A DNA stretch of 44,635 nucleotides. Origin: Gemmatimonadota bacterium. GTDB taxonomy: Bacteria > Gemmatimonadota > Gemmatimonadetes > Longimicrobiales > Gaopeijiaceae. How positions within the stretch are numbered: the first letter of the stretch is position 1; every line of letters starts with the position of its first letter. The stretch lies in assembly GCA_039589315.1 (NCBI GenBank), contig JBDHHQ010000034.1, positions 1 through 44,635 on the forward strand, given 5' to 3'. Under the pieces are notes generated by a model. The model had not been told where the DNA came from. It worked only from the letters and a program-made list of their open reading frames with translations, and searched no databases. Below are positions 1 to 44,635 of the stretch, piece after piece. Both the position numbers and the translations under genes were made by a program.

Positions 1-1
1 C

Positions 2-667
2 TCGATGAACGTGGTGGCGCTCCCGGACGGGACCGTCTTGACCGGATACTACGAGTGGCTCCGGATGGGTGGATCCGAGCGGTTGGGGCTGCTCTGGACG
101 CTGCTCGTGGCGGATACGGCTGCCGCACCCAACCTGACTACTTCGAAGAACGGAATGGGCATGGGGTGGCTGGCGGCGGACCCGAGGGAATCCGCCGATC
201 GCCTCTACATGGTGTTCGTGCGAGGCGGTGAGCTGGTGGTCGGCGTTGCTGACGGCGGCGGGGAGCGCTGGTCCGAGCCGGTGGCCGTGGCGACCGTGCC
301 CGACGGGCAATTCGTGATCTCCGCGGCCGCCGTGGATGGGGCCGGGCGGGTAGGGGTGGTGTGGACCACACCCATGCCGTCGCCCGAAGGCCAGGTCTGC
401 CATGCCACCTGGTTCAGCGGGTCTGAGGACGAGGGAGCCAACTTCTCCGCCCCCGTGATGCTGGAAGGCGCCCCCGGGTGCCTGACGGTGCCCGGCACCG
501 CCACCCTGCTGGCCATGTCGGGCGAGTACTGGAACACCAACGAGAGCTACGCCCGCGGCGGGGAGTACCTGGGGCTGGTGGGGTTTCCCGAGGGCGGGTT
601 CTACGCGGTGTGGACCGAAGCGGTGGACGACGTGACCCAGATCCTGGGGCGGCGGGTCCGGTACTGA
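2..667 (+). CDS. BNR/Asp-box (sialidase-like beta-propeller) protein, C-terminal part; frame is open at the window edge
   Basis: Asp-box-like motifs 'FSGSEDEGANFS' and 'VADGGGERWS'; beta-propeller-like repeats ('GRVGVVWT', 'GFYAVWTE'); TGA at 665-667. Confidence 0.65.
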   Translation, partial: SMNVVALPDGTVLTGYYEWLRMGGSERLGLLWTLLVADTAAAPNLTTSKNGMGMGWLAADPRESADRLYMVFVRGGELVVGVADGGGERWSEPVAVATVPDGQFVISAAAVDGAGRVGVVWTTPMPSPEGQVCHATWFSGSEDEGANFSAPVMLEGAPGCLTVPGTATLLAMSGEYWNTNESYARGGEYLGLVGFPEGGFYAVWTEAVDDVTQILGRRVRY

Positions 668-797
668 ACCGCCAACGCCTGCGTCACGTCTTCACCCACG
701 GCCGAGCCGTAGAACCCCGGCGAGACCGAGGTCGAGCGGCACCCGGTCCAGGAGTGCCGAGGAGCGGTTCCGGTCTGTCTTGGCGGGCGCGTCGGGT

Positions 798-992
798 CCA
801 TGATCCGAGAGATAGCCGCACTTGGGCTCCCCAATCGACCCGGTCTCCCTGGACCTCGTTCTGGTACTCCTTGGGGATGTCGAAGTAGTGGCCTCGACCC
901 ATGGCGCTCAGGCGCCAGCGGTCGTTGTCGATGAACTTGAAGCCGACCCCCTCTTACATGATCAAGGGAATGAGGGTGGCGACCGTCTTCCG
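798..992 (-). pseudogene. Remnant resembling a MipA/OmpV-family outer-membrane protein
   Basis: Minus frame reads RKTVATLIPLIM*EGVGFKFIDNDRWRLSAMGRGHYFDIPKEYQNEVQGDRVDWGAQVRLSLGSW with an in-frame TAA at 954-956; coding-like codon usage but no start or signal peptide; family call from recalled motif similarity. Confidence 0.5.
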
Positions 993-1160
993 ACCTCCGG
1001 GTTCTGGTCTTCTTAGGCGTCGGGCTCGGGGGCGGGGGTCCGGGGAAGCCCTGGGCAACATTGGCGACGACCCGGGTCGGCGCTAGACCGGATAGTCGAA
1101 ACAAGAGTCGCCGGTGCGCTCACATCGACGATCTCATTGATCGACCGAGTCCCAGGTCAC

Positions 1161-2684
1161 TCAGGGCAGGTGGGAACGCCGGGCCCCGCCCAGACGCTCC
1201 ACGATTCCAGCGGTGATACGCTCCGCGTTGGCGAGAATCGTGAGGCTCGTGCTCACTGCGATCGATCCCGGAACCGCGGCTCCGTCGGTCACGAACAGCC
1301 CTGGGTGTCCGAACGCTTCCCCGTCCGCGTCCACCACCCCGAATCCTCGGGAGTCCGCCATCGCACACGAGCCGACCTGGTGGCTCGTGTCGAAGTGCAC
1401 GTCCTCATGTGCTTCGCCGTTCGAATCCACGAAGTCCACGTCCAGAGGACGACATCCATTGCGCTGATAGATCGAGTGCAGGAGCGCCTTCGTGCGCTTG
1501 TAGTACTCGCGTAGCTGATCCGAGAGCTCCAGGCTGAGCCTGAGCCTGCGTCGTGACCACTCCAGTCTGGCGGTCGGCGGTGTGAGTCCGAGCGCGAACA
1601 GTACCACCATTCGATGGCGATACTTCCGCATCAGCTCTACGTGAGCCTGACCCCAGTGAAGCGGCACCCCACCCTCGGGGGAGGTGATCCGGGCCGCGGC
1701 CATGGCCTGGAGCGGCAGTGGTTTGACGGCCTGAACCGTAATGCCGTGTGACTCGAGGAACTCGTAGCTCACCATGCCGGGGTGTGAGCGGCCGGTGAAC
1801 ATGTCCCCGTCCGGCCAATCCGGTCCCAAGAGTGCGGCCGTCTTCACACCACCATTGAAGGCGACTCTGGTGCCAACGGTTTCGCTCAGACCAGGCAGGC
1901 TTCCTCTCGACTTCAGGAGGAGCTTCGCTGAGCCCAGGGTCCCGCCTGCCAGGATGAGCAAGCGCGCTCGGTACCGAACATCCGCCCCTGCTGCCGCGTC
2001 ACGGCAATCCACCTCGTAACGCAACGGCGGCAGACCATTGGCCGAGGGGATTCGCGTCTGGACTTGGCGAACGTGACGCGCTTCGATCCCGGTAATGAAG
2101 TTTGCGCCGGCCGCCTTCGCCTTGGGGATATAGTTGAAGTGGAGCGACTGTTTCGCGCCGTAGATACAGCCGGCCACGCAGAACCCGCTCCCGATACACC
2201 CGCGAATGGCGTAGGCCGCCCTGTCGCAAGAGTAACCCAGGTTCTTCATCATGCGCGAGAACAAGAGCCCGCTCTTCGGAATGTGGTCCACTGGGATCTG
2301 ATGCACGTTCAACATGCGTTCGGCGACTTGGTAGTATGGGTCCAATGACTCTCTGCTGACCGACGTCGGCCAAAGGCGGCGGCCGTTCTCATCGCAGGTA
2401 TCGAACGCCAGCGAGGGCGCCCTGAGGGACACCATTTCATAGAAGCCGGACGCACCGCCCAGCGCTTCGACGTACGTCATGCCGATGTTCAGGCCCTGAT
2501 GGCTGCGAAAGTAGTCGAGGAAGTAGGACGGATCCTGGGTTTGTCGGAAGTCCCGAGGTGCGTCGATGTGAGGTCCCTCTTCCAGCACCGTTACGGACAG
2601 GCCTGACTCGGCAAGGCGCAGAGCGGGTGGCGCGGCTCCGAATCCGCTCCCGACGATCAGTACGTCAGTGACGATGGGATCCAT
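1161..2684 (-). CDS. GMC family FAD-dependent oxidoreductase (cholesterol oxidase/sugar dehydrogenase-like)
   Basis: N-terminal Rossmann motif 'DVLIVGSGFGA', Cys cluster 'CIGSGFCVAGCIYGAK', 'ILAGGTLGS', C-terminal 'SHQVGSC...GVVD...GLFVTDGAAVP'; start set at MDPIV (2684), just downstream of the partner gene. Confidence 0.88.
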   Translation of the reverse strand: MDPIVTDVLIVGSGFGAAPPALRLAESGLSVTVLEEGPHIDAPRDFRQTQDPSYFLDYFRSHQGLNIGMTYVEALGGASGFYEMVSLRAPSLAFDTCDENGRRLWPTSVSRESLDPYYQVAERMLNVHQIPVDHIPKSGLLFSRMMKNLGYSCDRAAYAIRGCIGSGFCVAGCIYGAKQSLHFNYIPKAKAAGANFITGIEARHVRQVQTRIPSANGLPPLRYEVDCRDAAAGADVRYRARLLILAGGTLGSAKLLLKSRGSLPGLSETVGTRVAFNGGVKTAALLGPDWPDGDMFTGRSHPGMVSYEFLESHGITVQAVKPLPLQAMAAARITSPEGGVPLHWGQAHVELMRKYRHRMVVLFALGLTPPTARLEWSRRRLRLSLELSDQLREYYKRTKALLHSIYQRNGCRPLDVDFVDSNGEAHEDVHFDTSHQVGSCAMADSRGFGVVDADGEAFGHPGLFVTDGAAVPGSIAVSTSLTILANAERITAGIVERLGGARRSHLP

Positions 2685-2692
2685 GGCGCCGC

Positions 2693-3259
2693 CTATGCGA
2701 AGTTGCCACGCACGCCGAGTTCGTTCGCCAGGAACTCGTCGGCCCGGGGATAGGTCAGGTCGGTCCAGGAGCGAGGGCGGTACCGTCCCTCCCAACCGAT
2801 CGTTGGACAGCCGTCGGAATCGTCGTAGATCCCGACGTACGACGAGATCTGAGTGAGGTAGATCGCACCGGCGTAGAGCCGGGCCGTCGTGGGATCCGCA
2901 CCGAGGCCCTCGGTGATGACCTGTGCTCGTTCCTCTCCGCTCAGGAATTCGAACGCCGGGGAGCCGAGGCAATCTCGCGCCCTCCGGCAGAGGTCGGCAG
3001 CCAGATAGCCGGTGTGCAAATGAAGTGGGAATCGAGGGTCGAATAGGTGCCGGGTCGGGTCGTTCTGGCGCGGTCCGACACCCGGCACGACCGCATCCAC
3101 GAACGCCGCCAGCACCCGCTTGACCCGATCGAGGTCTTTATCGAACTCTACCGGATACCAACGAAGAAAGACCTTCACGGGGGTGCAGCCGGTTACAGCC
3201 AGGGCACCAGCCGTGAGCCCCAGCATGCCGAGTGCCTTTCTTCTCGAGATCGCTTCCAC
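2693..3259 (-). CDS. Tat-signal lipoprotein, gluconate 2-dehydrogenase subunit 3-like partner of the GMC enzyme
   Basis: 'ISRRKALGMLG...LAVTGC' (twin-Arg plus lipobox), 'LAAFVDAVVPG', 'FEFLSGEERAQVI', 'IGWEG'; GTG start preceded by GGGAG; 8 bp from the GMC gene. Confidence 0.7.
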   Translation of the reverse strand: MEAISRRKALGMLGLTAGALAVTGCTPVKVFLRWYPVEFDKDLDRVKRVLAAFVDAVVPGVGPRQNDPTRHLFDPRFPLHLHTGYLAADLCRRARDCLGSPAFEFLSGEERAQVITEGLGADPTTARLYAGAIYLTQISSYVGIYDDSDGCPTIGWEGRYRPRSWTDLTYPRADEFLANELGVRGNFA

Positions 3260-3385
3260 CGGCCGCTCCCTGCGATGGGTTCGCAACGCGTGGAGAAAGC
3301 TCGCTCTGGTGGGTCAAGCAGAGATCAAGCGGGGGCAGAGCCCCTCGACTGCAACACCGGGGGCCACGTGGGAATCCCGCCGCCC

Positions 3386-3592
3386 GGACGCGTCACGGTC
3401 ATCGGCGATGGGCTGGCCGTGGTGGACATGACCTTCGACCGGGGTCCGTTCCAGTTCGCCGATTTCGAGACGAACCTCACTGTGAACGGCGACGTCCTGC
3501 AGTTGACCGGCGCCGAGCTAATCCAATGGGACTTCCGGGACGGCGCCGGCGCCGTTCCCGCAATATGGGAAAGCCGCTGGCGTCGGGTGAAT
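3386..3592 (+). pseudogene. Possible C-terminal remnant of a lipocalin-like beta-barrel protein
   Basis: Coding-like stretch GRVTVIGDGLAVVDMTFDRGPFQFADFETNLTVNGDVLQLTGAELIQWDFRDG...WESRWRRVN without a convincing start or RBS; same open frame as the downstream TlpA gene. Confidence 0.3.
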
Positions 3593-3700
3593 CAGCGCCG
3601 GTCCCAAAGCTACGCCGGGTCCACCTGTCCGGTCGGTTGGCAGGCTTGCGCAATCTACAGTGGCACTTGGAAAAGCCATTCGGAGAAGGAGCCCCTGCCA

Positions 3701-4204
3701 ATGGACACGACAGCTTCCCACACGATTGCCGGACCGTACGACGTCGGCGACGTCGTTGAGGACTTCGCCCTGCCCACGTTGGACGGCGGTGAGGGCCGAC
3801 TCACCGACTACGACGGCAAGGTCGTGCTGCTCGTGTTCACCGCCACGTGGTGTCCCTATTGTGGAGCCGAGGCCCCGTTTCTCGAGCAGGAGATCTGGCA
3901 GCGATTCAAGGACCGCGACTTCCAGCTCGTGGTCGTGGACATCAAGGAGTCCGCCGAGCTCATGCGACCCTTCCGCGAGCGATACGGATGGACCTGTCCG
4001 GTCTGGTCGGACGAGCAGGGCCATCTGGCTCTGAGGTTCGCACCACAGAAAGAGGGCCTGCCTCCGGAAGTCGCCGTCATCAACGCTCATTTCATCCTCG
4101 ACGGCGCGCGGAGGGTGCTCTACCGCGACTATCTCAATATGGAGCGCTTCGACGCCCGCGCGGCGCCGGTCGTCGCGGAGCTCGAGCGGGTGCTCGGACC
4201 TTGA
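3701..4204 (+). CDS. TlpA/redoxin-family thiol-disulfide oxidoreductase
   Basis: 'DFALPTLDG...GKVVLLVFTATWCPYC' thioredoxin-like CxxC; AAGGAG RBS upstream of ATG 3701. Confidence 0.85.
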   Translation: MDTTASHTIAGPYDVGDVVEDFALPTLDGGEGRLTDYDGKVVLLVFTATWCPYCGAEAPFLEQEIWQRFKDRDFQLVVVDIKESAELMRPFRERYGWTCPVWSDEQGHLALRFAPQKEGLPPEVAVINAHFILDGARRVLYRDYLNMERFDARAAPVVAELERVLGP

Positions 4205-4220
4205 CCACCCGAGGGGTGGA

Positions 4221-4547
4221 CATATCGAAGCGCACGAGCCGTCGGAACCGTTTCTGATCCCGACGGTGCTGAGGGTGACCTCGCCAGGGCATCTGGATGT
4301 GGGACCCGTGGAGTACCCACCGCCCCGCGAGCGGAGACTGAGCTGGAACCCCTCGCCTTTGCTGATCTACGAAGGTACGATTCGCATCGAGGCCCCGATC
4401 CGCATCGGACGAGAAGCTGCGCCGGGCCCTCTCCCGGTGACCGCTGAGCTACGCTACCAGGCATGTACCCAGACCGCGTGCATGCCCCCGACCTCTCAGT
4501 CCGTACAGTTTGCCGTCGAGATCAGGAGTGGGCCGCGAAGCTCCTGA
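4221..4547 (+). pseudogene. DsbD N-terminal (Ig-like) domain, apparently 5'-truncated (alternatively a short CDS from GTG 4266)
   Basis: 'HIEAHEPSEPFLIPT...VEYP...LLIYEG...LRYQACTQTACMPP' is the DsbD-alpha signature; similarity begins upstream of the first usable in-frame start. Confidence 0.6.
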
Positions 4548-4614
4548 ACGGGAGTCGCATCAACGTCCACCACGCCCGCAAGGTACCAGCGAAGGGTGTG
4601 TCCGAGCTCGTTGA

Positions 4615-6189
4615 TCAGTCCCGCTGGCAGTCGGCGAAGCCCCAGTCGGAGCTCTCCCCTGCGGACCCGCCTACACTGACTGCCTCCCCCTCGAACACGG
4701 GCAGCGGCACACCGTCCACGTCATCCAGCTCTACGCCCAACAACGTTGCGGTCGTCGGGGCCAGATCGGTCAACGACGCCCCGTCCAGCTGCCCGGCGCT
4801 GACGCCGGGACCGACGCAGAAGAAGACGCCGTCTGCCACATGGTTGCCGCTTCGCCAGTCCCGCGACGGGACCCGGACCCGTCCCAACCTGGACGAGGCG
4901 ACTGCCGTGATGGGCGCGTCCCGGTTCCATACCACCAGCAAATCCGGCATGCCCGTGGGCGTGCCGTCTGACGGAGCATCGGTCCGGATGACCTCGTCCA
5001 CCAGGCGGCGGCCCGTCTTGGGATCGACCAGCTGGAGCAGATCCCGGCTCAGTTCGGAGCAGAACCGCTCCAGCTCTGCACCCGGTTGGATTCGACCCTC
5101 GGGCTCGCGACCCACCACGTTGACCCGAATCGCGCCTGCCACCTCATTGTGCGGGACCTGGAACGCCGTGCGAAAACGACGGGACCTCACGAGCGTGCGC
5201 CGAGCGAACCTGCGCACCCTTCGGTTCTTCGATCCCTGGCCCCAGAGCGAAGCCCGGTGCAGCAGCGACAGCGGCAGCGAGCGCTCCCGCCTGAGCAGCA
5301 CCGCCTCGAGCAGATGCTCGCCCGTCGCATTCGCTTCCATGCCCATGTCCGAGAAGACGATCACCCGCGTGTCCGGACTGACCATCTCCAGCAGTTCGCC
5401 CAACTCCTGATCCAGCGCTTGGTAGACGCGCTTGACGGGGTTCCCGACCTCTTCCGCCAGTTCGACGTCGTACGCCGGGTGCGACGGGTCGCTCAGGTGC
5501 CAGCACTGGTGGGCGACGCAGTGCGACTCCTTGAACACGGTCAGGAACATGTCCCATCCACCCTGCCCCAGGAGCTCGCGAGAGTACGCCGCCTTCTGTC
5601 GAAGGCTGTAGAGGAGCCCTGACACGTATAGCGGATAGCTTTCACGGGGGAGCTTGTCGCCCAGGCACATGTAGCCAGGCGTCCCATATCTATCCATGGG
5701 ATCGTCACCGAAGCGCTCCAATACGTCGGCAGCCAGCTCCGGCGGCGTGCTCCGAGTTGCACCCTCTCGCCCGTGGGTACGCCAATCGGCCAACTGGATG
5801 CCGCTCAGCTCGGTGGTGACCGGAGACTTGGGTACGTCCACCACCGCGACCCGGCGTCCGGCTCGGCTGATCGCTTCCCAGAAGGGCGGGGCATGGGCGT
5901 CCTCGGCCACGGCCCGCCTGAAAGCGTAGGAGCCGGGCACCACCTGGCGGTAGAAGAAGCGACCGTGGCGCTCGGGCGTAAGCCCCGTCCAGAACGTGGC
6001 CCAGGAGGCCTCGTCACCCATGGCCGGCGGGCTCGCGAGCGCCCCCCAAGCCCCCCGCTCCCGCAGCGACTGTAACACGGGAAGCTCGCCGGAATCGCAC
6101 CACCGCAACAGCAAGGTGGGATCGGCGGAGTCCAGGCCGACGACCAGAACTTTGGCGAGCGAATCACCGTTGGGGGCTGCTGGCAGCAT
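4615..6189 (-). CDS. Alkaline phosphatase superfamily protein (type I phosphodiesterase/nucleotide pyrophosphatase-like)
   Basis: 'KVLVVGLDSAD', 'SWATFWTGLTPERHG', 'VIVFSDMGM', 'SGNHVADGVF...SLTDLAPT'. Confidence 0.85.
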   Translation of the reverse strand: MLPAAPNGDSLAKVLVVGLDSADPTLLLRWCDSGELPVLQSLRERGAWGALASPPAMGDEASWATFWTGLTPERHGRFFYRQVVPGSYAFRRAVAEDAHAPPFWEAISRAGRRVAVVDVPKSPVTTELSGIQLADWRTHGREGATRSTPPELAADVLERFGDDPMDRYGTPGYMCLGDKLPRESYPLYVSGLLYSLRQKAAYSRELLGQGGWDMFLTVFKESHCVAHQCWHLSDPSHPAYDVELAEEVGNPVKRVYQALDQELGELLEMVSPDTRVIVFSDMGMEANATGEHLLEAVLLRRERSLPLSLLHRASLWGQGSKNRRVRRFARRTLVRSRRFRTAFQVPHNEVAGAIRVNVVGREPEGRIQPGAELERFCSELSRDLLQLVDPKTGRRLVDEVIRTDAPSDGTPTGMPDLLVVWNRDAPITAVASSRLGRVRVPSRDWRSGNHVADGVFFCVGPGVSAGQLDGASLTDLAPTTATLLGVELDDVDGVPLPVFEGEAVSVGGSAGESSDWGFADCQRD

Positions 6190-6625
6190 TAGCGGCTCCG
6201 ATGGATCCGGGGTCTTCGAGCGCGGTTCGGCCCGATTTCACCTCTGGACGATGCAAGGCTCAGACCAGGCGGGTGATGTGCCGCACGAGCGGTCCGCCCG
6301 GCGCACCGTCGAAGCAGCTCGGAGCGCCCACCACCGTCGAGTCCGGACGCTGTAGCTCTGCCGCGCATCGTTGTGCGGTCTGGAGGTCGTAGCTCCGGCT
6401 CGATCCGTGGTCACCGCCGAGCGCCGCCGCCAACACTCGACCAGGTCTCCGTGTCCCTGCAGTGAAAGCGCGGCCCGAGACTGGTCAAGAAGCCGGGTTC
6501 TTTCTTATTCTGTATGGATACCCTCGCCCGGGGCATATCTACTCCGAAACGCGAATCTGCCGCGAGCCGGTGCGCGCCTCCGCGGGTGAGAGCACAACGC
6601 GTCCAGCCACGACCCGAGGGTAGGC

Positions 6626-9091
6626 ATGAAGACACTTGCCGCCGCAGTAGTGGGCAGCGTGCTCGTGGTGCTTCCCGCGCCGAGCCGGGTCCACGCACCG
6701 ATCTCCCAGCCGGGATACGAAGGGCCGCGTTCCGGTCAACCCACGACACCCGACGAGACGTCCGAAGCCTACACCGCCGTCATCCGGCGCTACTGCGTCT
6801 CCTGCCACGGCGGACGCCAGCCGAAGGGGAACCTCTCGCTCCGACGGTTCGACGTCGCCGAGGTGACCGCCGAGGCCGAGACCACCGAGAAGATCATCCG
6901 GAAGCTCCGGGCCGGCATGATGCCGCCACCGGGCAAGGACAGGCCGGAAGGCGACACCCTCACAGCCATGGTCGCGTACCTCGAGGCCACCATCGACGAG
7001 GCCGCCGCGGCCGCTCCCGACCCGGGCCATCGCACGTTCCAGCGCCTGAACCGGGCCGAGTACGCCGCTTCCGTGAAGGATCTGCTCGCACTCGACATCG
7101 ACGCCGGGGCGTATCTGCCTCTGGACACGAAGAGCGCCAACTTCGACAACATCGCCGACGTCCAACTCCTGTCTCCGACGTTGATGGACGCGTATCTGAC
7201 CGCGGCGGGCGAGATCAGCCGTCTTGCCGTGGGTGACCCGGACGCGAGTCCCAGCGAGACCACGTACAAGGTGCCTCGCCTGGCATCCCAGACGGACCAC
7301 GCGGAGGGGGCGCCCTTCGGGACCCGTGGCGGCACCAGCGTGATCCACAACTTCCCGGCCGACGGCGAGTACGTCTTCCGGATCATGCTGCACGCCACGC
7401 CCACCGGACTCCTGTTCGGGCGAACCTCCACCGGTGAGCGGCTCGAAGTGTCCGTGGACGGTGCGCGGGTCGCGCTGCTGGACATCGACCGCTGGAAGTC
7501 CCAGTCCGATCCCGACGGGATGAACGTCCAGACCGAGCCCGTCCAGGTGCGGGCCGGCCCCCACCGTGTCTCCGCGGCCTTCATTCCGACGGCCGAAGGG
7601 CCGGTGGAAGACGTGATGGCGCCCATCGGCCACAGTCTGGCCGACACGCGCATCGGTCTCGCCTACGGCATCACGACTGTCCCCCATCTCAGGGACCTGG
7701 TCGTGAGCGGCCCGTACAACGTCACGGGTGTCTCCGACACGCCCACCCGGGGGCTCGTTTTCACCTGCCGCCCCACGTCTCCCGCCGAGGAGCGTGCGTG
7801 CGCCGAGGAGATCGTCACGCGCCTGGGCACGCAGGCCTACCGGCGGCCCCTGGAGGCGAGGGACACGGAGGCCCTCCTGTCGTTCTTCGAGGAGGGCGCG
7901 GCCGAGGGCGGCTTCGAGATTGGCGTTCGCACGGCGCTGCAGGCGATCCTGGCGAGCCCCCACTTCCTGTTCCGGTTCGAGGAGCGGGTGACCCCGGCGG
8001 GTCCCGAGGCCGACGTGGCTCAGGCGTACAGGATCAGCGATCTGGACCTGGCGTCACGACTGTCGTTCTTCCTGTGGTCCACGCCGCCGGACGAGGAGCT
8101 CGTCGGCCTGGCGAGTCTGGGCCAGCTCTCGGAGCCGGCGGCGCTGGAGGAGCAGGTGCGCCGCATGCTCGCCGATCCTCGCTCGGAGGCCTTGGGCACG
8201 CGGTTTGCCGCTCAATGGCTCCGCCTGCAGGATCTCGCAAAGGTCCATCCCGACGCACTCAAGTTTCCGGACTTCGACCAGCAGCTGGCCGACGCCATGC
8301 GGCGGGAGACCGAGCTGTTCTTCAACAGCTTGGTCCGGGAGGACCGAAGCGTCTACGACCTGGTCGACGCGGACTACTCGATCATGAACGAGCGCCTGGC
8401 GAGCCACTACGGGATCAGTGGCGTCACGGGGGACCAGTTCCGGCGCGTGGCCTATCCCGACGAGACGCGCCGGGGTCTGCTGGGACACGGCAGCGTCCTC
8501 ACCCTCACCTCGCACGCGAATCGCACGTCGCCCGTGCTGAGGGGGAAGTGGGTCATGGAGGTGCTGTTCGGCACCCCGCCGCCGCCGCCGCCGCCGGGTG
8601 TGCCGGACCTCGAGGCCACCGAGGGAGCCCGGGAAGGCAAGCTGCTCACGACCCGGGAGCGCATGGAGCTGCACCGGGCGAACCCGGTGTGTGCCAGCTG
8701 CCACCTGTTCATGGACCCCATCGGCCTGGCCCTGGACAACTTCGACGTCACGGGCCAGTGGCGCATCCGCGAGAACGGGATGCCGCTGGACACCCGGGGT
8801 GAGCTCTACGACGGCACGCCCGTACAGACGCCCATGGACCTGCGCCAGGCGATGCTCGAGCGGCCGACTCCATGGATCCGCACGTTCACCGAGAATCTGC
8901 TGGCGTACGGGCTGGGCCGGCGCGTCGAGTACTTCGACCAGCCCACGGTACGCGGCATCGTGCGGGACGCCGAGGCGCAAGAGCACCGCATGTCGGCCTA
9001 CATCCTGGGGGTGGTGAACAGCCCCGCCTTCCAGATGAAGTCCAATGAAGCGATCGCTGACGACGCGGACGACACCGTCAAGAGCATGTAG
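6626..9091 (+). CDS. DUF1592-domain protein with c-type heme motifs (DUF1587/1595/1592/1588/1585 architecture)
   Basis: Signal-like N-terminus; two CxxCH motifs (YCVSCH, CASCH); 'RLNRAEY', 'LASRLSFFLWS', 'RTSPVLRGKWV', 'PPPPPP', 'MDPIGLALDNFD', 'YGLGR'. Confidence 0.9.
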   Translation: MKTLAAAVVGSVLVVLPAPSRVHAPISQPGYEGPRSGQPTTPDETSEAYTAVIRRYCVSCHGGRQPKGNLSLRRFDVAEVTAEAETTEKIIRKLRAGMMPPPGKDRPEGDTLTAMVAYLEATIDEAAAAAPDPGHRTFQRLNRAEYAASVKDLLALDIDAGAYLPLDTKSANFDNIADVQLLSPTLMDAYLTAAGEISRLAVGDPDASPSETTYKVPRLASQTDHAEGAPFGTRGGTSVIHNFPADGEYVFRIMLHATPTGLLFGRTSTGERLEVSVDGARVALLDIDRWKSQSDPDGMNVQTEPVQVRAGPHRVSAAFIPTAEGPVEDVMAPIGHSLADTRIGLAYGITTVPHLRDLVVSGPYNVTGVSDTPTRGLVFTCRPTSPAEERACAEEIVTRLGTQAYRRPLEARDTEALLSFFEEGAAEGGFEIGVRTALQAILASPHFLFRFEERVTPAGPEADVAQAYRISDLDLASRLSFFLWSTPPDEELVGLASLGQLSEPAALEEQVRRMLADPRSEALGTRFAAQWLRLQDLAKVHPDALKFPDFDQQLADAMRRETELFFNSLVREDRSVYDLVDADYSIMNERLASHYGISGVTGDQFRRVAYPDETRRGLLGHGSVLTLTSHANRTSPVLRGKWVMEVLFGTPPPPPPPGVPDLEATEGAREGKLLTTRERMELHRANPVCASCHLFMDPIGLALDNFDVTGQWRIRENGMPLDTRGELYDGTPVQTPMDLRQAMLERPTPWIRTFTENLLAYGLGRRVEYFDQPTVRGIVRDAEAQEHRMSAYILGVVNSPAFQMKSNEAIADDADDTVKSM

Positions 9092-9241
9092 CAGCGGACC
9101 AGCGAAGACCGCGTGGCGCCCAACGGTGAAGATCCCCTTGGGCGCGAGCGGCAAGAGCGCCTGGCGCCGGTCCATGAGGGCTGGTAACGCCACAACGGAA
9201 GACGGATGCAGATCTAGGCCAGATCCGAGGAGAACGACTGG

Positions 9242-10627
9242 ATGCTGATCACCGGAAAGCACCTCCCCCGGCGGACGTTCCTGCGCGGCGTGGGCGCGAC
9301 TGTGGCGCTGCCGTTCCTGGACGCCATGGTGCCCACCCGCCGGCTGTGGGCCGAGGCCGCGGCCAAGGTCGACCGGACCCGCCTCGTGTGCATCGAGATG
9401 GTCCACGGCGCCGCCGGGTCCAACGAGCTGGGGTCCGAGCTGAACCTCTGGTCTCCCGCCCAGGTGGGTCGGGAGTTCGACCTGAGCACCAGCAGCTTGA
9501 GCCCGCTGGAGGGGTTCCGGGACCATCTGACCATCGTCAGCAACACCGACGTGCGTATGGCCGAGGCGTTCGAGGCCGAGGAGGTGGGCGGCGACCACTT
9601 CCGCTCCAGCGCCACCTTCCTGACTCAGGCCCACCCCAAGCAGACCGAGGGCTCCGACGTCCACGTCGGCACGTCGCTGGACCAGCTGTACGCCCAGCGG
9701 TTCGGACAGGACACGCCTATCCCGTCCCTGCAGCTCTGCATCGAGAACGTGGACCAGGCGGGCGGGTGCGCGTACGGGTACGCGTGTGTCTATACCGACA
9801 CCATCAGCTGGGCGTCGCCGACCGAGCCGCTGCCCATGATCCGGGATCCCCGGGTCGCGTTCGATCAGCTCTTCGGCGCCGGCGGGACGCCCGAGGGACG
9901 GGCGGCGCGGCGCCGGACCAACATGAGCATCCTGGACTGGGTCACGAGCGAGGTGGCCACGATCAAGCGGCAGCTCGGGCCCGCGGACCAGATGCGCATG
10001 GACCGGTACCTGGAGAACATCCGCGAGATCGAGCGACGCATTCAGCGTATCGAGGCCCACAACACCAGCGGCGAGATCCGGGAGCTGCCCGAGGCCCCCG
10101 CAGGCGTGCCCGACTCGTTCGAGGAGCACGTCAAGCTGATGTTCGACCTCCAGGCCCTGGCCTTCGCGTCGGACATGACGCGGGTCTTCTCGTTCAAGAT
10201 GGGGCGGGACGGCTCGGGCCGGGTCTATCCCGGCAGCGGCGTCGAGGAGGGCTTCCACCCGGCTTCGCACCACGGCGGCAAGGAGGATCAGGTCCTCGAC
10301 TTCGCCAAGATCAACCAGTACCACGTCAGCATGCTGCCCTACTTCCTGGAGAAGCTGCAGGAGATCCAGGAGGGCGACGCCAACATGCTGGACAAGACCA
10401 TGATCATCTACGGGTCGCCCATGGGAGACTCGAACCTCCACAACCACAGACGCTGCCCCCTGTTCGTGGCGGGTGGCGCCAACGGCAAGCTGACCGGCGG
10501 CGTTCACGTGAAGGCCCCGGACGGGACGCCCATGGCCAACGTCATGCTGAGCCTCATGCACGACCTGGGGCTCGACGACGTCGAGAGCTTCGGTGACAGC
10601 ACGGGCGATTTCTCGCTCACGGTCTAG
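9242..10627 (+). CDS. DUF1552-domain protein (Tat signal)
   Basis: 'LPRRTFLRGVGATVALPFLDAM', 'SLDQLYA', 'GYACVY..TISW', 'DLQALAF.SDMTRV', 'HPASHH', 'NLHNH'; canonical partner directly after DUF1592; GAGGAG RBS. Confidence 0.9.
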   Translation: MLITGKHLPRRTFLRGVGATVALPFLDAMVPTRRLWAEAAAKVDRTRLVCIEMVHGAAGSNELGSELNLWSPAQVGREFDLSTSSLSPLEGFRDHLTIVSNTDVRMAEAFEAEEVGGDHFRSSATFLTQAHPKQTEGSDVHVGTSLDQLYAQRFGQDTPIPSLQLCIENVDQAGGCAYGYACVYTDTISWASPTEPLPMIRDPRVAFDQLFGAGGTPEGRAARRRTNMSILDWVTSEVATIKRQLGPADQMRMDRYLENIREIERRIQRIEAHNTSGEIRELPEAPAGVPDSFEEHVKLMFDLQALAFASDMTRVFSFKMGRDGSGRVYPGSGVEEGFHPASHHGGKEDQVLDFAKINQYHVSMLPYFLEKLQEIQEGDANMLDKTMIIYGSPMGDSNLHNHRRCPLFVAGGANGKLTGGVHVKAPDGTPMANVMLSLMHDLGLDDVESFGDSTGDFSLTV

Positions 10628-10723
10628 CGTGAGGCAGGCGCCGATGCACCGGCGCTGGAAAGCCGCAGGGTTCTCGGCTGCCACCGGCGCCAGAAGCCCA
10701 AGGAATTCCTGAGGATACGCGGA

Positions 10724-12688
10724 ATGAGGTCGATGAAAGCCAACGGACGCCTGCGAGTCAGTGGCCTGGGCGCGCTGGGGATCATGCTTCTCCTGACCCC
10801 GGCTCCGGCCGAGGCGCCGGTAGCCGACGCGGCCATGACTGGCGACGGGGAAGCGGTTCGGTCGCTACTCAAGAGCGGGGCCGACGTCAACGCCGCCCAG
10901 GGCGACGGGATGACGGCCCTCCACTGGGCTGCGGCGCACGACGATGCGCCGATGGCGGAGATGCTCGTCTACGCGGGCGCCAACCTCGAGGCCACGACCC
11001 GAGTCGGGGCGTATACACCGCTCCTCGTGGCGAGCAAAGCTGGAAGCACGGCCGTGATCCACGCCCTGCTCGAGGCCGGTAGCGACGCCAACGCCCGCAC
11101 GACCACGGGCGTGACTGCCTTGCACCTTGCGGCCGCGGCCGACGACGACGCGTCCATCGAGCAGTTGCTGGCCCACGGCGCGGATGCAGACGTCCGTGAC
11201 TTCTCCCGTGGACAGACCCCGCTGATGTTCGCTGCGGCCAGGAATCGGGTCCGCGCGATCCGTGTGCTGATCGAAGCGGGAGCCGACCCGGGCGTCACCT
11301 CGTTGGTGCTCGATGTTCCCGACCGCGAGAAAGCCGACCGGGAGGACGGGCGTCGCCGCAACGAGCTCATGAAGGCCATGCGCGACGGCGCCCAGGAGCT
11401 CAAGGGTCCGGTCCAGGAGGAGCCACCAACCGCGCCCGAAGGCGGGGAAGGGGCCGAGGAGTCAGAGGAAGCCGAAGACACCGCAGCGGACGGAGCCAAA
11501 CCGGGTGAGGCGGACACCTCGGAGGGCGCGGCGGTTGAAGACGAGGAGGTGGCGGCTACCGAAGCCCGCGACGAAGACGAGGAGGAGGCCGGAACGGAAG
11601 CCGGCGACGAAAGCGAGGACGAGGCCGAGGCAGAAGCCGGCGACGAAAGCGAGGACGAGGCCGAGGCGGACGACGACGAGCCCAAGCCCCTGACCTACGG
11701 CGATCTGGTGGGCGGCCACGGGGGCCTCACCGCACTGCTGCACGCGGCCCGACAGGGCAACACGGAAGCGGTTCTGGCCCTCCTGGACGCGGGCGCCGAC
11801 ATCAACCAGGTCAGCGCGGGCGACCAAACGAGCCCACTCCTGATCGCCACCATCAACGGCCACTTCGACCTGGCCAACGTACTGTTGCAGAAGGGGGCCG
11901 ACCACGGCTTCGCCAGTGACGCCGGGGCCACGCCGCTCTACGCCGCGATCAACGTCCACTGGGCTCCCAAGGCTCTGTACCCTCAGCCCAAAGCGCATGA
12001 ACAACAGGAACTTACATATCTAGACTTCATGCAGATTCTGCTTGATGCTGGCGCCGATCCCAACGTTCGCCTGACCAAGCACCTCTGGTACATGTCGTAC
12101 AACTTCGATCTGCTCGGCGTGGACACGAAGGGCGCCACGACCTTCTGGCGGGCGGCCTACGCCACCGACGTGGATGCCATGAAGCTGTTGGTGGCCCACG
12201 GCGCCGACCCGAACATCCCGACCATGAAGGTGGCCGAGCGGCGGCGGCGTGACGACGGGGGCAAATCGAAGGACGAGGGAGATCCGTCGGGTCTGACGCC
12301 CATACCCGTCGGCGGCCCCGGTGTATATCCGATCCACGCGGCGTCGGGCGTGGGATACGGGAAGGACTTCGCGGCGAACTCCCACCGGCACACGCCGGAT
12401 GGGTGGGTACCGGCGGTCCGGTACCTGGTGGAGGAGCTCGGCGCCGACGTGAATCGGCGGGACCACGAGGGCTACAACGCGATCCACCACGCCGCGTCCC
12501 GAGGCGACGTCGAGCTGATCGAGTACCTGGTCGAGATGGGCGGCGACGTGAAGGCTGTGAGCCGCAAGGGGCAGACCACCGCGGACATGGCGAATGGGCC
12601 GGTGCAGCGGGTCCAGCCGTTCCCCGAGGCCATGGAGCTCCTGGAGAGCCTCGGGTCGGAGAACAACCACAACTGCCTGTCCTGCTGA
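10724..12688 (+). CDS. Secreted ankyrin-repeat protein with an acidic low-complexity insert and a C-terminal CxxC
   Basis: Many ankyrin repeats (GMTALHWAA, YTPLLVAS, GQTPLMFAA, TALLHAA, SPLLIA, GATPLYAA, NAIHHAA); signal peptide; ends 'HNCLSC'. Confidence 0.9.
   Translation: MRSMKANGRLRVSGLGALGIMLLLTPAPAEAPVADAAMTGDGEAVRSLLKSGADVNAAQGDGMTALHWAAAHDDAPMAEMLVYAGANLEATTRVGAYTPLLVASKAGSTAVIHALLEAGSDANARTTTGVTALHLAAAADDDASIEQLLAHGADADVRDFSRGQTPLMFAAARNRVRAIRVLIEAGADPGVTSLVLDVPDREKADREDGRRRNELMKAMRDGAQELKGPVQEEPPTAPEGGEGAEESEEAEDTAADGAKPGEADTSEGAAVEDEEVAATEARDEDEEEAGTEAGDESEDEAEAEAGDESEDEAEADDDEPKPLTYGDLVGGHGGLTALLHAARQGNTEAVLALLDAGADINQVSAGDQTSPLLIATINGHFDLANVLLQKGADHGFASDAGATPLYAAINVHWAPKALYPQPKAHEQQELTYLDFMQILLDAGADPNVRLTKHLWYMSYNFDLLGVDTKGATTFWRAAYATDVDAMKLLVAHGADPNIPTMKVAERRRRDDGGKSKDEGDPSGLTPIPVGGPGVYPIHAASGVGYGKDFAANSHRHTPDGWVPAVRYLVEELGADVNRRDHEGYNAIHHAASRGDVELIEYLVEMGGDVKAVSRKGQTTADMANGPVQRVQPFPEAMELLESLGSENNHNCLSC
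11597..11668 (+). repeat. Two tandem 36-bp units encoding EAGDESEDEAEA
   Basis: gaagccggcgacgaaagcgaggacgaggccgaggc(a/g) at 11597-11632 and 11633-11668. Confidence 0.9.
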
Positions 12689-12759
12689 GGGCAAGGGTCC
12701 GAGCCGCCGTCGCGACCGGCGAAGACTTCGGCTGGGCGGCTCGGCGCCGAGCTCGCTCA

Positions 12760-13764
12760 ATGCGTGCCTTGGCCCGTGCATTGCGTGCCCTGGCCCGACT
12801 CCCTGTGATGGTGGCTCTGCTCATATGGGCTTGCGCTCCTGGAGCCGACGAGCTCGCCCGCGATGACGCCGGCCTGGACGACCCCATCCGCACGGCGGAC
12901 CCCACCACCCGAGGTCTCACCGACGCCGATTTCCCGCGCGTCCAGCAGATCGCCTCCGGCGTGTACAGCTACGAGCAGCTCCGGTCAGCCGGGGACGAAC
13001 GGTTCACCACCGTGAGCCTCTTCGTCGTCACGTCCGAAGGCGTGCTGGTCGCCGACGGCCAGGGCAGTCCCGAGGAGACCGAGCGCCTCGTCGGGGCCGT
13101 CGCCGACGTTACGGATCTGCCCATAACCCACGTGGTGATCTGCTCCGACCACGGAGACCACACGGCGGGGAACGCGGCCTTTCCCCAGGACGCCGCCTTC
13201 CTGGCCCACCCGACCTCCGGCGCCAACCTGGCGGCCGCGGCGCAACGCGAGGACCGTGGGCCTGACGGGCCACCGGTCGTGATGCCCACGCGACTGGTGG
13301 AGGAGTACGAGGTCCTGCAGGTCGGCGATAAGGAGATCCATGTGCTCTTCCTGGGCCGGGCCCACACCGGAGGCGATCTGGTGGTCTACCTTCCGGCCGA
13401 GAAGGTCCTGTTCATGAGCGAGGCCTACCTGAACCGCGTCTTCCCGGCCATGCGGTCGGCCTACCCGTCGGAGTGGGTGGCCATGATCGAGCGAGCTCAG
13501 GCGTTGGACGTCGACGTCTACGTCCCGGGACACGGTTTCGTGGATTCCCCGTCAGTCCTCGAAGAAGAGCTGGAGACGTATCGGCAGGCGATCCTCACCG
13601 TCATCGCCGAAGCCACGCGTCTCTACGAGGCCGGGACGAGCGTGGAGGCCGCTGTGGCTCAGGCCCGGTTCGGTGACCTCGACGACTGGTCGCTCCGGGC
13701 GAGTCAGGCGGACCGCGCGATTCGGAGGGTCTACATGGAGCTGAACGGAGAGCTCCGGCCCTGA
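12760..13764 (+). CDS. Metallo-beta-lactamase-fold hydrolase, probable lipoprotein
   Basis: 'VVTSEGVLVADG', 'CSDHGDHTAGN', 'GRAHTGGDLVVYLP', 'VPGHG'; lipobox-like 'LIWAC'; start may instead be 12808. Confidence 0.82.
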   Translation: MRALARALRALARLPVMVALLIWACAPGADELARDDAGLDDPIRTADPTTRGLTDADFPRVQQIASGVYSYEQLRSAGDERFTTVSLFVVTSEGVLVADGQGSPEETERLVGAVADVTDLPITHVVICSDHGDHTAGNAAFPQDAAFLAHPTSGANLAAAAQREDRGPDGPPVVMPTRLVEEYEVLQVGDKEIHVLFLGRAHTGGDLVVYLPAEKVLFMSEAYLNRVFPAMRSAYPSEWVAMIERAQALDVDVYVPGHGFVDSPSVLEEELETYRQAILTVIAEATRLYEAGTSVEAAVAQARFGDLDDWSLRASQADRAIRRVYMELNGELRP

Positions 13765-13792
13765 TGTGGTGCCTCGAGTGGGAAGCGCTTCC

Positions 13793-14623
13793 CTAGCTTC
13801 GCCCTGCCGCCCTCCGGCCCACGGGCAGTGCCTCGTCTTCGGTGGCGATGATCACCCGGAAGCCCTGCTCCAGTCGCTCGGCGATGTCGTCCACACCGGC
13901 CGTCACCCCGCACGGCACGCCGAACTCGAGGCACGCAGCCAGAACCGCCTGTATGGCTACCTCCACAGCCACCATGTCACCCCCGTAGGCGCGGCCCAGA
14001 TCTCCCGGGCCGGCGAACACGACGCTCAGGCCCGGCGTGCTCACGATCTCCCGTACGTTCTCGATCCCGGCGCGGTCCTCGACGATCAGCACGTCGATCA
14101 GAAGGCCCTCGGCGTCGCCCGGCCACAGGTCCGGCGTGACCGACACCGAAACCGCCGCCTCCTCCGCGCTGACCACGTGGGGGAATACGATGCCATGGAC
14201 GCCGGCCTCGATCCCCTGGCTCGCCCGGTCCCGTGCCCCGGCGTGGTCTCCGTCGATGGGGGGGATCCGCAGCAACACCGGTTGGGGGTCGACGCCGGCT
14301 TCGGCCGCTGCATCGTGCATGCCGTTCAGGTACGCAATCATGCGCGGCACGTCGAAGGGACCGCTCTCCATTGAGTACAGGATGAAGTCGGCGTCCCGAG
14401 TCTGGACGATGCGGGCGCCCTGTTCGGGCGTCTCGTCTCCCGAGAACGTGCCGAAGACGGCCTGGCCCGACGCGAGCAGCTCGACGAGGGGACTGGGGGG
14501 CATCAGGGAGGTCTCCTGGGCAATCAGTGGTAGGGCGGGGCACACGGCCAGCGCCGCCGCCAACACGAGACCGGCCGAGCGCCAGGGCAGGCGGGACGGT
14601 TCGTGACCGCGACGCCCTCGCAC
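13793..14623 (-). CDS. HpcH/HpaI aldolase/citrate lyase family protein with a predicted signal peptide (start uncertain)
   Basis: 'VLLRIPP', 'GVHGIVFPHV', 'LIVEDRAGIENVREIVSTPG', 'FAGPGDL', 'GVPCG', 'RLEQGFR'; hydrophobic 'AGLVLAAALAVCPALPLIA-QE'. Confidence 0.78.
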   Translation of the reverse strand: MRGRRGHEPSRLPWRSAGLVLAAALAVCPALPLIAQETSLMPPSPLVELLASGQAVFGTFSGDETPEQGARIVQTRDADFILYSMESGPFDVPRMIAYLNGMHDAAAEAGVDPQPVLLRIPPIDGDHAGARDRASQGIEAGVHGIVFPHVVSAEEAAVSVSVTPDLWPGDAEGLLIDVLIVEDRAGIENVREIVSTPGLSVVFAGPGDLGRAYGGDMVAVEVAIQAVLAACLEFGVPCGVTAGVDDIAERLEQGFRVIIATEDEALPVGRRAAGRS

Positions 14624-15149
14624 GGAGGGGCCTGGCTTCGAGCACCAGGGAACAGCGCCGCATGGCAGCCCTGGGCTCCGACGGATCGGGGTACGGGCGG
14701 CGTGCGGGGGGGTCGACGGGGCGATTGCGGCTTGGTTGAGGGTCATGGCTTCGAGATCGCTGGGTCGGCTGGGTGAATCACCGCCGCACGGTCGCATGAC
14801 GGGAACCGTCCCGCAACGGTCCGTCGGCTCGCTCGGAGCGAGCACCCACGGCCTCCGGCTGCCCAGAACCTGGCCTCCGTCTATCAGGTCACCCCGCGCT
14901 CGGGGGACGGCGCCGGCTTCGAAGCCGCCATGCGCGAGCACGTGGACGCCCACACTGTTCGGTGTCGGTGGCCCGGGCCTCGATCCAAGGCCCGGGCCAC
15001 TTCGTTGCGTCGGTATGGCCGGTCTGGTCACGCCCCACGGAGCGCTCCTTCTCTCCGACGCCCTGGAACGGCACTTTCCCGACATACAAGCCGGCAGGGC
15101 CGGCCTATCACTTAACCAATAGGAAGCATTGCACCAGGAGGAGCGAGCC

Positions 15150-15362
15150 GTGGAACGACACATGGAGCAGGTCGAGGTGAGAACCACACCCGACGGGATG
15201 ATCGAGATCGTCCAGCGCTGTGGCGCCGAGCAGCCCGCTGACGTATTCGTCCGGCTGCACCCGGATCAGATCGGGACGCTGACGAGTTGGCTGGCCGAGG
15301 CCCGTACGGAGGTGCAGACGGGAGGGGTCGAGGACGCAGAAGCGTACGCCGCGCAGGGCTAG
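15150..15362 (+). CDS. Small hypothetical protein
   Basis: Strong AGGAGGAG RBS before GTG 15150 (ATG 15162 is an alternative); coding-like composition 'GMIEIVQ...VRLHPDQI..L..WL'. Confidence 0.65.
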   Translation: MERHMEQVEVRTTPDGMIEIVQRCGAEQPADVFVRLHPDQIGTLTSWLAEARTEVQTGGVEDAEAYAAQG

Positions 15363-15455
15363 GCGGTGATTGGCGAAACGCGGGCCGCAGGGGTTAGCCT
15401 ACCACGCGCCGGGCGGTTGACTTCCCACCAGCTGTAGGACACCGGAGGTGATGCG

Positions 15456-15869
15456 ATGGCCTATCGGATTCGTCGGGTCGACTACTTCCACGGCACGGTC
15501 CCCGATCAGCCGGGAGAGGCGTACAAGCTCCTCGCGGCGCTGGCCGATCTGGGCGTCAGCCTCCTGGCCTTCACCACGGTTCCCGTGGGACCCACCCACA
15601 CGCAGGTGACCTTGTTCCCCTCCGACACCCCCAGGCTCGAAGCCGAAGCCGGCAGGGCGGGCCTGTCGCTGGAGGGACCGCACCGGGCTCTCCTGGTCCA
15701 GGGCGACGACGAGCTGGGCGCCCTTGCGGGGATTCACGCCCGCCTCGCCGACGCCAACATCAATGTGTACGCCTCCAGCGGGGTGACGGACGGGCGCGGC
15801 AGCTTCGGGTACGTCGTCTACGTTCGACCGAAGGACTTCGACAAGGCGGCGACGGTTCTGGGCGTCTGA
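15456..15869 (+). CDS. Tandem ACT-domain protein
   Basis: Two ACT-like repeats 'VPDQPGEAYKLLAALADLGVSL' and 'GDDELGALAGIHARLADANINV'; GGAGGTG RBS. Confidence 0.85.
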   Translation: MAYRIRRVDYFHGTVPDQPGEAYKLLAALADLGVSLLAFTTVPVGPTHTQVTLFPSDTPRLEAEAGRAGLSLEGPHRALLVQGDDELGALAGIHARLADANINVYASSGVTDGRGSFGYVVYVRPKDFDKAATVLGV

Positions 15870-15887
15870 ATCCCGCGGGGACCGTCC

Positions 15888-18800
15888 ATGGCGCGAGCTC
15901 TCGAAGAGAACCTCAGACGAACGGCGATCCCCGTCGAGATCCCGGAAGAGCACCTGCTCCTCCTGGAGATCACTGACCACCTGCACGGGGTAAGGCGCCA
16001 GACCGAGGCGCTCCTCCGTGAGATCCACCACCGCTATGCCGGATGGGCCCAGACGCTCGAGGATCTCCATCGCCATGCGATGGGAGACTTCTATCACTAC
16101 AACAATCACCCCCGAGGGACCGAAGCGCTCGAGATCTTTATGGATCTCTACGCCCGGGTGGCGGCGCAGGCGGTGCCGGACACCGTGCGCCACGACGGTG
16201 TTCGCCGCTGGCTCTCCTATGCCGAGAAGATCGCTCGCGAATCGGGGCAGGCCGCGCAGCGGAATACGCGAGCCCTGGCAGTCGCTCTGGCCAGGCTGCG
16301 AGAGGACTTCGCGATCGCCCCCGCGCACCGGGTGACGGCGTCCGCCGGACTGAAACGGCTCGGCATCGTTCTCGCGGCTTCTCCGGGGAGCCTCGGGACG
16401 ACGAATGAGTCCGGCTCATCGGCATCTTCCCCTGCGGGCATCCCTGGCCAACCCGACGCCCAATGGCCGCGGGAGCTCCTGGATCGCACCCTGGGCCTGC
16501 TGGCGGACGCCTTGGACGAGACGTACGCGAGCTGGCTGGAGCGGGACGATCCAGCGCTCTGGTTGGACGGAGATGACGCGTCGGATCGGCCACGGGCGGG
16601 AGGCCTGCCGCCGGGGCCCGGCGAGGAGGATCCGCTGCCTGTGGCACACGCCGCCCTGACCCGGTACCAGGAAAGCCTGCGCGAGCTCGACCGGAGCGGA
16701 CCGCTAGTGGACTGCTCGGCCGAGCTCCTCACGCTGCCGGATAACGGCCAGCTCGTGCGGTGCTACCTGGAGAGGGGACGGGCGCTCCCGGCCAGGGAGA
16801 CGGTCGGGGGGGCGCGGCAGCGGATCCGCTGGTTCTCCCGGACGTTGAAGCAGGAGGGCCTGACTTCACTGCACGGAGCCGCCCTGGGGGAGATTCGGCG
16901 CTGCTGCGCCGCCGTGCTGACCACCGCGGGCGAAGCCGAAGGACAGCGGTTCGTGGAAGAGGTCCTGGAGCTGATCAGGGCCGGAGGATTCACCAGCTCC
17001 GTTCCCGGTCTCGATCTCGTGGGCACGCTGGGGCGAGAGGTCATCGCCACGGGCAAGCCTCCGTGGGTGGAGACCGTGGTGGACGGGATCGTCGATCTGG
17101 ACTTCCAGTATCCGGCCTTCTCGGGGTACACGGAGGAGTGGAAGGTGCGGGTGAACCCGGCCCACCTCCACAACGTCCGCACGTACCTGGCGATCATCGA
17201 AGCAGACCCGGGCCTGGCGCGCCGGCTCGTCGCCGCCCTGGTCACGCAGCTGAAGCTCGGCGGTACCTTCCTCGCCGATACGGATCTGTTCCAGCGAGAC
17301 ATCTCGTCCCTGCTCAGCCGGCCCATCGAGCCCGTCTACGACCAGGTCAAGCACCTGCTGAAGCTGTTCCCTGCCTACTTCACCGACATCGGCGCCGAGG
17401 GGGATCTCCGGGTCGTGTCCACCCAACTGGACGAGATCCGGGGCCGCGCGGACCCCCTCTGCCACTTCATCCGGAAGCTGAGCCACGTGGAGAGCAATCC
17501 TCTGCTGGTCCCGTTCGTGGAGGACGTGGCCCGCTTCTGGGCGGACGGCGATCCCACACACGTGCGGCGATACCTTCCGGACAAGCTGTACGAGAGCCTG
17601 GACATCCAGGATCCCAACTACCAGAGCCTGCACCGCATCTTCGGCGCTCTGGCCCAGGATGAGGGCGGGATCGAGGCCCTCTTCGGGTTGGAGACGGCGG
17701 ATGTCGAGGCGAAGCTCCGAGAGCTCACCGAGGAGCAGCCCACCGACCTGGAAAAGGCCCGCCTGCTCTTCAAGGTCCGTGAGGAGATCGCCCGGAAGTA
17801 CCGGCTGGACTCGACCGGCCTGCTGGAGCGGCTGGCAACGTGCAGCTTCGTAGACGCGTCTCGGGTAGTCGGCTTGGGAGAGGCTCTGCAGGAGCAGCGA
17901 GAAGACCAGTCCCTCGAGATCCTCCTGGAGATCCTGGAGGAGCTGCAGGCCGTCATCTGTACCCCCGGCGCCCCCGAGCCTGCCGAGGACATCTACCTCA
18001 AGCGCCACGTCGCGGTCGGGATTCCCAGCATGTATGGGTCGTACCGGGAAAAGCGCTTCGAAGCGATCGGGCTGTCGTTCCGGGTCGAAGCGCTGACCAC
18101 GGCCATGTTCGCGCGGCGGCTCGCGGCGGTGGATCTGAGCGGCCTGGACGCCGGGGGCCTATCGACCGTGGCCGATTGGCTGCGCCTGCTGATCCGGGCG
18201 CTTCGCGTGGACGGCTGCGCCTCGCACGGGTTGGACGCGAGCCTGGAGATGCTGGACCAGGCCGTGTCGACACCTGGTGTCACCCGGCACCAGTTCATCA
18301 ACGTCTTCCAGCTCTTTTCGCGCGCCATCGAGCGGTTGGTCCAGCAGCGGTTTCTGGCGGTCTACGAGGACACGGTGGAACGGGTCGTCGAGCGCCGGGC
18401 CGCCAGGGGGTTGCAGCCGGATTCGGTCGGCGCGAACGGGCCCGGAAGCGTGGTGGCTCGTTCGGAGGAGCTGGTCCGCGAGCTGATCGCCGACACCTTC
18501 GGGCTGTCGCTCCTGGACTCGCTCGTGGCCCGGGTCCTTCGAGGTCTGGCCGAGCAAGGCCAGCCCACCGAGGCGGGGGACCCAGGCACCGTCCGGGGAA
18601 CGCCCGCACCGGCGGAACGTTGGGCAGTGCCGCTCTCGGGCGCGTCGGACGAGCGAGACGGCATACTCCACCTGGGGAACAAGGGGTACATGCTGAGGCG
18701 TCTGACGCAGCACGGCTTCCCGGTGCCGCCAGGCTTCATCCTGACCACCGAGCTCTTCAAGGCCAGATCGTCGGCCGGGCAGGCGTGGGACCCGCGCCGA

Positions 18801-20144
18801 AGCCTCGCCCCTCTGCTCGAAGACCAGGTGCGCAGAATCGAGGCGTGGGGCACGTCGCGGTTCGGCGACCCGAGCCGACCGCTCCTCCTCTCCGTCCGAG
18901 GCGGGGCCCCCGTCAGCATGCCCGGTATGTTGGACAGCTTCCTGAACGTGGGCATCAACCAGGAGATCGCCGCGGGGGTCGCGGCCCTCCGCGGCCGGCC
19001 CTGGGCCGCTTGGGACGCCTACCGTCGATTCCTCCAGTTCTGGGGCATGAGCCAGGGGGTGGACCGGGACCTGTTCGACGACCTCATCCGAGCTGCCAAA
19101 CGACGGGCCTCGGTGCCAAAGAAGGCGCTGCTGCCGTGGAGGGAGATGCGGGGGTTGGCCGGGCGATACCGTGAGCTCCTCGGGGATCACGGTGTCTCGT
19201 TCATCGACGATCCGTTCGAACAGTTGCTGGCCTGTGTCGAGATGGTGGTCCGCTCCTGGGATTCGGACAACGCCCGCCTGTACCGCCGGGAGCTCCAGAT
19301 CGCCGAGTCGTGGGGCACTGCGGTGATCGTCCAGAGCATGGTGCTGGGCAACCTGCACGATCACTCCGGGACCGGCGTCGCCCTGACCCGCCCCGCAAGG
19401 GCAGTGGCCGGTCGGGTCGACCTCCATGGCGACTTCATCATCCAGGGCCAGGGCGACGACGTGGTGAGCGGCCTGGTCGCCACCTTCCCCTTGGCCGAGG
19501 GGCAACGCGACGCGGAGGCGGATGTGTCGGGCAGGTCCCTCGAGAGCGACTTCCCCGCGGTACATGCCCGGCTGGCCGAGATCGCCAACGCCCTGATCTT
19601 CGAGCACGGCTTCGCCCACCAGGAGCTGGAGTTCACCTTCGAGAGCGAGAGGCCCGAGGACGTGTACGTACTGCAGGCCCGTGACAAGGTGCTGGCAGGG
19701 ACTCGGACCGTGGCGGCCTTCCTGCCCACGGAGGCCTTGGAGCATTCTCGGCTCGGCACGGGTATCGGGGCCGGCGGGGGTGCGCTATCGGGCCGGGTCG
19801 CACAGAGCGCAGAAGAGATCGAACGGCTCTCGCGTCAGTTCCCCGGCGACCCCATCATTCTGCTCCGGCCTGACACTGTGCCCGACGACGTGCACCTGGT
19901 GTTGCGCGCGGAGGGCGTGCTGACGGCGCTGGGGGGGGCAACGAGCCACGCGGCGGTCATCACCCAACTGCTGGGGAAGACGTGCGTCGTCGGATGTCGC
20001 CAGCTCGAGATCGTGAACGGCGCGATGACCCTGGGGGGGCGTCCCCTGACTCCGGGGGACCACCTGTCCATCAGCGGATTGGACGGCTCGGTCTACCTGG
20101 GCAGCCATGCGGTGGTCGATACGAAGATCCGGGGTCGAGGATGA
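15888..20144 (+). CDS. Giant PPDK-like dikinase: ~920-aa unknown N-terminal region, PPDK ATP-grasp domain and phospho-His swivel domain, with no PEP/pyruvate-binding barrel
   Basis: PPDK motifs start near aa 929: 'LGNKG', 'GFPVPPGF', 'PLLLSVRGGAPVSMPGMLDSFLNVG', 'DAYRRFLQ', 'GTAVIVQSMVLGN', 'SGTGV', 'QGDDVVSG', 'ELEFTFE', 'YVLQAR', 'GGATSHAAV' (His near aa 1354); protein ends just after 'SISGLDGSVYLG'. Confidence 0.88.
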   Translation: MARALEENLRRTAIPVEIPEEHLLLLEITDHLHGVRRQTEALLREIHHRYAGWAQTLEDLHRHAMGDFYHYNNHPRGTEALEIFMDLYARVAAQAVPDTVRHDGVRRWLSYAEKIARESGQAAQRNTRALAVALARLREDFAIAPAHRVTASAGLKRLGIVLAASPGSLGTTNESGSSASSPAGIPGQPDAQWPRELLDRTLGLLADALDETYASWLERDDPALWLDGDDASDRPRAGGLPPGPGEEDPLPVAHAALTRYQESLRELDRSGPLVDCSAELLTLPDNGQLVRCYLERGRALPARETVGGARQRIRWFSRTLKQEGLTSLHGAALGEIRRCCAAVLTTAGEAEGQRFVEEVLELIRAGGFTSSVPGLDLVGTLGREVIATGKPPWVETVVDGIVDLDFQYPAFSGYTEEWKVRVNPAHLHNVRTYLAIIEADPGLARRLVAALVTQLKLGGTFLADTDLFQRDISSLLSRPIEPVYDQVKHLLKLFPAYFTDIGAEGDLRVVSTQLDEIRGRADPLCHFIRKLSHVESNPLLVPFVEDVARFWADGDPTHVRRYLPDKLYESLDIQDPNYQSLHRIFGALAQDEGGIEALFGLETADVEAKLRELTEEQPTDLEKARLLFKVREEIARKYRLDSTGLLERLATCSFVDASRVVGLGEALQEQREDQSLEILLEILEELQAVICTPGAPEPAEDIYLKRHVAVGIPSMYGSYREKRFEAIGLSFRVEALTTAMFARRLAAVDLSGLDAGGLSTVADWLRLLIRALRVDGCASHGLDASLEMLDQAVSTPGVTRHQFINVFQLFSRAIERLVQQRFLAVYEDTVERVVERRAARGLQPDSVGANGPGSVVARSEELVRELIADTFGLSLLDSLVARVLRGLAEQGQPTEAGDPGTVRGTPAPAERWAVPLSGASDERDGILHLGNKGYMLRRLTQHGFPVPPGFILTTELFKARSSAGQAWDPRRSLAPLLEDQVRRIEAWGTSRFGDPSRPLLLSVRGGAPVSMPGMLDSFLNVGINQEIAAGVAALRGRPWAAWDAYRRFLQFWGMSQGVDRDLFDDLIRAAKRRASVPKKALLPWREMRGLAGRYRELLGDHGVSFIDDPFEQLLACVEMVVRSWDSDNARLYRRELQIAESWGTAVIVQSMVLGNLHDHSGTGVALTRPARAVAGRVDLHGDFIIQGQGDDVVSGLVATFPLAEGQRDAEADVSGRSLESDFPAVHARLAEIANALIFEHGFAHQELEFTFESERPEDVYVLQARDKVLAGTRTVAAFLPTEALEHSRLGTGIGAGGGALSGRVAQSAEEIERLSRQFPGDPIILLRPDTVPDDVHLVLRAEGVLTALGGATSHAAVITQLLGKTCVVGCRQLEIVNGAMTLGGRPLTPGDHLSISGLDGSVYLGSHAVVDTKIRGRG

Positions 20145-20216
20145 TCTCGGCCGGCAGTGTGGTGGCTGTCGAGCACCACACCGGACAATGAACGCACAGA
20201 GGAGATCGTGGACTCA

Positions 20217-21479
20217 ATGAGCAAGCCTCGGCCCAGCGAGCCGCTGGGCATCAACGGCCTGGGCCGGATCGGCAAGCTTACGCTCTGGCATCACGCGTTC
20301 CGGAAGCACTTCCCCGAGATCGTGGTCAATCTGGGCCGCGAGGCGGGTCGAGACCTGGAGGCGGTGTGCCAGACCATCGAGAAGGACTCCACCTACGGGA
20401 GCATGCACCGCTTCCTCTACGGGGTGGGTGCCGAGCCCTGCGTGAAGATCGTGGACCGGGAGCGGAAGCTGCTGACCGTGGCTGGCGTGCCAGTTCATGT
20501 ATTACAGGAAGCAAGAAATCCTAAAGATATCAAGTGGAGAGAGCTAGGGGTGCGAATCGTCGTTGACACGACGGGCGCGTTCGGTGATCCGACCACCGCG
20601 CCGGAAGCGTCCGGCGGGGCGCTCCGTGGCCATCTGGAAGCCGGGGCCGAGAAGGTCCTGTACAGCGCGGCGTTCAAGATCAAGGACAAGACGCGCTCAC
20701 GGCCGGACGATTCCGTGCTGCTCATCTACGGCATCAATCACGAGGTCTTCGATCCTGCGAAGCACGACCTCGTCTCCGCGGCCTCCTGCACGACCACGGC
20801 CTTGGCCCACATGGTCAAGCCCATCCTGGACCGTCTCAAGTACTCCAACATGCTCACCGCCGCCATGAGCACGGTCCACGCCGTGACCAACAGCCAGGGC
20901 GTGCTCGACACGGTCCCCAAGGCCGGCGCGAAAGACCTGCGCAGGACCCGCAGCGCCCTCAACAACCTGATCCTCACGTCCACCAACGCCGCCGCGGCCC
21001 TCGAGCAGGTCATCCCGGAGATCAGCGAGATCGGCTTCATGGCCGATTCCGTGCGGGTGCCCCTCCTCACGGAGTCGCTGATCGTCCTGAACGTGACCTT
21101 CCAGTCGCGTCTCAAGCCCGACGGCAATCCGACAGTCACCCGGGAAGCGCTGAACGGGATCTACCAGGAGGTCTCCCAAAACGAGCAGCAGGGCCTGCTC
21201 GTGTACAGCGAGGAGCAGAACGTCTCCGTCGATGTCATGGGCATGAAGGCCGCGGTGGTCATCGAGGGCGTCGAGACCCACACTCGAACGGGCTTCGTCC
21301 ACGTCGACCTGTCCACTCTGCCTGGTCTCGACGAGGAGCTGGTCGCCCGGCTCGACTCGCCGATCGCGACCGTGCCCGTGACGCATGCCAAGGTGTGCGG
21401 CTGGTACGACAACGAGTATGGCAGCTACACGAACCTGCTGGCCGATCTGACGGTACACGTGCGGGAGCAGCTCGACTGA
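20217..21479 (+). CDS. gap: Divergent glyceraldehyde-3-phosphate dehydrogenase family protein
   Basis: 'GINGLGRIG', 'VVDTTGAF', 'HLEAGAEKV', 'ASCTTTAL' (catalytic Cys), 'STVHAVT' (His), 'SVRVP', 'WYDNE'; AGAGGAG RBS (GTG 20208 is an alternative start). Confidence 0.85.
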   Translation: MSKPRPSEPLGINGLGRIGKLTLWHHAFRKHFPEIVVNLGREAGRDLEAVCQTIEKDSTYGSMHRFLYGVGAEPCVKIVDRERKLLTVAGVPVHVLQEARNPKDIKWRELGVRIVVDTTGAFGDPTTAPEASGGALRGHLEAGAEKVLYSAAFKIKDKTRSRPDDSVLLIYGINHEVFDPAKHDLVSAASCTTTALAHMVKPILDRLKYSNMLTAAMSTVHAVTNSQGVLDTVPKAGAKDLRRTRSALNNLILTSTNAAAALEQVIPEISEIGFMADSVRVPLLTESLIVLNVTFQSRLKPDGNPTVTREALNGIYQEVSQNEQQGLLVYSEEQNVSVDVMGMKAAVVIEGVETHTRTGFVHVDLSTLPGLDEELVARLDSPIATVPVTHAKVCGWYDNEYGSYTNLLADLTVHVREQLD

Positions 21480-21501
21480 ACCGGCAGACCGCAGGGGCCA
21501 C

Positions 21502-22365
21502 ATGCGCGTAAGCGGCTTCACCATCCTCCGGAACGGGGTCAAGTTCGGCTACCCGTTCCAGGAGAGCATCCGGTCGCTCCTTCCCCTCGTGGACGAGATG
21601 GTCGTCGCCGTGGGGGACAGCGAGGACGACACCCGCGACCAGGTCCTGGCCGTCGACTCGTCCAAGATCCGCGTCGTGGACACCGTATGGGACATGTCCA
21701 AGCGGGTCGAAGGGATGGCCCTGTCCGAACAGACCGATCTGGCGTTGGAGCAGTGCACCGGCGACTGGTGTTTCTACCTCCAGGCCGACGAGGTGCTGCA
21801 CGAGAAGGACCACGACAGGATCCGGGCCAAGATGCACAGGTACCTGGACCGACCGGCCGTCGAGGGCCTGTGGTTCGGCTATGTCCACTTCCGGGCTGAC
21901 TACGACATCCGGGACACGCTGGGGTACCTGCGGGAAGTCCGAATCGTCCGTAACCGCGTCGGGATCCGCTCGCGGGGGGACGCTTGCGGGTTCTACCGGG
22001 GGAACGGGAGTCCTCTCCGCGCACGGGCGTTCGGAGGCACCAAGCCCGTGGGAGCCTACGTGTATCACTACGGGGGAGTGCGCCCGCCCCGGGTACAGGG
22101 TCTGCGGGTGGCGACGTTCCACCGTCTGTACGACGACGGCGCCCTGGGCGACCTGCCTCCCGACGATCAGGTGGACGACTGGGTCTACGACTACCGCGGC
22201 TGCGTGCCCTACTCGGGCTCGCACCCGGCGGTGATGGCCGGCCGCATCGCCAGCATGGACTGGGAGCGCCCGCCCTTCGATCCGGTCCCTCGCTGGCGTG
22301 ACCCGTACTGGTGGCGGGCGCGGCTCAAGAAGGCCGGGCTCCTGCCACGACGCTGGGCGGAATGA
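21502..22365 (+). CDS. Glycosyltransferase family 2 protein
   Basis: 'VSGFTILRNG...YPF.ESIRSLLPLVDEMVVAVGDSED', 'DWCFYLQADEVLHE', 'YHYG.VRPP', 'HPAVM'. Confidence 0.85.
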   Translation: MRVSGFTILRNGVKFGYPFQESIRSLLPLVDEMVVAVGDSEDDTRDQVLAVDSSKIRVVDTVWDMSKRVEGMALSEQTDLALEQCTGDWCFYLQADEVLHEKDHDRIRAKMHRYLDRPAVEGLWFGYVHFRADYDIRDTLGYLREVRIVRNRVGIRSRGDACGFYRGNGSPLRARAFGGTKPVGAYVYHYGGVRPPRVQGLRVATFHRLYDDGALGDLPPDDQVDDWVYDYRGCVPYSGSHPAVMAGRIASMDWERPPFDPVPRWRDPYWWRARLKKAGLLPRRWAE

Positions 22366-22453
22366 CGGCTGGGCCCGCGCCCTCGCGGCGGCTCGGGCCC
22401 TCGCTCAGGCGGTCCGCGTGTTCGTTCGAGCCCACCTGCGCCGGTGCTTCAGA

Positions 22454-22942
22454 TCACCGGTTCTGGGGCGGTCCTTCCCGGGCGCCGCAGCGATGCGGTC
22501 CCGGTCCCCGCCGCCAGGCGGCCCAATTCGGGTATCCGGTCTCGTTCCTGAGCACCACCGCCGTCTCCCCCATGCGGACCTCGGCGGCGATCATCTGCAT
22601 CTCACCGTCCACCTCGACCATGGAGCCCGTCACCTCGACCTCCGCCCCCTCCTCCAGCTGCTCCTCCTGATTGTCGAGGTACCATGCGGGACCCAGGTGC
22701 ACGTTAAGGGTACCGTCGGGTGTGGACAGCTCCGCATGAACGCCTTCCCCCCAACCGCGGCGCTTCGCCGTGACTCGCTCGACGGCGAGGATCTCGCCCG
22801 TCACCGTCTCCACGGTGGCTGCGTCGTAGTAGGGACCTTGCGGGTCCGCCGTGTAGCATGCGCACTGGCCCTCCAACGTCCCGACCACCCCCACGATCAG
22901 CGCACCGGCCAACAGGACGGCGACCGCCACGCGATGGAACAT
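22454..22942 (-). CDS. Exported OB-fold protein (resembles the MamS/MamX-like domain family)
   Basis: Signal peptide; 'YDAATVETVTGEI', 'VHLGPAWYL', 'GAEVEVTGS', 'IAAEV', 'LRNETGYPNW'; GGGAGGG RBS. Confidence 0.75.
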   Translation of the reverse strand: MFHRVAVAVLLAGALIVGVVGTLEGQCACYTADPQGPYYDAATVETVTGEILAVERVTAKRRGWGEGVHAELSTPDGTLNVHLGPAWYLDNQEEQLEEGAEVEVTGSMVEVDGEMQMIAAEVRMGETAVVLRNETGYPNWAAWRRGPGPHRCGAREGPPQNR

Positions 22943-22957
22943 CTCGCCCTCCCTTCT

Positions 22958-23001
22958 CTCGAGGATCGACTTGGGATCTGGGGTCGGCCTCGATCCTCGA
23001 G
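22958..23001. repeat. 12-bp perfect inverted repeat with a 20-nt loop
   Basis: ctcgaggatcga (22958-22969) and tcgatcctcgag (22990-23001), just upstream of the OB-fold gene RBS. Confidence 0.75.
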
Positions 23002-23128
23002 GTCGACCACTGGTCGCTGGACTGACCTGGATCGATCCACGCTGAAGATTACAGGCCCTGAGGCTCTTCGTCTGTCGGGCATCCTACGTTGGCGGGGGTC
23101 GGAGGGCGGCCGTCCTGGTCACAGTTGA

Positions 23129-23266
23129 GCGATCCGGTCGTCCCCACTCGAGACCGCAACCGGTTGGTCGGACAACGATGCTACAGCGACCTTCGAGATC
23201 GACGGCGAGACCCTGTACATGATGTACGGGAACGGCGTTTCGTCGACCTGGAGGCGGGTGGAGTAG
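23129..23266 (+). pseudogene. C-terminal gene remnant (lipocalin-like beta-barrel end)
   Basis: Reads ...PLETATGWSDNDATATFEIDGETLYMMYGNGVSSTWRRVE* with coding-like codons; preceded by an in-frame TGA (23126-23128) and no suitable start. Confidence 0.4.
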
Positions 23267-23405
23267 CGCCCCGGCGGTCTGTAGGAGGCGGTTACGGCTG
23301 AAGCCCCGCGCCCGACATCGAGCGTGGGGCTTTACCGCACCCGCAGGTCGGGGTGCTCAACGACGCGAGACCGGTTGGCCGGGGTGTTCCTCCCGGTGCC
23401 CGTGA

Positions 23406-23600
23406 TCACCCGGCGAGGGTCCCGTCGAAGCCGACGCGCTTGTGGCTCATGTCGCAGAACGGCTTGTTCTGGCTGTGACCGCAGCGGCAGAGGAAGGTGG
23501 CCTTGCCCTCCCGGGTCTCCAGCGCCTTGCCGTCGTGGTCCACGAGCCTGAGGTCGCCCTCGATCTTGAGGGACCCGTCTCTCGTGACAGTGATCTTCAT
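23406..23600 (-). CDS. CDGSH-type iron-sulfur (2Fe-2S) domain protein
   Basis: 'DGSLKIEG...LCRCGHSQNKPFCDMSHKRVGF'. Confidence 0.9.
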   Translation of the reverse strand: MKITVTRDGSLKIEGDLRLVDHDGKALETREGKATFLCRCGHSQNKPFCDMSHKRVGFDGTLAG

Positions 23601-23837
23601 CTGTTCCCGGCTCTGCAGTGTCGGCGTGACTCATCGTTGGCGGCGGGGTGTCCGGGGTCGGGCGGCGCGACGCGCCCCGTTTCCCGGAGCGCCTGAGACA
23701 GACCCCGCACTCCCGCGGCGGTTCCGGCCAGGCCGGTGGCGGTCCCGGCCGATTGGCCCCTATTGTGCCGAGACCCGGCCAGGCGATCCGCACGCCGAGC
23801 CCAACTGCCTCGACCAACTTCGCCCTGCGAGGGTCCC

Positions 23838-24455
23838 ATGAACGCCGGCGTCAGCCTGGTCCGTGCCTATCTGCTCCTCAACGGGTACTTCACGGCGACC
23901 GACATTCCGGTGATTCGCCAGAGCACCAAGGGGGGCTACCGGGAGCTCACGGACATCGACGTGATGGGCGTACGCTTTCCATTCGCGGCCCACGTGGTGC
24001 CCATGGGCGAGCCGGGGCCCCACGACGACCTGAGCCTGCCTATCGATCCCAAGCTCGAGATCGACGAGAGCGTCGTGGACGTGATCGTCGCCGAGGTGAA
24101 GGAGGGACGGCCGCAGCTGAACGCCATGTTCCGGACCGACGATGCGCTCGAACGGGCTCTGGCCCGCCTGGGTTGTGTGCCCCCCGAGCGGACGGAAGAG
24201 GTGGTGAAGATGCTGCAGGAGTCGGGTGTCGCGCGCCTCGAGGGCGAGGGCCTCCCGGCTACGTGCCGCATCCGCCTGATGGCGTTCGGGGCCGGTCAGA
24301 CCGGACAACGAGAGGGATACTCGGTGGTCTCGCTCCGGCGGGCCGCGCGCTTCGTGGCCCGCAACCTCCGCGACTACCACCACGTGATCCGGCCCGCGCG
24401 CATCAACGACCCCTTCATGGGGATCCTCCACTTCCTCGAGAAGATCTCGCCCTAG
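23838..24455 (+). CDS. Hypothetical protein with PD-(D/E)xK nuclease-like motifs
   Basis: '[12 protein letters not shown]', '[11 protein letters not shown]', 'VIVAEVKEG'; strong coding bias; GAGGG before ATG 23838. Confidence 0.7.
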
Positions 24456-24622
24456 CGGCCGCCCCATGGGGCACCGTCGAGCAGAGGGCGCCGTGGTCGC
24501 GGGGGTGGGGGTTCCCGCAGCGGGACACCCGGCACTTCCAGCCCGCTCGCGGGTTCATCGGGGACGGTGGGGCCGGTAGATTCCGCCGAGGTTCGGCGGG
24601 TGAGGGAGCCGGCCGGAAACCC

Positions 24623-25885
24623 ATGCGAACGAGGCGAGCCAGCGTGAGCGTCTGGCCGAGAAGACGATCCGTCGACGTGGACATCGGCGGGGTGAAGGTG
24701 GGGGGATCCAATCCCGTGGTGGTCCAGTCCATGACCAATACGGACACGGCCGACGTCGCCTCCACGGTGACTCAGGTGAAGGAGCTCTCCGACGCGGGCA
24801 GCGAGCTGGTCCGAGTGACCGTGAACAACGACGCATCGGCCGCGGCCGTGCCGGAGATCACGGCGCGGCTCGCCGACGACGGCTACGCGGTCCCGATCAT
24901 CGGCGACTTCCACTACAACGGACACCTGCTCCTCACCAGGCACCCGAACTGCGCCCGGGCTCTGGCCAAGTACCGGATCAACCCGGGCAACGTGGGCACG
25001 AAGCACAGGGACGCGAACTTCACGGCCATCGTCAACGTGGCCATCGAGCACGACAAGCCCGTGCGCATCGGCGTCAACTGGGGCTCGCTCGATCAGCGGC
25101 TCCTCACCGAGCTCATGGACGAGAACGCGCGTCGCTCAGAGCCCAAGGACGCGCAGGAGGTCCTCCGGGACGCCATGGTCGAGAGCGGCATGCGCTCGGC
25201 CGCGCTGGCCGAGGAGACGGGGCTGGGTCACGACAAGATCCTGATCAGTGCCAAGGTGTCCGGGGTGCCGGACCTGGTGGCCGTCTACAAGCAGCTGGCG
25301 CCGTTGAGCGACTATCCCCTCCATCTGGGCCTCACGGAGGCGGGCATGGGCGCCAAGGGCATCGTGGCGACGACGGCCGGCCTCACACCCCTCCTGATCG
25401 ACGGCATCGGCGACACGATCCGGGTTTCCCTCACGCCCCGCCCTGGAGGCGACCGCGCGGAAGAGGTCCGGGTGGCCCAGCAGGTCCTCCAGTCACTGGG
25501 CATCCGGAGCTTCCAGCCCCAGGTGACGTCCTGTCCGGGCTGCGGCCGGACGACCAGCACGTTCTTCCAGGAGATGGCCGAGGACATCGAGGCCTACCTC
25601 CGGGAGAGCATGCCCGAGTGGCGCACCCGGTATCCGGGGGTCGAGGAGTTGGACGTGGCGGTCATGGGGTGCGTCGTGAACGGCCCCGGCGAGTCCAAGC
25701 ACGCGAACCTGGGCATCTCGCTGCCCGGCACGTTCGAGGAACCGAAGGCTCCGGTGTACGTGGACGGCGAGCACTACACGACCCTCAAGGGCGAGGGGCT
25801 CGTCGAGGAGTTCAAGGGGATCCTGGACGACTACGTCCAGCGGCGTTACGGCGGTGGCGTGCCCGCGGAGCGCTCGGCCGGGTAG
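24623..25885 (+). CDS. ispG: (E)-4-hydroxy-3-methylbut-2-enyl-diphosphate synthase (flavodoxin)
   Basis: '[11 protein letters not shown]', 'IGDFHYNGH', 'RINPGN', 'RIGVNWGSL', 'LHLGLTEAG', '[10 protein letters not shown]', 'SCPGCGRT', '[12 protein letters not shown]'. Confidence 0.96.
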
Positions 25886-25932
25886 GTGGCGTCAGCTACC
25901 CGCCGCGAGGGACTCAGCCGGCGCCGCGGATC

Positions 25933-26427
25933 CTACCAGGGATCGCCAGCGGTTTGGGTGAGCTCCTTATCCACGACCGTCCACCCCAAGCCGGGCCTGT
26001 CCAGCAGCGCCACGTTCCACCACTCCCGGCCGATCTGGCCGCCGTCGCCGGCGCCGTCCTTGAGGAGCATCACGGCCATGTAGAGCACCCCGCTCCTGAC
26101 CGGCTCGGGCATGAGGAACTGGAAGATCACACCGCCGTCCTTCACCCGGCAGGTGGATTTCTCGCTCACGTCTCTGCAATCGATGGCCTCCGCCGGCTCG
26201 GCGATGCGAACCTGGAAGCGCGTCTCCAGGACGTCGAGGTGCTGCTGGTTGATCCGGACGGTTCCTTCGATCTGGGGGGCGGCAATGATCGGGGAGATGT
26301 AGACCACGGTGTCGCCTCGCGGATGAAGCTCCCGCACGACCGCCTCCACTGCTTTCTGATCGGTGTGTTGGGCCGATCCCGGCGACGCGGCCAGCGTGGC
26401 GACGACGAGTGCAAAGAGAGCGCGCAT
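25933..26427 (-). CDS. Secreted hypothetical protein
   Basis: Signal peptide 'MRALFALVVATLAASPGSA-Q'; a Cys pair; coding-like composition. Confidence 0.65.
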   Translation of the reverse strand: MRALFALVVATLAASPGSAQHTDQKAVEAVVRELHPRGDTVVYISPIIAAPQIEGTVRINQQHLDVLETRFQVRIAEPAEAIDCRDVSEKSTCRVKDGGVIFQFLMPEPVRSGVLYMAVMLLKDGAGDGGQIGREWWNVALLDRPGLGWTVVDKELTQTAGDPW

Positions 26428-26668
26428 GGGTGCCCGTTCGTGGAATGCGACTGCCAAAGCTCGAAATATAGGTGATCCACTCCTGCGGGCGGAGCGGTAG
26501 GCTCGAAATCCCATTGACCCCGCTGAGGGTCGCGGCCCATCGTTCTGCGCCCTGCAGGCTTCGACTACATCTGTCGATCTTGGCAACGCTCGCGCCCCGT
26601 CACGGATCTGAAGGGGCGAGCCACTCGCGACCACCGCCGTCCCGGATCCCGGGCAAAGAGGGAGCACC

Positions 26669-27859
26669 ATGAGCTTCTCGAAGCGATTCCTCGCAGCCGT
26701 CACCGGGCTGATCGTGGTGGGCCTCATGGTCGGGGGCATGTGGTATCGCCTTCGACCCGGGGCGGGTCGGGAGGGAGCCCAGGCCGCCGAGACGGCCGAC
26801 GCGGCCCTGCCGGACGTCTCCGCGACCCAGCAGTTCGCCACCGACGTCGCACAGCCCGTCTCGGGCGCCACGGTGCGGCAGGACACGCTCTGGATCACGG
26901 TCACGGCCGCCGGGCAGGCCGACGCGATCCAGGAGGCCGTGCTGACCGCCCGCGTGGAGGGGGTGGTGGAGCGGGTCCCGGTCGGAGAGAACGCACCGGT
27001 CGGCCCCGGGCGGGTGCTCTTGCAGATCGACTCCACCGAGTACGCCCTGGAGACGGCTCAGGCTCGGGCCGAACAGGTGGCGGCCGAGGCCGAGTTTCTG
27101 CGGACGACGCTGTTCAACGACGAGATCGAGGACCCTGAGGTACGAGCCCAGCGCGAGCGTCTGGCGCGCTCCTCCAGCGGCCTCGATCAGGCCGAGGTCG
27201 AGCTTCAGAAGGCCGCCCTCGATCTGGAGCGGACCACCGTGCAAGCCCCCTTCGCGGGCCGAGTGGCCGACATCCGGGTCGACCCCGGACAGTTCGTTTC
27301 GGTGGGGGACGAGCTCATGACCGTGGTGGACCTGGACCCCATCAAGGTCGAGGTCCAGGTATTGGAGGCCGAGGTGGCCTTCCTCGCCGAAGGCCGCCGC
27401 GCAGCGGTGTCGTTCGCCGCCTTTCCGGGCGAGTCGTTCTCGGCTCGCATCGTATCCATCAATCCGAAGGTGGACCCGGAGACCCGTACCGCCCGGGTGA
27501 CGCTGCACCTGGCCAACCCGGATCACCGCATCAAGCCCGGCATGTACGCCCGCGTGTCCCTCGATGCCCAATCGTTTCCCGACCGGATCCTGGTGCCCCG
27601 GTCCGCGCTGCTGGAGCGGGACCGGCGGCCCATGCTGTTCGTCTACGACGGTGACGAGGGTGCGGGTCGGGCGGAGTGGCGGTACGTGTGCCCCGGCCTC
27701 GAGAGCGACTCCATCGTGGAGGTGGTGTCCCCGTGCGAGGAGGGCGAGGTGGCGCCCGGAGAGATCGTCCTGGTGGACGGTCACCACTACCTCGTCCACG
27801 ACGCCATCGTGCGCCTCGTGGACGAACCGGCCCGAGAAGGAGGGAGGCCCGGACGATGA
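26669..27859 (+). CDS. RND efflux periplasmic adaptor (membrane fusion protein)
   Basis: N-terminal TM; 'ARVEGVVERVPV.E', 'TVQAPFAGRV', 'INPKVDPETRT', 'IKPGMYA', 'VPRSAL'; GAGGGAG RBS. Confidence 0.92.
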   Translation: MSFSKRFLAAVTGLIVVGLMVGGMWYRLRPGAGREGAQAAETADAALPDVSATQQFATDVAQPVSGATVRQDTLWITVTAAGQADAIQEAVLTARVEGVVERVPVGENAPVGPGRVLLQIDSTEYALETAQARAEQVAAEAEFLRTTLFNDEIEDPEVRAQRERLARSSSGLDQAEVELQKAALDLERTTVQAPFAGRVADIRVDPGQFVSVGDELMTVVDLDPIKVEVQVLEAEVAFLAEGRRAAVSFAAFPGESFSARIVSINPKVDPETRTARVTLHLANPDHRIKPGMYARVSLDAQSFPDRILVPRSALLERDRRPMLFVYDGDEGAGRAEWRYVCPGLESDSIVEVVSPCEEGEVAPGEIVLVDGHHYLVHDAIVRLVDEPAREGGRPGR

Positions 27860-29289
27860 GCTTCGTTGCGATCAGGAGATTGGCCGTCAGCGCGGGGATC
27901 GCGGCGGTGGGCGTCGCCGGTGGTCCAGGGCAGGGCCCCGCCCAGGAACCGCCGCCGGCCGAGGCGGCGACCGGGCCCAGGGCCACCCGGGAGCTCACGC
28001 TCGGCGAGGCGCTGGACATCGCCGCACTCGGCAACCCCGCCTACCGCCGTGAGCTGAATCAGTTGGAGCTGGGCGGACCGCAACGACAGCAGGTCATCGG
28101 CGACTTTCTTCCGAGCGTGGACCTCTCGTTGGGCACGGCCCAGGGGTTCGTCCGGCAGGCCGTGGGAACCGACGACTTCGGACGCCCGGTCCCCAATCCA
28201 GACGTCCGGACCACCTATCAATCGAGCTCCAACCAGGCGCTGAGCTTCAACTGGACGCTCTTCGACGGCCTGCGGCGCTTCCAGGCCCTGAAGGAGCAGG
28301 ACGCTCAGGTGCGCGCGTGGTCGGGGGCGGCCGAGGCCCGCCTCGCCACCCTCACTGCCGACGTGGAGCGCGCGTTCTTCGAAGCACAGCTCCGGCGCGA
28401 GCACGTGATCATGGAGGAGGACCTGCTGAGGGTACGGCAGAGAGTCCTGGAGGCGACCGAGCGGCTGTTCGCGCTCGCAGACAAGAGCCGGGCCGACGTC
28501 TTGGGAGCGAGGGTGGAGGTCCAGCTCCAGGAAAAGGCGCTCGAGGACGCCCGGAGCGAATACCGGAAGCAGCTCCTGGCCCTTCGACGCCACCTCGGGG
28601 ATCCGTCCATCGGCGAGTTCCAGTTGGCCGAGGCGCCCCTGACGGTCTTCGACCCGGCCTCGTTGGACGTCGAGGCGCTCGTGGGGCAGGCCGTGGAGGG
28701 TAACCCGGGCGTCCGACGGGACGAAGCCGACGTGGCCCTTCAGCGGGCGGTGGCGAGGGGCGAGCGTGGAACCCGCTGGCCCACTGTGACGCTCTCAGGC
28801 GACGTCGCCCGCACCGAATGGGGTCTCGACCAGTCCGCCCTCTTCGACCTGTCGCCCGGCACCCAGTCGGCCGGCGGGCTCCGGCTGGCCCTCAGCTGGG
28901 ACCTGTTCGACAACTTCAACCGTCAGTACAACGTGGCCGCTGCGGACATCGCCCACCGGAACGCCCAGGAGACGCTGCGGGACAGCCGCCTCCAGGTGGA
29001 GCAGGACGTGCGTACGGGCTTCATCGCGCTGGAGACGGCCTTCATCAACCTCGAGACGCTGGAGAGCGCCCAGGAACTGGCGCAGGAACGCCTGAGGCTC
29101 GCGGGCGAAGAGTATCTCCTGGCCGGGCGGACCTTCGAGGAGCTACAGGACGCCGTTTCGTCGGCCGCCGAAGCGTCGCGGGACGTCGTGCAGGCCCGCT
29201 TCGACTTCGTGAGCTCGCGCATCGACCTGGAGCAGGGCATCGGAGCCCGGATCGTGACGGACGCTGCGCAACCCAACGGCGGCCGGTAG
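27856..29289 (+). CDS. TolC-family outer-membrane efflux protein
   Basis: ATGA overlap with the adaptor gene; 'LTLGEALDIA..NP', 'LPSVDL', 'WTLFDG', 'PTVTLSG', 'LSWDLFD'. Confidence 0.88.
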   Translation: MSFVAIRRLAVSAGIAAVGVAGGPGQGPAQEPPPAEAATGPRATRELTLGEALDIAALGNPAYRRELNQLELGGPQRQQVIGDFLPSVDLSLGTAQGFVRQAVGTDDFGRPVPNPDVRTTYQSSSNQALSFNWTLFDGLRRFQALKEQDAQVRAWSGAAEARLATLTADVERAFFEAQLRREHVIMEEDLLRVRQRVLEATERLFALADKSRADVLGARVEVQLQEKALEDARSEYRKQLLALRRHLGDPSIGEFQLAEAPLTVFDPASLDVEALVGQAVEGNPGVRRDEADVALQRAVARGERGTRWPTVTLSGDVARTEWGLDQSALFDLSPGTQSAGGLRLALSWDLFDNFNRQYNVAAADIAHRNAQETLRDSRLQVEQDVRTGFIALETAFINLETLESAQELAQERLRLAGEEYLLAGRTFEELQDAVSSAAEASRDVVQARFDFVSSRIDLEQGIGARIVTDAAQPNGGR

Positions 29290-29340
29290 TGCGTCCCGAC
29301 CTGCGGCCGGGCCGGCGTGCTCGGGAATCGGGGCGCTGAC

Positions 29341-32300
29341 ATGTCCCTCTCGCGCACGTCCACCCGCCGCCCCGTGGCGGTGGCCATGCTTTTTCTGGCC
29401 GTCGTGCTCCTCGGCGGGATCTCCTATGCGCGCCTGCCCGTCGACCTGCTCCCCGACGTGAGCTTTCCCCGGCTGGTGATCTACACGGCCTATGCCGACG
29501 TGGCGCCGGCCGAGGTGGAGCGGCTCGTGGGGGAACCCATCGAGGCGGCCGCCGCGGCCGTGCCGGGCGTGGAACGGATCACGTCGGTGGCCCGGCACGG
29601 CGTGAGCCTGGTGACCCTGCGCTTCGCGTGGGGCACCGACATGGACTTCGCGATGCTCAACACCCGAGAGCGGCTGGACAACATCCGGGAGAGCTTGCCC
29701 GAGAGCGCCGAGCGGCCGCGCATCCTGCGGGTCGATCCCGACTCCGAGCCCATCATGCTGGTCAGCGTGACCGGTGGCGCCGATCTCTGGCAGACCAAGG
29801 ACCTGGCCGAAACCGTGTTCCGCCGGCGTCTGGAACAGTTGGACGGCATCGCCGAGGCCGCCGTCACCGGTGGCCTGGACCGTGAGATCCACGTCGAGAT
29901 CGACCCGGAGCTCCTGGAGGCGTACGCGCTGGAGCTGGACGAGGTCATCGCCGCCCTCGAAGGGGCCAACTACTCGGCGCCGGGGGGAACCATCCTCCGC
30001 GGCCGATACCGTTATCCGCTTCGGACCCTCGGGGAGTTCGAAACGGTCGGGGAGATCGGCCAGGTCGTGGTGGGGATGCAGCGGGTCACGGCCGACGAGG
30101 GAGAGTCCGGCGAAGACGGCTACCGGCTGATTCGGCTTCAGGACGTGGCCCGGATCGACGACGGCTACCGGGAGCGGGAGACGCTGGCGCGGTACGACGG
30201 TGCCGAGAGCGTCGGCCTCCTGATCTTCAAGGAGTCCGGGGCGAACACGGTGTCCGTGGCGGAGGACGCAGAAGGGGTTTTGGGCCTCCTGGCCGCCGAG
30301 TACCCGGAGATCCGTACGGAGGTGGCTTACAGCCAGGCGGGCTTCATCGCCGACTCCATCGGCAACGTGGTCCAGGCGTTGGTGCTCGGTGGGATCCTGG
30401 CCTTCCTGGTGCTGTTCCTGTTCCTCCGGGACCCCCGGTACCCCGTGGCGGTGGCTCTGGCCATTCCGATCTCCGTCGTGGGCACGTTCGCCCTGATGGA
30501 CGCGTTCGGGGTCTCGCTCAACATCATGAGCCTGGGCGGTCTGGCCCTTGGCGTCGGGATGCTGGTCGACAACTCCATCGTGGTACTGGAGAACGTGTTC
30601 CGGCACCGGGAAGCGGGCGAGGGTGCCTTGGAAGCCGCGGCCCGGGGGGCCGAAGAGGTGCAGGGCGCCATCACCGCGTCCACTTTGACCACCATCAGCG
30701 TCTTCGGTCCCATCGTGTATGTGAAGGGAGTGGCGGGCGAGCTCTTCGAGGATCTCTCTCTGGCGGTGACCTTCTCGCTCCTGGCCAGCCTGTTGGTAGC
30801 GCTGACGCTGCTGCCGACGCTGGCGGCCCGCTTCGCAGGGGCGAGGCCGGCGCAACGGCAAGTCAGGCCCGCGCCGTGGGAGGCTGACCGGGAAAGCGAC
30901 CGGGAGTCCCGGTGGAGAAAGCTGAGGCGCTCGCTCCGTCGAGCGGCTCTCGCCCCGGTTTGGCTCGTGCGGGCTCTCCTCGATCTGGGCGGAGCGCTCG
31001 TGCGCTTCTGGCTCGGCGGCATCGGTGCGGGGCTCTCCCGCGTGTTCGGGCCCTTCCTCCGCTGGTTCGAGCGCAGCTTCCAGCGCTTCGCTACCCGCTA
31101 CCACGCGACTCTGTCCTGGGCCTTGGACAACAAGGGCTTCGTGCTCGCGTCGTCGGTCGTGGCGTTGACCCTGAGCCTCGTGCTGGCGCTCACGATGGAG
31201 CGCGACCTGCTACCGGACGTGGACCAGGGCTCGTTCACGGCCCGGCTCCAGCTGCCGGAGGGGACGGGCTTGGCTGCCACCGCCCGCACCACCCGGGAGA
31301 TCGAGGCCGTGTTGCTCGAGGATCCGGGCGTCGAGGCCGTGTTCAGCACCGTTGGGCGGGACGTGCGGGCCTACGCTGAGGGCGAGGAGGCGTCGGGCCT
31401 GCACACCGCCGTGCTGCAGGTGCGGCTGCGGCGGGGTGCCACGACCACTGCCGTGCTCGGCCGGCTCCGGCCCGTAACGGACCGGTATCCTGCGGGGGTG
31501 CTGGCGCTTGAAACGGGCCAGGCCACTGCCCTGGGGCAGATGCTCGGCGGGTCGGAAGCCGACGTGGCGGTGCGGATCCGGGGCGAAGACCTGACCGCCG
31601 CGTTCGACTACGCCGAGACGGTGCGCGATCGGCTCGACGGTGTGGACGTCCTCGGCAACGTCCGCCTGGGTAGCGAGCGGGGCCAGCCCGAAGTGCAAGT
31701 AGAGATCCGACGGGACGTGGCGGCTCGCTACGAGATCGAACCCAGGGAGGTGGCCGAGACCCTGCAGCGGGCGATGCAGGGGTACGCCGCCACGCAGTTC
31801 GTGGATTTCGACCGGAAGATCGACATCGTGGTCCGCTTGCCAGAGGAGCGGCGCCACGCGGTGGAGACGCTGAGGGACCTGCGGATTCGCGGCGTGCCCA
31901 TGAGGGAGCTCGTCGACGTCCGTGAGGCCACGGGCCCCGCGGAGATCCGGCGCGAGGATCAGGGCCGGGTGGTGACGGTCTACGCCGACGTCACCAGCGG
32001 TGGCCTGAACGGCGCGGTCTCCACCATCGACGCGGCCCTGCGTGAGCTACCCCCGCCCGCCGCGAACCTCCGGATCGAAGTGGGGGGCGAGAACGAGGAG
32101 ATGCGCAGGTCGTTCCGGAATCTCGCCTTTGCTTTCGGGCTCGCGCTGATCCTCGTGTACATGATCCTGGCGGCCCAGTTCGAGTCGTTCGTCCACCCGT
32201 TCACGATTCTGATCTCGGTGCCCCTGGCGCTGGTGGGCGCCCTGCTGGCGCTAGCTCTGGCCGGTCAAGGGCTGAACACCATGAGCCTGATCGGAGTCGT

Positions 32301-32682
32301 CATCCTCGTCGGCATCGTGGTCAACGACGCCATCGTGAAGGTGGACTTCATCAACCGGTCGCGGTCAGCCGGCCGCGGCCTGCGCGACGCGATCCTCGAG
32401 GCGGGCCGGGTCCGGTTGCGGCCCATCGTCATGACGACCGCGACCACGATCCTGGGCCTCACGCCCATGGCGCTGGGTATCGGCCGGGGAGCGGACCTGC
32501 GGGCCCCCCTGGCCATCGCCGTGATCGGCGGCCTCGCCGTCGCCACCCTCCTGACCCTGGTGGTGGTACCGGTCGTCTACGCGAGCCTGGAGGGCCTGCG
32601 CGGGGTCGAGGTGCCGGTTCCCCTGGCGGACGGGTTGCAGCCCGCGGGAGTCGGCCGGAGCGGCGGGCCCGGGGGCGACTGA
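29341..32682 (+). CDS. RND efflux transporter permease subunit 1 (AcrB/AcrD/AcrF family)
   Basis: 'RRPVAVAM', 'LPVDLLPDV', 'GMLVDNSIVVLEN', 'QFESF.HP', 'GIVVNDAIV', 'RLRPIVMT'. Confidence 0.93.
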   Translation: MSLSRTSTRRPVAVAMLFLAVVLLGGISYARLPVDLLPDVSFPRLVIYTAYADVAPAEVERLVGEPIEAAAAAVPGVERITSVARHGVSLVTLRFAWGTDMDFAMLNTRERLDNIRESLPESAERPRILRVDPDSEPIMLVSVTGGADLWQTKDLAETVFRRRLEQLDGIAEAAVTGGLDREIHVEIDPELLEAYALELDEVIAALEGANYSAPGGTILRGRYRYPLRTLGEFETVGEIGQVVVGMQRVTADEGESGEDGYRLIRLQDVARIDDGYRERETLARYDGAESVGLLIFKESGANTVSVAEDAEGVLGLLAAEYPEIRTEVAYSQAGFIADSIGNVVQALVLGGILAFLVLFLFLRDPRYPVAVALAIPISVVGTFALMDAFGVSLNIMSLGGLALGVGMLVDNSIVVLENVFRHREAGEGALEAAARGAEEVQGAITASTLTTISVFGPIVYVKGVAGELFEDLSLAVTFSLLASLLVALTLLPTLAARFAGARPAQRQVRPAPWEADRESDRESRWRKLRRSLRRAALAPVWLVRALLDLGGALVRFWLGGIGAGLSRVFGPFLRWFERSFQRFATRYHATLSWALDNKGFVLASSVVALTLSLVLALTMERDLLPDVDQGSFTARLQLPEGTGLAATARTTREIEAVLLEDPGVEAVFSTVGRDVRAYAEGEEASGLHTAVLQVRLRRGATTTAVLGRLRPVTDRYPAGVLALETGQATALGQMLGGSEADVAVRIRGEDLTAAFDYAETVRDRLDGVDVLGNVRLGSERGQPEVQVEIRRDVAARYEIEPREVAETLQRAMQGYAATQFVDFDRKIDIVVRLPEERRHAVETLRDLRIRGVPMRELVDVREATGPAEIRREDQGRVVTVYADVTSGGLNGAVSTIDAALRELPPPAANLRIEVGGENEEMRRSFRNLAFAFGLALILVYMILAAQFESFVHPFTILISVPLALVGALLALALAGQGLNTMSLIGVVILVGIVVNDAIVKVDFINRSRSAGRGLRDAILEAGRVRLRPIVMTTATTILGLTPMALGIGRGADLRAPLAIAVIGGLAVATLLTLVVVPVVYASLEGLRGVEVPVPLADGLQPAGVGRSGGPGGD

Positions 32683-32684
32683 CC

Positions 32685-35600
32685 ATGATTCGCTTCAGCA
32701 TCAGGCGGCCCGTCACGGTGGCCATGGTATATCTGGCCTTCGCGCTTCTCGGTGTGGCGTCGTGGAAGAACATCCCGGTCGAGCTGTACCCGGACACCGA
32801 GCTGCCCCGCCTCACCGTGACGGGCGATTGGCCCGGGGCCTCGCCGGAGACCGTCGAGGCCTTCCTCACATCGCCACTCGAATCGGAGATCCAGAAGATC
32901 GAGGGCGTCGAGAAGGTGACGTCCGAATCGTACCACGAGCTGGGGAGGGGCCGGTCCCGCATCGAGGTGGAGTTCGCCCGCAGCGCGGATATGGACTTCG
33001 TGCGGCTGGATCTTTCCGAGCGCATGGCCGCCCTGGAAGACCAGCTTCCGGCGGGTGCGGGCCGGGTCCGCGTCGAGCCCTACGTACCGCGGGAGTTCCA
33101 GGAGCAGGAACGCCCCTTCATGCGCTACACCTTCACGGGTCCGCACACGGACGAGGCGCTGCGGAGGCATCTGGACGACGAGGTCGAGCCCGAGCTCAGC
33201 CGGGTGACGGGCGTGGCCGTGATGGAGAGCTACGGCGGCCGGGACCGGCTCGTGGAGATCGAGCTCGACGAGGATCGTATCAACGCGCTGGGCCTGAGCG
33301 CGGTGGAGGTGGGCGACCTGGTGGGGGGGCTGGACCTGGTGCGCGAGGCCGGGGCGGTGCGATCTGGCGACCTCGAGTGGGCAGTCACGATCCAGAATCG
33401 CCCGACCTCGGTTCAGGAGATCCGGGACGCGGTGCTCACCGTGAGCGGAGGCCGGCTGATCCGTATCGCCGACGTGGCCGAGGTGCGGGACACGTTCGAG
33501 GAGCCCACGCGCTACTATCGCATCAACGGGCGTCCCGCGGTCCAGTTCACCCTCGCCAAGCAGATCGGGTCCAACACCGTACGGGTGGCAGACCGGATTC
33601 GCGAGGCCGTGGCCCTCGTCGAGCGTCGAACCTTGCCGGGAGCGCGGTTCATCCTCGACGAGGATCAGAGCGAGCAGATCGAGCGTCAGCTCAGCGACCT
33701 CCGGTACCGCGCCCTGGTGGCGGCCGTCGTCATCTTCGGTGTGCTTCTCCTGTTCCTGGGCTCGTTCCGCTCCGCGGGCGTCGTCTTCGCCACCATCGCG
33801 TTCTCGGTGCTGATCGCGTTGAACCTGGTCTACTTCGGCGGCTTGACCCTCAACCTGCTGACCCTGATGGGCCTGGCCATGGGGTTCGGGCTCATCGTGG
33901 ACAACTCCATCGTCGTGCTCGAGAACGTGTATCGACGGTGGCAGGGAGGGGAGGAGGGCGCAGCGGCGGCCGAGGCCGGCTCACGGCAGGTCGTGCTGCC
34001 CATCCTGGCGTCGACGGCGACCACCCTGATCGTGTTCGTGCCGTTCGTCTACCTGCAAGGCGACCTACGGATCTTCTACGTGCCCCTGGCCGTGGTGGTG
34101 GGACTCACCCTCGTGGCGTCGCTGTTCGTGGCCTTCAGCTTCATTCCGGCGGCGGCCGCCCGCCTGCTGGGTCCGGACGTTGGCGCATCGTCGCGCAGAG
34201 GTCACCGGACGACGCCGGCGCGCTCCCCGTTCTACGTGCGTTTCTACTCGGCGGTGGTCGGGTGGACGCTGGCGCACCCCTGGGCCACGGTGGTCGTGGG
34301 CGTGTTGACCTTCGGAGGGTCCTGGTATCTGTTCGACGGCAACGTCACGCGGGGTGTCGTGTGGGGCGGCGTCTGGGGCCAGGACACGTACATCTCGATC
34401 CAGATTCGGCTGCCCCGGGGCTCCGACCTCGAGCGCAGCGACGAGCTGACCCGCTATTTCGAGGAACGCGTGGCGGGCATGCCGGAAGTCGAGCGGTTCC
34501 TGGCCAGCGTGCAGGAGAGCTTCGCCCTGATGCGGGTGACCTTCCCCGAGGAGCTCGAGAACACCGACGTCCCTGTGGCGATCAAGGAGCAGCTCCTGGC
34601 TTACTCGCTGGGCTTCTCGGGTGCCGAGGTGCGCGTCTTCGGCTATGGGCCCTCGTTCTACGGCGGAGGCAGCACGCCGCCCAACTACGCGGTGACCGTG
34701 CTCGGATACAACTACGAGCGGGTGCGGGAGATCGCCGAGGACATCGGGAGCCGCCTGCGCCGGCTGAGCCGAGTCTCGGATGTGGACACCAACGCATCGG
34801 GCATGTGGTTCCAGGACGATCGGGCGACCGAGTTCGTGGTGACGCTGCACCGGTCGGCGCTGGCCCGGTACGATTTGACCGTCGAGGATTTCGTTCGCCG
34901 CATGAACGCCGCGGTGCGGGGCCAGACCCAAGACGCCACGCTCAAGATCCGGGGCGAGGAGGTCCGGTTCGAAGTCAAGCTGGAGGACGCCCGGCAGATG
35001 GACGTTCTGGAGCTCCAGGAGACGCTGATCACCGGACCGGACGGAACCGTGATCCGGGTGGGAGACGTGGTGACCGTGGAGCCCGCGGAGCTGCTGGCAC
35101 GCATCCGCCGCGAGGACCAGCAGTACGAGCGACGCGTCACCTACGAGTTCAGAGGTCCCCGAAGGCTCGGCGACGCGTTCTACGACGCGGTGGTGGGCGC
35201 GACCGAGCTCCCTCCGGGCTACGCCATTCGCGAGTCCGACGAGAATCGCCTGAGCGACGCAGACCGCCGGCAGATCTTCCTGCTTCTTGCCGTATCCTTC
35301 GCCCTGATCTACATGGTCACGTCTGCGCTCTTCGAGTCCCTTCGGCAGCCACTCTGCGTTCTCCTGACGGTCCCCATGGCCCTGATCGGCGTCTTCCTCA
35401 TGTTCTTCTACACGAACGCGAGCTTCACCCGGGAGGCGTACGTGGGCGTGATCATGATGGGAGGGATCGTGGTCAACAACGCCATCCTGCTCGTGGACCA
35501 CGTCAACCAGGTGCGGCGTGAGACGCGCCTGGAGCTGGGGGCCGCGATCCTCCGGGGTACGTTGGAGCGCGTGCGCCCCATACTCATGACCACGACCACC

Positions 35601-35825
35601 ACGGTGCTCGGCCTCCTGCCGCTGGTCTTGTTCAGCGCCTCGGCCGACGCGAACATCTGGAACGCGCTGGCCTTCGCCCTCATCGGTGGGCTTCTGTCGT
35701 CCACCGTCTTCGTGCTCACGACCACGCCCGCGCTCTATCTGCTCTTCGAGCGGAGAGCCGCGGAGGCGACCGAGCGGAGCCCTGCACGCGGGCCGCTACT
35801 CCCCAGGGTGAGGCAGCCTGTCTGA
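32685..35825 (+). CDS. RND efflux transporter permease subunit 2 (AcrB/AcrD/AcrF family)
   Basis: 'SIRRPVTV', 'GLIVDNSIVVLEN', 'LFESL.QP', 'GIVVNNAILLVD', 'RVRPILMT'; 2 bp after permease 1. Confidence 0.93.
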   Translation: MIRFSIRRPVTVAMVYLAFALLGVASWKNIPVELYPDTELPRLTVTGDWPGASPETVEAFLTSPLESEIQKIEGVEKVTSESYHELGRGRSRIEVEFARSADMDFVRLDLSERMAALEDQLPAGAGRVRVEPYVPREFQEQERPFMRYTFTGPHTDEALRRHLDDEVEPELSRVTGVAVMESYGGRDRLVEIELDEDRINALGLSAVEVGDLVGGLDLVREAGAVRSGDLEWAVTIQNRPTSVQEIRDAVLTVSGGRLIRIADVAEVRDTFEEPTRYYRINGRPAVQFTLAKQIGSNTVRVADRIREAVALVERRTLPGARFILDEDQSEQIERQLSDLRYRALVAAVVIFGVLLLFLGSFRSAGVVFATIAFSVLIALNLVYFGGLTLNLLTLMGLAMGFGLIVDNSIVVLENVYRRWQGGEEGAAAAEAGSRQVVLPILASTATTLIVFVPFVYLQGDLRIFYVPLAVVVGLTLVASLFVAFSFIPAAAARLLGPDVGASSRRGHRTTPARSPFYVRFYSAVVGWTLAHPWATVVVGVLTFGGSWYLFDGNVTRGVVWGGVWGQDTYISIQIRLPRGSDLERSDELTRYFEERVAGMPEVERFLASVQESFALMRVTFPEELENTDVPVAIKEQLLAYSLGFSGAEVRVFGYGPSFYGGGSTPPNYAVTVLGYNYERVREIAEDIGSRLRRLSRVSDVDTNASGMWFQDDRATEFVVTLHRSALARYDLTVEDFVRRMNAAVRGQTQDATLKIRGEEVRFEVKLEDARQMDVLELQETLITGPDGTVIRVGDVVTVEPAELLARIRREDQQYERRVTYEFRGPRRLGDAFYDAVVGATELPPGYAIRESDENRLSDADRRQIFLLLAVSFALIYMVTSALFESLRQPLCVLLTVPMALIGVFLMFFYTNASFTREAYVGVIMMGGIVVNNAILLVDHVNQVRRETRLELGAAILRGTLERVRPILMTTTTTVLGLLPLVLFSASADANIWNALAFALIGGLLSSTVFVLTTTPALYLLFERRAAEATERSPARGPLLPRVRQPV

Positions 35826-35893
35826 CCTGGGGGCAAGCGGCGCAGCCCCCCGAGTCGAGGACCGGATGCCCAACCCGAACCGAGGACCGGCGA

Positions 35894-36271
35894 ATGAACT
35901 GCACACCCATGCTCGTCGTACGTGACGTAGAGGCCAGCTCCCTGTGGTATCGCCAGGTCCTGGGCGCCACCAGCGGCCACGGCGGCGACGAGTTCGAGAT
36001 GCTCATGGCAGAAGATCGCCTTCTGTTGATGCTGCATAATCTGGACTTCGCCGAGCACCCCGCCGTCGAGGACCCGCGCGGGGGCGATCCGGGGCGGGGT
36101 GTCCTCCTCTACGTGAGCGTGGACGACGTCGAGGCGGTCTTCCAGCGGGCCAGGGAGCTGGGTGCTGAGCTCGTCGACGAGCCACATCTGAACCCGAAGG
36201 CCAGGGCGGTGGAGTTCAGCGTCCGCGATCCTGACGGCTACGGGATCACGGTCTCCCAGTGGCGGGGCTAG
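35894..36271 (+). CDS. VOC family (glyoxalase/bleomycin resistance) protein
   Basis: 'PMLVVRDVEAS..WY..VLG', 'LYVSVDDVEAV..RA..LGA', 'FSVRDPDGY'. Confidence 0.9.
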   Translation: MNCTPMLVVRDVEASSLWYRQVLGATSGHGGDEFEMLMAEDRLLLMLHNLDFAEHPAVEDPRGGDPGRGVLLYVSVDDVEAVFQRARELGAELVDEPHLNPKARAVEFSVRDPDGYGITVSQWRG

Positions 36272-36462
36272 CAGGGACGCGCTGGAGGCCCGCCGGGATC
36301 GTCGACGAGGCGTGAAGCCGCTGCAGGACGCGCCGCGCTCGACGACACTGCGGCCAGCCTGACCCGAGGAGCAGCCGCACGACCCAAGCTCCGTTGACCG
36401 GGAACGGTCGGTGCGTTTCCTTACGGCCCTTGATCACCGCAGGAAGGAACCGGAACGGAAGC

Positions 36463-37941
36463 ATGACCATGCGAGTGCGCTTCGCACCGTCCCCCACGGG
36501 ATACCTCCACGTCGGGGGCGCACGCACGGCCCTGTTCAACTGGCTCCTCGCCAGAGGGCAGGGGGGCGAGTTCATCCTGCGCATCGAGGATACGGACCGA
36601 GCCCGATCCAAGCCGGAGCACACCGAGGCGATCCTCCACGGGCTGGACTGGCTCGGGCTCGACTGGGACGGGGAGCCCCACTTCCAGAGTGAAGGCGTGG
36701 AGCGACATCGTGCGGACGCGCTTCGCCTCCTGGACGAGGGCAAGGCGTACCGGGACTTCGCCGACCCGTCGACGGCAGTGGGCGCCGCCTCGGGCGCCGC
36801 GACCGACGAGGAGGGCCGGCGCCGGGTCCGCGAGCTGGCCGAGTCCGTGACGCCTGAGGAGTCTCGGGTCCGTGCGGACGCCGGCGAGTCGTTCGCCATC
36901 CGCTTCCGGGTCCCCGCTGGCGAGACGAGCTGGGAGGACGCGGTCCACGGGCGTCGGGCGGTCCAGAACGCGGCCATCCCGGATCTGGTAGTCCTCCGAC
37001 GGGACGGCACCCCTACCTACAACCTGGCGGTGGTGTCCGACGATGCCGACATGGGCATCACCCACGTCATCCGGGGCGACGACCACCTGTCCAACACGCC
37101 CAAGCAGATCCTTCTGTACCAGGCGCTGGGGTGGCCGGTGCCCGTGTTCGCCCACGTGCCGCTGATACTCGGGCCCGACGGCAAGCGCCTTTCCAAGCGG
37201 CACGGTGCCACGGCCGTGGGAGATTACGAGAGTCGAGGCATTCTCCCGGACGCCATGGTCAACTTCCTCGCGCTACTCGGATGGTCTCCAGGTGACGACA
37301 CTGAGGTCATGGATCGAGAGGAGCTCGTGGCACGCTTCTCGCTTGGAAGAGTGCTGAAGAAGAGCTCCGTCTTTGACGTGAAGAAGCTCGAGTGGCTCAA
37401 CGGGCAGCACCTGGCGCGCACCGCCGCGGACCGCCTCGAGCCCCTTGTCACAGCGAAACTTCAGTTGATTTCAGGAGTGTCTTCGGATTATCTTCGGGGA
37501 CGTGAGGTGTGGTATCGAAGCCTCATCGATCTGTTGCGCGTGCGCGCCCGAACCGTGGACGACATCGCACGGCAGGCGGTGGTTTACCTCACCGACGACC
37601 TCGAATATGACGAGCCAGCCGTCAGAAAACACTGGCTGAAGGACCCGAACACGACGGTTGACCGTCTGGAAGCGCTCAGGGAGCGCCTCGCAGATGTGGA
37701 ATGGGAAAAGAGTGCCCTGGAGACCGCGATTCGAGGGATGGCAGAGGAGCTGGAGGTAGGTGCCGGAAAGGTGATACACCCCCTGCGGGTGAGCCTCACG
37801 GGAATGGCCGCGAGTCCCGGCATATTCGACGTGCTCACGCTCCTCGGAAGAGACCGGGCGCTGGAGCGGATGGACCGGGCGATCGAGGGGTTGAAGCGCG
37901 GCACGTTCGCTGGAACGCAAAACGAACGTACTCGGGCCTGA
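36463..37941 (+). CDS. gltX: Glutamate--tRNA ligase
   Basis: 'RVRFAPSPTGYLHVGG' (HIGH motif), 'LRIEDTD', 'ITHVIRGDDH', 'KRLSKRHG' (KMSKS motif), anticodon domain 'PLRVSLTG..SPGIF'. Confidence 0.96.
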   Translation: MTMRVRFAPSPTGYLHVGGARTALFNWLLARGQGGEFILRIEDTDRARSKPEHTEAILHGLDWLGLDWDGEPHFQSEGVERHRADALRLLDEGKAYRDFADPSTAVGAASGAATDEEGRRRVRELAESVTPEESRVRADAGESFAIRFRVPAGETSWEDAVHGRRAVQNAAIPDLVVLRRDGTPTYNLAVVSDDADMGITHVIRGDDHLSNTPKQILLYQALGWPVPVFAHVPLILGPDGKRLSKRHGATAVGDYESRGILPDAMVNFLALLGWSPGDDTEVMDREELVARFSLGRVLKKSSVFDVKKLEWLNGQHLARTAADRLEPLVTAKLQLISGVSSDYLRGREVWYRSLIDLLRVRARTVDDIARQAVVYLTDDLEYDEPAVRKHWLKDPNTTVDRLEALRERLADVEWEKSALETAIRGMAEELEVGAGKVIHPLRVSLTGMAASPGIFDVLTLLGRDRALERMDRAIEGLKRGTFAGTQNERTRA

Positions 37942-37962
37942 GAGCACGAAAAAAAGGCTTTC

Positions 37963-37992
37963 TTGACGCCCGGTAAACGACAACATTAGTGT
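37963..37992 (+). promoter_or_regulatory. Putative sigma70 promoter of lexA
   Basis: TTGACG (37963-37968), 18-bp spacer, TAGTGT (37987-37992), preceded by an A-tract (UP-element-like). Confidence 0.55.
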
Positions 37993-38051
37993 AGCCCAGC
38001 CTCCCCCCCGGGCGGCAACGGCTTCAAGTGACCCAAGGCACGGAGCCCTGG

Positions 38052-38705
38052 ATGCCCGCTACGCTGACGGAGCTCGAACAAAAAATCCTGGATTACATGG
38101 TGCGATACCTTCGCACCAACACCTATCAGCCCTCCATCCGCGAGATCGGAGAGCAGTTCGGGATCAAGAGCACCAAGACCGTGTCGGAGCACTTGCAGGC
38201 CCTGGCGGACAAGGGATTCCTGGAGCGGGATCCGTCCCGGTCCCGCGGCGTCAAGATCCTCGGCGTGGACCTCAACCCCGAGACCATTACCATCCCCTGC
38301 TTCCGCGAGCTCCCTCCGGACCGCAACGGCCTACTGACGGACCGGGCGGAGATGTTCCTCTCCATCGATCGGCGTCTCGCCGGTGCGAAGGGCTGCTTCT
38401 TCGTGCGGGCCAAGGGCGGCGTGTTGGCCGCGGAAGGCATCACGGAGGGGGACTTCGTCCTCGTGGAGCCCTCCGTCCCCGGCGACGTGGGGGAGGGCAA
38501 CATCGTGGTGGCTCGGGTGAATGGCCGCACGGACTTCTTCCGCTTCAAGCGCAACGGCCTGGGGATCATCCTCCAGCCCCTCACGGCGGACGGACAGTCC
38601 ACGGTGCTCGAGGACCCCACCAAGCTCAATCTCGTGGGCCGCGTGACCGCGTTCTACCGTCGCCTCGACGGCGTAGCGATCCCGGTGAGCGGCACCACGC
38701 ACTGA
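38052..38705 (+). CDS. lexA: LexA-family repressor with a degenerate S24 peptidase domain
   Basis: LexA wHTH 'LTELEQKILDYM...QPSIREIGEQFGIKST.TV.EHLQALADKGFL.R.PSRSRG'; C-domain fold motifs 'GI.EGD.VLV', 'GNIVVARVNG', 'VGRV' are present but the Ala-Gly site, Ser and Lys are not; GGAG RBS. Confidence 0.85.
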   Translation: MPATLTELEQKILDYMVRYLRTNTYQPSIREIGEQFGIKSTKTVSEHLQALADKGFLERDPSRSRGVKILGVDLNPETITIPCFRELPPDRNGLLTDRAEMFLSIDRRLAGAKGCFFVRAKGGVLAAEGITEGDFVLVEPSVPGDVGEGNIVVARVNGRTDFFRFKRNGLGIILQPLTADGQSTVLEDPTKLNLVGRVTAFYRRLDGVAIPVSGTTH

Positions 38706-38861
38706 TCTTCCCCAAAGACGATCGGCCATGTTGAGCGACCGCAGGGTAGCGGCCGCTCGCTCGCCCGTGTGGCTCCGTGGATCCCGGGCCTGCCTCTGCC
38801 GCCCGTACAGCGGTGGAGCTCCGCTCGCGAAGGCGATTGCCCGTGCGATGGGGAGCCGGCT

Positions 38862-39335
38862 TTGACCCTGGAGACCGCTCCCCCGCTGCCCGACGACGTG
38901 GTCTGGATGGCCCGAGCGCTGGAACAGGCCAGGCTGGCGGGGCTCAGGGGCGAGGTGCCGGTCGGCGCGGTCGTGGTCCACGGCGGCCGTCTCCTGGCGG
39001 AGGGTCACAACCTGACGGTGAGCCACGTCGATCCGACGGCGCATGCCGAGGTGGTGGCGATCCGTCGGGCTGCCGCACGGGTTGGGGATTGGCGACTGCT
39101 GGACACCACGCTCTACGCCACCCTGGAGCCATGCGCCCTCTGCGCGGGAGCCATCGTGCTGGCGCGGGTACCCAGGCTGGTGTACGCCGCCACCGACCCG
39201 AAGGCCGGTATGGCCGGCACCCTGGGCAACTTGGTCCAGGACCACCGACTCAACCACCGCGTGGAGCTCACCACTGGCGTTCTGGCGGAGGAATCGGCTA
39301 CTCTGCTGCGGCGCTTCTTTCAGGTACGGCGGTGA
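38862..39335 (+). CDS. tadA: tRNA adenosine(34) deaminase
   Basis: 'WMARAL', 'GEVPVGAVVV', 'DPTAHAE', 'WRL', 'TLEPCALCAGA', 'DPKAG', 'LNH', 'FF'; TTG start after GGGAG (start uncertain). Confidence 0.9.
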   Translation: MTLETAPPLPDDVVWMARALEQARLAGLRGEVPVGAVVVHGGRLLAEGHNLTVSHVDPTAHAEVVAIRRAAARVGDWRLLDTTLYATLEPCALCAGAIVLARVPRLVYAATDPKAGMAGTLGNLVQDHRLNHRVELTTGVLAEESATLLRRFFQVRR

Positions 39336-39439
39336 GCATCTGATTCGGGGCTGCCTCCGGATCCCCCAGATGCCGGGGCCGGTCGCGGGCGAACCGCCTC
39401 CCTTCAGTCCGCCGGACGGGGCTCGGCAAGAGCCGTGGC

Positions 39440-41473
39440 TCAGTCGCCCATCTCGACCACGTTCCTTCCCCTGAAGCGCAGGAACGCGGACAGGATCGCC
39501 ACGCCGCCAAGGAGGGCGATCCAGTTGGGGAGGCCGAACGCCGTCCCGATGTCCCCGAGGAGCATGCCCACGACGGCCACCAGAACCGCATAGGGCAACT
39601 GGGTGCGCACGTGGTCCACGTGGTCCACCGCCGCGGCCGTGGAGCTCAACACCGTGGTGTCCGAGATGGGCGAGCAGTGGTCGCCCCAGATGGCCCCGGC
39701 GAGCACTGAGCTGATGGCTCCGATCAGCACGGAGTAGCCGACGCCGCCATCGAAGCCGACGCCCCCGCCCAGTGACACCACCAGCGGGATCACCAGCGGG
39801 ATCAGGATGGCCATGGTCGCCCACGACGTGCCCGTCGCGAAGGCGATGGCCGCGGCCACCAGGAACACCAGGACCGGCACGAACTGCAGGGGGAGGGCAT
39901 CGCTCAGGATCTGGGCGAGGAACTGGGCCGTGCCCAGCTCCTTCGTGACCTCACCGAGGGACCAGGCAAGGGTCAGGATGATGCACGCCATGACCATGGC
40001 CTTGATGCCCGAGACGGCGGCGGAGACGGCCTCGGCCACGGTCAAGATCCGCTGGGCGACCGACAGCACCACGGCGACGAGCGCACCGGCCAGCGAGCCC
40101 CAGAGCAGCGTGATGAACGGATCGGCCGCGCCGAACACGTCCATGAGCGACCCGTCGGGGCCCACCGTTGCCCGCCCCGAGCGATAGAGTCCCACCAGCA
40201 CGACGAAGATCACGGTGAGCACCGGGATGGCCGCGTTCCACCACAGGTGCCGGGCGCCCTCCTTCGGCTCCATGGTCGGCGCGTCCGCGTCCACGGCGGG
40301 AGTCGAGCCGGGGCGGATCACGCCTCCCCCCGTGGCCGCCCGCATCTCGGCGGTCGCCATGGGGCCGAAGTCACGGTTCGTCGCCGACGTGAGGAACACG
40401 AAGACGAGGGCCAGGATCGGATAGAACAGGTAGGGGATGGAGTGGAGGAAGACCCCGAACGGGCTCGACTCGAGGAGGGCCTGTGCCAGCGTCGGATCGG
40501 CTGCCTGCTGCTCCGCGGCGATGCCCAGCCCCTGTCCGATCAGAGAGATCTCGTAGCCCACCCAAGTGGAGATGGGTACCAGCGCCGCGACCGGAGCGGC
40601 GGTGGAGTCCACGATGTATGCCAGCTTCTCGCGGCTGATCTTCAGGCGGTCCGTGATGGGCCGCATGGTGTTGCCCACGATCAGCGTGTTGGCGTAGTCG
40701 TCGAAGAAGATGGCCAGCCCGGCGAGCCACGTGGCCAGCTTGCCTTTTCGGTGGGTGCTGGCCCAGGGGGCGACCCGCTCGACGATCCCCATGGTGCCGC
40801 CGTTCCGGGCGATGACGCCCACCATGCCGCCCAGGAGCATGGTGAACACCACGATCTGGGTGTGGCCACCGTCCGTATCGGCCAGGGTGGGCACGGCGAA
40901 CGTATCGACCGTAACACCGAAGGCGGCGATGGGGTCGAAGCCGGCTACAGCAAGCGACCCGAGCCACACGCCCGCGAACAGGGCGCTCACGACCTCGCGG
41001 AACAGCAGCGCCATGAGGATGGCGATCAGGGGTGGCAGCAGCGAAAACCAGCCCGGCGCGAACGTGGCGTCCACCGTGTGGGTCGTGCCGGCCACCGTCA
41101 CCTGGAGCGGCAGAGCGTCTCTGCTCGTGACCATCAGGTCGGATGCTGCCGCGGTTACATGGTGGTTGACGCTTCCGGTGCCGAGCAGCTGCCCCTGCGC
41201 CGTCCGGACCTCGAAGTCGGCCGCTCCCTCGTCCGGGCCTTCCATCGTGATCGTGAACGGCACGCCGCTCAGGATCACCGTGGGTGCATCCGCTACCCCT
41301 TGTGCGTCCGCCGGGATGGCCCAGAGGCAAGCCGGCAGGGCCAGGGCGACGGTCCAGGCCAAGGCCCTGATCCCTCGACCGCGCTCGAGGTCCGGTCGCC
41401 GCGCGAGGCGTGCGGCTCCGCGACCCATGTCGCGGAGGATGGGCGCGACACCGCCGACCAGGGCGTCACTCAT
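39440..41473 (-). CDS. Na+/H+ antiporter NhaC family membrane protein
   Basis: 'WFSLLPPLIAI', 'IFFDDYAN', 'SREKLAYIVDSTAAP', 'FATGTSWATM', 'GAIWGDHCSPISDTT.LSS', 'DHVRTQLPYA'; start uncertain. Confidence 0.88.
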   Translation of the reverse strand: MSDALVGGVAPILRDMGRGAARLARRPDLERGRGIRALAWTVALALPACLWAIPADAQGVADAPTVILSGVPFTITMEGPDEGAADFEVRTAQGQLLGTGSVNHHVTAAASDLMVTSRDALPLQVTVAGTTHTVDATFAPGWFSLLPPLIAILMALLFREVVSALFAGVWLGSLAVAGFDPIAAFGVTVDTFAVPTLADTDGGHTQIVVFTMLLGGMVGVIARNGGTMGIVERVAPWASTHRKGKLATWLAGLAIFFDDYANTLIVGNTMRPITDRLKISREKLAYIVDSTAAPVAALVPISTWVGYEISLIGQGLGIAAEQQAADPTLAQALLESSPFGVFLHSIPYLFYPILALVFVFLTSATNRDFGPMATAEMRAATGGGVIRPGSTPAVDADAPTMEPKEGARHLWWNAAIPVLTVIFVVLVGLYRSGRATVGPDGSLMDVFGAADPFITLLWGSLAGALVAVVLSVAQRILTVAEAVSAAVSGIKAMVMACIILTLAWSLGEVTKELGTAQFLAQILSDALPLQFVPVLVFLVAAAIAFATGTSWATMAILIPLVIPLVVSLGGGVGFDGGVGYSVLIGAISSVLAGAIWGDHCSPISDTTVLSSTAAAVDHVDHVRTQLPYAVLVAVVGMLLGDIGTAFGLPNWIALLGGVAILSAFLRFRGRNVVEMGD

Positions 41474-41592
41474 GCGGGCATCTTCTCCGGCGGCGGGGGC
41501 GCGAGCACTCGGATCGTCCGAGCGGTAAAAGCGCCCCCATCATGGGGATCCGTCGGGGCCGCTGTAAAGGCGCCACCCCCGCCGCGCCGACG

Positions 41593-41621
41593 TTGACAGT
41601 GTCGCGGGCCCCCGCCAAGTT
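41593..41621 (+). promoter_or_regulatory. Putative sigma70 promoter of the pyr operon
   Basis: Perfect TTGACA (41593-41598), 17-bp spacer, weak -10 CAAGTT. Confidence 0.4.
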
Positions 41622-41708
41622 TCCGGCGCCCGAGCGGGAGCAGGACCCCGCGTCCGCCGGCTGACCGCCGTGACATCGGGCCGTGGCGCCGCCTCGAACC
41701 GGGAGACC

Positions 41709-42269
41709 ATGACCAGCCTCGACCGCATATCCATCATGAATGAACGGGCTGTCCGCCGAGCGCTGGAGCGCATGGCCAGGGAGGTGGTGGAGAAGCACGG
41801 GGGCACCGAGGGTCTGGTTCTCATGGGCATCCATCGCCGGGGCGTGCACCTGGCGAACCACCTGCGCAACGAGATCGAGCGTGCCGAGGGCGTCGCGGTG
41901 ATCACCGGCTCACTCGACATCACCCTCTACCGCGATGACCTCCGCACCATCGGGCCCCGCCCAGTGGTGGGCGAGACCAAGCTTCCCCAGGGCGGAATCG
42001 ACGACAAGACCGTGGTGCTCGTGGACGATGTCCTCTACACCGGGCGCACCACTCGGGCAGCCCTCAACGAGATCAGCGACTGGGGCCGTCCGTCCAAGAT
42101 CTACCTCTGCGTCCTCGTGGACCGAGGAGGTCGGGAGCTGCCCATACAGCCGGACGTGATCGGTCGTGTGGTGCGGGTGCATCCCGATCAGCGCGTCGAG
42201 TGCCTCGTACCAGAGCTGGACGGCTCGTTCGCGGTCGACATCGTCCAGCTTGCCCCGGAGGCCGCGTGA
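41709..42269 (+). CDS. pyrR: Bifunctional pyr operon regulator/uracil phosphoribosyltransferase
   Basis: '[12 protein letters not shown]', '[11 protein letters not shown]', '[16 protein letters not shown]', '[14 protein letters not shown]'. Confidence 0.95.
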
Positions 42270-43255
42270 GCCGGACGGCTCCGACTCTGGGTAAAGACCT
42301 CATCGGCCTCGAGAACCTGTCGTCCGAGCAGATCCTGTCCATTCTGGACACGGCGGAGCCCTTCAAGGAGATCTCCGAGCGGCCTATCAAGAAGGTCCCG
42401 GTCCTTCGAGGGAAGACGATCGTCAACCTCTTTTTCGAGGCCTCGACCCGTACCCGCGTGTCGTTCGAGTTCGCCGAGAAACGGCTGAGCGCCGACACGG
42501 TGAACATCGCGGCCACGGGGTCCAGCGTGGCGAAGGGCGAGACGCTGGTGGATACCGCCCGGAACCTGGAGGCCATGCATATCGACATGGTGGTCATCCG
42601 GCACTCCTCGTCCGGCGCCGCCGGCTTTCTGGCGGAGCGCATTCCGTCGAACGTGATCAACGCCGGGGACGGGTCACACGAGCACCCCACCCAGGCCCTC
42701 CTGGACCTCCTGACGATCCGGGACCACCTGGGGCCCATCAGCGGGCTGAAGGTCTGCATCATCGGCGACATCCTCCACTCCCGGGTGGCCCGGTCCAATA
42801 TCTTCGGCCTCCTGACCCTGGGTGCCGAGGTGGCGGTCTGCGGGCCCCGGACGTTGCTTCCCGTGGGGATCGAGGAGCTGGGCGTGCGCGTCTTCAACCG
42901 CGTGGAGGAGGCCATCGAGTGGGCTAACGTGCTGAACGTGCTGCGCCTCCAGCTCGAGCGGATGAAGGGCGGCTTCGTGCCCAGCCTACGGGAGTACAAC
43001 CGGGTCTTCGGCGTGTCGAGCCAGCGTCTCGCTGCGGCACCCCAGGACATACTCATTCTCCACCCCGGGCCCATGAACCGGGGTGTGGAGATCGACAGCG
43101 ACGTGGCAGACGGACCCCACTCCGTGATCCTCCGGCAGGTGACCAACGGAGTCGCCGTTCGCATGGCGGTGCTCTATCTGCTGGCCGGGGGTGCGCCCGA
43201 ACTGGCCGAGACCGCCAAAGGACCGTCCCCCGGGCGTGAGGAAGGAGCCCCGTGA
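42266..43255 (+). CDS. pyrB: Aspartate carbamoyltransferase catalytic subunit
   Basis: '[12 protein letters not shown]', 'KGETL.DT', '[15 protein letters not shown]', '[12 protein letters not shown]', 'RLQLER', 'HPGPMNRG'; GTGA overlap with pyrR. Confidence 0.96.
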
Positions 43256-44547
43256 GCCCCGCGAATCACCAGCCGATTCTGATCAGGGGAGGGCGGGTCC
43301 TGGACCCGAGCCAGTCCCTCGATGGCACCGCTGACGTGCTGCTGGCCGATGGCACCGTGGCTGCCGTGGGTGAGGGGCTCGAGGCTCCCGACTCGGTCCG
43401 GATCATCGACGCCTCCGGCCTGATCGTCACGCCGGGCCTGATCGACGTCCACGTGCACCTGCGCGAGCCCGGCGGCGAGCACAAGGAGACGATCGAGTCG
43501 GGCGCGAGAGCCGCCGCCGCCGGGGGCTTCACGGCCGTCTGCGCCATGCCCAACACCGACCCGCCCATCGACGACCCCGCCGCCGTGGGATTCGTGGCCG
43601 CGGAAGGCCGGCGTGCCGGCGGTGCGCGCGTGTACCCGGTGGGATGCATCTCCGTGGGCATGAAGGGCGAGCAGCTGGCCGAGGTGGGGGAGATGGTACA
43701 CGCCGGTGCGGTGGCCATCACCGATGACGGCAATCCGGTCATGGACTCGGGTCTCATGCGGCGTGCTCTGGAGTACGCCCAGACGTTCGGTATTCCGGTG
43801 GCCGACCACCCGGAGGACCTGGCGCTGTCTGCCGGAGGGGGCATGAACGAGGGGCTGGTTTCGTCCCGCCTCGGCCTCCGGGGCAAGCCCAACGCCTCGG
43901 AGGACGTGCACATCGTCCGGGACCTGCTGGTGGCCGAGCTCACGGGTGGGCACATCCACCTGCAGCACGTGTCCACCCGCCATGGGGTCGAGGCCATCCG
44001 CCAAGCGAAGGCGCGGGGCGTGAGTGTCACGGCCGAAGCGTCGCCCCACCACCTCCACCTCACGGAAGAGGCGTGCGACGGCTACCGGACCGAGGCCAAG
44101 ATGAACCCGCCGCTCCGGAGCGAGGCAGACCGGCAGGCGGTGCGTGAAGGGCTCAGGGACGGCACCCTGGACACGTACGCAACGGACCATGCCCCTCACC
44201 ATTACGACGAGAAGGAACGCGAGTTCGACGACGCGCCCAACGGCATCGTGGGCCTGGAGACCTCGCTGGGCCTGGGGCTCAAGCTGGTGGGGGAGGGCCT
44301 GATCGACCTGCCCACGCTCATCGAGCGCATGAGCTGTCAGCCGGCGCGGGCCTTCAGCCTGCAGGGCGGCACCCTGGAGGTGGGCACGATTGCCGACGTC
44401 ACTCTCATCGATCCGGCCGCGCAGTGGACAGTCGATCCGGCCGCGTTCCTGTCCAAGAGCCGCAACACGCCATTCGGGGGCTGGGAGCTGGTGGGTCGCG
44501 CGGTGGCGACGGTGGTGGGTGGACGGGTGGTGTGGGAGGGGTCGTAG
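43252..44547 (+). CDS. pyrC: Dihydroorotase (long type)
   Basis: '[14 protein letters not shown]', 'MPNT', 'HVST', 'PHHL', 'KMNPPLR', 'ATDHAPH', 'SKSRNTPF'; GTGA overlap with pyrB. Confidence 0.95.
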
Positions 44548-44635
44548 GGCGACCTTCGGACCGTGCGGATCCGTCTCAGGCACCCAACGGAGGGGGGATC
44601 CATCTGTTTGCAGTCCGAGCGCACCACCTCCACGG

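Follow-up and report, generated by a model that had tools for sequence, protein, structure and literature searches.

A dikinase that lacks a pyruvate barrel (DIK) and a divergent GAPDH-like protein (GapX) are encoded as a pair in many anaerobic bacteria, and the pair may provide a pyrophosphate-linked route, so far undescribed, that connects 3-phosphoglycerate with triose phosphate. In our preferred reading, to which we assign a probability of roughly 0.4 from the sequence features described below, DIK would be a pyrophosphate-forming 3-phosphoglycerate dikinase whose product, 1,3-bisphosphoglycerate, is used by an NADPH-dependent GAPDH. The conserved unit consists of two genes, DIK and gapX, and not of the four that lie side by side in the window (the whole stretch of 44,635 nucleotides analyzed here, from a Gemmatimonadota bacterium). 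The features of the locus are listed by position.

15456–15869, + strand: ACT-domain ORF (137 residues; Pfam ACT), a stand-alone double-ACT protein
15888–20144, + strand: DIK, barrel-less dikinase of the pyruvate,phosphate dikinase (PPDK) type (1418 residues), the core of the module
15888–17054, + strand: DIK residues ~1–389, HEAT-like helical solenoid, weakly conserved (model pLDDT 91)
17055–18137, + strand: DIK residues 390–750, conserved helical core with a β-hairpin (model pLDDT 89)
18138–18572, + strand: DIK residues ~751–895, four-helix bundle leading into the ATP-grasp domain (model, fold search)
18660–19697, + strand: PPDK-type ATP-grasp domain with invariant K932, R1004, R1047, D1191, E1246, E1248, Q1263 and R1265
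19725–20132, + strand: His-swivel domain at the DIK C-terminus, T1352-S-H1354 (His codon 19947–19949)
20157/20217–21479, + strand: gapX, GAPDH-like (420 residues from 20217), a divergent class I GAPDH
21502–22365, + strand: GT2-family glycosyltransferase (287 residues; GT2 match at the Pfam cut-off)

The four co-oriented ORFs with short gaps that the earlier note described are borne out on the + strand, with gaps of 18, 72 and 22 bp (the second measured to the gapX ATG at 20217). This ATG is preceded by AGGAG at 20200, and the frame is already open from a GTG at 20157. A scan that performed at chance level detected neither a promoter-like site nor, on the + strand, a terminator-like site, and co-transcription of the four genes is putative. 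The short gaps and the same gene order in one genome of the same genus (G796) would fit a four-gene system, in which DIK is tuned by the ACT protein and supplies its product to the glycosyltransferase, comparable to capsule modification of the Cj1418 type. Outside this genus, however, ACT and GT2 genes accompany DIK at 0 of 180 loci, the lone ACT-profile match (locus L134) being weak at 23 bits. The ACT protein has 3811 homologues, and four relatives that carry homologues have no DIK. Both the ACT gene and the GT2 gene are local neighbors and not conserved parts of the module, contrary to the membership first proposed for them, and a four-gene system is largely refuted and extremely unlikely.

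Among 301 sampled Desulfobacterota genomes, 80 contain both DIK and gapX, 6 only gapX, 1 only DIK and 214 neither, and 23 joint genomes are expected by chance. The two genes are adjacent in 65 of these 80 genomes and apart in 15. The gapX gene adjoins DIK at 48 of the 67 informative GTDB loci and at 55 of the 57 metagenome loci. These counts support a dedicated dikinase–GAPDH module, which the earlier note had suggested and had been prepared to abandon if the two genes did not lie together in other genomes. Adjacent pairs are convergent in 21 of 48 cases, and DIK and gapX are therefore not co-transcribed there. The recurring metabolic neighbors of DIK are gap, pgk (11/80 loci) and tpi (12/80 loci), with the order gap-DIK-gapX-pgk-tpi at one locus (L097). 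The near-perfect co-occurrence and these neighbors support the preferred reading, and the non-adjacent and convergent pairs weaken it.

In 201 Bacteroidales genomes, DIK is present in 19 and gapX in 8, all of which carry DIK. In a pattern that represents about two lineages and is overstated by Fisher values, 10 of the 11 DIK genomes without gapX possess a long GapB-type GAPDH (NF006139), no DIK genome has both, and the long enzyme is also found in 21 of the 182 genomes that lack DIK. Its gene does not adjoin DIK, and the enzyme lacks Asp32 (6/6 sequences), a trait shared with GapX; the presence of the long GAPDH where gapX is missing supports the preferred reading. The idea that ordinary gap forms a special DIK-linked clade in Bacteroidales was also considered and rejected; the clade of the adjacent gene is common in genomes without DIK.

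Pfam assigns PPDK_N (residues 973–1197) and PEP-utilizers (residues 1321–1375) to DIK, and the C-terminal PEP/pyruvate barrel (PEP-utilizers_C, PF02896) is absent from the Pfam search. The tail that follows the catalytic His spans 13–92 residues in all 176 aligned members, versus 454 residues in the full PPDK of the window genome, which confirms the barrel-less architecture noted earlier. The ATP-grasp domain is of the PPDK type and not of the PEPS type (324 vs 52 bits). Its K932, R1004, R1047, D1191, E1248, Q1263 and R1265 residues are found in 176/176 sequences, and H1354 is present in 174 of 176 aligned rows, with gaps in the other two. These residues take the roles of their PPDK counterparts in the nucleotide site, and the machinery that converts ATP and Pi into His-phosphate, AMP and PPi is intact at the sequence level.

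The helical N-terminal region of DIK (~900 residues) is unmatched by any family or fold. A model of residues 1–920 yielded only generic solenoid or bundle matches in Foldseek (best E 1.4e-4, TM 0.15) and generic matches in VIA (best Z 10.6, rmsd 2.6, 95 residues), and the solenoid of residues ~1–389 likewise has only generic helical matches. For the model of residues 390–750, Foldseek gave no match at E ≤ 0.001, an absence that is no proof of a new fold. The best match to this model has a Z of 6.5 (rmsd 3.2, 85 residues), and that of rifampin phosphotransferase (5hv1_A; Z 5.9, rmsd 2.1, 56 residues) is tied with unrelated helical entries. The core profile matched neither PDB sequences nor Pfam, and the Atlas returned only the DIK family's own clusters below 0.9 and none after PPDK families were skipped. 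Twenty polar residues of the core (H426, D464, E504, R508, D515, R520, R529, K530, H533, K637, Y638, E700, K705, R706, H707, S714, Y716, Y719, E721 and R732) are each invariant in 176/176 sequences, and about 10 are Arg, Lys or His. We infer that this core is a putative acceptor-binding site. The invariant basic residues and the PPDK-type ATP-grasp domain support the preferred reading, which is weakened by the lack of a known fold for the core.

The large HEAT-like solenoid could instead serve for docking, with DIK as a protein-directed phosphotransferase or scaffold that phosphorylates or regulates GapX, or that serves HPr in the manner of an ATP-driven Enzyme I. N-terminal hemerythrin domains (PF01814) fused to some DIK relatives (14 among 120 listed matches) and ptsN, rapZ and EIIA genes upstream of DIK at 11 of 80 loci point in the same direction. 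However, the PTS-like genes are limited to one or two lineages, no Enzyme-I-sized PF02896 match was found in 13 Bacteroidota genomes, and DIK occurs without gapX in 11 of the 19 Bacteroidales DIK genomes. Conservation, moreover, is strongest in the small polar core and not in the solenoid, and a protein target is distinctly unlikely. A complex prediction restricted to DIK residues 330–895 and GapX scored 0.00 and is neutral on contact between the two proteins.

GapX is predicted to be a phosphorylating-type GAPDH without Asp32. In GAPDH numbering, which we take to apply to GapX, the catalytic Cys149 and His176 equivalents are invariant (45/45; Cys codon 20787–20789), and the substrate-phosphate site is kept with Thr179, Arg231 and a basic residue at 195. 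Retention of the Cys149, His176, Thr179 and Arg231 equivalents supports the preferred reading. GapX members (~415 residues) contain family-specific insertions and form a separate clade with a support of 100 and a long branch (2.1 changes per column) in a quick tree built from a random draw of 66 of the 147 sequences. GapX scores below the cut-offs for class I phosphorylating GAPDH (TIGR01534; 291 vs 367.2 bits), ArsJ-associated GAPDH (NF033735; 160 vs 450 bits), erythrose-4-phosphate dehydrogenase (Epd; TIGR01532; 118 vs 530.55 bits) and long GapB (NF006139, PRK08289; 119 vs 431 bits), the last of which is a distinct branch. Epd is marked by loss of Thr179, which GapX retains. Asp32 is replaced by N-x-G-R in 101/101 GapX sequences, and GapX is probably NADP-using, as judged from this one loop. 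Asp32 is no clean NAD/NADP rule because plant GapA prefers NADP and yet keeps Asp32 (PMC3728087).

GapX is changed at Tyr178/Asp181, Asn152 and often Gly209, which weakens the preferred reading and may indicate another substrate. DIK and GapX would then activate and reduce a different acid, such as a phospho-sugar acid or a short acid, or DIK would phosphorylate a hydroxyl or enol near the triose-phosphate node. This possibility is favored by the long branch, the altered S-loop residues and the wide range of acceptors of swivel dikinases (PMC4844700, available sections). In addition, gapX rarely occurs without DIK (6/86 gapX genomes in Desulfobacterota and 0/8 in Bacteroidales), which is not required of an ordinary NADP-GAPDH. 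The intact substrate-phosphate site and the long GapB-type enzyme in genomes missing gapX argue against a different substrate, as does the absence of any third enzyme or transporter seen repeatedly at DIK loci in different lineages, and we consider it unlikely.

In the preferred reading, DIK and GapX would form a second route over 3-phosphoglycerate, 1,3-bisphosphoglycerate and glyceraldehyde-3-phosphate, beside phosphoglycerate kinase (PGK) and NAD-GAPDH. ATP and Pi would be converted on DIK into phospho-His1354, AMP and PPi, and the His1354 swivel would deliver the phosphate into the basic core within the N-terminal region. There the carboxyl group of 3-phosphoglycerate, which we infer to be the acceptor, would be phosphorylated, and GapX would reduce the acyl phosphate using NADPH. 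Acyl-phosphate formation by DIK is our best guess, and 1,3-bisphosphoglycerate may be handed directly to GapX. By textbook values, the dikinase step to 1,3-bisphosphoglycerate amounts to approximately +3 to +4 kJ/mol, compared with +18.5 kJ/mol for PGK reversed, and PPi removal would pull it further. The window genome encodes a membrane H+-pyrophosphatase, which supports this reading. The likely role would be gluconeogenesis at low energy charge, with near-equilibrium chemistry that could be reversed.

Mainly oxidative use of the same metabolites would have GapX produce NADPH and 1,3-bisphosphoglycerate and DIK regain ATP from the AMP and PPi that are set free by acyl-CoA ligases and ATP sulfurylase in syntrophs and sulfate reducers. 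Textbook values place the step near equilibrium, DIK is also found in rumen Bacteroidales, and the 95%-complete window genome yielded no family I soluble pyrophosphatase. Most carriers (Syntrophales, Syntrophobacteraceae and Desulfobacterales), however, are not known to use sugars. PPDK works in the ATP-regaining direction in PPi-dependent glycolysis (PMC4598745, available sections), but NADP-type GapB is assigned to gluconeogenesis (PMC12663938, available sections), and a mainly oxidative role is quite unlikely.

The pgk gene is kept in 50/50 DIK genomes tested and in the window genome; therefore, no genome needs the DIK route, which would be an add-on. The PGK substitute envisaged in the earlier note thus stands as a parallel route but not as a strict replacement, which is ruled out, and the retention of pgk weakens the preferred reading. 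DIK is carried in databases as pyruvate,orthophosphate dikinase. This annotation and the PPDK-type ATP-grasp domain would agree with an ordinary pyruvate-to-PEP dikinase that either relies on a barrel supplied in trans or binds pyruvate at a new site, its link to gapX reflecting gluconeogenic clustering. However, the window genome already encodes a full PPDK and a PEP synthase, 45 of 50 DIK genomes have a PEP/pyruvate barrel in a frame of at least 850 residues, and free-standing barrel genes do not recur in the neighborhood of DIK at the surveyed loci. The barrel-less mycobacterial Rv1127c is also without PPDK flux (PMC8094261, available sections). A split PPDK restored by a separately encoded barrel, the alternative raised at the outset, is unlikely on these grounds, an ordinary pyruvate-to-PEP function is very unlikely, and the PPDK label is a mislabelling.

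Very few natural variants exist of the lower trunk of glycolysis, which is found almost everywhere (PMC4598745, available sections), and a dikinase path to 1,3-bisphosphoglycerate, if true, would be a new one. It would also explain the drive for gluconeogenesis or the recycling of AMP and PPi in energy-limited syntrophs and sulfate reducers. At slightly less than even odds, DIK would be the first acyl-phosphate-forming dikinase, a "3-phosphoglycerate, phosphate dikinase" with a new acceptor fold, and would form with a dedicated NADPH-GAPDH a pyrophosphate-linked PGK/GAPDH bypass in approximately a quarter of Desulfobacterota and scattered other anaerobic phyla. Whatever its acceptor, the DIK family is common (81/301 Desulfobacterota genomes sampled), mislabelled as PPDK and equipped with an unmatched conserved domain. 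No study of the DIK–gapX pair was found in a literature search that covered mainly the main texts of open-access papers. The phrase "phosphoglycerate dikinase" retrieved a single rice proteomics paper, and the available parts of PMC8691401, PMC5606693 and PMC5827029 contain nothing relevant to the pair.

Among known systems, PPDK (EC 2.7.9.1; TIGR01828; PDB 1vbg, 1kbl and 1dik) has the ATP-grasp and His-swivel domains in common with DIK (E ~5e-72), and its nucleotide-site residues and T-S-H motif are kept. DIK differs from PPDK in the missing C-terminal pyruvate barrel and the unmatched N-terminal region and falls below the cut-offs for PPDK (TIGR01828; 323.8 vs 843.45 bits) and PEP synthase, a water dikinase (TIGR01418; 51.6 vs 739.75 bits). 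Glucan water dikinase and Cj1418 are swivel dikinases with swapped acceptor domains; on models of such enzymes DIK scores 14–27 bits, including 14 bits against a cut-off of 999 for the rifampin phosphotransferase-like NF041857. Rifampin phosphotransferase (RPH; 5hv1) and PigC/RedH/HapC reuse the ATP-grasp and swivel domains with a separate acceptor domain, and the swivel is C-terminal in both RPH and DIK (PMC4844700, available sections, which also describe the role of Lys22 in the nucleotide site). RPH, however, is of the PEPS type, releases Pi and has its acceptor domain between ATP-grasp and swivel (same sections), unlike the DIK order of new N-terminal region, PPDK-type ATP-grasp and swivel. 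Mycobacterial "PpdK" Rv1127c (NF004531) resembles DIK in its barrel-less PPDK-type ATP-grasp and swivel but is tied to the methylcitrate cycle and not to GAPDH (PMC8094261, available sections). It has no N-terminal acceptor region (534-position model), and DIK scores below its cut-off (274.7 vs 456 bits). The NADP-preferring gluconeogenic GapB (B. subtilis; long form NF006139; best PDB match 8jb1) lacks Asp32 and has an Arg nearby, like GapX, whereas GapX forms its own clade of ~415 residues with its own insertions and a dikinase link. PGK (EC 2.7.2.3) yields 1,3-bisphosphoglycerate, the proposed product of DIK, but has an unrelated fold and converts ATP to ADP with no phospho-His.

The genes considered here are, in window coordinates:
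6626–12688, consecutive planctomycete-type cytochrome c/DUF1592, DUF1552 and ankyrin-repeat genes
13793–15187, minus strand, HpcH/HpaI aldolase-family gene flanking the block
15456–15869, plus strand, ACT gene
15888–20144, plus strand, dikinase gene (DIK)
20217–21479, plus strand, GAPDH-like gene (gapX), ATG at 20217 taken as start
21502–22365, plus strand, GT2 gene
22454–22942, minus strand, small exported-looking protein without Pfam match, flanking the block
23648–25885, 745-aa ORF with an ispG (GcpE) match over residues 343–726; the true start probably lies downstream of the listed one
26669–35825, RND efflux cluster (membrane-fusion protein, outer-membrane protein, two tandem AcrB-family genes)

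ORF calls place the four block genes where the earlier note had put them, and the gaps it described (18, about 70 and 22 bp) measure 18, 72 and 22 bp with the chosen gapX start. Third-position GC is alike in these four genes (0.86–0.89) and in three other window genes (0.77–0.89). Despite this compact arrangement, a four-gene system, as the earlier note proposed, is highly improbable. ACT and GT2 were absent by tblastn from 180 other DIK loci (80 GTDB, 20 further and 80 metagenome loci), and the four-gene order is retained only in a genome of the same genus (G796). An ACT profile scoring 242 bits on the window matched none of the first 100 loci and gave a single 23-bit match in the last 80. 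The ACT family is large (3811 matches), with homologues in four relatives that lack DIK. DIK itself is present in G796, but a sample of 250 further Gemmatimonadota genomes contained none, so it is sporadic in the phylum.

DIK and gapX form a real, widespread two-gene module. A GTDB scan confirmed at least 285 DIK stretches, and the 80 loci retained fall in Desulfobacterota, Bacteroidota, Atribacterota, Thermoleophilia, Nitrospirota, Acidobacteriota and one record labelled Fibrobacter. The conserved adjacency for which a neighbourhood survey had been proposed was recovered: gapX is present at 48 of 67 GTDB loci with sufficient downstream DNA and at 55 of 57 informative metagenome loci (80 in all). 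Bacteroidota account for 12 of the 19 informative GTDB loci without gapX. Among 50 of the 80 source genomes, gapX occurs in 34/36 non-Bacteroidota versus 0/14 Bacteroidota/Fibrobacter genomes. The pair also appears dedicated, as previously suggested. When 301 genomes were sampled evenly across the Desulfoferrobacter phylum, gapX was present in 86, DIK in 81 and both in 80 (gapX alone, 6; DIK alone, 1), and the two lie within 6 kb in 65 of those 80. The link recurs across phyla, though related genomes in these counts are not independent. Of the 48 adjacent pairs, 27 are on the same strand and 21 convergent; in the convergent pairs, which include the Syntrophales loci L004–L009, L011 and L014, the linkage is maintained without co-transcription. 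One genome (G409) carries two complete modules, on C41 and C139, and another genome (G406, on C1) two gapX copies of equal score. The Fibrobacter-labelled locus (L037) has compared DIK motifs identical to those of a Bacteroidales locus (L055), reflecting either transfer or bin contamination.

Pfam places PPDK_N at DIK residues 973–1197 and the swivel at 1321–1375, with no match in residues 1–900. The reported lack of a pyruvate-binding barrel holds: Pfam detects none, and only 13–92 residues follow the catalytic His across 176 full-length members (alignment restricted to proteins over 1300–1340 aa). Over its last 518 residues DIK matches PPDKs of solved structure (E about 5e-72). K932, R1004, R1047, D1191, E1246, E1248, Q1263 and R1265 are invariant in the 176 members and H1354 is present in 174; they align with C. 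symbiosum K22, R92, R135, D280, D321, E323, Q335, R337 and H455. The counterparts have functional roles in PPDK, described for Lys22 in PMC4844700. Because these residues are kept, DIK is expected to begin as PPDK does, turning ATP + Pi into phospho-His, AMP and PPi. Ordinary PPDK activity as a whole is very unlikely for the barrel-less protein. Its NCBIfam score is higher for PPDK (324 bits) than for PEP synthase (52 bits), each under its cut-off.

The N-region is predicted with a pLDDT of 91 and pTM of 0.88. The model consists of a helical solenoid (residues 1–390), a core with one β-hairpin (390–750) and a four-helix bundle (750–895). Conservation peaks at 450–550 and 700–750, at a level equal to the ATP-grasp domain. 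Since the core contains 20 invariant polar residues, 10 of them Arg, Lys or His, it looks like a candidate site for binding a small anionic molecule. Family and fold searches with the N-region returned no match, which does not by itself prove a new fold. Of the 120 DIK relatives listed, 14 (P0007, P0011, P0012, P0015 and P0019 among them) have a hemerythrin domain (PF01814) at the N-terminus, which may sense oxygen or iron; one bearer is named Myxococcales and one Myxococcota.

gapX is related to the class I GAPDHs, scoring 291 bits against a cut-off of 367. In a quick tree built from 66 of the 147 sequences, a long branch (support 100) sets it apart from the rest. Equivalents of Cys149, His176, Thr179 and Arg231 are invariant in 45/45 gapX. 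Arg13 is replaced by Lys in 101/101 and Asn152 by Thr in 100/101, and N-x-G-R occupies the position of Asn-Asp32 of ordinary GAPDHs in 101/101. According to PMC3728087, Asp32 binds NAD+ at the 2'-hydroxyl and has to swing aside to admit NADPH, yet is retained in NADP-preferring plant GapA. Loss of Asp32 with a fixed Arg therefore suggests NADP(H) use by gapX, as a hint only given plant GapA.

The module often lies inside or beside a gap-pgk-tpi cluster (pgk at 11/80 and tpi at 12/80 loci; gap-DIK-gapX-pgk-tpi at L097), and its remaining neighbours are lineage-specific. In Desulfobacterales-type loci (L031, L046, L051, L061, L069, L070, L072, L080 and L100) it lies downstream of a gene for a pterin-binding, AcsE-like protein and of DUF3786; genes farther upstream presumably resemble acetyl-CoA synthase subunits, judged by their N-termini. 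As to the canonical genes, whose presence had been in question, the window's genome encodes ordinary gap and pgk, full PPDK, PEP synthase and Enzyme I. pgk occurs in 50/50 DIK genomes examined, a few copies being partial or broken, and a PEP-utilising barrel in 49, in a PPDK-sized frame in 45. The suggested PGK substitute thus fails as a replacement and would be an add-on to PGK. A divergent second PGK-family protein (240–275 bits, open frames of 430–560 aa) occurs in several DIK genomes (G271, G272, G285, G287 and G298).

Beyond the observed architecture, conserved residues and linkage, we infer acceptor, cofactor and direction tentatively (probability roughly 0.4): DIK would convert 3-phosphoglycerate, ATP and Pi to 1,3-bisphosphoglycerate, AMP and PPi, and gapX would reduce the product with NADPH. 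Phosphorylation of another acid or other acceptor is unlikely. By textbook values, reverse PGK costs +18.5 kJ/mol and ADP + Pi to AMP + PPi yields about −15, so the DIK step would come to about +3 to +4 kJ/mol; operation of the pair in reverse is given a small chance. A membrane H+-pyrophosphatase is encoded in the window's genome and a search there for family I soluble pyrophosphatase found none, so the cell could regain part of the energy in PPi.

Bacteroidales bear on whether DIK instead acts on a protein. Among 201 genomes, DIK occurs in 19 and gapX in 8, all with DIK and 7 adjacent. A long PRK08289-type GAPDH (NF006139) is found in 31: 10/11 with DIK and no gapX, 0/8 with gapX and 21/182 without DIK. 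In the sole DIK genome lacking both, the locus lies on a short contig. The long GAPDH lacks Asp32 and has a nearby Arg (6/6); its best PDB match is 8jb1, and among 14 controls NF006139 matched only Corynebacterium glutamicum. We take it to be GapB/GapX, the enzyme of C. glutamicum that uses NADP, and P. putida PP_2149 to be of the same type. One or other Asp32-less GAPDH thus nearly always accompanies DIK in these genomes, which points to a shared, diffusible metabolite rather than to gapX being a protein substrate, on a basis of about two lineages. A protein-directed role is improbable. PMC12663938 reports a preference for NADP+ in P. putida GapB after purification and places GapB enzymes in gluconeogenesis. 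Some Bacteroidales loci (L083:5631–6632, L084:5689–6702, L089:5931–6926, L091:9087–10088) have an upstream short GAPDH, in the order gap-DIK(-gapX), whose clade sits on a long branch and shows changes in the S-loop; it is possibly a second specialised partner.

A literature search, supplements outside its scope, yielded no study of the DIK family, in line with the earlier note, to which no characterised pathway with this pairing was known; the module is apparently unstudied so far. DIK falls below the NCBIfam cut-offs of PPDK, PEPS, rifampin phosphotransferase (RPH) and the barrel-less family of mycobacteria. It would resemble PPDK in its first half-reaction without reaching the PPDK model cut-off, and RPH in its putative swapped acceptor domain (PMC4844700). 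Mycobacterial Rv1127c, for which PMC8094261 gives no PPDK flux, is a precedent for a barrel-less 'PPDK'. DIK thus appears to belong to the swivel dikinases, as a variant apparently not described before.
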